From assembly GCA_964016885.1 (NCBI GenBank), contig OZ024754.1, forward strand, positions 11,904,001-11,968,000: a stretch of 64,000 nucleotides of DNA. The letters are read 5' to 3'. The first letter of the stretch is position 1. Each line of letters starts with the position of its first letter. A program made the translations under genes and the position numbers. Source of the DNA: Eledone cirrhosa. Taxonomy: Eukaryota. The notes under the pieces were generated by a model. The model did not search any database and was not told the DNA's origin. It saw only the letters and a program-made list of their open reading frames with translations. Positions 1-64,000 of this stretch are shown here, one piece after another.

Positions 1-1290
1 AGAGGCATTAAATTAATTGACCAAGTCATGAAGGTCACAGAAAAAGTTATAGTGCAACTAATCAGAGAGCGAATTGATCTAGATGAAATGCAGTTTGGGT
101 TTGTGTCAGCTAAAAGTACCACAGACGCCCTTTTCCTTGTACGACAACTACAGGAGAAGTACCTAACTAAAAGTAAACCCCTATACTTAGCTATTGTTGA
201 CTTGGAGAAAGCCTTTGACAAAGTCCCCTGCGCCATTATCTGGTGGGCCCTTAGAAAACTAGGGGTTGATGAATGGCTTGTGAGAGCTATACAAGCCATG
301 TATAAAGAAACAGTCAGTAAGGTTAGAATTAACAACGAATATAGTGAAGAATTTAGCGTAAAGGTTGGTGTTCATCAGGGCTCTGTCCTTAGTCCCCTCC
401 TATTTATTATTGCCCTTCAGACCATAACAGAGGAGTTCAAGACCGGCTGCCCGTGGGAACTTCTATATGCAAATGATCTAACGCTCATAGCTGAATCAAT
501 GGCTGAACTAGAGAAGAAATTCCAAACATGGAAGCATAGCCTAGAATCAAAAGGTATAACTTGTCTAAGACTAAAGTTCTAGTTTGTAGGAAGGAAAATA
601 GGGCACAGGTCCCCTCTGGGAAATGGCCATGCTCAGTGTGTAGGAAAGGAGTAGGCAAAAATTCCATTTTATGTCCCAAATGCAAAGTATGGGTGCATAA
701 AAGATGTAGTGGGATCACAGGTAAGCTATCTAAGAACGTAGATTTTATATGTGGCCGGTGCTCAGGTGCAATAAGTAGCAAGTGCCCACAGGATACTAGC
801 TCCTTCTATTGCTCAGATGGCTCTATAGAAATAGAGGACACTTTCTGTTACCTGGGTGACAAAATCAGCAGTGGTGGAGGGTGCTCTGAAAGTACAGTAG
901 CCAGAGTCAGAACGGGATGGAAATAGTTTATTGGATGGAAAAAGTTTATTGGCCACAAAAGGCTTCTCTCTAAAAATGAAAAGCAGACTGTATGATGCCT
1001 GCATACGAACAACAACATTACATGGCATTGAGACACGGGCATTGTGTGCAGAGGATCTGCGCAGACTGAAGAGGAACAAAGCATGCATGCTACGTTGGAC
1101 AGCAAAGCATAAATGAACTAAGTGAGAAATTAGGTATAAGAGGGATCAAATGCTGTTTACTCGAGAGAAGACTACGTTGGTATGGTCACGTGATGCGCAT
1201 GAAAGACGACAGCTGGATAAAAAAGTGCAGGGGGATCAAAATTGATGGAAGTTACGGAGTAGGCAGACCCAGAAAAACCTGGGACGATTT
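1..1290 (+). mobile_element. RTE-clade LINE, degenerate RT region (frameshifts/stops), truncated by a Helitron fragment
   Basis: ORFs 28-582, 561-926 and 931-1116 carry QFGF, DLEKAFD, GVHQGSVLSP and YANDL motifs; closely similar to the copy at 4614-6581. Confidence 0.95.
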
Positions 1291-1902
1291 TTGATAAATT
1301 CTGGCAATTCTGCCGAATACACTGCCAAGAATGAACCTTTTCCCCTCGCCGTCAGATATCCCGTTCGATTTCCGGCGATCCCAATTCCCGGTGAGACCAT
1401 GTTTTGCCATGTCCATTAACAAGTCACAAGGGCAAACATTGTCGGTGGTGGGCATCCATTTGGGGGAGCCATGCTTCTCCCATGGCCAACTTTATGTTGC
1501 CTGTTCCTGCATAGGGAGCAGGAATGGACTTTTTGCTTAAACTCCTCAAGGGATGACATGCAATATCGTCTACAAAGAGGTGCTACAGATGTTGGTGGAG
1601 GTGTTGGAGCTATGCCGTCTGGAAAACTATTTCCTGGTAGGGTCACCCATGGCGGACAGATCTGACACCCAGCGGCATCAGGGCCACCATTTTGCAACTT
1701 TAGTCTGCTAAATTCGCTATTGGAAGATTATTAACCCATCATTGATTGTCCAAAATGCTAATTGGTTCGTAACTTTTAATAACCGGTTCAATTGCTTTAT
1801 GCACTTAATTGATAAGCTTATTCGCTTTCAAGCCACGTTTACCTGTATGTAACTTTTCATAGCAAATGAACAAACCCGAGCAACGCCGGGCTAAACTGCT
1901 AG
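1291..1902 (+). mobile_element. Helitron 3' fragment (PIF1 helicase C-terminus plus 3' hairpin and CTAG)
   Basis: ORF 1331-1540 FRRSQFPVRPCFAMSINKSQGQTL..HGQLYVACS; hairpin CCCGAGCAACGCCGGG at 1875-1890, CTAG at 1899-1902 followed by T. Confidence 0.9.
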
Positions 1903-2033
1903 TTATATATATATATTAAAATAACAGATTAAAGTTTAAGCAAAGAATCGCTGCTTTCACCCTTAACGAGATCTTCTGAAACTAAAAAATCAATCTGTGA
2001 ACGCAGATGTAAATATTTCGAAAAACGTTACAC

Positions 2034-2078
<45 letters not shown>

Positions 2079-2372
2079 TATATATATATATATATACACA
2101 CTATATATATACATACACACACACACCGTGTCATAATGTCGTAATGCAGACAGCCAGTCATACAGACAGATATTATAAGGGCGCAACGTTATATCTGTGT
2201 ATCTATCTAAAAAGAGAAAGACTAAGAATTATAGAGAGAGATCGCTAAATCGCCTAATGCGGTCCCTAGGGACTCACAAGACCATAAGTATTACATGTGT
2301 AAAGTTTGAAAACAATCGGTTGGGTGGTTCTCGAGTTTTAGTGATCGGACAGACAGACAGACATACATTCTC

Positions 2373-2420
<48 letters not shown>

Positions 2421-2482
2421 AATGTAATACCAATATACTCAACTATAAAGGATATTATGAATATAAGACTATACAATTAATT

Positions 2483-2659
2483 AATTGTTTCTACTTTAGG
2501 CACAAGGCCAGCAATAACCCAGTCCATTACTAGTACTTTATTTTATCGACCCCGTAAGGATGAAAGGCAAAGTCAACCTCGGCGGGATTTGAACTCAGAT
2601 CGCAAAGGGACGTAACTATGCTGGAAAGCATGGCGTCCGACCCTCTACCGATACTGCCA
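2483..2659 (-). mobile_element. tRNA-derived SINE, family A (about 180 bp)
   Basis: A-box TGGCAGTATCGG, B-box GTTCAAATCC, tail ...AAAGTAGAAACAATTA; about 15 full or partial copies in the window (e.g. 7228, 16361, 30317, 41784, 43150, 46980, 49038, 52030, 52228, 52590, 57035, 60365, 61292, 63268). Confidence 0.85.
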
Positions 2660-2694
2660 ATACAATTAATTAATGGGGTTTGGAAAGCTTCCTT

Positions 2695-3014
2695 GGACAC
2701 ACACACACACGCACACACATGTGGACAGCCACATGTGGACACACACATGGGGACATCCCCACAACCATACACACTCACATACACACACAGACATACACAC
2801 TCACACACAGACATACACACACACACACACACACACGCGGACATCCCCACAACCATACACACACATACCCAGACACACACATGTGGACATACACACGCAC
2901 ACATGGACATCCCCCACAACCATACACACACATACACCACAGACACACACATGGGGACATCCCCACAACCATACACACTCACATACACACACAGACATAC
3001 ACACTCACACACAG

Positions 3015-3055
<41 letters not shown>

Positions 3056-3480
3056 CATCCCCACAACCATACACACACATACCCAGACACACACATGTGG
3101 ACATACACACGCACACATGGACATCCCCCACAACCATACACACACATACACCACAGACACACACATGGGGACATCCCCACAACCATACACACTCACATAC
3201 ACACACAGACATACACACTCACACACAGACATACACACACACACACACACACACACACGGACATCCCCACAACCATACACACACATACCCAGACACACAC
3301 ATGTGGACATACACACGCACACATGGACATCCCCCACAACCATACACACACATACACCACAGACACACACATTTGGACATACACACACATGTGGACAGCC
3401 ACATGGAGACACACACATGGGGACATCCCCACAACCATACACACTCACATACACACACAGACATACACACTCACACACAG

Positions 3481-3519
<39 letters not shown>

Positions 3520-3880
3520 CATCCCCACAACCATACACACACATACACAGACACACACATGTGGACATACACACGCGCACATGGACATCCCCCACAACCA
3601 TACACACACATACACCACAGACACACACATTTGGACATACACACACATGTGGACATATACACACATGTGGACATACGCACACACACACCCACACACACAC
3701 ACACACACATGGACATCCACATGGCCATATACACCCACACACAGCCATACGCACAAGCCATACACACTGACACACACAGGCATCTATACACACACACACA
3801 CACACATACACACACATGCATACAGGCATCCACACAGCCACATACACTCACACACAGAGGCATCTACACACTCTCTCACA
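2695..3880. repeat. CA-rich complex minisatellite (about 200-250 bp higher-order unit)
   Basis: Recurrent GGACATCCCCACAACCATACACAC blocks among (CA)n. Confidence 0.9.
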
Positions 3881-3921
3881 CATATAAGAAGTTCTTCTTC
3901 ACTGTCGTATTCTCTTTACAG

Positions 3922-4066
3922 TGTATATTGGTTGTTATCGTTACAACAAAGCAGCCAGAGAACTCCAGGCCTACCAACATTCATCCATTCCACTCACAAC
4001 AGGACATCCTCAGTGTTTCAAACATTGCAGAGGACTGAAGAAAAGATTTGCAGGAATTATTTACAA
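3922..4066 (+). CDS. WSC-domain membrane protein, exon (WSC1 N-half)
   Basis: tttacag acceptor, gtaatg donor; YIGCYRYNKAARELQAYQHSSIPLTTGHPQCFKHCRGLKKRFAGIIY; phase 1 to 2. Confidence 0.85.
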
Positions 4067-4184
4067 GTAATGAGTTAATTTATGTCTTTTTTAAAAATTT
4101 AATTTTATTATGTTTTTACAAAGTTGTTTTTATTGACACCCATCTTGTGCTATTTTCATGGGGTGGACTCCATAGAAGTAAAAG

Positions 4185-4221
<37 letters not shown>

Positions 4222-4560
4222 TCATCATCATCATCATCATTTCATTTTACGTCCGCTTTTACGTCCGCTTGCAAGGGTGGGACGGGAACTGATGCTGGCT
4301 TGATATCTACAGCTGGATGCCCTTCCTAACACCAACCTCATTTACAGTGAGTACTGGGTGCTTTTTTGCCGTGGCTCCTCCACGACCACTTTGCAGTGGA
4401 ATGATATGGACCCCAGTCCCTATCATCTCATTTCTACAGCTGAGTAAACTGGAGCAATGTGAAATAAAGTGTCTTGCTCAAGGAAACAACACATCACCCG
4501 GTCTGAGAATTGAACTCACAATCTTTCGATTGCAAGGCCAATGCTCTAACCACTAAGCCT

Positions 4561-4597
<37 letters not shown>

Positions 4598-4601
<4 letters not shown>

Positions 4602-6978
4602 CAGGACTATCAAGTGGCCAGGAGGGAAGCTAGGAGACAAGTGTACTTAGCAAGAAGGGAAGCTGAGGAAAGAAAGTTCAAGCATGTTCTACAACGCGAT
4701 GACCAAAAACGTGAGGTGTTCAGGATTGCTAGGCAATGCGTCAAGGAAAACCGTGATATTGTCGGGGAGAAGTGTGTACTAAACGACGATGGCACACTTG
4801 CCATCACCGACGCTGATAAGAAGGTAGCTTGGAAGTGTCACTATGAAAGGCTTCTAAATGAGGAGAATAATTGGGAGAAAGGCAGTCTCCCCCATATCGA
4901 CCCAATAGAGGGACCAGCAGTGTTAGTCGAGGGGAGTATAATAAGTAAGGCAATCAAGGATATGAAGACTGGTAAGGCGGCTGGGCCTTCGGAAATAGTT
5001 GCTGAGATGCTGAAGGCATCTGGCACGGTGGGACACACCATGGTCACCCGCATAGTTAACCAAGTCGTACAGAATGGGGTTGTTCCGAAGGACTGGCATA
5101 GCAGCATCATCGTTAACTGTTATAAGGGTAAAGGAGACGCCCTAGATAGGAGTAACTATAGAGGCATTAAATTAATTGACCAGGTCATGAAGGTCACGGA
5201 AAGAGTAATAGCGCAACTAATCAGAGAGAGAATTGACCTAGATGAAATGCAGTTCGGGTTTGTGTCAGGCAAAAGTACCACAGACGCTCTTTTCATAGTA
5301 CGACAACTACAGGAGAAGTACCTAGCTAAAGGTAAACCCCTCTACTTAGCTTTTGTCGACTTGGAGAAAGCCTTCGACAGAGTCCCCCGCTCCATTATCT
5401 GGTGGGCTCTTAGAAAACTAGGCGTTGACGAATGGCTTGTGAGGGCTATACAAGCCATGTATAAAGAAACAGTCAGCAAGGTTAGAATTAACAACGAATA
5501 TAGTGAAGAGTTTAGCGTAAAAGTTGGCGTCCATCAGGGCTCTGTTCTCAGTCCACTACTATTTATTATTGCCCTTCAGGCTATAACAGAGGAGTTCAAG
5601 ACAGGCTGCCCATGGGAACTCCTATACGCAGACGACCTGACACTCATAGCGGAATCAATGGCCGAGCTAGAGAAGAAATTCCAAATATGGAAGCACGGCC
5701 TAGAGTCAAAAGGACTTAAAATTAACCTGGCTAAGACCAAAGTACTAGTTTGTAGGAAAGAAAACAAGGCGGCGGTCCCTTCTGGGAAATGGTCGTGCTC
5801 GGTGTGTAGGAAAGGCGTAGGTAGAAACTCCATTTTATGTCCTAAATGCAAAGTATGGGTGCATAAAAGATGTAGTGGGATCACAGGTAAGCTAACTAAG
5901 AACATAGATTTTACATGTGGCCGGTGCTCTGGTGCAATAAGTAGCAGCAAGTGCCCACAAACTACTAGCTCTTTCAATTGCGCAGAGGGTTCTATAGAAA
6001 TAGTGGACAGCTTCCGTTACCTGGGCGATAAAATCAGCAGTGGGGGAGGGTGCTCTGAAAGTACTGTAGCTAGAGTCAGAACTGGTTGGAAAAAGTTCAG
6101 AGAGCTTATACCACTATTAGCTGCTAAAGGGTTCTCACTAAAAATGAAAGGCAGGTTGTACGATGCCTGCATACGAACAGCAATGCTGCATGGCAGTGAG
6201 ACCTGGGCATTGTGTGCAGAGGATATACGCAGACTAGAGAGGAACGAAGCTTGCATGCTCCGCTGGATGTGTAACAGTAATATACGTGAACGGCAAAGCA
6301 TAAACGAACTAAGGAAAAAATTAGAGATAAGAGGGATCAGATGTTGTTTACTCGAGAGAAGGCTACGTTGGTATGGACACGTGATGCGCATGAAAGTCGA
6401 TAGCTGTATAACAAAGTGCAGGGCAATAAAGATAGACGGTAGTCACGGAATAGGCAGACCTAGAAAAACCTGGGACGAGCTGATAAACTCCGACATCACA
6501 CACTTACACCTCTCCAAGACAATGTCACTGGACCGAGACCTTTGGCGGTACTCAGTAACAGAGAAGACCCGCCTTACCTAAATATATAGTAAAACCTACT
6601 CCAGCCAGTAGGCATCTCTAACAAAATACACCCCGTCCCACCACCACCACCCCCACCCCATCCACATCACCCCGTTCTATGTAAAGTTATGTTGGTGCCG
6701 CGCCATCGAGGCCGAAACAAATGAGATCGTGTAGGTGTCACGACAAAAAAACACACAGTCCACGCTGTAATGTGGCCGTGTAGGCAACACGGTAAAAACC
6801 TCCCAGACCCACACTGTAAATGTGGTTGGTGTTAGGAAGGGCATCCAACTGTAGAAAACCTGCCAGACAGTCCTATGCGAGCAAGACAATCACTCTTGCC
6901 TCAAGTGGGACTACCCCCGTCCAAACCCATGCAAGCGTGGAACACGGACGTTAAACGTTGATGATGATGATGATGATG
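4598..6978 (+). mobile_element. 5'-truncated RTE LINE with uninterrupted RT ORF, 3' UTR and (TGA)n tail, inserted in (TA)n
   Basis: ORF 4614-6581; 3' UTR shared with the minus-strand copies at 38045-39050 and 47711-48141. Confidence 0.95.
4614..6581 (+). CDS. RTE reverse transcriptase (no endonuclease, 5'-truncated) with inserted PHD-type Zn finger
   Basis: KGKGD..NYRGI, QFGF, DLEKAFD, QGSVLSP, YADD, YLG; CSVC-x10-CPKC-x3-H-x2-C...CGRC. Confidence 0.93.
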   Translation: MARREARRQVYLARREAEERKFKHVLQRDDQKREVFRIARQCVKENRDIVGEKCVLNDDGTLAITDADKKVAWKCHYERLLNEENNWEKGSLPHIDPIEGPAVLVEGSIISKAIKDMKTGKAAGPSEIVAEMLKASGTVGHTMVTRIVNQVVQNGVVPKDWHSSIIVNCYKGKGDALDRSNYRGIKLIDQVMKVTERVIAQLIRERIDLDEMQFGFVSGKSTTDALFIVRQLQEKYLAKGKPLYLAFVDLEKAFDRVPRSIIWWALRKLGVDEWLVRAIQAMYKETVSKVRINNEYSEEFSVKVGVHQGSVLSPLLFIIALQAITEEFKTGCPWELLYADDLTLIAESMAELEKKFQIWKHGLESKGLKINLAKTKVLVCRKENKAAVPSGKWSCSVCRKGVGRNSILCPKCKVWVHKRCSGITGKLTKNIDFTCGRCSGAISSSKCPQTTSSFNCAEGSIEIVDSFRYLGDKISSGGGCSESTVARVRTGWKKFRELIPLLAAKGFSLKMKGRLYDACIRTAMLHGSETWALCAEDIRRLERNEACMLRWMCNSNIRERQSINELRKKLEIRGIRCCLLERRLRWYGHVMRMKVDSCITKCRAIKIDGSHGIGRPRKTWDELINSDITHLHLSKTMSLDRDLWRYSVTEKTRLT

Positions 6979-6986
6979 ATATATAT

Positions 6987-7165
<179 letters not shown>

Positions 7166-7170
7166 TATAC

Positions 7171-7214
<44 letters not shown>

Positions 7215-7399
7215 AAAAGGGCGGTGAATTGGCAGTATCGGTAGAGGGTCGGACATGCTTTCCAGCATAGTTACGTCCCTTTACGATCTGAGTTCAAATC
7301 CCGCCGAGGTTAACTTTGCCTTTTATCCATACAGAGGTCGATAGTACCAGTAATGCACTGGGTAATCGCTGGCTTTGTGCCAAAAGTAGAAACAATTAT

Positions 7400-7677
7400 A
7401 ATCATCATTTTCCCTGCTTGCAAGGGTGGGATGGGTCCTTTTCAGCACAACATCTCTCCATTTGTCACGGTTCTTCGTCATCTCCTCTGTGAGCTTCAGC
7501 GATCTGAGGTCAGCTATCACCCCCTCCACCCATGTTTTTCATCGTCTTCCTGTATGGTGTCTTCCTTCCACTGTGATTACTGGGATTCTTCACCCAGCAG
7601 TCATCTTCACCCAACGGTCATCTTCCATACATCACATGGCCATACCAGTGCAATCTTCTCTCCTACACACTACAGTT
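7400..7677 (-). mobile_element. RTE LINE 3' fragment (subfamily ending ...ACCCTTGCAAGCAGGGAAAA-(TGA)n)
   Basis: Translates to [19 protein letters not shown]; same end at 17055, 42200-42370 and 50373-50515. Confidence 0.8.
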
Positions 7678-7731
7678 TATATATATATATAGGAGGAAGT
7701 TATAGTTCACTTGAAGCATTGTGTAATGAGG

Positions 7732-8080
7732 TATAAACGTTTGTATATGTATAATAAAGCCAAAAGAATGCAGGTATGGGCATAGAATAAAGAATGCAAA
7801 TGCAAAAGATATTGTTGACAATTAGTCTTTTACCTTAGATTTATTTAAATGTCCTTAATTTTCAAGATAATATCTCTTCTTCGGAGGGAAGTAAAGCGGT
7901 TAAACCAGTGTTCTAAATAGGTTCCCTCCGAAGAAGAGATATTATCTCGAAAATTAAGGACATTTAAATAAATCTAAGGTAAAAGACTAATTGTCAACAA
8001 TATCTTTTGCATTTGCATCCTTTATTCTATGTCCATACCTGCATTGTTTTGGCTTTATTATACATATACAAACGTTTATA
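7732..8080. repeat. Fold-back element, about 160-bp arms, hammerhead-bearing
   Basis: 7732-7890 is the near-perfect reverse complement of 7922-8080. Confidence 0.92.
7921..7961 (+). ncRNA. Minimal type-I hammerhead ribozyme motif (U4C core)
   Basis: cct-CCGAAGA-a-GAGAT att ATCTC-GAAA-AT-TA-agg; short stem I. Confidence 0.55.
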
Positions 8081-8323
8081 TATATATATATTTTTAACCT
8101 CTTTAGCTTGATTCGTTTTTTTGACTCTGGTGGCTGATGGCTTCACGACTACTGTTTTCATTTTATCTGGCCTTTATAACAGATGTTAATTGTTCTGGTT
8201 TCTTCTTAGTCCATTGAGCATTTTCCGGCATATCTCAAAGATTGCGTTTTGTTTTGTTTTGGCCACCGCCGAAATACGATCTCGCTGAAATTATATTTGT
8301 ATATATATATATGTATATATATA

Positions 8324-8398
<75 letters not shown>

Positions 8399-9365
8399 GC
8401 CAATTAACATTACTAACCCCACTACATGCACATGTGCAAAAAATGATGTGTGTGTGTTAGTGCATCTGCACACGTACCACCCTCAACAACACATGAACAC
8501 TTTCACCAGCACACCCACTCACATATATACATTAACACGTATACATTAACACACACGTATACATTAACACACTTTTGCAACTGCACAAAAACATGCACAC
8601 ACACACACACATATATACAGATGTCCACACATGCGTGTAGTTGACCCTGTATACATACAGCCAATTAACACTACTAATACTCACCCGCTAAATATACACA
8701 TACACCCACTACAGAACAACAAAATGCCATCTGTACCTTTATTCTGAATTAAGAAGGTACTTTCAATTTAATCCTTTAGCATTCGCATTACTCTATATAT
8801 GCTGTTGTGCTGTTGTGTTTTCACGGTGGAGACTTTACCTCGCATAATTGTCTCACATAGTATTGGATCTGTGAGATTTTGAAAGTATCTTTAGCAGCGA
8901 GGTATGTTGTAGCACAAAGTAATGTTTGTTAAATTGTATGGTTGAAGTTCAACATAAAAGGGTTACAAAAGGAATGTGGCATTGTGCCAGGCCCAAGGAA
9001 GGCCGGCAGGCCAAAGTGCATATCTCACTGTTACATGTTGTTTGTGTTGATCCCTCGACGTTCAAGCAGCAAGAGAGATTTCTCGAATCGACGCAGGGAA
9101 TTTTTCCCTCAGGGTGCGTAGAAATACATTCTCATCTGCTGGCGGTCATTGGCTGGGCTGAGCCAAATAACGCATGGAGAATGTATATGAGCCCGCGGAA
9201 TGTAGGTCACTACATATCTATTTTGAGAATGGTACCTTGGCATCAGTTTGAGCGACCGGTTGCAGCCGGTTTCAACAGAAACTATTAAATTAGACATCGC
9301 CTGGGCCAATACTGGCCGAAACCTATTAAAGTTATCAAAGTTATTTGTATGTTTATTTACTGTAG

Positions 9366-9493
9366 AAATATCTGTCACTGCGTTGACAAAGGACCAAAAG
9401 AAAGTAACAAAGAGAAACCATGCTTTTTAAGGTGTGAAGATAATCCCTATCAGGAATGTGGTGGATACCAAAAGATCAGTCTTTTGAAGAACC
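9366..9493 (+). CDS. WSC-domain membrane protein, exon (WSC1 C-half)
   Basis: ctgtag acceptor, gtaagt donor; NICHCVDKGPKESNKEKPCFLRCEDNPYQECGGYQKISLLKN; phase 2 to 1. Confidence 0.88.
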
Positions 9494-9783
9494 GTAAGTA
9501 GGCTTTCATCTTTACCTATCAAGTTCATTTCTCTTCTTACAGACAATTTCTAGCTTCAACCCTTTTGTTACTATATTTCTAATGAAAGATGTCATATGGC
9601 ATTCAATTCATTTTGAAAATAATCAAGAATTTGAAGGGATTTAATAATAAAGTATCAATTAAATACAAGTGTTGATAAAATCAACTCCCCACCCCCAGTT
9701 GCTGGCCTTGTGCCAACATTAGCAAGAATTATTATGCTGGCATTTGGAACAATTTTATGTATTTTTAAACTTTACCTTTTCAG

Positions 9784-9807
9784 AGTTCTTCTCAGCAAAT
9801 GACCACA
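9784..9807 (+). CDS. WSC-domain protein, 24-bp micro-exon
   Basis: ccttttcag acceptor, gtaagt donor; QFFSANDH; symmetric phase 1-1. Confidence 0.65.
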
Positions 9808-9879
9808 GTAAGTATAATAATGTTTGAAATATATAACTTGAATGGTTACTCTCATTTGATTTAATCTGTCACCTAGCTG

Positions 9880-10393
9880 ATACCTGATTTGGTATCTGGT
9901 TTGATGCTTGGTTTGATACCTGGTTTAATGTCTGGTTTGATGTCTGGTTTGATGTCTGGTTTGATATATGGTTTGATGTCTGGTTTGATGTCTGGTTTGA
10001 TACCTGGTTTGATGTCTGGTTTGATGCTTGGTTTGATACATAGTTTGATACTTGGTTTATGCCTGGTTTGATACTTGGTTTGATACATAGTTTGATGTCT
10101 GGTTTGATGCATGGTTTGATATCTGGTTTGACATCTGGTTTGATATATGGTTTGATGTCTGGTTTGTTATCTGGTTTGATGTCTGGTTTGATATTTTTTT
10201 TTATGTCTGGTTTGATGTCTGGTTTGATATCTGGTTTGATGTCTGGTTTGATATCTGGTTTGATGTCTGGGTTTGATATCTGGTTTGATGTCTGGTTTGA
10301 TGTCTGGTTTGATGTCTGGTTTGATTCTTGGTTTGTTGCCTGGTTTGATGCCTGGTTTGATATCTGGTTTGATGTCTAGTTTGATTCTTGGTT
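9880..10393. repeat. 12-bp minisatellite (TCTGGTTTGATG)n
   Basis: About 40 imperfect copies. Confidence 0.95.
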
Positions 10394-10849
10394 TCGCTTT
10401 AGTGGAGTCCACCAGGGTGCTCTATTGCTGGTATCACAACAGAAAGCACCCAGTCCATTCTGTAAGGTGGCAGTGCTGGTACGACAACAAAAAACACTCA
10501 GTCCACCCTGCATAGTGGTATTGGTGGCACCACAATGAAAAGCACTCGGTCCTCCTCCCCTGTAAAGTTGTAGTGTTGGTGCCACAACAAAAAGTGCCCG
10601 GTCCCCCTTGAAAAGTGGTAGTGCAAGTGCTACAATGAAAAGCTCCTAGTGCATGATGTAAAGTGGTTGGCAATAAGAAAAGTATCCAGCCATAGAAATC
10701 AAGCCAAAAATGGATGTATGAGCAAGATGTGGTCACCTGATTGGTTTTCCTCCCTGGTTTCCTTCCTCCCACCAATCTCAGAGGTCATGAAACAAGGTCA
10801 TAGGCACTGTCCTTCTTTCTAAAAAAAAGATAAAACAAAATCCTCCTCC

Positions 10850-11145
10850 TCCTCCATCAACACCATCATCACCATCATCACCACCACCACCACCACCACC
10901 ACTACTAGCACCACCACCACCACCACCACCACTATCATCATCACCATCACCATCACCATTACCACAACCACCACCTCCACCACCACTACCACCGCCACCA
11001 CCACCACCACAACCACCACCACCACCACCACCACCACCACCTCCACCACCACCACCACCTCCACCACCACCCCCACTACCAACACCACCACCACCACCAC
11101 CACCACCACTACCAACACCACCACCACCACCATTACCATCATCAC
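10850..11145. repeat. (CAC)n/(CAT)n microsatellite
   Basis: Direct inspection. Confidence 0.95.
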
Positions 11146-11740
11146 TTTTCCATGTCTAGTTTCTGTGTTTGCTATTTGCATGGGTTAGATGGGTTGTGAT
11201 GTTATGCTGCTTAACTAGTCAGCTGACCACGTCTTGTGCATACGGATCTGTTTCTGGCTTGGTTTCTGTCGATGGATGCTCTACTTAATGCTAACCACTT
11301 TACAGCATGTACTGGAAGCATTTCATTGGGACATCATGACTCCAGCGTTACGATTTTACAGGGTTGGACAGGGTGCTTTTTGTTGTGGTACCAGTATTAA
11401 CAGTTTACAGAGAAAATATGGTATAATAATGAAAATATCAAGTTGATTTATTTCAGAGTTGGAGTTTAGTAAACGTTGTATTCCTCATGCAAAGCATGGC
11501 GCCAACAAAGAATGGGAGGCAACTCACCATCCAGCTTGTCAAACATATAGTAAGTTGGTTTCTTAATTAATAACCAAAAGAATATATATATCGACAGTCG
11601 ATCGACTTTCGTCAAATCGGACCGAGGGAACAATGTTTCCATTGGTCTTTCCAATTGCTAATACTATCTATCGGTCGCAACTCCAGGTAGAAGGAGCAAA
11701 CCTGAAATAAAGTGTCTTGCTCAAGGACATAACGCATCGC

Positions 11741-11865
<125 letters not shown>

Positions 11866-12091
11866 TCCCACACTGTAAATGTGGTTGGTGTTAGGAAGGG
11901 CATCCAGCTGTAGAAAACCCGCCAGATAGTCCTATGCGAGCAAGATAACCACTCTTGCCTCAAGTGGGAAAACCCTCCGTCCAAACCCATGCAAGCATGG
12001 AACACAGACGTTAAACGATGATGATGATGATGATGATGATATATATATATATATATATATAGTTATGTAATAAACAGCATAAGACAATTAT

Positions 12092-12162
12092 TCCATTTAC
12101 CAAAGGTTTCACGAAGACAAACGAGCTCGACGCAGACGTCTGAAATCGTTCATCAGAATGAA
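12092..12162 (-). ncRNA. Type-I hammerhead ribozyme motif (inverted copy)
   Basis: Reverse complement of 12173-12243 with intact CTGATGA, GAAA and GTA. Confidence 0.75.
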
Positions 12163-12172
12163 ATAATAAAAT

Positions 12173-12243
12173 TTCATTCTGATGAACGATTTCAGACGTC
12201 TGTGTCGAGCTTGTCTGTCTTCGTGAAACCTTTGGTAAATGGA
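12173..12243 (+). ncRNA. Type-I hammerhead ribozyme motif
   Basis: ttcatt-CTGATGA-acga..cagacg..tgtctg..tcgt-GAAA-CCTTTGG-TA-aatgga. Confidence 0.8.
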
Positions 12244-12598
12244 ATAAGTGTCCTATGTTGTTTATTACATAACTAAATAGCTCTGTAGCCTACATAGAGC
12301 ACTCTCTTTTCCTTTACCTTTCCTACAGAAACACTTAATATATATATATCATCATCATCGTCGTTTAATGTCTATCTTCCACGCTAGCGTGGGTTTAGGC
12401 GGCAATTGTTCCACTCGAGGCAAGATTGGTCGTCTCGCTCGTATAGCACTGTCTGGCAGGTGTTCTACGGCTGGATGCCCTTCCTTACACCAACCACGTT
12501 TACAGTGTGGACTAGGAGGTTTTTACTATGTTACCTACACGGCCACATTACAGTGTGGACTGTGTGTTTTTTTTTTGTCGTGACACCTACACGACCAT

Positions 12599-13085
12599 AT
12601 AATAATAACATTAATAAAGATGCTAATGTTACAAAATTCGTTTATTCATTATAATTATTTCAACGGTTCTCCTATGCAATCAAGATGTAATTCATGCATT
12701 TGTTGTTGTTATGAGAATTGTATCCTTAGATGAAATTCAATTTTGTGATATGTTGCCAGCAGGAAAAAAAACACACGCTCTTCTGCTCGTGCATCCAACA
12801 GACATATGAGTTCTTGACACGTGAATAGCACTTTACTCCTGTAAACACGAAGGGTGGGAGACCCTTTCAGGAATTCATATGTCTGCTGGACACACAAGCA
12901 GAAGGACGTGTGTTCTTTTCCTGTCGGCAGCATATCACAAAATCGAATTTCATCAGAAGATACTGTTCTCATGACAACAACAAATGCATGATTTACACCT
13001 TGATTGCATGGGAGAACCGTTGAAATAATTATAATGAATAAATTATTTTTGTAACATCAGCATCTTTATTAATGTTATTATTATA
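12599..13085. repeat. Fold-back element, about 210-bp diverged arms, hammerhead-bearing
   Basis: 12599-12815 versus 12875-13085 in reverse complement. Confidence 0.9.
12949..13038 (+). ncRNA. Type-I hammerhead motif (core CAGAAGA)
   Basis: ttcat-CAGAAGA-t-actgttctc...gagaaccgt-t-GAAA-TAATTA-TA-atgaa; palindromic stem III. Confidence 0.6.
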
Positions 13086-13150
13086 CTGAATCACCATCGT
13101 AACTACAAACTACGAATGTTGCTCCTTTTTACCAAAACAACCACTTTGGA

Positions 13151-13226
<76 letters not shown>

Positions 13227-13523
13227 TGAAACAAAATGAAAACGAAATTTCATTTCTCACTCTTAGTATGGCACTTACTTAAATGTAAGTATGCATGTAT
13301 ACGTACATACATATATGTATACAGACGTACAGTAGCATGCACATATATATATATATATACACATATATATACATATGCATACAGGTACACATACATATAT
13401 GCACGTATCAGTTTAGCGGCGCTAACGTCGCTTTGTTCGTTTGTAAACAAACTGAACAGCCTGAATTTATGCCATACGGTGTTAAGGCAACCACGTCACC
13501 TTTTTGTTCAACACTGACACAGG

Positions 13524-13568
13524 AACGATGTACTAGTTTCAAGCTTGTTAGCTATCATCAGCACCGTT
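13524..13568 (-). ncRNA. Minimal type-I hammerhead ribozyme
   Basis: Minus strand: AACGGTG-CTGATGA-T-AGCT aaca AGCT-T-GAAA-CTAG-TA-CATCGTT; 7-bp stem I, palindromic ACTAGT stem III, GUA site. Confidence 0.9.
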
Positions 13569-13989
13569 TACCCATCTGCCAGATAGTTGAACGTTCGAAA
13601 GTATATACTTTCCTTATGAAAATTAACGGCTGAGCAGCCTAATTTGCATATTGAGTGAGTTAAATCGGTCAGGCATACCGAAAACGATAAATTGAAACAA
13701 AATGAAAACGAAATTTCATTTCTCACTCTTAGTATGGCACTTACTTAAATGTAAGTATGCATGTATACGTACATACATATATGTATACAGACGTACAGTA
13801 GCATGCACATATATATATATATATACACATATATATACATATGCATACAGGTACACATACATATATGCACGTATCAGTTTAGCGGCGCTAACGTCGCTTT
13901 GTTCGTTTGTAAACAAACTGAACAGCCTGAATTTATGCCATACGGTGTTAAGGCAACCACGTCACCTTTTTGTTCAACACTGACACAGG

Positions 13990-14034
13990 AACGATGTACT
14001 AGTTTCAAGCTTGTTAGCTATCATCAGCACCGTT
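13990..14034 (-). ncRNA. Minimal type-I hammerhead ribozyme (second copy)
   Basis: Identical to 13524-13568, exactly 466 nt away. Confidence 0.9.
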
Positions 14035-14403
14035 TACCCATCTGCCAGATAGTTGAACGTTCGAAAGTATATACTTTCCTTATGAAAATTAACGGCTGAG
14101 CAGCCTAATTTGCATATTGAGTGAGTTAAATCGGTCAGGCATACCGAAAACGATAAATTGAAACAAAATGAAAACGAAATTTCATTTCTCACTCTTAGTA
14201 TGGCACTTACTTAAATGTAAGTATGCATGTATACGTACATACATATATGTATACAGACGTACAGTAGCATGCACATATATATATATATATACACATATAT
14301 ATACATATGCATACAGGTACACATACATATATGCACGTATCAGTTTAGCGGCGCTAACGTCGCTTTGTTCGTTTGTAAACAAACTTGTGCTTTCAACAAA
14401 TTT

Positions 14404-14617
14404 ACTTGTGCTTTCAACAAATTTATTTTCTTCACAAAATCCAAAAAGAATTTTTTTCCAGATTAGAAAAAATTTTTTTCCTTAGAAAAAATTATTTTAT
14501 AAAAACCAACAACTTAATTTATAAAATAATTTTTTCTAAGGAAAAAAATTTTTTCTAATCCGGAAAAAAATTCTTTTTGGATTTTGTGAAGAAAATAAAT
14601 TTGTTGAAAGCACAAGT
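14404..14617. repeat. A/T-rich fold-back, about 100-bp arms, abutting the 466-bp array
   Basis: ACTTGTGCTTTCAACAAATTT...AAATTTGTTGAAAGCACAAGT; 21-bp duplication at the left junction. Confidence 0.9.
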
Positions 14618-14643
14618 GAAGCCATTTTTTCTTCCCCCCTGTC

Positions 14644-14674
<31 letters not shown>

Positions 14675-15541
14675 CTACCAAAAGTTTACGGTAGTGTCCA
14701 TAAATATTGTACATAGATCTATAGAATATGCATACCAACTCTAACACATATATATCCTAGAAACGATCGTAAAATAATGAATTTTTCTAATATAAGGAAC
14801 TGTTTCTTTGTTTATTCATTATTTTTTAAATATTTTATATATATATATATATATATACATACACACACAAGTGGAAGCTTAGTAAAATCGAAGACCAAGC
14901 AAAGTCGACCTACAATAAGGAATGAGTAGCAAAGCACTCAATAAGGTCCTTAGAGTAATAACATACATTTAAATAGCTTGACAAATTGAAAATTGCGGTA
15001 GGCAAAACCCAACCATACAATACCAAAACAACGAAAGAACTAATCAGGTTAAAAACAGACCTGGACAGATTGGACAATATTCTGCAATACATCTGGTATG
15101 TTTCTATGAACCCGAAATCATCTATCCAACTTACGTAACACATAAGCTTGTGGTATTCCATGATCGAACAGGGGATTCATTTCATCAGCAGGCATTCCAT
15201 TCTATTGCCTCAAACTGGTGTGAGCAAACTAAATGCGACTGCCACAATAGACAGCCTTCAAACATTTCGTTGTCACGTGTTATTTCCAACAAGGGAAGCA
15301 ACCCTCCGGTTTTTAGCGGGTAAATTCAAAGTGTTAACAAAGGAAAAAATATTTCCGCTCAACATTCCGAATAAAAGCTCTCGACCACATGTTATTAAAC
15401 AAAAACAAACACACACACACATATAGATACATATATATATATATAATCATATTATATGTAATTCAGTACAGTAGCATTTTTAGTCTGGTCTTGTAAAGAT
15501 CCTAAACAGAAGATCAATTTGTTTTATATTTTGAACTCAAG

Positions 15542-15683
15542 ACATTTATGGATGTGCATCTTCAATCAAAATGAATCCCGGTGATGCTAAGTCTAAGCCA
15601 CAGTTTGGAGTCTCACTTTACTACTGTATTCGCTACTGCAAGATTCATGACTTCAAATTTGCTATTTTTAATGAATCTTCCAG
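15542..15683 (+). CDS. WSC-domain membrane protein, exon (WSC2 N-half)
   Basis: IYGCASSIKMNPGDAKSKPQFGVSLYYCIRYCKIHDFKFAIFNESS; gtaagt donor; phase 1 to 2. Confidence 0.8.
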
Positions 15684-16865
15684 GTAAGTTGGGCTTCACA
15701 TGTAATTATTCAAGTATCTTTTACTTTTCTACAGCCACCACATCTCAACTGACATAGTTTTTATCTTAGCCCTAAGTCTTAGGTCTTCCTGTATCTTAAG
15801 GTGCACATGGTTGAAGCTCCCACCAGCATGGTCAATATGCTATGATTCTCTTTACACTTGTCCAACCAATTCCTGTTGTGTGTCTGAGGTCCTCAAGTAA
15901 TGTTCGCCACTAGATGTTATTGGTTGGTCATAGCTTGTTCCCAAGCATAAAGGAGGAGGGTTAGGCATTGGGTTAGCAATCAGGCCCTTTAAAAAAAAGC
16001 CTTAAAAACCGCCAAAGAAATAGCAAGTAAATCTCTATAAAACAAAAACAAACAAACAACAAAGACAAAAACAAAAAAAAATTATGTGTGATGGAAAAAA
16101 CAGTTGAGAACATCGAACTATGAAGAATTCTCTGCTGACATGCTTGCTAATTTAATTCTTAACCATTTTGTTACCATATTTCTAATGAATGACACTGACT
16201 ATGATTTTCAAATCATTTTGAAAATCATTCAGAATCTGGAAGGATTGAGTAAAATTACTAACTTTCTCATTATTAGCTGGTGTTTGGCCCATAACTCAAC
16301 AAAGGTTCTTACATAAAATTATACTAGAAGGGTCTCAGATAAATATATATACTTTAAAATAATTGTTTCTACTTTAGGCACAAGGCCAACAATTACCCAG
16401 CACATTACTGGTACTTTATTTTATCGACCCCGTAAGGATGAAAGGCAAAGTTAACCTCGGCGGGATTTGAACTCAGATCATAAAGGGACGTAACTCTATG
16501 CTAGAAAGCATGGCGTCCAATCCTCTACCGATACTGCCAATCAACCACCCTATATATACTTTAAAATAATAGTTTTGAATCATAGAACCAGAGTCAATTT
16601 CAGGCAGTTTTGTGGCAATTGCCATAGGTTACAATGAAGCTAAGGTGCTGGAATAATCAAGGTCCCTCTTGAACATCACCTTATATGTTGGTAAAGGTGG
16701 CACGACCTGACTCTGTCCACAACGATAAGCTCATGACCTCACCCCCCACCAACACTGACAAAATCTTCATGGTAAGTGGCCCAGCTATCCTGAACATATC
16801 GAATAGCACAAGCAGTAAAAAATATTTTGCCAATAACCTTGTCAAATTATAATCTTTTTCTTCAG

Positions 16866-16960
16866 ATTGTGCTCTTGCATATCATCCAGCAACAATCTGG
16901 TAAATTGTAAAAATACCTCCCATGATGCCAATGTTTACAAGACAAAGATTGATGACAATG
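16866..16960 (+). CDS. WSC-domain membrane protein, exon (short WSC2 C-half)
   Basis: ttcttcag acceptor; LCSCISSSNNLVNCKNTSHDANVYKTKIDDN; phase 2 to 1. Confidence 0.75.
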
Positions 16961-17054
16961 GTATAGTAAGAGATTTAGATTCTTATCTTTATTGTTTCTA
17001 TCTAATTATTGTTTTAGACCGTTTCTTCTGAGGAAACAGCAGAGTCATTATTCT

Positions 17055-17700
17055 ATCATCATCATCATCATCATCATTTTATGTTTGCTTTTCCTTGCTT
17101 GCAAGGGTGGGATGGGTCCACTTCAGCACAGCATCTCTCCATTCGTCATGGTCTCTTGTCATCTCCTCTGTGAGCTTCAGCTATCTGAGGTCAGCTCTCA
17201 CCACCTCCACCCATGTTTTTCGTAGTCTTCCTCTACTGCATCTTCCTTCCACTGGGATTTCTTGGCACTTCTTCACCCAACAGTCATCCTCCATGCACAT
17301 CACATGGCTATACCAACACAGTCTTCTCTCCCGCACACTACAGTTTATCGCTCTTATACACAGTTTCTCTCTCAAATCGTCTATGCTTGGTCATTCAGGC
17401 ACATTGACATTGGTCATCCATCGGAGCATGCTTGCTTCATTTCTCTCCAGCCTTCGTTTATCCTCCGCAGTTGCAGCCCATGTCTCACTACCATGCAGCA
17501 TTGCACATCTCACGTTGTCAACAGAGAGGAAGTATCTCCCTAAACTTCTTCCATCCTGTCCTTATTCTAGATACTATGGCCTTGGAGCATCGTCATACCT
17601 TGCTGATCTGATCACCTAGGTATCGGAAGCCATCAACCTCCTCTATAGATCCTACTTGTGTTTTAAAAATGTGCCTATCGCTGACACTTCTGCTATCAAT
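17055..17700 (-). mobile_element. RTE LINE 3' fragment, degenerate
   Basis: REKLCIRAINCSVRERRLCWYSHV..GRLRKTW; (CAT)n tail on the + strand; similar to 29700-30270. Confidence 0.85.
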
Positions 17701-17779
17701 TTTACTTGAATATTTTCATCTATTAAATACCTCCAATATTTTCATCTATTAAATACCTCCAATATTTTCATCTTTGTAG

Positions 17780-17906
17780 TTGATGTTGGTTGTTTTTCAA
17801 TCAATTCTGTCTCTATTAGAAAACAGAAGGAGATTACTGATATCATATACCTCACAGACTGCGCACTTTACTGTCGTAAATATAAATATTATGGATATTC
17901 TGTCAA
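17780..17906 (+). CDS. WSC-domain membrane protein, exon (WSC3 N-half)
   Basis: ctttgtag acceptor, gtaag donor; DVGCFSINSVSIRKQKEITDIIYLTDCALYCRKYKYYGYSV; phase 1 to 2. Confidence 0.85.
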
Positions 17907-18100
17907 GTAAGGAAACAATATTAATATTATTATATTTACTTGATATTATTTTTGGTGAGTGGGGGATTGGCAGTGTGCTTTGTGCCATATAGCTACATCC
18001 ATTTTTGTTGTCACTTATTTAAAAGCATTTTCAGGAGTTAGATGTGTTTACATTTATGAAACCACTGGCAATGCACAAATGAGACAAACTGTTAATGTAA

Positions 18101-18196
<96 letters not shown>

Positions 18197-18370
18197 GTGG
18201 TTACACAACAGTTAGTTCACCATACCGAGAACAATTGTTTATAAGGTATCTATTTTTGAAGTTCTGGTTAACTTTATTTAGTTACCTACCTAGCTATGTG
18301 TGCTTACACACTTGTAAAAATTATCTCCTGTGATTATTCATGTTTATTTATATGTTAATCAATTTCTAGT

Positions 18371-18452
<82 letters not shown>

Positions 18453-18761
18453 AAATGATAGTAAGAGAATACACAACCAAATTCTTGAAAAAATATTTAT
18501 TGGTTTACAATTGTTTCAAAGGCCAGACCATAATTCGATCCATAAAAATAAAACCTATCAATTTTTGAATCAATAGGTCCATTTTCTTGGTTACTTTCAA
18601 TGTTCACTTGTCCTGCACTTAATACGCATTGAGCAGACTGTCCTCTTCACTACAGACTTATAATTCTCACCAATAATCTCTAATCTCTCCTTGATATATA
18701 TATATATATATATATATGAGAGTATTGAAGTTTGCTTGAAGCATTGTGGAACAATAAGTAA

Positions 18762-19439
18762 ATATCTTTAAGTCGTTTGGAAGCCTCGACAATGCAAATG
18801 GGTAAATCTCCGGGTAACAAGGTCCGGTGGTGGAGAGAGAGATGTAAGTGGGTGTACGTTGAGATGCGTGGTGTGTATAAGATGTGTGAGATGTGTAGAA
18901 TGAAGGGAAGAGTATAAAGGATAAAAATAAAAATAACAACACAAGAGAGAGTTACCTTTGGAGAGATTTAATAGTCCCTATATATTTCGGATTCACATCC
19001 ATCAACTGGGGTTTTTTTCCGGGGTGGGGGAAAAGGTTGTCTGTCGGACAAGTCCGGAACGCGTCCTTCGCTGTTTGTTGTTTTGAATATCTCAATATTC
19101 AAAATATCTCGATATTCAAAACAACAAACAGCGAAAGACGCGTTCCAGACTTGTCCGACAGACAACCTTTTCCTCCACCCCGGAAAAAACCCCAGTTGAT
19201 GGATGTGAATCCGAAATATATAGGGACTATTAAATCTCTCCCAAGGTAACTCTCTCTTGTGTTGTTATTTTTATTTTTATCCTTTATACTCTTCCCTTCA
19301 TTCTACACATCTCAAACATCTTATACACACCACGCATCTCAACGTACACCCACTTACATCTCTCTCTCCACCACCGGACCTTGTTACCCGGAGATTTACC
19401 CATTTGCATTGTCGAGGCTTCCAAATGACTTAAAGATAT
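18762..19439. repeat. Near-perfect about 680-bp palindrome (about 330-bp arms) with hammerhead-like motif
   Basis: Arms are reverse complements with only a few mismatches; centre about 19095-19105. Confidence 0.95.
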
Positions 19440-19495
19440 ATATATATATATCAAAGGAGAGATTAGATATATATATATATATATCTAATCTCTCC

Positions 19496-19537
<42 letters not shown>

Positions 19538-19604
19538 AAGGAGAGATTAGATTAGATATATATATATATATCTAATCTCTCCTTTGATATATATATATAT
19601 ATAT

Positions 19605-19949
19605 TTATGTAATAAACAACATAAGGCAATTATATCATTTACCAGTGGTTTCTTAAAAGCAAAAAATTTTGCTTTCAATCATCAGAATGAAAAAATCCTG
19701 GTGTATTTATTTTAAAAACAAAAATGCAATCTATATGAAAGTGAGGCATATAGATTTTTGTTTTTAAAATCCAACGTCAATAAATACACCAGGATTTTTT
19801 CATTCTGATGATTTAAAGCAACATTTTTTGCTTTTAAGAAACCACTGGTAAATGGAATAATTGCCTTATGTTGTTTATGACATAACTATTAAGCTCTGTT
19901 ACCTACATAGAGCACTCTTTTTTCCTGGACTTTTCCGACGCAATTACTT

Positions 19950-19950
<1 letters not shown>
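19605..19950 (+). mobile_element. Hammerhead-bearing fold-back element, same family as 12061-12335
   Basis: Inverted arms spanning 19605-19885; (TA)n flanks. Confidence 0.75.
19799..19856 (+). ncRNA. Type-I hammerhead ribozyme motif (inverted copy at 19635-19690, minus strand)
   Basis: ttcatt-CTGATGA-tttaaagcaa cattttt tgcttttaa-GAAA-CCACTGG-TA-aatgga. Confidence 0.8.
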
Positions 19951-19992
<42 letters not shown>

Positions 19993-20529
19993 CACATATA
20001 TATATAACACACACACATATATATAAATTAATAGTATATGATGGCTGCAAAACTCTTGTCAGATTATAGAGTTTGGTCCACTTTTAGGCTACGGCCAGCC
20101 AAACGAACCTGTAACGTATCCTGAACAAGCAATGCCTGTGTTTTGAAGGTTTTTTAAGTGGGGAAAGGCCTTGCACTCGACCAATCCCACTCTCTGAGCA
20201 TCGAAAACACTACCTGAAAAGGAAAACTGGTCAACATCATCGGATGCTTCCGAAGCTGCAGGTTTTATTTTCAGAGTTTCCCTTTCCTAGAAAGGTGTTG
20301 TGACAACAACTGAGGGCCTTTCACTCCCAGGTGAAAAAAAAAAAAAAAAAAAAAAAACTATTTGGATGGCCGTTGACTCTGCTGAGTTCCTCTGCCCTTT
20401 GACGGGTCTTGTATTTCATCCCGCAAGATGTCCAAATATCACCCTCCTCACCAAGCAAGCTTGGTGCGGTTGCCAGTTTAATCTCCAACTATGAGACAGG
20501 TTGTAATAGTATATAAATATATATATATA

Positions 20530-20817
20530 AACTCAGAGCTGTATGGGAGCATCCCAAAAGTCAGCTCAAAAGTGACACAGAGGAGACTGAGGTTGGCTGG
20601 ACATGCTCACCGACATCCAGAGTTGACATTGCACTCAGTGCTTCTTTGGGAGCCCCTACATGGACACACTAGAAGAGGAAGACCAAGGTTAACATATGTT
20701 GATGCCCTAAGGACAGACACTGGTCTGTTGGAGATGCAGGATATGGCAGCGATAATGAGGGACAGAGACCGCTGGACAGAACTCGTCCATGGATCTCGGG
20801 AATTTTACCCGCCTTAG
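20530..20817 (+). mobile_element. LINE 3' end (RTE-like C-terminus), second family
   Basis: QRRLRLAGHAHRHPELTLHSVLLWEP..RRGRPRLTYVD; copies at 34771-34910 (-) and 42029-42190 (-). Confidence 0.8.
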
Positions 20818-21100
20818 ATACACACACACATATATATACATACGTACATATATATAAGCACACATATAAATTAGTAGATAGTTTAAACATACACAAACAC
20901 ATACATATATCTATATATATATATAGACATACACACAAGCATATATGTGTATGTATTTATACCTCCTATATATATGTATATATAATAATAAGGGTTGACG
21001 GACCCAGCATATTTATCAATGCCAGTACCGGTTGTATTTCAGCGCACTCAATGGGCAATGTAAGATACATTACCGAGTATATACATATATATGTATACAT

Positions 21101-21154
<54 letters not shown>

Positions 21155-21348
21155 GATAAATCTACCAAGAGTTTACGGTAGTGTCCAATCCGTATGAAGA
21201 ACTCAATGTATTCCGGATATCATGGAAAGAAGAGATGTAATGAAAAATCACTTTCGGTGAAAGATAAACGGTATACAGAGTCAAGATAAAATATTAAACA
21301 AATAATGAATAAAACAATGAAACAGTTCCTTATATTAAACAAAAAAAG

Positions 21349-21502
21349 TTCATTATTTAACGATCGTTTCTAGGATATATATGTGTTAGAATTGGTATGC
21401 ATATTCAACAGATCTATGTACAAAATTATACAGAATTATACAAACTATCAAGATTAAATATACATACCAACACATATATACGCCGTCTTCAGAAATAATG
21501 AA
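21349..21502 (-). ncRNA. Type-I hammerhead motif with long stem II (left arm)
   Basis: Reverse complement of 26691-26844. Confidence 0.75.
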
Positions 21503-22115
21503 ATATATTTATTGATAATAACAACAATTCAAAATTTCAGGTCCGTTTGGGAACAAAATTGACCAATGAAAATACAAAAGGTTTTATGCAGTTCGGTGTG
21601 TGTATATACATGTAACTACCCTTACACATATTTTACAAAAATGTATGCTCAACATGTATACGCATACCAAAAGGATGGATGCAAATACAAAATTTCAAGG
21701 TTAATGTCTCTGTAATTTTATAATGCACAGATAAGATGCGTATAGACACATAAATATGAAATAAGTGTATACACATATTCTCATACTCACACATATCCGT
21801 ACAATCACACACACGCGCGCGTATATGCATAAACATACACATAATTACGAACATACAAACACACACACACACCCCCACTCACATATATATATATATGTGG
21901 ATATCATAAGCACATGGATATTAATTCACTCACATAAACACTGCCACACACATTTAGATCAAGATACAGAAATTAGGTGGGAGGGGGGGGAGAGGTCAGT
22001 ATTCAACGGTTTGGGCAGACTGCTTATTATAGATGTATCTATAAACTAAGAAAATAAAAAATAAAAATTAAAAAGGAAAGAAAAGAAAAAGAAAAGAAAA
22101 AAGAAATATATCAAG

Positions 22116-22202
<87 letters not shown>

Positions 22203-22305
22203 ACACACATACATATACACACATCCACACTTAGAACATACATACACACACATATATAAACATATACATATACACACATACACACATATACACACATACA
22301 TATAA

Positions 22306-22342
<37 letters not shown>

Positions 22343-22657
22343 CACACACATATATACACATATAATCACACATACTATATAGACACACATATATACACAC
22401 ATACACGCACATATACATACACATACATACTTATATACATACAGATATACACATACATACCTATATATACACACAAATACATACAGACATACATACATAC
22501 ATACACACAAATACTTACGCATCCATATATCGGTATATACATACAAACACCATTACACTCTCACACAACTCAGACATACAAAGAAAAAGGTATATACCTA
22601 TACACATATACATATACAAATAGAGATACATATACATATATATATATACATATATAT

Positions 22658-22698
<41 letters not shown>

Positions 22699-22888
22699 CA
22701 CATATACACACATATACATACATACACATACATACATGTACACACACATACATATACATACATACACACATACACACATACATATATAGTCATACACACA
22801 CATACACCTACACGAACATACACATACACATATATAAAGATATATATACACACACACACATACACACACACACATATATATAAAATAA

Positions 22889-22929
<41 letters not shown>

Positions 22930-23260
22930 CATATACATACACACATACATAGACATATATGTACATACATAGACATACATACATACATATACACACATAT
23001 ATACATATATATACACACATAGACACATACATACATACACACACAACATACATACACACACATATATACTCATACATAGAATTAGATATATATTCATACA
23101 TACATACGCACTTACATATACTCATATATACAAATACATACGCATCCATATATGCGTATATACATACAAACACCACTACACCCTCACACAACTCAGACAT
23201 ACAAAGAAAAAGGCATATACATATACATATATACACACATTAATAGAGATATATATACAC

Positions 23261-23291
<31 letters not shown>

Positions 23292-23382
23292 CATTTATAT
23301 ATATACACACCCACACACACATACAACCATAAACACACATACAAACACACACATACACATATATATACACATACATATATAT

Positions 23383-23414
<32 letters not shown>

Positions 23415-23520
23415 AACAGACATACACATATATATTTTTTTACACATATATATACACATATATATACATATACACACCCTCACATATACACACATACACA
23501 TAAGTTATAATATAATAATA

Positions 23521-23567
<47 letters not shown>

Positions 23568-23804
23568 CGAATATAGACATATATACACACATAGATATAC
23601 ATATATATATACATATACACACACACACACACACTCACATATATATGTGCGCACACGTACATATATACACATACACACATATACACGTAAACACATACAT
23701 GTGCATACATGCACATACACACATATACCCACATAGATACGAAGATAGACATATAAATAGAGAGACATACATATATATACACACACATATATACATACAT
23801 ACAT

Positions 23805-23859
<55 letters not shown>

Positions 23860-24684
23860 CACACATACACGCCCACGCACATATACACATATACATATAT
23901 ATATACATACACACATACACATACACATATATATACACATGCATATATACACATATATATATACATACACACATATATATACACACAATCTTACATTCTT
24001 ATTTGCATGCGCATATATGTATTTTTATATTCAGATATAAATACCCAAACATATATACACCTACCTACATATATATTCATACATACACGCTTACAAACAC
24101 AGATGATAATAGTATGGGGGAAAGGGGGGGGTTGGAGAAGGGGATTATAGTAAATATATGTTTCAAGAAACATAGAATATTATCTGTATCTGGATCCAAT
24201 GTATGTTTTTACATAGTTTCAGTGTTAGGAAATACGAGAAATAAGGCAAAATTTATGCATTTCAAAATAAATAAGTATACCATTAATTATATGTTAACTA
24301 AACTAAAGATAGTTAACATATTGATTTCTAAGGTGTAAATTAGTTAGGTTTATAATATTTGAAGCAGAATTTTGAAGTTAAATAGTAGTAGAGTATTAAT
24401 TATAGTATAACTAAATTAAAGTTAATAACGTTATGGTATCAATATTAGGAAATGAATTTAGTAATAGGGAAAAAACAAATAAAGTATTACATCGGTAGTA
24501 GAATATAAATTATAGGTTAACTAAATTAAAAATTATTTATTAATTTCTATAGTATATGTTAATTAGGTATATAATAAATAAAACAGATATTGTATTTTAT
24601 CAATAGCAGAATATAATTATATGCAAATAGAAATCAAAATTAATACATATACATATACATATACATACACATATATATATATAC

Positions 24685-24726
<42 letters not shown>

Positions 24727-25507
24727 ACACACATACACATACATATACATACATACATATACATATTTTTTCAAAAATTGCAAAGAATATATTAACTAGG
24801 TATACATCCAAAACACATCCCATTCTATGATTACATGACATTCTGCAATCCGTCTGTATAAGGATACTAATTTTAAGCCAATTAAATTAAATTTTAGGTT
24901 GACTAAATTTAAAACCAAATTATAAATATATTTCTAAAATGTATATTAATTAGGTCTATAATACTAAAAATTATTACTCTGTCATTGGATACACGATATT
25001 TTGTTATATTTTAACTGTAAAGGAATTTTAATAAAAGGTTTAAATAAATTAAAATTAATCTATAAATTAAATTACTAAGTATATATTAGTAATATTTAAA
25101 GGTTTTTCACAATTTATGATTACACAATATTTTATATTCTCATCTGTAATAGAATTTTAATTAAATTAAATTTATAGGTTAACTAACATTTAAATTAAAT
25201 TAATTTCTAAAATAATGTTATTAATTAGGTTTATAATATTTAAATGTTTTTTTTAGTTTATGATTACACGATATAATTAATTCCTGTCGTTTATTTAATA
25301 GGATATCCTTAGATTTCATTATTTCAAATAGTTCTTGGGAACATAATCTACATTCATTCTATATATCTTTATATATGTGTATGTGTATGTTCGTGTAGGT
25401 GTATGTGTGTGTATGACTATATATGTATGTGTGTATGTGTGTATGTATGTATATGTATGTGTGTGTACATGTATGTATGTGTATGTATGTATATGTGTGT
25501 ATATGTG

Positions 25508-25548
<41 letters not shown>

Positions 25549-25863
25549 ATATATATGTATATATATATATGTATATGTATCTCTATTTGTATATGTATAT
25601 GTGTATAGGTATATACCTTTTTCTTTGTATGTCTGAGTTGTGTGAGAGTGTAGTGGTGTTTGTATGTATATACCGATATATGGATGCGTAAGTATTTGTG
25701 TGTATGTATGTATGTATGTCTGTATGTATTTGTGTGTATATATAGGTATGTATGTGTATATCTGTATGTATATAAGTATGTATGTGTATGTATATGTGCG
25801 TGTATGTGTGTATATATATGTGTGTCTATATAGTATGTGTGATTATATGTGTATATATGTGTG

Positions 25864-25910
<47 letters not shown>

Positions 25911-26010
25911 GTATGTGTGTATATGTGTGTATGTGTGTATATGTATATGTTTATATATGTGTGTGTATGTATGTTCTAAGTGTGGATGTGTGTATATGTA
26001 TGTGTGTGTT

Positions 26011-26047
<37 letters not shown>

Positions 26048-26690
26048 GTATATATATATATATATATATATATTTTCTTGATATATTTCTTTTTTCTTTT
26101 CTTTTTCTTTTCTTTCCTTTTTAATTTTTATTTTTTATTTTCTTAGTTTATAGATACATCTATAATAAGCAGTCTGCCCAAACCGTTGAATACTGACCTC
26201 TCCCCCCCTCCCACCTAATTTCTGTATCTTGATCTAAATGTGTGTGGCAGTGTTTATGTGAGTGAATTAATATCCATGTGCTTATGATATCCACATATAT
26301 ATATATATATGTGAGTGGGGGTGTGTGTGTGTGTTTGTATGTTCGTAATTATGTGTATGTTTATGCATATACGCGCGCGTGTGTGTGATTGTACGGATAT
26401 GTGTGAGTATGAGAATATGTGTATACACTTATTTCATATTTATGTGTCTATACGCATCTTATCTGTGCATTATAAAATTACAGAGACATTAACCTTGAAA
26501 TTTTGTATTTGCATCCATCCTTTTGGTATGCGTATACATGTTGAGCATACATTTTTGTAAAATATGTGTAAGGGTAGTTACATGTATATACACACACCGA
26601 ACTGCATAAAACCTTTTGTATTTTCATTGGTCAATTTTGTTCCCAAACGGACCTGAAATTTTGAATTGTTGTTATTATCAATAAATATAT

Positions 26691-26844
26691 TTCATTATTT
26701 CTGAAGACGGCGTATATATGTGTTGGTATGTATATTTAATCTTGATAGTTTGTATAATTCTGTATAATTTTGTACATAGATCTGTTGAATATGCATACCA
26801 ATTCTAACACATATATATCCTAGAAACGATCGTTAAATAATGAA
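26691..26844 (+). ncRNA. Type-I hammerhead motif with long stem II (right arm)
   Basis: TTCATTATTT-CTGAAGA-[115-nt stem II, tatatatgtgttg/taacacatatata]-GAAA-CGATCG-TT-AAATAATGAA; perfect 10-bp stem I. Confidence 0.78.
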
Positions 26845-26898
26845 CTTTTTTTGTTTAATATAAGGAACTGTTTCATTGTTTTATTCATTATTTGTTTA

Positions 26899-26942
<44 letters not shown>

Positions 26943-26959
26943 AAATCTATTTCTTCTAG

Positions 26960-27090
26960 TGCCAGTTGTGGCTGTGAAAACTCCTTTATAAGCAGTGTTC
27001 AACGTTTTGATAAATTATGTGATGTAACATGTGAAACTGCTCCAGCCGACAGGTGTGGAGGTGCAGGTGTAGTATCTGTTTATGATACAG
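26960..27090 (+). CDS. WSC-domain membrane protein, exon (WSC3 C-half)
   Basis: ttcttctag acceptor, gtgag donor; ASCGCENSFISSVQRFDKLCDVTCETAPADRCGGAGVVSVYDT; phase 2 to 1. Confidence 0.9.
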
Positions 27091-27162
27091 GTGAGAGCCT
27101 CTCAGCAAAACCTATATATTATATGTATTTTTTTATATTAAATGTTCTATACAATATATATC

Positions 27163-28453
27163 CAGGGTGCGGACGATATTTGTTCGCAAGATTACTGTCT
27201 AGGAAAAAATAACACAGTAGTTTTATTTTTTAAGATATATTTATCAAACTTGGGTCAGTTTGTCTTCATGACTTGTTCTTTCGATCTCACTTGATAAATC
27301 CGTCATTGGCTTTGATGATGGCCTCAAGGCGGCCTCGGAACTGGCTACAGGCCTTCGTCACTGTTCCCCGACTTAGGCCCCTAAAGGCACTTGTGATCCT
27401 GGCCTTCAGATCGTCTTTCGTATTGCAGCTAGATCTGTTGGTGTCTCGTTCCACTGCGCCCCACACAAAGAAGTCGAGGGGGTTGCAGTCAGGCGAGCTG
27501 GGAGGCCAGATGTCAGGTGAAGTGTGGTCGAAGGCTTGGGTCTTTCGGCTGGTATGGCAGGGCGCCGAGTCTTGTTTCCACACGTACGGCCTACCTGCAG
27601 CTACCTGGTCGATCCAGGGCTTTACTACCTCGCTCAGAACGCAGATGTAGCCATCGGTGTTCAGCTTGAGGCCCTCAGGGAAGAAGTGAGGTGGCACGAC
27701 GTCACTTTGACTGCTGACGTCACCTTGACTGCTGACGACACCTAAGACCAATGTTGTCGCTGGAAACTTTGTCTGCATGACTCTAGGCACGTCTTTGGAT
27801 GAGACAGCGAGCCACCTATTGTTCTGGGAGTTATCTTCTGGTCTTGGCAGAAGTTTTTTCTCGTCGGAGAAAAACCACAGCATATCTGGCTCCAGTGGGT
27901 GTTTCAACTTGTTGATCAGCTTCATTGTGTGCTTCAGTCGCTTTTCTTGCATCGTCTTTGACAGAAATTGTCCTTTCCTCATCTTGTATGAAATGTAGCG
28001 AATGTCTTCATGTACCACCAGCCTAATGAGCTTTTCATCCACGCCTTTCTCCCTTGCAATGGCACGCATCGACTTGCTAGGTTCATTGTTGATGATATCC
28101 TGAACTCGGGCGTTCTGAAGGCGTCAGATCGTCGATCATGTGTTTTCCTCGCTGATGTTGCTTCGTAGTCGAATCCTGAATCTTCCAATACCTTTCTGAC
28201 CTTTTCCACCATTCTCCTGCTGACGCTGAGAAAGTCTGAAATTTCCTTATTTGTCCTCCCGGCGCGGATTCCAAGTAGAACTCTGTGTCTCTTCCACAAA
28301 TTTGGAGCTTCAAAATTATTCTTAATCAATTATTCTGAAAATAAATAATGGAAATATAGTCACTGTTTTTATGAAGACAAGAGTGACAACGGAAGTAAAA
28401 AAAATTTGCATAAAATTAGCAGTTGAAAATTGCGAACACATATCGTCCACACC

Positions 28454-28456
<3 letters not shown>
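27163..28456 (-). mobile_element. Tc1/mariner (maT, DD37D-like) transposon, full length but frameshifted
   Basis: TIRs CAGGGTGCGGACGATATTTGTTCGCAA / TTGCGAACACATATCGTCCACACCCTG followed by TA; ORFs 27979-28329 and 27287-28069 with FSDEK, QDSAPCH, WPPSSPDCNPLD. Confidence 0.92.
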
Positions 28457-28525
<69 letters not shown>

Positions 28526-28674
28526 ATGTATATGTATATATATATATATATATATGTGTATGTGTGTGTGCATGTGTGTATGTATATGTATATGTATATA
28601 TATATATGTATGTATATGTATATATATATGTATGTATATGTGTATATATATATGTTTGTATGTATATATGTATG

Positions 28675-28717
<43 letters not shown>

Positions 28718-28779
28718 TTTTTTTTTTTTTTAAAATTTATTTATTATTATTAGTATTATTATTTTTTTTTAATTTAATT

Positions 28780-28810
<31 letters not shown>

Positions 28811-28994
28811 TTTTTTCTTGTGCAATGGCCATACTCGATAACGAGGGGGCAGCCATCATGTATATATATATATATATGAATGTATGTATGTATATATATA
28901 TATATGAATATGAATGTATGTATGTATGTATATTATGCATATATATATATATATATGTATGTATATTATGTATATGTGTATGTATATTATGTAT

Positions 28995-29370
28995 ATGTGG
29001 GAACTCGGGTCTTCTGTATTACTGCGTAACACCAGAGGTCACGGTCCTGTGTCATCGCCTTTGAGAGGTGCAATTGGGCAACGTCAGTTTTTATCACCAT
29101 ATCCCAGGTCTTCTTGGGTCTCCCCACTCCAAGGCTTCCATCAACTTCTAGTGCTCTGCCCCTTTTTATGCAGCTGTCATCCTTCATACACATCACATGT
29201 CCATATCAACGCAATCTCCTCTCCTGCACACAACTCTTATGCTTAGCCTCTCTCTCAATTCGTTTATGCTTTGCCGTTCGCGTATATTACTATTACACAT
29301 CCACTGGAGCATGCAAGCTTTGTTTCTTTCTGATCTACACAAGTCTTCTGCACACTACGACCAGGTCTCA
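28995..29370 (-). mobile_element. RTE LINE 3' fragment
   Basis: MKDDSCIKR..GVGRPKKTWD. Confidence 0.85.
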
Positions 29371-30275
29371 CTACTGTATGCTGATGATCTAGTACTTCTA
29401 GCAGAATCAGTAGAGGAGCTAGAGAAGAAATTCTGGCTATGGAAACAGCAGTTAGAATCAAGAGGACTGAGAGTGAGCCTAGCAAAGACTAAAGTGTTGA
29501 TAAGTAGGGAAGAGGACAAAACTCTGATTCCATCAGGGAAATGGCCATGTTCGATATGTAGAAAAGGAGTTGGTATAAACTCTATAGAATGTACACAATG
29601 CATATCTTGGGTACACAAGAAGTGTAGTGGGACAGCAGGCAAACTAACAGGAAGGGAAAACTTCATATGCAGTAATGTTCAGGGAAATTTGATAGTAGAA
29701 GTGTCAGTGATAGGCACATTTTTCAAATGCAGGTAGGATCTATAGAGGTGGTTGATAGCTTCCGATACCTAGGTGATCAGATTAGCAAGGGAGGGGGATG
29801 CTCCATGGCCATAGTATCTAGAATAAGGACAGGATAGAAGAAGTTTAGGGAGCTACTTCCTCTGTTGATAATGAAAGGTTTCTCCTTATGAATGAAAGGT
29901 CGGTTATATGATGCCTGCATGAGATGCACGATGCTGCATGGTAGTGAGACATGGGCTGCAACTGCGGAGGATATGTGACGGCTGGAGAGAAATGAAGCAA
30001 GCATGCTCCGATGGATGTGTAATTTCAATGTGCATAAACAACCAAGCATAGACGAGTTGAGAGAGAAACTTTGTATAAGAAGGATAAACTGTAGTGTGCG
30101 GGAGAGAAGACTGCATTGGTATGGCCATGTGATGTGTATGGAAGATGACCGTTGAGTTAAGAAGTGCCAAGAAATCCTGGTGGAAGGATGATGCAGTAGA
30201 GGAAGACTACGAAAAACATGGGCAGAGGTGGTGAGAGCTGAAGGTTACAGAGGAGATGACGAAGGACCACCATGA
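29371..30275 (+). mobile_element. RTE LINE fragment, degenerate, fused head-to-head to the preceding fragment
   Basis: LLYADDLVL, PHD-like CSIC..C..C..H..C, YLG; internal stops. Confidence 0.88.
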
Positions 30276-30640
30276 AATTTTAGGATCTTGGCATGTTTGA
30301 AAGGATCCTATTATGGATTGGCAGTATCGGTAGAGCATCAGACAACATGCTTTGTGACATAGTCCTTAGTTCAACTCCCGCTGAGGTTAGCTTTGCCTTT
30401 CATCCTCGCAAGGTCGATAAAATAAAGTACCAGTATTGTGCTGGGGGGTTGATTTAATCGACTTTCACCTTCCCTAAATTTGTTGGCCTTCTGCCTTAAT
30501 CAGAAACCAGTTATATTATATCTTCAATGCTTCAACTACATTATATAGGAGATAAACATGTTTCATCTACCTGACACCCACCTCACAACTTTACCTTTCT
30601 CTTTATCGACCGCTGATTTCTGCCTTTGTGGGTATTCTTA

Positions 30641-31897
30641 CCGGACTTACATGTTGTTATTGATGGCATTCAACTGTTTTAACAGCTGTTGCTTGCATTC
30701 CCAGACTTACATGTTGTTATTGATGGCATTCAACTGTTTTAACAGCTGTTGCTTGCATTCCCAGACTTACATGTTGTTATTGATGGCATTCAACTGTTTT
30801 AACAGCTGTTGCTTGCATTCCCAGACTTACATGTTGTTATTGATGGCATTCAACTGTTTTAACAGCTGTTGCTTGCATTCCCAGACTTACATGTTGTTAT
30901 TGATGGCATTCAACTGTTTTAACAGCTGTTGCTTGCATTCCCAGACTTACATGTTGTTATTGATGGCATTCAACTGTTTTAACAGCTGTTGCTTGCATTC
31001 CCAGACTTACATGTTGTTATTGATGGCATTCAACTGTTTTAACAGCTGTTGCTTGCATTCCCGGACTTACATGTTGTTATTGATGGCATTCAACTGTTTT
31101 AACAGCTGTTGCTTGCATTCCCAGACTTACATGTTGTTATTGATGGCATTCAACTGTTTTAACAGCTGTTGCTTGCATTCCCGGACTTACATGTTGTTAT
31201 TGATGGCATTCAACTGTTTTAACAGCTGTTGCTTGCATTCCCAGACTTACATGTTGTTATTGATGGCATTCAACTGTTTTAACAGCTGTTGCTTGCATTC
31301 CCAGACTTACATGTTGTTATTGATGGCATTCAACTGTTTTAACAGCTGTTGCTTGCATTCCCAGACTTACATGTTGTTATTGATGGCATTCAACTGTTTT
31401 AACAGCTGTTGCTTGCATTCCCAGACTTACATGTTATTGATGGCATTCAACTGTTTTAACAGCTGTTGCTTGCATTCCCAGACTTACATGTTGTTATTGA
31501 TGGCATTCAACTGTTTTAACAGCTGTTGCTTGCATTCCCAGACTTACATGTTGTTATTGATGGCATTCAACTGTTTTAACAGCTGTTGCTTGCATTCCCG
31601 GACTTACATGTTGTTATTGATGGCATTCAACTGTTTTAACAGCTGTTGCTTGCATTCCCGGACTTACATGTTGTTATTGATGGCATTCAACTGTTTTAAC
31701 AGCTGTTGCTTGCATTCCCAGACTTACATGTTGTTATTGATGGCATTCAACTGTTTTAGCAGCTGTTGCTTGCATTCCCGGACTTACATGTTGTTATTGA
31801 TGGCATTCAACTGTTTTAACAGCTGTTGCTTGCATTCCCAGACTTACATGTTGTTATTGATGGCATTCAACTGTTTTAGCAGCTGTTGCTTGCATTC
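30641..31897. repeat. 60-bp minisatellite, 21 near-identical copies
   Basis: CC(A/G)GACTTACATGTTGTTATTGATGGCATTCAACTGTTTTAACAGCTGTTGCTTGCATTC; one unit has a 3-bp deletion. Confidence 0.97.
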
Positions 31898-31946
31898 AAG
31901 TTTTCAAATTATTCCTATAAATAAAAATGTCACTGTTTTCTTCTAG

Positions 31947-31997
31947 CTATTCGTACCCGCCAAGTTGATCTATCTGGAGTAGACAGTGAAGCCAGGG
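31947..31997 (+). CDS. Candidate linker exon of the WSC protein
   Basis: gttttcttctag acceptor, weak gtagat donor; AIRTRQVDLSGVDSEAR; symmetric phase 1-1. Confidence 0.45.
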
Positions 31998-33268
31998 GTA
32001 GATATACTATTTTCTTTTCCCTTTTTCTCTCTATATATATTCCATTGTTGTTTTCAAATTATATTTTAATATGTCTTTACAACTGCTAGATTCTGATTTA
32101 TTTATAATTAGAGGTTGAAACATTCAAAGTAGATATTTTCAAAATTGTATTGTATCAAATCTTATCGTAGGCTTTCATCTGCTGATAGAATCATAGGTGT
32201 GCTATTGTGAAATATACTGTCATAGGCATTTAAATCTGGTAGTCCATCCCTCTTCACATCTGACCATAACTGATTTCTTCCAACTAGGTGGTTTACTTTC
32301 GTCATAGACACAAAGCTGTTGCAGTTTGTTAGGGAACTTTTTCCACTTTGATCGGGAAATTTGTAATGGAAGTTGCAGCTTTGCCTTGTTTGGCAGGTGG
32401 ATAAAGTCTGGGAGTTTTTCTAGGTTTTCTGGCTTCACCCAAAACGATCTCTAGGCTAATCTGAGACTGGTTCTCTTGCTTAATCCTCCTCACATCCAGG
32501 TACCTGTCAACCTCCACGAGGACAAGATCTACCATATGTCAAAATATGGTTGACACTTGATATTCTTAGTCTGACTGCTCTCCTTGAGAGGTTTGTGAAG
32601 AAGAATCAAACTCCTCGCTGGAATGGGGGACCACTGGGTGTTGTCATGTGATGTCTTCACTTCTGAAGTATCTTTACATTGGCAAACCACCTTGTTCTTG
32701 CTACATAGTACATATCTGACTATATTTCTCTCAGAACCTTCTCCACTTGAGAACCTGATGCTATTTCCAGGTGTTAGTTTCACTTCAATACACAGTAGTA
32801 GGAAACTGCTATTTCCTTTTTTGCCATTTCTGCAGTTCTTCTATCGTCCATTCTCACAATTCATTTGGCCTGGGATAATTTGACATCTTTGTTGGCAAGA
32901 GATAATGAATAAAGTTCTTTTAGAGCATTTGTTATTGTCTTTTGTTGTTATTGTTTCAGTTAGGTGTCACAACAAAAAGCACTCAATACTCACTGTAAAT
33001 GAGGTTGGCGTTAGGAAGGGCATCCAGCTGTAGAAACCAAGCCAAAATCAGTTCTGTATGAGCAAGGCATGGTCAACAGTAGGACAACTCATCTAACCCA
33101 TGCTAGTGTGAAAAAATGGATGTAAAACGGTGATGATGATGATGTTACTGATGATGTTTCTTGTTGTTGTCGTTTATGTTGTTGTTAATATTGTTGTTGT
33201 ATATTTCATTAATAATGTTATTAGTGGTGGTGGTATCATTATCTCCTGCCAGAGAGAGAGAGAGAGGG

Positions 33269-33300
<32 letters not shown>

Positions 33301-33477
33301 AGGGGAGGGAGAGAGAGAGGGAGAGAGATAGAGAGAGAGAAAATAAATTCACTGTATACATTAGTAAGCCTGTTAACACAGCACATTGATTATAATTTAC
33401 AGCTTAAAAAAATATATATATATATCATCATCATCATCATCATCATCATCATTTTACGTCCGTTTTTCCTTGCTTGC

Positions 33478-33508
<31 letters not shown>

Positions 33509-33735
33509 GCAGAGGTTATATTTAATTTGTTGGGATTCAACAAGCTTAAAAAATTTTTATAACTGATATAAAGCACTCAACATTGAGTGGAGTAAATATA
33601 CTTTTACATACTCAATCATAACTTTCTATCACCCTCAATAAATATAATATCTCCACTCTCCAGGAAGCTCCAACCGGTAAGGTTGTCTTTTTTTAAGGGT
33701 ATGTCAATATTTATTTATAAAACTAATCTGTATTG

Positions 33736-33798
33736 TATTTTATCTGATGAAAGCACACCATAATTTGCCTTGGTGGCCCTTGAAATATGTATAAAATA
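33736..33798 (+). ncRNA. Type-I hammerhead motif in element 33510-33840 (family of 58800-59145)
   Basis: tattttat-CTGATGA-aag..cacca...tggtg..ctt-GAAA-TATG-TA-taaaata. Confidence 0.6.
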
Positions 33799-33836
33799 AA
33801 TATGGTTTTATAAATATAGTTTCTATTTGTTAATAT

Positions 33837-33867
<31 letters not shown>

Positions 33868-33990
33868 GAAGATAGACATAGAATATTCGAAAATATTCTG
33901 TATGTTTATAATAAACATTTTGAAGACCTAATCGCTATAGAATAGAATACGTCACGTATTACAATTAGATTCTCGATAAAAGCAAGGGAA

Positions 33991-34033
33991 GTAACCTACG
34001 CGTTTCATTCTTATTAGAAATCTTCAGGATTAC
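33991..34033 (-). ncRNA. Minimal type-I hammerhead ribozyme
   Basis: Reverse complement of 34499-34541; partial copy at 34301-34331. Confidence 0.88.
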
Positions 34034-34498
34034 ATATCCAGTGCTTTTATCGAGAATGACACAGCTAGAGACTTATAGAATACTTAGCTGTGTACAGGAA
34101 CTGGTTTGAAAGAGCGGTTGCCGGTCCGGCAGAAATTAGAAATTGGAATAAATGCTCTGAAATAGCGATATATATGTGAAGATAGACATAGAATATTCGA
34201 AAATATTCTGTATGTTTATAATAGACATTTTGAAGACCTAATCGCTATAGAATAGAATACGTCACGTATTACAATTAGATTCTCGATAAAAGCAAGGGAA
34301 GTAACCTACGCGTTTCATTCTTATTAGAAATTTCTAATAAGAATTTCTAATTTCTAATAAGAATTTCTAATAAGAATTTCTAATAAGAATTTCTAATTTC
34401 TGCCGGACCGGCAACCGCTCTTTCAAACCAGTTCCTGTACACAGCTAAGTATTCTATAAGTCTCTAGCTGTGTCATTCTCGATAAAAGCACTGGATAT

Positions 34499-34541
34499 GT
34501 AATCCTGAAGATTTCTAATAAGAATGAAACGCGTAGGTTAC
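34499..34541 (+). ncRNA. Minimal type-I hammerhead ribozyme
   Basis: GTAATC-CTGAAGA-T-TTCT aata AGAA-T-GAAA-CGCG-TA-GGTTAC; palindromic ACGCGT stem III, GUA site. Confidence 0.9.
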
Positions 34542-34721
34542 TTCCCTTGCTTTTATCGAGAATCTAATTGTAATACGTGACGTATTCTATTCTATAGCGA
34601 TTAGGTCTTCAAAATGTTTATTATAAACATACAGAATATTTTCGAATATTCTATGTCTATCTTCACATATATATCGCTATTTCAGAGCATTTATTCCAAT
34701 ATATATATATATATATATATA

Positions 34722-34772
<51 letters not shown>

Positions 34773-35136
34773 AGGGCGGGTAAAATTCCTGAGATCCATG
34801 GATGAGTTCTCTCCAGTGGTCTCTGTCCTTCATCATTGTCACCATGTCCTGCATCTCCTAGAGACCAGTGTCTGTCCTCAGGGCATCAATATATGTCAAC
34901 CTTGGTCTCATGTATATATGCATACACATATACACATATACACATATACATATATACACATATACATCATCATCATTTTACGTCCACTTTTCCCTGCTTG
35001 CAAGGGTTGGACATATATAGCCATATACACAAATATATACATACATATATAAACACATATATACACACATATATACACACACATATATATACATATGCAC
35101 ACACACACACATATATACATATACACATATACATAC

Positions 35137-35173
<37 letters not shown>

Positions 35174-35541
35174 TGTACACATACATATATACTCACACCG
35201 CAAACATACACACATATACACATCCACACACAAACATACACACATTTATATATATACATGTATATATATATATACATACACACACACAGATACAAATACA
35301 TACCCATACACATATATACACATATATACACATATATACACATACATACACATACATATATATAAATAAAAAAGTCCTATGCGAGCAAGACAACCACTCT
35401 TGCCTCAAGTGGGAAAACTCCCGTCCAAACCCATGCAAGCGTGGAATATGGACGTTAAACGATGATGATGATGGTGATGATGATGAAAAGATATCCATGC
35501 ACGCACACACACATACATCCACACAAGAAAGGATATCAATC

Positions 35542-35965
35542 TTACAGAGATAGTGCTCTTCTCAATACGTGTGCAGTACCAGTCAAAACAATTGTTTGCA
35601 CCTCGTGCAGAGAGGGTAAACCAGGAATCATTCGCAAATATTGTTCTGTTCCTTTCTTGATCATTCCCAGTCCTCCCACAATTACTGGTATTGTAACGGC
35701 CTTGAGGTGCCACATTTTCTCAATTTCAATGAGCAGATCTTTATATTTTATTATCTTGTCGAATTCTTTTGCCGCGATATTGTGATCACATGGGATGCTC
35801 ATATCTATCAACAAACATACCTTGTTATGTTGATCTTTTATAATGATGTCAGGTCTATTAGCTTTTATGGTTTGGTCAGTATGTACAGGAAAGTCCCAAA
35901 GAATTGTTACTGTTTCTCCTTCAGTTACAGCCTCAGGGTGATGGTTGTACCACTTGTCAGCAGCA
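35542..35965 (-). mobile_element. R4/Dong-like LINE restriction-like endonuclease fragment
   Basis: KWYNHHPE..ILWDFPVHTD..NRPDII..LIDMSIP..K..KYKDL..IPVIVGGLG. Confidence 0.88.
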
Positions 35966-37169
35966 GGACGGATCTGGCTATCGACTGACTCCATTGTGAA
36001 GGTTACACTCACCACTTCTTTTCGCCAGGAAGGACAGGCAGTTATCCTTTGTCTGGTGGCTGTAGCGAAAGAGGTTGTGGTTGAAAGGATTGAAGGCAGA
36101 CACTTTCCTATTTGGTTGAACCCTCATCAACGACACCTCTTCAACTCCATCAGGTGTCAAGGATCGCTACATACATACTGTCCAGTTTGTGCTCCTATTG
36201 TCATGTTAATGTCTTTTACATGCTTGCACATGATCAATACTTTTTAAAGTGACTACCAGCTGGATGTATGTGATTAGTTTATTGAATCAATTTAAACGTT
36301 CGTATAGAGCTAGTAAGCCACGACAGACTAGGGGAAGTATCTAATACTTTTTACAAAAAAAACAAAAAAAAAAAAACAACAGATACACAGATATAAGAAT
36401 ATAAAAATAAAAATAGAAATTTAAATTAAAAAAAGTAATAAATTTAAATAGGGGAGGCCAAACGGGAGGCAAAATAAGCACAAAAAAAGATAAAGAAAAA
36501 TAGGAAGGAAGTAGTTATTTCATATGAAGCATTGTAGAATATGTGGTTAGAATTGGTTCTGGAAAGCTGGTAGAATGTAAGTTAGAAATAAAGGAAATGA
36601 AACTAGTGTAAACTAATAGAAACAAAAGAAAACAAAACAACAGTTCCTTCTTTTACCTTATATTTCATGGTATTTCAGCAGCAAAGTTCAGATTGCTACC
36701 CTCACACTATATTTTCTTTCTTTTGGAAAAAGTTTTCCTTACTTCAAAATAAGGTAAAAGTGTAAACTGGTGTTTGTTTTGTTTTACTCTAGTTTTCAGA
36801 TCTTAATTTCTTATTTGTATTATATACACCAGCTTTCCCCAAACCACCATAACCACACAACATCACAATACTTCATTTGAATATTTTCATAGCAGGGAGT
36901 AAGTTGATTGGGGGCATCATCATCATCATCATCATCATCATCATTTTACGTCCGCTTTTCCCTGCTAAATCTTAAATGTTTCTTTATTCTAGAAAATTTG
37001 TTAACATTAAGTTGCCGATAGAGTAATCCCACTTAATATATTATGCATTGTGAAGGGAAGCAATTCATAAAAATTTCTAGTATGTTAAAGGTTAAGAGAA
37101 CTAATTAAATGTTCAACTTTCAGTTAGGCAGCCCAGCTAGATATGGTTTTATTGAGATAAAGTGAAGAG

Positions 37170-38040
37170 AAATTAAATGGCTAGAGAGAGAAAGTTGTGT
37201 TGAGAGAATCCCACATTCTCTATATCTGGTGGGCACTCAAGAAGCTAGGAATAGTTGAATGGCTTGTGAAAGCTGTAGAAGCCATGTATAGGAGTACGGC
37301 TAGCAAGGTGAGGGTTAACAATGAATACAGGGAAGCCTCCTATTTATTACAGTCTTCCAGGCCATAAAAGAGGAATTCATGACTGGATGTCCATGGGAAC
37401 TCCTGTATGCTGATGATCTAGCCCTCGGCAGAAATTATTGAAGAATTAGGGCAGAAGTTCCAGACATGGAAACAAAATCTGGAATCAAGTAAACATAGTA
37501 AAGACTAAAGTTTTAGTAAATAGCAAAGATGATAGGACTCTGATACCCTCAGGTAAATGGCCATGTTTGATATGCCAAAAAGGAGTAAGTAGAAACTCCA
37601 TACAGTGCACTCAGTGTGGACATTGAATGCATGGGAGGTGTAGCAGGATCACATATACGCTGGCAGAGAAGATAGGCTTCCTATATGGCAGGATGACAGG
37701 AGTAGGCAACAAGATGATTACTCAGGAAACTAGCCTCTTCAAATACTTGGAAAGCTCACTAGAATTAGTAGAAAGTTTTTGCTATCTAGGTGACCTCATT
37801 AACAGTGGGTGTGGATATACTGAAAGTGTTGTAACCAGAGAAACGAGAGCGGAAGAAGTTCAGAAAGATGTTACCTCAGCTGACAACAAAAGACATTTCT
37901 CTCAATATGAAGGGCAGAGTATGTGATGGTTGTATTTGAACTGCTATAGTGCATGTCAGCAAGATATGGCTCTTGAGTGCAGAAGATCTGTGGCAGCTAA
38001 AAAGAAATGAAGCATACTTGCTTCACTGAATCTGTTATGT
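37170..38040 (+). mobile_element. Highly degenerate RTE LINE
   Basis: IWWALKKLG, CPWELLYADDL and FCYLGD remnants with many stops. Confidence 0.8.
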
Positions 38041-38044
38041 TATT

Positions 38045-39050
38045 CATCATCATCATCATCATCATCGTTTAACGTCCATCTTCCACGCTTGCATGGGTTT
38101 GGATGGGAATTTTCCCACTTGAGGCAAGATTGGTTGTCTTGCTCGTATAGGACTGTCTGGCGGGTTTTCTACGGCTGGATGCCCTTCCTAACACCAACCA
38201 CGTTTACAGTGCGGACTGGGAGGTTTTTACCGTGTTACCTACACGGCCACATTACAGCGTGGACTGTGTGTTTTTTTGTCGTGACACCTACACGACCTCA
38301 TTTATTTCGGACTGGATGTTGTGGTACCGACATAACTTTACATTGAAAGGGGTGGTGTGGATGGGGTGGGGGGTGGGGTGGGACGGGGGTGTATTTTTGT
38401 TAAGAGGTGCCTACTGACTGTAGGTTTCGCTTTGTACTTAGGCAAGGCGGGTCTTCTGTATTACTGTGTAGCGCCAAAGATCTCGGTCCAGTGACATTGT
38501 CTTGGAGAGGTGTAAGTGTGTGAGGTCGGAATTTATCAAGTTGTCCCAGGTTTTTCTGGGTCTGCCTACTCCATGGCTACCGTCTATTTTTATTGCCCTG
38601 CACTTTTTTATACAGCTGTCGTCTTTCATGTACATCACGTGACCATACCAACGTAGTCTTCTCTCGAGTAAACAACATCTGATCCCTCTTATTCCTAATT
38701 TCTCCCTTAGTTCATTTATGCTTTGCCGTTCACGTATATTACTATTACACATCCAGCGGAGCATGCAAGCTTCGTTCTTCTTCAGTCTGCGTATATCCTC
38801 TGCACACAATGCCCAGGTCTCACTGCCATGTAACATTGCTGTTCGTATGCAGGCATCATACAGCCTGCCTTTCATTTTTAGAGAGAAACCTTTAGTGGCC
38901 AATAGTGGTATAAGCTCTCTGAACTTTTTCCATCCCGTTCTGTCTCTAGCTACTGTACTTTCAGAGCACCCTCCACCACTGATGATTTTGTCACCCAGGT
39001 AACGGAAGGTGTCCACTATTTCTATAGGACCATCTGTGCAATGGAATCTG
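38045..39050 (-). mobile_element. RTE LINE 3' part with UTR
   Basis: ORF 38438-39055 closely matches the C-terminus of 4614-6581; (CAT)n tail. Confidence 0.93.
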
Positions 39051-39548
39051 TTCAATTATTATATATATATATGTAATGTTTAATGTTTTGAATTTTTTTC
39101 CATAGAAAAGAGATTTGTTTCCATGAAAGAAAGTTTGCTCACTGAATTTAGATAACAACTATAGTAAAATATATGTGTATAGATTTAGAAAAGTCTTGCA
39201 TATGTTCATTGTTCTACTTACAAATTGGTGAAGGCGTGTAGCTTAGTGGTTCGGGTGTTTGGCTCATAAGCATAAGATTGTGTGATTCCTAGAGGCACAT
39301 TGTGTCCACATGTTGCTCCAGTCAACTCAGCTGGAGGAAATGAGCTTTACCTCTAATTATGGGGCCAGCCTCGTCATACACTGTATGATGCTGAATCTCC
39401 CTGAGAACTATGCTAAGAGTGCCTGAATCTCTGGAAAGCTCAACCACTCACACTATAACATGAAGTGTACCTGTAATTCAAAGGGCCAGCATTGGCATAC
39501 ACCTTGTTTTTTCTTATTAATGATTCTAATTTTTCTCATAATTTCCAG

Positions 39549-39637
39549 ATAAAAAGAGTAAAGCCCTGGTATATGCTTTAACACCTCTAGCTGTCTTATT
39601 CTTCATGTTTGTTGGCTGTATTATGATTATAGACAAG
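39549..39637 (+). CDS. WSC protein transmembrane exon
   Basis: tttccag acceptor, gtaaga donor; DKKSKALVYALTPLAVLFFMFVGCIMIIDK; phase 1 to 0. Confidence 0.78.
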
Positions 39638-40598
39638 GTAAGATTCTCAATCACTGTTGTTTGTTTTGTATGTCTACTGTTTATAAATATAATCATTAGA
39701 ATTAGTGGCTTAGAGGTTAGGGTGTTTGGCCCACAATTGTAAGGTTGTGAGTTTGATTCCCAGTGATAAATTGCATCCTTGAGCAAGACACTTTATAACA
39801 TAATGCTCCTTCTTCTGTCCACTCAGCTATAGTTGTAATTCAGAGGGACCAGCCTTCTTACACACCATGTCACACTGAATGTGTGGAATGCTCAGCCACT
39901 TGCTAATTTCATCAGTATGCTCCTTCATTGTTTGAACAACTGGAGTACGTGCTGGAAGCGATGTAAGTCCAACAACAACAACAACAACACCTGCATTGTG
40001 GCCAATTTAATCAACTTACCCCTACTCCAAAATTGTTGGCCTTGTGCCTAAATCAGAAACCATTTTGTCAATTCTGTTTTCACTTAAATGTTTACAAGTT
40101 CTCCTAGTTTATATTTGACCTTTTGTTACTGTGCACTCTTATGTTGTTGGCAACGGTAAAGTCCCTCATACTTGCTATACATTAATGCATTCTTCAGACA
40201 TCAATTTTATAGTTGAAACTTTGAAACTGTAAATAACTGGAAAGATCCTCTTATCACACACCTATTCATTTACTGCAGTTATGCCCTCATGTATTGAATC
40301 TATTAACCCTTTTGTTACCAAACTTCTTGAAACTGATCCTGGTTCTAAAAACCTTTCATAATGATTTTAAGTAACAACCTTTGTTAAGTTATGTTCCAAA
40401 CATCAGCTTAATAATAGAAAAGTTTGTTAATTTATTAAATACCTTCAAATTCTTGATTAATTTCAAAATTATTTGAAAATCACTGAGAGTGTCTTTCATT
40501 TGAAAAATGGTAATGATAGGACTAAAAAAATGTCTAAGAGTGTTATTTTTCTGAGACAATAGAATAAAGAAGTAGAGAGGTAATTATAAGTTATTTAA

Positions 40599-40966
40599 CC
40601 CTTTTAATACCAAATGACATAAAATTGCTTTTGGTTCTATAATACAAAATTGAATGTTTTAAAATGTTTATGGGGTAGGATACAGTAAGCCATGATGAAG
40701 GCAGCCCATCTAAGAGGGCAGTCTCTCTGAATAAATAAAACTGTCCCTAGTTTTACAACACAAAATTATTTCTTTTGAAGTGTTTATATTTATCTACCCC
40801 ACCCCCATCATAACTTTAAGTAAGAACCTTTGTTGTGTTCCAAACATCAACTTAATAATGAGAAAATCTATTGATTCATTTAATCCCTCCACATTCTTGA
40901 TTATTTTCAAAATGATTTGAAAATCCTTGAACTGTGTCTTTCATTAAAAATATGGTAACAAAAGGG
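40599..40966. mobile_element. piggyBac-type MITE
   Basis: TTAA-CCCTTTTAATACCA ... TGGTAACAAAAGGG-TTAA; related copies near 9560, 16160 and 40305. Confidence 0.7.
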
Positions 40967-41067
40967 TTAAACACTTATATGTATTATGGCGTTTTGTATT
41001 GTTATGAATAAAGCTTACATGTAAGGAAGTTATATGATTTATGTATATCATATAATATTTGTTTCAG

Positions 41068-41118
41068 GTCGATCAAATTACTGAAAAAACTCAAATGAAG
41101 GCAAAACAGGAAACATGA
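41068..41118 (+). CDS. WSC protein probable last coding exon (short cytoplasmic tail)
   Basis: ttgtttcag acceptor; VDQITEKTQMKAKQET-stop; phase 0. Confidence 0.65.
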   Translation, partial: VDQITEKTQMKAKQET

Positions 41119-42794
41119 CTTCATATATTTTTCATGCAAGAGATGTATATATTTCAATTTTATGTATAAATTGGATTGAATAAATATTAAATTCATTTAG
41201 TAATTAAATGGTTCATAAATATTAACCCTATTCTAAATGATTTCTAATTTAGACATAAGGCCAACAATTGACCCCCATAACTAAACACCGGAAAGCATTT
41301 TGTTTGCTGTTCTAACATTTCTGCAAACCCACTCACCTCTATTCAATACTAATGAAGTTTCCATGTTATAATCTTTTTATGCAGTTTTTTCAAATAGTAT
41401 AACTTTCCAGCTCAACCAGTATTCAAAGAAATTATGTCTAAATTGTTAGTGGAATTAATGAGCAAATGTGGTATTTGTTGTATCTGTTGCTTGCTTGTTT
41501 GGACCCTCAGTTCCTGATGGAGTTGTAGGTACATGCTGCGTAACAATCTCACTATCACTGTTGAGGTTGCTTGCCAGATCTTAGGTCTCCAATAAGAATT
41601 TGACATGTCAAAAATGCATTACAACAACAACTGTGAGTAAATATTACCAATGATGGATAAAAACCCTGAAGCACTGATGTTTGGTGTTCTCACATGGATA
41701 CTGAGACATTTGTGACATGATCACTGCTTAAAACATCCACAGTGAAACATATATATGTTTATACATAAACCTAAGGCTGGTAGATTGGTAGTATTGTTAG
41801 AGCATCAGACACCATGCTTTGCAACATAAAGTTACATTCCTTTATGTTCTGAGTTCAATCTCTATTTAGGTTAACTTTGCCTTTCATCCTTATGGAGGTT
41901 GAGAAAATGAAGTAGCAGTAATGCACTGGGGTTGATTTAATCGTCTTTCCCCTCCCTCCCAAATTGTTGGCCTTGTGCCTAAATCTGAAGCCATTATACA
42001 TAAGCATATTGTATATACCTCTATCTATCTAAGGCAGGTAAAATTCCCGAGATCCATGGACGAGTTCTCTCCAGCGGTCTCTGTCCCTCATTATCGCTGC
42101 CATATCCTGCATCTCCAACAGACCAGTGTCTGTCCTTAGGGCATCAACATATGTTAACCTTGGTCTTCCTCTTCTAGTGTATCCATGTACCTCTATATCC
42201 ACGGAAAACATGGGCGAAGGTGGTGAGAGCTGACCTCAGATCGCTGAAACTCACAGAGAAGATGACAAGGGACTGTGACAAATAGAGAATTGCTGTGCTG
42301 AAGAGGACCTCTCCCACCCTTGCAAGCAGGGAAAAGCAGACATAAAATGGTGATGATGATGATGATGATGCACCTCTATTATGAATCACAATATGTTAGT
42401 ACTATTGCTAACCACAACTCTTGTGACAAATACAATTTTCAGAGCAAAACCAAGTATGAATTTACTATATACGTTCTCTGTTGAACATTATACTTGATAT
42501 GTCTTTTCAAATCATTACTAGGACTCATTAACTTACATAGGCTATGAGGATACTAGAACTTTTAAAAACTGACTCATTTAGTAACATATATTGTTAAAGT
42601 TCTGAATCTGAAATTACTGTCGTTTCTATACCTATTATAATCTCATCAGTGAGAAGATTTTCTTCACAGCTTTCTTACCTTCACAATGTGGGAAAGCTGC
42701 CAAATTATGCAAATATTCTCTGTTACATATAAATCTTCATAGCAAAGATTTCATGCTTTTAAATTATATTTAAATACTAAACATTCGAAGTTAA

Positions 42795-43017
42795 CCCATT
42801 AGCATTTACATTACTCTATATATATACTATTGTATTTTCACGGTAAAGGCTTTACCTCACATAATTATCTCACATAATATCGAATCTACGAGATTTTGAT
42901 ATTATTTATTTTGTAAACAATACCTTAACATCAGTATGAGTGGCCATTTACAGCCAGTTTGAACAGAAAGAGGTGAGAGAATTCTGGACAGATATGGCAG
43001 GTTTAAATGCTAAAGAG
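42795..43017. mobile_element. piggyBac-type MITE
   Basis: TTAA-CCCATTAGCATTTA ... TAAATGCTAAAGAG-TTAA; related sequence at 8770-9330. Confidence 0.7.
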
Positions 43018-43625
43018 TTAAACAATATTTTTCTCCTGAATTTTCTAGACCCTCTGTTGACCCCTGTCTATCTTTTAAACCCTTACACAGTTTCATCAAT
43101 TCCCGTCAGTATCTAACAACTATTTTGCAAACCCTGCTATGATAATGATTTCTAGTATAGGCACAATGCCAGTAATTTGGTGGGAGGGGAAAGTCGATTA
43201 AATCGACCCCAATATGTTACTGGTGCTTTATTTTATTGACACCGTAAGGATGTAAGGCAAAGTTAACCATGGTGGGATTTGAACTCAGACTGTAAAAGAA
43301 CATAACTCTATGGTGCATTAAAAATGACAACTCAGTCTTAAAACAGATGTGAACATCAAAGTAATTATGATAGAGAACTAAAATATTTTGTGAGGAATAG
43401 GGCCAATATATGTATCCCCATCAGTACACATAAGAATGTGTGTGTTCACCTTCCTTAGATGCAACAACAACACAAGCTGCAACTCAGATCTTACAAAATA
43501 AAAACAAATGAAAAATAGGTTGAGGGGTTACTACATTTATTGTTTTAGAGCCTCAAACATTTGGTTGTCTTTATTGCTTTATGAATCATAACATACATTT
43601 AAGTTCCCTTCTTTTGATTTTGCAT

Positions 43626-43700
43626 CTATCGTTGGTTTATTTTAATCCAAATACCATTTTCAGCAGCAAGAAAAAAGTGACTTACAAAGTTTATGTTTTC
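43626..43700 (-). CDS. Cytochrome P450 clan 3 (CYP3A-like), last exon
   Basis: atttgtag acceptor; ENINFVSHFFLAAENGIWIKINQR-TAG; AATAAA downstream at 43536-43541 (-). Confidence 0.85.
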   Translation of the reverse strand, partial: ENINFVSHFFLAAENGIWIKINQR

Positions 43701-43806
43701 CTACAAATAAAAGAAAACAGCACAGTGGAGTTAAGAAGACATTCTCATATTATTTCCTTATATATATATATATATATACATACATACACACACATATATA
43801 TATGTG

Positions 43807-43838
<32 letters not shown>

Positions 43839-44789
43839 ATCATCGTCATCACCGTTTTACATCCGTTCTTCCATGCTAGCATGGGTTAGACGGGTTGTCC
43901 TGTTGTTGGCAGTGTCCGGTCGGCTGACCTTGTCTTGCTCATACGGGAACTGATTCTGGCTTGATTTCTATAGCTGGATGCCCTTCCTAACACCAACCTC
44001 ATTTACAGTGAGTGCTGGGTGCTTTTTTTCTGTGGCGCCTACACGTCCACTTTACAGTGAGTGCTGGGTGCTTTTTTTCTGTGGCGCCTACATGTCCACT
44101 TTACAGTGTGGGCTGGGTGCTTTTTTTTGCTCCTCTCCTGCACACAGCATTTAATTCCTCTTATGCTCAGTCTCTCAAATATATATATATATATAATCCT
44201 TTGGGTAATGTGTTGAGGAAGGATAAATGTGATTGAGTGAGAAGATTGACAGGAATAGAACCACTAATAATGAATGTTGTGAAAAGAAATGAAATGAGAT
44301 GGTTGGGTCATGTGTTGAGGAAGGATGAAAGTGACAGGGTGAGAAGAGTGATTGAAATGAATGTGGAGGGAAGTAAGTAAAGGTGAAGACTCCCCCCCCC
44401 CCCCCCCTAAAAAAAAGACATAGTTATAGATGATGGAGGAGGAAATGAAGAAAATCAATCTTATCGACACCAGCACATATTTTTTCAAGTCTGGTACTAT
44501 TTTTTATCAATCTTTTTTTGGTGAACTGCTAAGTTACAGGACATAAAATTAGACACAGACACAAATGTAAATATAGACATGGACACACATATATGACAGA
44601 CTTCTGCAGGTTCCACTTACCAAATTATGCTCAAGATATTGGTGAAACCAAGGCTATAGTAGAAGTTTTTTTTCCAAGGTTCCGTGCAGCATGACTAAAT
44701 CCAGAACCTTGTGATTGCGAACTGAACTCTATAACCACACAGACATATCTGCACCTGTAAGTTTCTGTTTTAAAAACTAATTGTTTTAA

Positions 44790-45110
44790 AGTGCACAGCT
44801 TGGAGATCAGAGAGTCACTCCAGGTAGAGCCATTACTTCTCTGAATTGAGAAATCACAGTTCTGATATTATGGGCATGTGGTTAGAATGTCTCAGGAGAG
44901 AATCACTGGACAGATTTTACAGGCGAAACCAACTGGCAGGAGACCCAGGAGTAGACCCCAAGCAAGATGGTTGGATAACATCCATGAGCTTGGTTGGTCA
45001 TGCTTGGGGATCCAGCCAGATCAATTGGAGACAGTTGATTCTGACAGGACCCACTGGAAGAAGTGTTTGAAGACTCTGCCCTGACAACACTCCCAAGAAG
45101 AAGAAGAAGT
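44790..45110 (+). mobile_element. RTE-like LINE 3' fragment with (GAA)n tail
   Basis: GHVVRMSQERITGQILQAKPTGRRPRSRPQARWLD. Confidence 0.75.
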
Positions 45111-45159
45111 AATCAGCTACTTTCAGAAATATAAAACCAAATAAATACAGTAAACTCAC

Positions 45160-45322
45160 ATCGGTCTTGAATGATTTTGTAAATTCATATTTCTTAACAA
45201 GTCGAGCCATTGCTAATTTCAACTCTAAACGTGCCAATTTCATTCCCAGACATATTCTTGGTCCTGCACCGAATGGTATATAAGCATAAGGGTGAATTAT
45301 CTCTTTTGATTCAGGTGAGAAT
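45160..45322 (-). CDS. Cytochrome P450, heme-binding exon
   Basis: FSPESKEIIHPYAYIPFGAGPRICLGMKLARLELKLAMARLVKKYEF (FxxGxRxCxG); phase 2 to 0. Confidence 0.97.
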
Positions 45323-46347
45323 CTGAATAAGAAAACATATATTTAAGTACAGCCAAATGTTAGGAAAAGGGATCATAAGCTCAAAATATCATGAAATATA
45401 AAATAAAAAATTAAACTCTTATTTTGTTTGTTCTACTTACTTTTTCACTCTCACATTTCTAATTTGCATTGCTTTTTCAAAACAATAATAACCACATTTT
45501 TCAAACGACTATGTTTTATTTTTTGTTTATTTGATATAATAAATTCTTTTTAAGCTTATTTTTTTATATCCGAACTTCATTTGAATATATAAAATTTAAT
45601 TAGTGTAAATAAAGGCACCATAAGCAATACTAACATGCTTCTTTAAGAATCAACAAATGTTGGTTTGTCCCCCTCACATTTTTAAGGCAAATGAGACCCC
45701 TGCTCTCAATGCTTCAGTTTAATGTTGAGATTATAAAAAATTATATATAACTAAAATTCTGCTCAAATAGAAACAAATCTAAATATCTAAATTAGTGTTT
45801 CTAATTAAAGAATAAGAAACAATCAACCAATTAAGTTCCCACAACTGGTGCAGTTAATTGTTGGGGTGTCACTCTAGATTTTTACTGTGTGTCTATCTTG
45901 ATATTTCAATGGGCCTTAGAAGTACTTGGCGGGGCCCATCTCATAACTAGTGCAGCCAGTTGTTGGGGTGGCACTCTAGATTTTCACTGTGTGTCTATCA
46001 TGCTTAGAAGCTAATAAGATTTAGAAGTACTTGGTGGGGCCCATCTCCTCACCAAACATCCAGTTCTTCACTAAATTTAGCCTGCCACCACAAGCAGTTA
46101 TTGGGATGTGGCTCAAAAATGTCCCGGAGCCAAAAGTGAATGTTTGGTGAGAACCGGTGTGCTTGTCTTCCCCGGTGTAGAGTAGAGAAAGCTGGAACAA
46201 GTACCATAAAGTATTCTATCCGATGTTCTAACGACTCGGCCATTTTTCCATCTATCCAGAAGCGCTGTGGATGAAAATAATTACATATTTGATATTTTCC
46301 TTTTTTTTTAGGGTTAGGTTTGAAGAAATAATAATAATTAACCTTAC

Positions 46348-46485
46348 CGTTCGGGTCTGAACTGTTCAGGTTGTGGCCAGTATTCAGGGTCATGATGTAA
46401 GGGGTAGACTGATAAACTTATATCTGTGTCCTTTGGAAATGTCCAACCATTTACTTGGACATCGTTTTTTACCTCTCTTTGAATC
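46348..46485 (-). CDS. Cytochrome P450, PERF exon
   Basis: IQREVKNDVQVNGWTFPKDTDISLSVYPLHHDPEYWPQPEQFRPER; phase 2 to 2. Confidence 0.97.
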
Positions 46486-46518
46486 CTGGAATATATGTGG
46501 AAGGTGCTGAGTGAAAGT

Positions 46519-46790
46519 GGAGGCACGTGGCCTAGTGGTAAGGGTGATGGACATACAATCATAATGTCGTGGGCTCGATTCCTAGGTTGCGTGTTGTGTT
46601 CTTGAGCAAAACACTTCATTTCACGTTGCTCCAGTATACTCAGCTGAAAATGAGTACCAGCAATAGCTGGAGGTTTAACCCTGCGATGGACTGGCGTCCT
46701 GTTCAGGGGGAAGTCTTGTACTCTCAGTCGCTTCACGCCATGAAACCAGGATAAGCACCAGCCTAATGGGCCTTCTGGCTTAGCACAGAC
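46519..46790 (+). mobile_element. tRNA-derived SINE, family B
   Basis: GGAGGCACGTGGCCTAGTGGT head, B-box-like GCTCGATTCC, core TCTTGAGCAAAACACTT; related heads at 4430-4560, 39230, 39705, 53745-53885 and 62560-62680. Confidence 0.8.
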
Positions 46791-47208
46791 TTTAGACTTT
46801 TTAGACTGAATGAAAAGGGAAGGCATGTGGTTAGGGTGTTCGACTCATGATTGTGAAGTCATATGTTCGAACCCCGGGCTGTGTGGCACATATTGCTATA
46901 ACAATTTACAGGCGAGAAAATAAAATTTACCTGTAATTCAAAAACGCAGACCTATCCCACATTGACACCATGTTTTGCAGCATAGAGTTACGACCCTTTA
47001 CGATCTGAGTTCAAATCTGGCTAAGGTTAACTTTGCCTTTCACCGATAAAATAAAGTACCGGTAATGCACTGGGGTAATTGCTGTCCTTGTGCCACAAAT
47101 TGGAAACAATTATATCATACTGAATCATCTTGAGAATTGTGTCTGCGAAATGTGCAGCCACTTGCTCGCTAACTTCACAAGCAGACTTACAATATAAACA
47201 CATATATA

Positions 47209-47464
47209 CAGTAGAACCTCTCATAACGAACAATTTTTCCAAACATAAAACGTCTCGTTTCATGAACACTCAAGCCGACGACAACGGTTGGCAACAAGCT
47301 ACGAGTATCGGCGAGAAATCGTCACTTGCTGTGTAGTTGGTTACTATGGTGATATCTATCTGTCTTTCTCACACAGTCACTCTCACACTGTTTTGGTTTA
47401 CAAACATTTCAGGTGACGAACAGCCTTCGTAAACGAATTAAGTTCGTGGACTGAGGTTCCACTG
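47209..47464. mobile_element. Tigger/pogo-type MITE
   Basis: TA-CAGTAGAACCTC ... GAGGTTCCACTG-TA. Confidence 0.8.
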
Positions 47465-47509
47465 TATGTAAAAACCAAAATAAGACAGAATGTGAAAGAA
47501 AGCACGTAC

Positions 47510-47598
47510 CTAATGGCTGATGGATACATACGTAAGGTTTCGTCTATGCACATATCTAAATATGGAAGTCTTTGTATATTGTTGTAATCAGGTCTTTC
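47510..47598 (-). CDS. Cytochrome P450, K-helix exon
   Basis: ERPDYNNIQRLPYLDMCIDETLRMYPSAI (ExxR); phase 0 to 2. Confidence 0.97.
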
Positions 47599-47710
47599 CT
47601 GCATATAAGATAATATGATATCTCCATATAATATAATAATTTTTAATTTAGGCACCAGGCCTGCAATTTGTGGGGAGAGGAAGTTATATACATATGTATA
47701 TATATATATA

Positions 47711-48141
47711 TCATCATCATCATCATCATCATCATCGTTTAACGTCCATGTTCCACGCTTGCATGGGTTTGGACGGGAGTTTTCCCACTTGAGGCAAGAG
47801 TGGTTGTCTTGCTCGCATAGGACTGTCTGGCTGGTTTTCTACAGCTGGATGCCCTTCCTAACACCAACCACATTTACAGTGTGGGACTGGGAGGTTTTTA
47901 CCATGTTACCTACACGGCCACATTACAGCGTGGACTGTGTGTTTTTTTGTCGTGACACCTACACGACCTCATTTGTTTCGGGCTGGATGTTGTGATACCA
48001 ACATAACTTTACATTGAAAGGGGTGGTGTGGATGGGGTGGGGGTAGCGGGACGGGGGTGTATTTTGTTAGAGGTGCCTACTGACTGTAGTAGGTTTCACT
48101 TTGTACTTAGGTAAGGCGGGTCTTCTCTATTACTGTGTAGC
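47711..48141 (-). mobile_element. RTE LINE 3' UTR fragment
   Basis: Matches 6545-6978; further UTR-only copies at 11865-12040, 12350-12597, 35372-35485 and 51250-51598. Confidence 0.88.
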
Positions 48142-48193
48142 ACATATATTATATTATATAGTATAAGGACGATTTGTTATGTCTTCATTGAGT

Positions 48194-48279
48194 AGTGACA
48201 CGTGTTTCGCTATTGATGAGCTAAAGGTTCGATGTGTATCGATCTAGCCCGACTCTGGAATCAAAAGCTCGTCGGATCT
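48194..48279 (-). ncRNA. Hammerhead-like motif (core CCGACGA), weak stem I
   Basis: CCGACGA-gcttttgat...atcaatagc-GAAA-CACGTG-TC; truncated relative CTGATGAGCTTTTGATTCCAGA at 49704. Confidence 0.5.
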
Positions 48280-48312
48280 CTGCTGTGAACCTTCAGTAAC
48301 TGCACGTTACAT

Positions 48313-48346
<34 letters not shown>

Positions 48347-48533
48347 CATATGTATATACACAGTTCAAGAGTAACCAATCTTAAAGAGAGAGATGGAGAT
48401 AGGAGAGGAGATAGGAATACTGCTTGATTATGGCTGACAATTGATACACCCAGGGCACCATAGTGAAATACCAATATATGGAACATTACATTATGTAACA
48501 TTCTCTCCTTATTTTAATTTATATTCCTTTGAA

Positions 48534-48652
48534 GTTCCGATGAGCCGCTCTGTTTTTAAATATGTTAATTATTTTCAACTGGACCAGATCAATTATGATA
48601 TATAGTCATTTGATCCAGAAATATTATATGGAGTAGCGAAACAATTGTAAAC
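48534..48652 (+). ncRNA. Type-I hammerhead motif with long stem II (core CCGATGA)
   Basis: gtt-CCGATGA-gccgctct...ggagtagc-GAAA-CAATTG-TA-aac. Confidence 0.6.
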
Positions 48653-48891
48653 GGACATTATTATTATTATTAATATTATTATTATTCTCTACATTCCTTA
48701 CATCAAACTAAAATATGTTGACAATCTTTTAATAATGTCTTCCTTGTGAAATTTGTGGTCTTGTTTTGCTTAACTAATGAATATATATATATATATATAT
48801 GTAAAAGGTAAACAGAAATAACAACATAATCGGTACAGTATATGGAAGGTATATATATATTAAGTTAACACTTGATATAGCAGGAAGAGGG

Positions 48892-48927
48892 TCTTAACAT
48901 TTCGGACGCTAGTCCTTCATCAGAAGA
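48892..48927 (-). ncRNA. Minimal type-I hammerhead motif
   Basis: tctt-CTGATGA-A-GGAC tagc GTCC-GAAA-TG-TT-aaga; within a repeat of about 160 bp (48800-48957) also found at 58163-58318. Confidence 0.72.
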
Positions 48928-49451
48928 AAGAATGAGAAATAAAATAGATTGAGGGAACGGGCGGGATGGAATTGGAAAAAATGTCTTTAGATAAAAATAA
49001 CAGGTTCATTCATGTTGACATCATCATATATATATATATAATTGTTTCTACTTTAGGCACAAGGCCAGCAATTACCCAGTGCATTACTGGTACTTTGTTT
49101 TATCGACCCCGTAAGGATGAAAGGCAAAGTCAACCTCGGCGGGATTTGAACTCAGATCGTAAAGGGACGTAACTATGCTGGAAAGCATGGCGTCCGACCC
49201 TCTACTGATACTGCCAATCCACGCCCTTTATATATATATAATATTTGTAAATCGAACTTCAGCTGCAGTACAGCAGGTACTATTCGATTTGTTTTGAGGC
49301 AATCATGAAGCACTCAATGGATCGAAAGTTAAAAACAAACATTAAGTCCAGAGTTAAACACCATAGTTATAAAATGTGAAACCAAGATAACTGACCGAAG
49401 GTACAAACTATACATATAACAAAATAACAATATATACAAAAAGGTTTATAT

Positions 49452-49668
49452 CAGTGGCTCCCAAACTTTTCCAATTTTTTTCTCAGCGGTCTCCTTAACA
49501 TTTTTTGGATGCCTCGCGGTCCCCTATCGTATTATGGCAGCATTTCCAAAATTTTTCAAAGACAAACTTTTATGAAATTCATGACAATTCTACTGCTTTC
49601 TGAAGAGGTTTTGCTAATTGGATATGCGTTTTTATAGGAGACCGCGGACCCCAGTTTGGGAACCACTG
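49452..49668. mobile_element. hAT (Charlie-like) MITE
   Basis: TIR CAGTGGCTCCCAAACT / AGTTTGGGAACCACTG; perfect 8-bp TSD GTTTATAT. Confidence 0.92.
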
Positions 49669-50136
49669 GTTTATATGATTCCATTATTGCGCTGACAGAA
49701 GGCTGATGAGCTTTTGATTCCAGATGTATGTGTATAAACTCACCTTTCTTTATTTCCTTCTCCCAATCACTTCTGTGCGCCTGCACACTTCTACTTGTCC
49801 CGCACCACATTCAATCTTTTCTATATTTCATCCACCTGTCACTCACCTTGTGGATTCTCTCTGTTGACCACTGGCCTCTCTCCTCTGAGACAATATTGTT
49901 TTACCTTTATCATAGCTATGATTAGCTTTCTATGTAGGACAGAAACCACAGCTTGAGGTCCACTATCCCATTATTTTCTTTTCTTTGTTTTCCAGGTTAA
50001 ACTAGTTGGTCCTTAGCGCTAACGAACTGTACGTAGCTGGTATGGTGCCATTGTAGTAACTAGCCTTAATTATATTCAAACATGCTCTACGGATGTGAGT
50101 TGTTCTATATATTGGATATTTTAACCTAATTATTAC

Positions 50137-50376
<240 letters not shown>

Positions 50377-50512
50377 CCTCAGATCATTGAAGCTCACGGT
50401 GGAGATGACGAGGGACCGTGACGAGTGGAGAGATGCTGTGCTGAATAAGACCCGTCCCACCCTTGCAAGCAGGGAAAAGCGGACGTAAAATGATGATGAT
50501 GATGATGATGAT

Positions 50513-50801
<289 letters not shown>

Positions 50802-50879
50802 TTACCCACTCTACTACCCTAAGTATTGAGTACTTTGGTGCGTTATGGTCCATCTGGTTGCTTACCACATTTCCTTCGT

Positions 50880-50981
<102 letters not shown>

Positions 50982-51050
50982 CTGATGGGGCATAAAAACA
51001 TTCACTAGTGATAAAACAATAGAACGCAGTGAATGTATTGAAAGTCATAC

Positions 51051-51208
51051 CTCAGCAAACACTGATACAATCTCTTGGTATAGCTTGTCTTGTATTTCAG
51101 GATGTACAGCGAGAGAATATGAGAGGAATGCTAGTGTAGTCGCTGTTGTTTCGTGGCCAGCTAACAGAAACAACACAGCTTGCGCGATTAACACATCGTC
51201 AGTCAAAC
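51051..51208 (-). CDS. Cytochrome P450, I-helix exon
   Basis: LTDDVLIAQAVLFLLAGHETTATTLAFLSYSLAVHPEIQDKLYQEIVSVFAE (AGxETT); phase 1 to 0. Confidence 0.97.
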
Positions 51209-51657
51209 CTACAGTAAAAAGAAGATAAATCATAATATAATAAAGGACAAAATACACCCCGTCCCGCCACCACTCCCACCCCATCCACACCACCCCGTTC
51301 TATGTAAAGTTATGTTGGTGCCGCGCCATCCAGGCCGAAACAAATGAGATCGTGTAGGTGTCACGACAAAAAAACACACAGTCCACGCTGTAATGTGGCC
51401 GTGTAGGCAACACGGTAAAAACCTCCCAGACCCACACTGTAAATGTGGTTGGTGTTAGGAAGGGCATCCAGCTGTAGAAAACCTGCCAGACAGTCCTATG
51501 CGAGCAAGACAACCACTCTTGCCTCAAGTGGGACTACCCCCGTCCAAACCCATGCAAGCGTGGAACACGGACGTTAAACGTTGATGCTGATGATGATGAG
51601 TGGAGGACTGCATTCTCAATATATTTCTTTTGTCCCGTTAGTAAAATAAGTTAGAAT

Positions 51658-52432
51658 ACGTTGAATAAATAATTGTTTCTACTTTTGGCACAAGGCCAGC
51701 AATTACCCAGTGCATTACTGGTACTTTATACGTTGAATAAATAATTGTTTCTACTTTTGGCACAAGGCCAGCAAATACCCAGTGCATTACTGGTACTTTA
51801 TACGTTAAATAAATAATTGTTTCTACTTTTGGCACAAGGCCAGCAATTACCCAGTGCATTACTGGTACTTTAAACGTTGAATAAATAATTGTTTCTACTT
51901 TTGGCACAAGGCCAGCAATTACCCAGTGCATTACTGGTACTTTATACGTTGAATAAATAATTGTTTCTACTTTTGGCACAAGGCCAGCAATTACCCAGTG
52001 CATTACTGGTACTTTATACGTTGAATAAATAATTGTTTCTACATTTGGCACAAGGCCAGCAATTTACCCAGTGTATTACTGGTACTTTATTTTATCGACC
52101 CCGAAAGGATGAAAGGCAAAGTTAACCTCGGCGGGATTTGAACTCAGAATGGCAAGGACTGTAACTCTATGCATCAAAGCATGGCGTCCAACCCTCTACC
52201 GATACTGCCAATCCTCACATTGAATAAATAATTGTTTCTACTTTTGGCACAAGGCCAGCAATTACCCAGTACATTACTGGTACTTTATTTTATCGACCCC
52301 GTAAGGATGAAAGGCAAAGTTAACCTTGGAGGGATTTGAACTCAGTCCGTAAAGGGACGTAACTCTATGCTAGAAAGCATGCCGTCCAACCCTCTACTGA
52401 TACTGCCAATCCACTGCCCTTGAATAAATAAT
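51658..52432 (-). repeat. Two tandem family-A SINEs plus a 5 x 72-bp tandem amplification of the SINE tail and target site
   Basis: Unit ACGTTGAATAAATAATTGTTTCTACTTTTGGCACAAGG...; TTGAATAAATAAT recurs as an apparent TSD at 52220 and 52420. Confidence 0.9.
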
Positions 52433-53126
52433 GAATGAATATTACATACTTTATGTACTAAATTTCGTAGCTGTTGATTAAACATAGATATTCTTATATA
52501 TAATGATTGCTTATTTTAAGATTAATTTCTTTTAAAATGTTCAAATGTCAACACTTCCGGTTAGCGTCCATTATATTATAACATTTGGATTGGCAGTATC
52601 GTTAGAGAGTCGGACACCATGCTTTGAAACATAGAGTTACGTCCCTTTATGATCTGAGTTCAAATCCCGCCGAGGTTGACTTTGCCTTTCATCCTTACGG
52701 GGTCGATAAAATAAAGTACCAGTAATGAACTGGGTAATTGCTGGCCTTGTGCCTAAAGTAGAAACAATTATATTATAACATTTATTACCTCGCTTATATA
52801 AATGTTCATATATTTCCGTCGCTAATTTTCTCCTAATGCAGTTTATATATAATATCGTCTTTTTTTAATGTATCATGAATTACTTTACTGATTACAGAAG
52901 AGAGTGTAACGCAGATTTCGTTCAATTTCTGTGCATATTCTCAATTACGAGTTTATTTGACATATCATATCTACTTGCATGTATATTTGCATATAATATC
53001 AATATGCACACTACACATGCTTGTTTTCTGTTAGTGTATCTAAGTATACCAGAGAGTGCTATTTCCATTTATCTTTGGGATTGGAAACTATTCATTTGTT
53101 AATTGGTGTGGATGTGTATGTGTGTG

Positions 53127-53352
53127 CAGGGGTGGTGGAAGCATTTCTGAATTAGGTGAGATAGGGTGGAGGGAAATTTAAACGATTTAGCTGTAGTGAT
53201 TAGTTTAGCTCTTTGCGCTCTAAAATGGTCAGAAAACTTGGATATATTGTAGCGCATACACAAATAGAAGTGTTTTGGTAGTTTGGAGTGAAAAATATAA
53301 TTATTGGTAGGGTGTCATAGCCCCCGCCCCTCCCCCAAATCCACCGCCCCTG
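53127..53352. mobile_element. hAT-like MITE
   Basis: TIR CAGGGGTGGTGGA / TCCACCGCCCCTG; TSD degenerate. Confidence 0.6.
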
Positions 53353-53400
53353 TTTGTATGGACACAGCCCCACTAGTAGTAAATATTGTAAATAATTTAC

Positions 53401-53479
53401 CAGATGTCCTTGTTCCCTTCTTATTTCTAGCTTCCTCTGCCTGGGCGTTGAGCATAGATTGGAGAATATCTTCTCTTTG
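53401..53479 (-). CDS. Cytochrome P450, H-helix exon
   Basis: ttttgcag acceptor; QREDILQSMLNAQAEEARNKKGTRTS; phase 0 to 1. Confidence 0.9.
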
Positions 53480-53886
53480 CTGCAAAAATATATCTCTTTC
53501 AGTTCTCGGAGTAATAATAATAATAATACTAATAATACTAATTCATTCATTCATCATTTCATTTTATGTCCGCTTTTTCCTGCTTGCAGGGGTGGGACGG
53601 GAACTGATTCTGGCTTGATTTCTACAGCTGGATGCCCTTCCTAACACCAACCTCATTTACAGTGAGTGCTGGGTGCTTTTTTGCCGTGGCACCTCCACGA
53701 CCACTTTGCAGTGGAATGATATGGACCCCAGTCCCTATCATCTCATTTCTGCAGCTGAGTAAACTGGAGCAATGTGAAATAAAGTGTCTTGCTCAAGGAA
53801 ACAACACATCACCCAGTCTGAGAATTGAACTCACAACTTTTCGATTGCAAGGCCAATGCTCTAACCACTAAGCCATGTGCCTCCAC

Positions 53887-53966
<80 letters not shown>

Positions 53967-53973
<7 letters not shown>

Positions 53974-55230
53974 TGAAGGAATTGTTAAGAACTGAATACA
54001 TTCGGAGAGTAAGAGCGTATTGAAGTCACATCTGAACAGCAGAAATGCCATAAGCGCAGTAAATTCCCGAGCTGTGTCTATTATTAGGTACAGTGCGGGA
54101 ATTCTGAGATGGAATGTTGCTGAACAAAAAGAAATGGATAGGAAGACTAGGAAGCTATTGACTATCTACAACATGTTCCACAAGAGGAGTGATGTCGATA
54201 GACTCTACCTAAGGAGATCTGAGGGTGGAAGAGGTCTTATCAGCATAGAGGACTGTGTTCAGATGGAGAAAAACAACCTATACAAATACGTGACCTATAG
54301 TAAGGAGCCAATGCTCAGAACTGTACTGAAGGAGGGGACAGTAGGCCAGGGGATGTCCAAGGAGGAAATAACATCAAGGAGGAAGAGCAGCCTTAAGGGA
54401 AAATCCCTTCATAGTACTTTCTTTGAGAAAACTGAATTTAGAGATCCACAGACATGGAACTGGTTGAGAAGAGGAGACCTCAAAAAGGCTACAGAAGGAA
54501 TGCTAATGGCTGCGCAGGAGCAGGCCCTCAAAACGAAGTGGTTGAAGCACCATATCTACAAGGAGGAGGCTAGCCCACTGTGCAGGATCTGTGGAGAGAG
54601 AGAGGAGACTGTGGCTCACATTGTGTCCGAATGTAAACACCTAGCCCAGACCCACTATAAGGGCTGGAGACACGATGTGATGGGCAGGGTGATCCACTGG
54701 CACCTGTGCAAAGTAAACAATTTACCACATTCTGAGAAATGGTATGAGCATAGGCCAGAGGCGGTGATGGAGAACAATCAGGTGAAGGTGCTGTGGGATT
54801 TTAGGATACAGACGGACAAAAAACTGGAACACAATAGACCTGACCTGGTGGTTGTGGACAAAGAAAAAAGATCGTGTCTGATTGTGGATGTGGCCTGCCC
54901 GTTTGACACGAGAGTGCAAGAGAAGGAGAGGGAGAAAATTAACCGATACCAGGACCTAAAGTGGGAGGTGAAAAGGATTTGGAACTGCCATGAAGTCAAA
55001 GTGATCCCGATTGTCATAGGCGCACTGGGGACTATCTCCAAAAGTTTCCAGGGATGGTTAAAGAAAATCGGCCCCTTCACGCTTTTTGGAACGCTTCAAA
55101 AGGCATGCTTGCTTGGAACAGCAAGAACCCTCCGATACGTCCTGAATATCTGAGGCTGCAGGTAGTGGCTTGATATTCAATCCAACGGACTTTCCAGTTA
55201 ACCAACATCAATGACTGAGATTCAAGGAAT
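53967..55230 (+). mobile_element. R4/Dong-clade LINE, 5'-truncated, inserted in (TAA)n
   Basis: ORF 54020-55153: GGRGL, CRIC-x7-H-x4-C, RH, RPD..D..K restriction-like endonuclease; (AAT)n on both sides. Confidence 0.93.
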
Positions 55231-55264
55231 AACAACAATAATAATAATAATTATTATTATTATG

Positions 55265-55571
55265 AAAAGGAGAGGGAGAAAATTAACCGATACCAGGACT
55301 TAAAGTGGGAGGTAAAAAGGATTTGGAACTGCCATGAAGTCAGAGTCGTCCCGATTGCCATAGGCGCACTAGGTACTATCTCAAAGAGTTTCCAAGGATG
55401 GTTAAAGAAAATTGGCCCCGCCACGCTTTTTGGAACACTTCAAAAGGCATGCTTGCTGGGAACAGCAAGAACCCTCTGATACGTCCTGAATATCTGAGGC
55501 TGCAGGTAGTGGCTTGATATTCATTTCAACAAACTTTCCAGTTAAATAACCTCAATGACTGAGACTCAAAG
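55265..55571 (+). mobile_element. Second, shorter R4/Dong 3' end in tandem
   Basis: Diverged copy of 54922-55230; ends in (AAT)n. Confidence 0.88.
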
Positions 55572-55699
55572 AATAATAATAATAATAATAATTATGATTT
55601 CTTTATTGGCCACAAGGGCTGACATCAAGAAACACATTACAGACGGTACAGGACGGTACGATGTGGGTTTTGTGCGTGTAAATATTTTTATTATTTATA

Positions 55700-56700
55700 T
55701 AAGAAAAGAAAAAAAAGGACATAGAAACATATATATATATAAACAATAAAAATGAAAATTGAAACAATGAAAAATTCCCCAATAGTGGGGGAAACCTCCG
55801 AGGGTTACTCGTGGCGAAAACCACACAAAAGACCACGGCCACCCTGACCACCAGGGCAAGCGCCCTCTCTCAATTTTTCCATCTCTCAAACTACAGACGT
55901 ATATTCAGAGCGGTCCCGTTCACTCGGACCATTCTCGTTACATTCACCCACCTTTCAACAAACTTGTTAGAAGGCAGCACTTGCCTCTCCACCCTGATTT
56001 TCCTCTTCAAGTGAAACTTGAAAAAGTTAATTAGGGATTCGCCAAAGAGGAAAGTGTCTGTCTTTAACCCTTTTAACCTTGTCCACCACACAATCTCTTT
56101 CGCTATGGCCACCAGGCAGATAAAAACCACCTGCCATTCCTCCTCAAAGGAAGACGGCGAGACCATCTGCACAATGGACTCAGTCGACAACCGGATCAGT
56201 CCTACACGACATAGCTCCACAAGTCAGCAATGCTCGGACACTGAACGAGTGCGTGCACGACGGTTTCGTTGCTCTGCGCGCATCTCGGACAGGCTCGGCT
56301 GACGGCACTTCCGTGCCTGTAGAGCTTATCTCGAACCGGCAGCTCTCCCCGGTAGTACTGCCAGGCCAGGGATTTTTGGAAGTTATCCATAGGCCCCGGG
56401 CTGAAAGTTCTCTGGAAGAGAGCAAACAGCTGATCTTCTTCGACGCCCAGGATCTCTCCGAGAATGTCGTCGCTTTCCCCCTCCACTAGTCCTCTATAGA
56501 ACGCCGAGGTGGATGTTCCACCGATACTGGTGCCCAGCTGGCAGAGGGCAGTGAGCGCCTGGAGACATTCCAGTTTCTAAGCGCTATCCCTCAGTCTTTT
56601 TCTGACCCAGGACTGTAGCTCCGTCAAGGAGACGAGCTGTGGGAAAACGTGCCTGGCGAACGGCAACCACACCTGTTCACCATCAAGGAAGCACCAGAGA
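55700..56700 (-). mobile_element. L1/Tx1-like LINE 3' fragment (zf-RVT region)
   Basis: SLAWQYYRGELPVRDKL..ACPRCAQSNETVVHALVQCP; related piece at 35965-36180. Confidence 0.8.
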
Positions 56701-57308
56701 TGTAATAATAATGTAAATTATTGTGTACAGTGCTCAGGTGCACTACAACTCATCAAAGGTGTATGTATAGCACATAGAATAATGTACAAATGTCAGGAGG
56801 GAACAATGTATGAGTCATGATATACACACAGAATCATGCATGTGTATGGAGGGGGAATATCAGGTGTAGTTTTTGCGAATTTCAGAAAGCATGGAGCTTT
56901 CAAAGGATGCACTGTCCCGACAGATAACAACCGATATCTTTTTCAAAATTCTTATACGTTCTATAGACATAAAAGCATCGAGGTCAACTTATTATAATAT
57001 CATTTATAAGACATTTTTTTAGATAAAGACGGCAAATTGACAGAGTCGATAGGACATCGGATCGAATGCTTTGCGGTATTCGTTCCGCCTTACTAAGCTA
57101 TGCTGTGTTCAAATCTCGCTGAGATTAAATTTGCCTTTCATCCTTACGGGGTCGATAAAATAAAACATCAGTAACGTACTGGGGTAATTGCTGGCCTTGT
57201 TCCAAAAGTAGAAACAATTATTAATCTAATGTACTAACGACTCAGTTAATTCGCAGCCTTGTAAGTTTGGAAGTATTTGACAAAGTTGTAATTTTTTCCA
57301 AATCTTAC

Positions 57309-57433
57309 GATATTTCCTTCTCTGCGTTCTTTCACAATAAGTTTAGTAAAAGCAGCAATTCTTTTCATTGTGGAATTGTAGTTGTTTGGAATCCGTAAAG
57401 TTTTCAGCAATCTCCAAAATGGACGATAAAGCA
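57309..57433 (-). CDS. Cytochrome P450, F/G-region exon
   Basis: cattacag acceptor, gtaag donor; LYRPFWRLLKTLRIPNNYNSTMKRIAAFTKLIVKERREGNI; phase 1 to 0. Confidence 0.9.
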
Positions 57434-58080
57434 CTGTAATGAAATGCGAGATAATAACCTATAAAATGGAAAAACCGTTGATGAAATAACACTGGGCATA
57501 ATACAGATATTTTATCAGGTCATTTAGTGTTCTGATGTTAGTTCTTATAATAAGCAGGCATATCTATTAGGTGATATATAAACATAGATACATATGTACG
57601 TACACAAATATATGTATGTATGTATGGGGTGGAAGAACTCATAAGAGTCAACGACCATCCAAAAGTGTGTAAATATGTATATACAGATGTACATGTGTAT
57701 GTATATGCGCGGGGACATAGAAATAGTCGGGCTGGACACCCGATCACACAGTTAAACCACTGGGAGTGAAGAACCCCTAGCCTTTGTAAGGGCATTCTTC
57801 TAGGAGAAGGCAACTCAGGAAAGTGGGATAACTCCGATATAAAACCTGCGGCTCAGTAGTTACCGTTGATGTTGATCTTTTCGGGTTATAGCTACTGTCG
57901 CTCAGAGAGTGGGATTGGCTCAGTGCACAGTCTTTCCTCACTTTAAAAAATATCTTCACACACAGGCATTGCACGATAGAATTAATTAATAATTATTAAT
58001 AATAGTGTATCATGCAATGGCCATACTCGATAACGAAGGGGCAGTCATCATCATGATGTATGTATGTGTATATGTATGTA

Positions 58081-58151
<71 letters not shown>

Positions 58152-58250
58152 ATATATATATATGTAAAAGGTAAACAGAAATAACAACGCAATCGGTACA
58201 GTATATAGAAGAAATATATTAGGTTAAGGCGTAAAATAGCAGGAAGAGGG

Positions 58251-58286
58251 TCTTAACGTTTCTGACGCTAGTCCTTCATCAGAAGA
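58251..58286 (-). ncRNA. Minimal type-I hammerhead motif (paralog of 48892)
   Basis: tctt-CTGATGA-AGGACTAGCGTCA-GAAA-CG-TT-aaga; palindromic AACGTT. Confidence 0.65.
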
Positions 58287-58318
58287 AAGAATGAGAAATA
58301 AAATAGATTGAGGGGACG

Positions 58319-58425
<107 letters not shown>

Positions 58426-58743
58426 TGTGTGTCTATCTGTCTGTCTGTCTATGTGTTATAAAGTGTCAGGACCCAATGGTTGAGCTCTTGCCATTTCAAC
58501 AGCTAGGTACAGTCTGAAGAGAATTTACAATTGGATAAATAATGTATGCCCTTCTTTGATGAGATGGTCAGTTACCACCAAGCCCTTCGGCAATCAAGCT
58601 GGAACTAGCTGTTGAAACGACAAGAGCTTGGCCATCGGGTCCTGACTCTTTATAATATAACCATACTCTACTGCCCCAAGTATCGAGTACTCTGTTGAGT
58701 AATGGTCCTACCAGCTTCAAACTGAATCCATCCATATAAATAA

Positions 58744-58794
<51 letters not shown>

Positions 58795-58876
58795 AAAGTT
58801 TTATTTAAAATTGTTGGGTTACAACAAGTAAATATTTTATAACTGATATAAAGCACTCAACAAGTTTTTGGAGTAG

Positions 58877-59140
58877 ATATACGATATTAAACAAATGGAA
58901 ACTATATTTATAAAACCATATTTATTTCATTATATATATTTCAGGGATACCATATTAAAAATATGGCATGCCTTCGTCAGATAAAATACAATATATGGTA
59001 CATCAAAATTATTTATAAAACTGTTTATATATTGTATTTTATCTGACGAAGGCATGCCATATTTTTAATATGGTATCCCTGAAATATGTATAATGAAATA
59101 AATATGGTTTTATAAATATAGTTTCCATTTGTTTAATATC

Positions 59141-59145
<5 letters not shown>
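58877..59145. repeat. Fold-back element with hammerheads in both arms (+ copy at 59035-59097)
   Basis: CTGACGA-aggcatgccatatt..aatatggtatccct-GAAA-TATG-TA; upstream 58800-58876 homologous to 33525-33600. Confidence 0.85.
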
Positions 59146-59196
<51 letters not shown>

Positions 59197-59309
59197 AGTA
59201 TATGTTGGTTGTATACCAACACCTCAGTATGCAGATTAGAGCACTCGACGAAGTGAGCAGGTTGGTTTGGTTACTCCGGAGTAATGTAAAATAAAATAAA
59301 ATAAATAAG

Positions 59310-59690
59310 TCAAATGTTTAAAATTTGGCTTCGTTTATTACTGCTATATATATTTTGGTGACACCCATCTTTGGCTGTGACCTCTTCAGGCTGTCCAAAT
59401 TAGTGTGGTAGAGACGAGTACACATGTTGTTGAGGTGTTTAACTTCGTCAATACTCTGATATGCCCAGTTCCTGGTTGGGTTGTTGTTTCACTGAGGAAC
59501 TGGAATCATGAAACAACAACCCAACCAGGAACTGGGCATATAAGAGTATTGACAGAGTTAAACAACTCAACAACATGTGTACTCATCTCTACCACACTAA
59601 TTCGGACTGCCTGAAGAGGTCACAGCCAAAGATGGGTGTCACCGAAATATATATAGCAGTAATAAACGAAGCCAAATTTTAAACATTTGA
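59310..59690. repeat. Fold-back element, about 180-bp arms, hammerhead-bearing
   Basis: Arms are reverse complements with scattered mismatches. Confidence 0.92.
59606..59660 (+). ncRNA. Type-I hammerhead ribozyme motif
   Basis: ACTGC-CTGAAGA-ggtcaca gcca aaga tggg tgtcacc-GAAA-TATATA-TA-GCAGT; the left-arm copy has GAAA mutated to AAAA. Confidence 0.82.
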
Positions 59691-59938
59691 ATAAGAAACT
59701 TTATTTCGCATTGCTCCAGTTTACTCAGCTGTAGAAATGAGATGATAGGGACTGGGGTCCCTATCATTCCACTGCAAAGTGGTCGTGGAGGTGCCACGGC
59801 AAAAAAGCACCCAGCACTCACTGTAAATGAGGTTGGTGTTAAGAAGGGCATCCAGCTGTAGAAATCAAGCCAGCATCAGTTCCCGTCCCACCCTTGCAAG
59901 CAGTGAAAAAGCGGGCGTAAAATGAAATGAATGAAATG

Positions 59939-60196
59939 ATAAGGAAAAAAGATGAAATCGAAAATGCAACTGGAGTCTCTTTTAAAAAAAAAATATTTAT
60001 TTGGTTCCTTTACCGGTTTCGCAGTTCTTGTGCTTTTCAAAAGTAGAGTTGAGATGGAGGGTCTGTGGTTTTTCTCGCATGAAAAACCACAATCCCTCCA
60101 TCTCAATTCTACTGCGAAACCGGTAAAGGAACTAAATAAATATATTTAAAAAAAAAAGACTCCAGTTACATTTTCGATTTCATCTTTTTTCCTTAT
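59939..60196. repeat. Fold-back element; right arm lacks the hammerhead core
   Basis: Inverted arms with a 19-nt deletion in the right arm. Confidence 0.88.
60008..60043 (-). ncRNA. Hammerhead motif with U3-A8 covariant core
   Basis: ctt-TTGAAAA-GCA caagaac TGC-GAAA-CCGG-TA-aag. Confidence 0.6.
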
Positions 60197-61005
60197 ACTC
60201 TCACTCATATAGGACACCTCATTTTTTTAATATATATAAATGTATAGGAAAAACAAACGACTAGGTATGAGGTATAGGTTAGAAGAGAAAAATTTAAACA
60301 AACTCCATTCTTTAACACATGTTTCTATACAGTATTAGTCTACGAGTGCTGGTTGCATATTGGTTCACTTTGCCTTTCATCCTTACGGGGGTCGATAAAA
60401 TAAAGTACCAGTAATGTACTGGGTATTTGCTGGCCTTGTGCCAAAAGTAGAAACAATTATTATTGAAAGTGAAGCCACGCTTCTTATCGCCTCCATTTTT
60501 TTGTGTTTTCTTTTAACAGTTTACCTCGTTTTCAACCGTTCTAAACCTTTTATTCAAGTTTTAAACTTGATAAAAGTTTAGAAGAAGTGACCCACCTAAT
60601 ACAAGGGTTCACTCGTAAATAATACGGCACCCCTTTACGGGGTGTCGTATTGTGTAAAAATATTATTTGAAAAAAAGATTTCTTTCAACATGGATAACAC
60701 AAGAAAGGGAGAGAGCGCTGTCAGACAACACAGAGAGAGGGAGACTTTGTCAACATATCAACAAGACAGCGTTCTAGCGAAGGTAAATATAAAAGAAAAT
60801 ATTACGAAAGAAAAGAGGAACAATATCATTTTTGGCATTCATGACTTTTAGCGGTCTGAAAAATGAAAGTAAATTTATTTTCATTTTCAACGTCATGAAA
60901 ATGAAACTACATTTATTGTCATTAATTATTTTCATTTTCGATTGTAAATGTTGTTGATACTGTCCGTTCTGTTATGGCTTGATTCAAGCCATAACAGAAC
61001 GGACT

Positions 61006-61635
61006 GGGGTCATAAAAAGGGCAGAGAATGAGAACGGATTGGGGTCAGAAGGGCAGAGAATAGTCTGTTTTTAAAACAAAGCACCACAGGGCTACAGTGG
61101 TTGGCGAGACGGCGTTTGTTGGCAAACAGTGTCAATTGTCTGTTTGTAATGAGGCGTGCCGATTGCACCGATATTCTGCGGGTGTCGATAAATGCAGATG
61201 GCGATGCAACCGCGGCAAATTCAGTCAATCGGTGCGACGGAATTTTTTTTTCGATCGAAGCCATGTGCGACTGGATCACATTATTGGTGAATTGGCAGTA
61301 TCGGTAGAGGGTCGGACGCCATGCTTTCCAGCATAGTTACGTCCCTTTACGATCTGAGTTCAAATCCCGCCGAGGTTGACTTTGCCTTTCATCCTTACGG
61401 GGTCGATAAAATAAAGTACCAGTAATGCACTGAGTAATTGCTGGCCTTGTGCCTAAAGTAGAAACAATTATTGTTATTATATACATGTGGTGCTATGATC
61501 AGGCACAAGTTCAGATCATTAGAGAAACGGGACTCTCCGCACGGACAGTTATAGACTGGTGCTATTTCATTAGGGAAGTTTGTGAGCAGTATTTGGAGGC
61601 AAATCCTCAACAACTTAGAGGCTTCGATGACAATT
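61006..61635 (+). mobile_element. Merlin/ISXO2-like transposase N-terminal fragment interrupted by a SINE
   Basis: RRLLANSVNC..CNEAC..CRWRC..SVRRNFFFDRSH / MWC..TGLSARTVIDWCYFIREVC; SINE about 61287-61472 with ATTATTG TSD. Confidence 0.75.
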
Positions 61636-61712
61636 TTATATATATTTTATATATATTTCGTTTCTGAATTTGTTTAGCAAGATTCTTTATCTGAAAACGT
61701 GTGTTGAAACCG

Positions 61713-61900
61713 ATATTGTTATACTTTGGGAGGGTCATGTTGCCAATAAGAAACACACGCACCAGTTGCTTTCACTTCAATTTATTATAATAAATTTATA
61801 AATTTAGGAATTTATAAATTTATGATAATAAATTGAAGTGAAAGCAACTGGTGCGTGTGTTTCTTATTGGCAACATGACCCTCCCAAAGTATAACAATAT
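61713..61900. repeat. Near-perfect 188-bp palindrome next to (TA)n
   Basis: ATATTGTTATACTTTGGGAGGGTCATG ... CATGACCCTCCCAAAGTATAACAATAT. Confidence 0.93.
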
Positions 61901-62120
61901 ATATATATAAACATATACTATGGACATCTACACAGTTTCCGCCAACTAAATTTCATTCCCAAAGCATTAGTCTACTCGGGTTTACAGTAGAAGACAATTG
62001 CACCAGGTTCTTCGTAGTGGGACTGAACCTGAAACCACTTAGATATCAAACGAACTCCTTTACCACACATCCATGCCTGTACCTATGATATTTAGTGAAT
62101 ATATAAGTATTGTCTCTTAC

Positions 62121-62269
62121 CTAATATGGATCCGAAAGTTCCTTGAAAGTTTGTTTGAAAAAACTCGCTGAAGCTCTTTACTAAAAAGTGATCAGGGTTC
62201 TTTTGTGAATTCACTTCCACACCAAAAGCTGTTGTCAAAATGACGTCCAGTGTATACCAAGAGTAAACT
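62121..62269 (-). CDS. Cytochrome P450, E-helix exon
   Basis: VYSWYTLDVILTTAFGVEVNSQKNPDHFLVKSFSEFFQTNFQGTFGSIL; phase 2 to 1. Confidence 0.95.
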
Positions 62270-62818
62270 CTGATGGTTAGAAAAGTTATATACTCAGTAT
62301 TTCTTTTGGTTCACTGCGCTCTGAGTTCAAATCCCATAGAAGGCAATTTTTACTTTTCATCCTTTCGGGGTCATCATAACGCTCACCGTCGAGACCTCAG
62401 GCATACTTGGACCCCGTACTGTTGAGCTCCCCCGCAAGATCGGAACGTCGGCTGCCCGTCTGAGGAAGGAGCCCCGCGAGGTGGGGTGGCTGTTGTTGTA
62501 GGTGTCGCTGCCATTGTCCGCGGGAATGCTTTTGCGGTCTGTTCCGCGCGGCGCAACCCATTGTGAGCTGAGTGGACTGAAGCAACGAGTGATGAAGTGT
62601 TTTGACCAAGAAGACAATGCACCACCCAGTCGAGGTATGGAACTCATGGTCTTACGATCATAAACCCAACACCCTAACAACTAGAGAACTCACCTTTATT
62701 AAGATGTGTTATAGAAATATTAAATTCACATCAGTACTTTATTGGCATTCTACTATTTACCTCGATAGGATTTGAACTCAGAACGTAAAATGATGCAATT
62801 AATATAAACACAACTTAC

Positions 62819-62907
62819 GTTTTCATATCTACGTCTTTATCAGATCTAGCAATAGATGCAAAGTTGTCATCTAAGTGATCCACAACTTTATCTATGAGAA
62901 GTGACAT
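62819..62907 (-). CDS. Cytochrome P450, D-helix exon (upstream exons lie outside the window)
   Basis: tttaacag acceptor, gtaagt donor; MSLLIDKVVDHLDDNFASIARSDKDVDMK; phase 0 to 2. Confidence 0.92.
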
Positions 62908-63645
62908 CTGTTAAACATAAAGACATATTACTTTACATAAACGCAATATATTTTTTCGGATGTTTATAAAATTAGAAATTTCGTAGAAATCATGATTCAT
63001 ATGGAAAATTTCACTTAAGATAATCTGGGTTAAATGTTACTACGAAGGAAATGTAAAATAAATAATGCGATGTTTGGAATGACCGAAGTATCCACTCCAC
63101 ACTCACTCACTCACGCCCACACTCACTCACTCACTTACTTTAAACTTCACTTATTTCTTGATGTCAAAATATTTTATTGCGTTGTTTGCGACCTGGTCAT
63201 TTACTCGATTTTCCCATTAATTCAATTTTATGCAAATCGCTATCATTTGTTTCTGTAAAGGCGGTGGATTGGCAGCATCGGACATCATTCGTTGTAGCAC
63301 ATAGTTACGGTCCTTTATGTTTTGAGTTTAAATCCTGCCGAGGTTAGCTTACAGGGCCGATAAAGAAGTCGATAAAAAAAAACGTACCAGTAACGATATA
63401 GGGTCGATTCAATCGCCTTTCCCCTTTCCCTGAAATTGCTGGCTTGGTGCCAAAAGTAGAAACAATTATTTGTTTCCGTAGAAGCTGAATGGTCGAATGG
63501 TTAATAAATTCACTCCAAAATCATAAGGTCTCGGATTCAATCTCACTGCGTGGTATCAGGGCATATTTCTTCCAGGTGTTGCGATCGGCAGATAATATCA
63601 GCAATGGAAAGACCAATGGAAACATTGATTCCTTGGTTCAATCTG

Positions 63646-63730
<85 letters not shown>

Positions 63731-64000
63731 ATATATAGTATATTTGATATATACGGTATGTTTAATTAAAAACATTTTGAAGACCATTCGTTATTCTCGG
63801 CAAAAACAAAGGGGAGCAATCGACAGTCCTGTTTTTTGCTCGTTAGCGATTATCAAGGCTACTCACCCCTTCGCTTCTGCCGAGAGTTATAGGAGACGGA
63901 TTCTTATAGAATTCCAGTAGTATTTAAGAGCTGACTAAACACAGCGGTTGCCGGTCCAGCAAAAATTAGGTATTAGTATTTGTGCTCTGAAATAGCGATG

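What the first reader, a model, noticed from the sequence alone, without database searches (positions are those of the whole stretch)
33867..34700. 310-bp hammerhead unit present as 1.5 tandem copies plus an inverted, circularly permuted copy
Seen: the unit repeats at 33867 and 34177 and breaks inside the second hammerhead (about 34331). Several AATTTCTAATAAG slippage repeats follow, then an inverted full unit that starts at the equivalent of about 34141, reads through the unit boundary and ends at about 34142. Inference: the read-through across the junction implies a circular or concatemeric template. The stuttered junction at the ribozyme stem II suggests RT template switching or self-priming during insertion. 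A diverged relative lies at 63770-64000.
Basis: partly seen in the sequence, partly recalled or inferred. Interest (0 to 1): 0.82.

Follow-up and report, generated by a model that had tools for sequence, protein, structure and literature searches.

The report
Octopus retrozyme with Penelope-style insertion
This 834-base non-coding insert in an octopus-like genome is built from a 310-base unit carrying a predicted self-cutting hammerhead RNA, laid head-to-head in a TA repeat the way Penelope-like jumping genes insert, so it is likely a new member of a known class of small parasitic retroelements (retrozymes); RNA circles and cutting were not tested.

Summary
The anatomy is real: a 1.5-unit arm (33867-34331, ribozyme sense on -), a 57-nt stutter filler and a one-unit inverted arm (34388-34700, sense +), between two (TA)n runs. 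Each 310-nt unit carries a type I hammerhead with the architecture described for animal non-LTR retrozymes. Variants in a second organism and a diverged copy at 63.7 kb mostly keep its pairs, but Rfam does not reach threshold. The layout is not special. Head-to-head arms, a one-sided 26-35-nt tail and a TA target are the published insertion signature of Penelope-like elements, and five more such inserts lie in this window. The outer ends seen sit at two fixed sites, so the 'permutation' likely reflects internal priming and variable 5' truncation rather than random starts. Both arms read through the cleavage site, so the template was multimeric or circular. The inverted arm is one turn long (310 +/- 3), which hints at a circle without proving it. 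The filler is fully templated from the two inner ends; end-joining repair or telomerase-like RT stutter both fit. Verdict: new member of a known kind, interest 0.33.

The parts
33841..33866 (.). Left (TA)n run, the target; merges with a TA-like stretch of the unit, so a target-site duplication cannot be read
33867..34176 (-). Left arm, full 310-nt unit; outer end at monomer position 130-139 (short, tail-less site)
33991..34033 (-). Complete predicted type I hammerhead; predicted cut between 33997 and 33996
34177..34331 (-). Left arm, half unit; 5'-truncated at monomer position 286; keeps stem II, GAAA, GUA site (34307/34306) and the 3' strand of stem I, lacks the 5' core strand; one private change at 34224
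34317..34344 (.). Perfect 28-nt palindrome centred on a shared AT at the inversion point
34332..34388 (+). 57-nt filler: 13+7+13+13+13, every base templated from stem II (position 286) or the 9-nt look-alike at position 164
34388..34700 (+). Right arm: one rotated unit, monomer position 163 round to 165 (310 +/- 3 nt)
34475..34563 (+). Extended helix I domain: perfect 16-bp helix 34475-34490/34548-34563, internal loops, then the ribozyme
34499..34541 (+). Complete predicted type I hammerhead: 6-bp stem I, CUGAAGA core, 4-bp stem II with U.U at its base and a 4-nt loop, GAAA, palindromic minimal helix III, GUA cut 34535/34536
34666..34700 (+). One-sided 'tail', 26-35 nt beyond the left arm's outer end (34675-34700 at the least)
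34699..34771 (.). Right (TA)n run
33501..33845 (+). Older, unrelated hammerhead-like insertion (family of 58.8 kb) in whose TA end the element sits
   Evidence: 82-83% identity to 58784-59146
63717..64000 (-). Diverged relative, same outer start next to a TA run, cut by the window end; homologous helix and hammerhead fold with U3/A8 and G12A core changes; upstream of the first P450 exon seen, probably intronic

Best explanation
This is a head-to-head insert of a 310-nt hammerhead-bearing non-coding unit in a (TA)n run, likely a non-LTR retrozyme copied into the genome by the reverse transcriptase and endonuclease of a Penelope-like element (PLE). Shown: unit length, head-to-head polarity, read-through of the cleavage site in both arms, two outer ends 26-35 nt apart, TA flanks, fully templated filler. 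Inferred steps: (1) source arrays elsewhere are transcribed into multimers, which may self-cleave as double hammerheads and be ligated into 310-nt circles; (2) a PLE protein cuts both strands of the TA run and primes two cDNAs from the two target ends at two fixed internal sites of the RNA (about positions 130-139 and 163-165), which gives the tail; (3) one cDNA runs 1.5 units, the other one unit, on an uncut multimer or a circle (about even odds); (4) the two inner ends, which finish in the same 9-nt word, are joined through a 2-3-nt AT overlap after several rounds of abortive, microhomology-primed synthesis (most likely polymerase-theta-type end joining, perhaps with later slippage). This copy is probably a dead end: it has no two consecutive intact hammerheads on one strand, and a transcript across it would form a hairpin of at least 287 bp.
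For: Hammerhead: 11 descriptor hits versus 0.03 in shuffles; architecture matches the canonical metazoan type I description (helix I 6 bp, helix II 4 bp, short palindromic helix III; PMC4209133 passages); weak helix III and a U.U at the base of helix II each have precedent in axolotl retrozymes (PMC7229834). A contig of run X4 (organism B) is 340 nt = 310+30, and its first and last 30 places are the same word in the window frame. 5 of its 7 differences fall in the ribozyme, and all 5 keep or gain a pair or lie in loop II or N7. In the 63.7-kb relative the 16-bp helix shows 2 double-sided changes, 3 changes to G.U and 1 mismatch, and the sense strand folds better than the antisense (-42.8 vs -35.4). 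The core shows C3/G8 to U3/A8 together; C3-G8 pairing is supported by double-mutant rescue in PMC11167929. PLE signature: partial tandem, adjacent inverted 5'-truncated copy, 30-40-bp tail and (TA)n targets (PMC8557442 passages); both strands cut and extended, two internal RT starts that define the tail (PMC11167929). Of 145 TA-bounded intervals tested, 8 rows passed, making 5 distinct palindromic inserts, all 5 with a one-sided tail of 44-90 nt. 9 of the 11 hammerhead hits lie in head-to-head palindromes. 5 of the 15 joints shown (52 in all) in runs X1-X3 switch from antisense to sense within the unit at varied inner points. The filler parses into 5-6 templated steps with 2-6-nt primers; alternating cis and trans templated extension is documented for polymerase theta (PMC4912351 passages). 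Retrozyme-PLE link: PMC7229834 and bioRxiv 10.64898/2026.07.22.740005.
Against: Rfam gives no hammerhead at gathering score; the best is Hammerhead_HH9 at 17.1 bits, E 0.45, against a threshold of 52. The hammerhead fold is not the predicted minimum (-24.0 vs -32.8 kcal/mol). The circular monomer folds well (z -4.0; 1 of 100 shuffles as low), but the antisense circle folds better (-79.9 vs -67.1), so this is not strand evidence. That none of the 5 X4 changes hits the core is not significant alone (P 0.15). No PLE protein was seen: Pfam on 133 of 147 candidate frames gave no GIY-YIG hit. The tails of the other inserts are longer (44-90 nt) than this one. The focal insert was not itself returned by the tail scan, because its tandem arm exceeds the offset limit. 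The five joints have short sides (20-28 nt) and two or three end in an internal hairpin, so they are weak. In one test only 1 of 9 predicted retrozyme dimers cleaved.
Confidence: 0.8

Rival explanations
1. Same element, but the template was a covalently closed 310-nt circle: the right cDNA stopped on meeting its own primer after one turn, and the left one rolled on by strand displacement.
For: The right arm is 310 +/- 3 nt; a random stop would land there about 2% of the time (7/310, my estimate). The X4 contig closes on itself at 310 nt. Retrozyme circles are shown in coral, mussel and axolotl, and circle-templated tandem cDNA is the published model.
Against: One case, noticed after the fact. 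The stop site is also one of only 3 repeated 9-mers in the unit and matches the other arm's end, so homology could have chosen it. A closed contig also arises from a tandem DNA array, and the kind of run X4 is not on record. In vitro, uncut RNA is the dominant PLE template.
Confidence: 0.45
2. The filler was made by the PLE reverse transcriptase itself, re-copying a 13-nt stretch of stem II up to a fixed template boundary, as telomerase does.
For: Read on the - strand the filler has cDNA polarity. The 13-nt runs all stop at monomer position 286, the nucleotide where the left arm also stops, although the template would go on into the core. PLE RTs share an ancestor with telomerase RT.
Against: The + strand repair parse is as short and uses longer primers for some steps; templated fillers occur at other centres without stem II; three identical 13-mers could be later slippage.
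Confidence: 0.25
3. One cDNA only: it folded back and copied itself (self-priming on an antisense template), giving the inverted arm.
For: Perfect palindrome at the inversion point; the right arm carries copy 1's letter at 33914; this is the hypothesis of PMC3846280.
Against: The tail, and the G at the position equivalent to 33866, are not in copy 1 and need an extra switch; in the five other inserts the tail has no second copy to come from. Copy 1's letter is also the family's.
Confidence: 0.2
4. The unit is the terminal repeat (pLTR) of an autonomous PLE, seen here only as truncated ends, not an independent retrozyme.
For: Same insertion signature; retrozymes are homologous to pLTRs.
Against: The units abut with no ORF between them; the X4 contig closes at 310 nt; the hammerhead is of the canonical kind, not the minimal PLE kind.
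Confidence: 0.1
5. Assembly or library artefact (fold-back chimera), or DNA-level rearrangement of a satellite.
For: Arms 99-100% identical; such structures are known to trouble assemblies.
Against: Unequal arms, unmirrored flanks, one private change, and older diverged inserts of the same plan nearby.
Confidence: 0.05

Closest known systems
Metazoan non-LTR retrozymes (Cervera and de la Pena 2020, PMC7229834, parts 2-4 of 6 read; Li et al. 2026, bioRxiv 10.64898/2026.07.22.740005, parts 1-3 of 5 read)
   Same: Non-coding tandem unit of 150-450 bp, GC below 50% (34.5%), one type I hammerhead per unit, weak palindromic helix III, self-paired predicted circle.
   Different: Sequence is lineage-specific; this copy has an inverted arm, a tail and a stutter filler, which the parts I read do not describe; expression, cleavage and circles are untested here; it fails Li et al.'s 'active' rule (two consecutive intact hammerheads).
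Insertion architecture of endonuclease-bearing Penelope-like elements (PMC8557442 and PMC3846280, passages; PMC11167929, parts 1-2 of 4)
   Same: Partial tandem, adjacent inverted 5'-truncated copy, head-to-head palindrome at the junction, one-sided tail, AT-rich or (TA)n target, hammerhead in the repeat.
   Different: No RT or GIY-YIG frame; target-site duplication unreadable; the partner PLE is not identified.
Polymerase-theta templated insertions at repair junctions (PMC4912351, passages; SD-MMEJ papers seen as search listings only)
   Same: Short direct and inverted copies of both ends, primed by 2-6-nt overlaps.
   Different: 57 nt with no untemplated base is long against the 7-bp median reported in vitro; the enzyme is inferred.
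Twin priming of LINE-1 (recalled; listings only)
   Same: Two target-primed cDNAs joined head-to-head.
   Different: Here the arms cover the same sequence, there is no poly(A), and the start sites are fixed.

Membership tests
Type I hammerhead ribozyme | Conserved core (CUGANGA, GAAA, UH) with stems I and II | tested here: met
   U.U at the base of stem II (A-U in X4)
Type I hammerhead ribozyme | Rfam hammerhead model at gathering score | tested here: not met
   none; HH9 17.1 of 52 bits, E 0.45
Type I hammerhead ribozyme | Structure kept across variants | tested here: met
   5 of 5 X4 changes in the ribozyme neutral or stabilising; double-sided changes in the relative, with 1 mismatch in the 16-bp helix and one each in stems I and II; only three sequences
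Type I hammerhead ribozyme | Self-cleavage at GUA | not testable with these tools
   needs an assay
Non-LTR retrozyme | Non-coding tandem unit 150-450 bp, GC < 50%, one hammerhead per unit, no LTR | tested here: met
   310 nt, GC 0.345; no frame of 70 aa or more passing my complexity filter lies over it
Non-LTR retrozyme | Multicopy, dispersed family | tested here: met
   relative at 63.7 kb; the whole unit covered by many variant contigs in X1-X3 (one sample) and one contig in X4; depth there is no copy number
Non-LTR retrozyme | Two consecutive intact hammerheads (the 'active' rule of Li et al.) | tested here: not met
   second hammerhead of the left arm is truncated at 34331; this concerns the copy, not the family
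Non-LTR retrozyme | Expressed as monomeric linear and circular RNA | tested here: inconclusive
   closed 340-nt contig in X4, run kind unknown
PLE-type insertion | Partial tandem plus inverted 5'-truncated copy, head-to-head | tested here: met
PLE-type insertion | One-sided tail of about 30-40 bp | tested here: met
   26-35 nt
PLE-type insertion | AT-rich or (TA)n target; target-site duplication | tested here: inconclusive
   TA runs on both sides; a duplication cannot be read inside them
Autonomous PLE | RT plus GIY-YIG open frame linked to the repeat | tested here: not met
   no such frame in the insert; no GIY-YIG hit in 133 of 147 frames scanned; the genome was not available

The most novel reading that the evidence does not exclude
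This insert records a PLE reverse transcriptase working on a ribozyme-made RNA circle: one cDNA stops after exactly one 310-nt turn, and the enzyme then re-copies a 13-nt template up to a fixed boundary, telomerase-style, before the two cDNAs are joined. Octopus genomes, dense with such inserts, would then hold a genome-wide readout of the missing reverse-transcription step of the animal retrozyme cycle.
Probability: 0.15. Interest if true: 0.68.

Novelty: new member of a known kind. Interest (0 to 1): 0.33.

Why it matters
The class is known, so the element alone is ordinary. Its use is as evidence. PLE mobilisation of animal retrozymes has been argued from shared ribozymes, co-occurrence and phylogeny, with the mechanism stated as open; here a retrozyme carries the PLE-specific tail and inverted arm at its own insertion. 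It also gives a cheap test of whether circles are the template: arm lengths across the genome should peak at multiples of 310 nt. I found no cephalopod retrozyme in the listings of two searches, but the supplement of PMC7229834, which lists invertebrate examples, could not be read.

Tried and rejected
Whole-genome copy survey: no genome is held. Sequencing runs: no RNA holder listed; the shares of 0.31-0.39 in 16 unlaid runs (X5-X20) are no evidence and may come from TA words. Laying 4 of 24 runs: all contigs, none listed spans the insert, and 34265-34366 is almost uncovered, which says nothing for or against the junction. Exact pattern scans found 0 matches in metagenome contigs and viral contigs. 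Earlier scan findings: nothing by place, sequence or the first word search. Rfam microRNA hits over the TA runs are chance. A two-strand cofold of the hammerhead did not give a clear double hammerhead and is not used. The automatic palindrome table was swamped by low-complexity rows at 50 kb and was replaced; there 3 of the 8 passing rows are nested versions of the 19.6-kb insert and were merged before counting 5. PMC5680766 passages added nothing. Rejected: viroid-like or viral origin (genome-embedded, PLE-type ends); random circular permutation; a role of stem II as the special cause of the stutter.

Full report
Setting. The window is microsatellite-rich animal DNA. An exon of its cytochrome P450 gene is 91% identical to a protein named from Octopus bimaculoides, so the host is likely an octopus. 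The gene lies on the - strand and its last coding exon is at 43629-43700, about 9 kb from the finding. No genome is held, so all copy-level evidence comes from the window and four laid runs.

Observation. Two copies lie 310 nt apart with 2 differences in 164 nt, and the second breaks at 34331. A 57-nt filler follows, then an inverted arm 34388-34700 that equals a rotated monomer, position 163 round to 165 counting from the cleavage site. The hammerhead reads on - in the tandem arm and on + in the inverted arm, so the 5' ends face inward and both 3' ends abut (TA)n runs. Unequal arms and unmirrored flanks argue against a fold-back artefact; no read confirms the junction directly.

The ribozyme. 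A type I descriptor finds it twice here and 11 times in the window, against 0.03 in 30 shuffles (descriptor written after seeing the motif). It has a 6-bp stem I, a 4-bp stem II with U.U at the base, and a palindromic minimal helix III, which matches the canonical metazoan type I that works best as a dimer (PMC4209133 passages; axolotl precedents in PMC7229834). Against: Rfam reaches only 17.1 of 52 bits, and the active fold is 8.8 kcal/mol above the predicted minimum. For: run X4 holds one contig with 7 differences, 5 of them in the 43-nt ribozyme (G.U to A-U and A-U to G.U in stem I, N7, U.U to A-U in stem II, loop II), none in the core (core avoidance alone P 0.15). The relative at 63717-64000 keeps the long helix through 2 double-sided changes and 3 G.U pairs, with 1 mismatch. 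It changes C3 and G8 together to U and A, and also carries G12A, which from recalled hammerhead chemistry should cripple it. Cleavage is untested.

The unit. It is 310 nt, 34.5% GC and non-coding; as a circle it folds at -67.1 kcal/mol (z -4.0, 1 of 100 shuffles as low), though the antisense circle folds lower. The X4 contig is 340 nt and covers 33947-34286, whose first and last 30 letters are identical. That is what a closed 310-nt cycle looks like in a 31-mer assembly (word size recalled); both an RNA circle and a tandem array give it, and the run's kind is not on record. These features meet the sequence definition of animal non-LTR retrozymes (PMC7229834; bioRxiv 10.64898/2026.07.22.740005).

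The layout. Partial tandem, adjacent inverted 5'-truncated copy, a 30-40-bp tail at one end and (TA)n targets are the published marks of endonuclease-bearing PLEs (PMC8557442; PMC3846280). A purified PLE protein cuts and extends both strands and starts at two internal sites that define the tail (PMC11167929). Here the left arm's outer end is at position 130-139 and the right arm's at 163-165, a tail of 26-35 nt, and the relative starts at the short site too. Of 145 TA-bounded intervals, 8 rows forming 5 distinct inserts are palindromes, all 5 with a one-sided tail of 44-90 nt, and 9 of 11 hammerhead hits lie in head-to-head palindromes. So the layout is the local norm. The apparent permutation follows from fixed internal priming and variable truncation. 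Five of 15 joints shown for X1-X3 switch from antisense to sense at varied points, weak support for the same plan in other copies. No partner PLE was seen in 133 of 147 frames scanned.

Template. Both arms cross the cleavage site (the left twice), which excludes a cleaved linear monomer. An uncut multimer is enough, and is the main PLE template in vitro. The right arm being one turn long (about 2% by chance, my estimate, after the fact) favours a circle, but its inner end is also the 9-nt word shared with the other arm's end, one of 3 repeated 9-mers in the unit. I put circle and multimer near even.

Filler. Every base is templated. Read on +, it alternates between copying the right arm's end and the left arm's own end, with 2-6-nt primers; read on -, it is repeated copying of 13 nt up to position 286, where the left arm also stops. 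The first fits polymerase-theta end joining (PMC4912351), and other centres in the window have templated fillers; the second would be telomerase-like stutter of the PLE RT. Later slippage may add to either. I favour repair (about 60%) over RT stutter (about 25%).

Fate of this copy. It lacks two consecutive intact hammerheads and would be transcribed into a long hairpin, so it is likely a product rather than a source (inference).

Verdict. Real; a new member of a known class, inserted in a known way. Its value is that it ties a retrozyme to the PLE tail signature at one locus and offers a countable test of circle-templated reverse transcription. Searches of the held library listed no cephalopod retrozyme and no paper on inverted retrozyme inserts; the supplement of PMC7229834 could not be read and may bear on both points. 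Interest 0.33.

Noticed in passing
window 13221-14385: A second retrozyme-like family: 2.5 head-to-tail copies of a 466-bp unit with no differences, two intact type I hammerheads on the - strand (cuts after 13997 and 13531), TA run at the left; the unit folds at -152 kcal/mol as a circle. It meets the two-hammerhead 'active' rule and is a better source candidate than the focal copy.
   Followed up: partly
window 7692-8076, 12062-12337, 18718-19435, 19605-19952, 58792-59141: Five head-to-head palindromic inserts between TA runs, each with a one-sided tail of 44-90 nt; three carry hammerhead pairs; 12 kb and 19.6 kb are one family; the tails at 7.7 kb and 18.7 kb share a 13-nt word.
   Followed up: partly
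window 14401-14620, 59294-59706, 59927-60208, 61713-61900, 12598-13085: Further palindromes of the same look; 14.4 kb abuts the 466-bp array through a 21-nt duplication; 59.5 kb has a templated centre filler and one hammerhead hit.
   Followed up: partly
window 33501-33845: Older hammerhead-like insertion of the 58.8-kb family directly left of the finding; the focal element sits in its TA end.
   Followed up: partly
window 43629-62910, - strand: Cytochrome P450 gene, at least eight exons matched to P0001; its first exons lie beyond the window end.
   Followed up: partly
window 51658-52776: Six or so 72-bp tandem units, two longer tandem copies and an inverted copy of a SINE-like repeat.
   Followed up: no
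window 1-579, 4557-6581, 29152-29736, 38438-39055, 53996-55599, 27287-28123: RT plus PHD-finger LINE fragments (Pfam), a frame with a weak zf-RVT hit and a 344-bp duplicated 3' end, and a mariner-like transposase frame (name recalled; no Pfam hit).
   Followed up: no
window 30549-31946 and 53814-53877: A 60-bp-period minisatellite with an open frame, and a marginal tRNA-like hit (29.1 bits).
   Followed up: no
run X4, contig over 33947-34286: 5 of the 6 non-private differences cluster in the 43-nt ribozyme (binomial P about 3e-4): the ribozyme varies more than the rest of the unit while keeping its pairs.
   Followed up: partly
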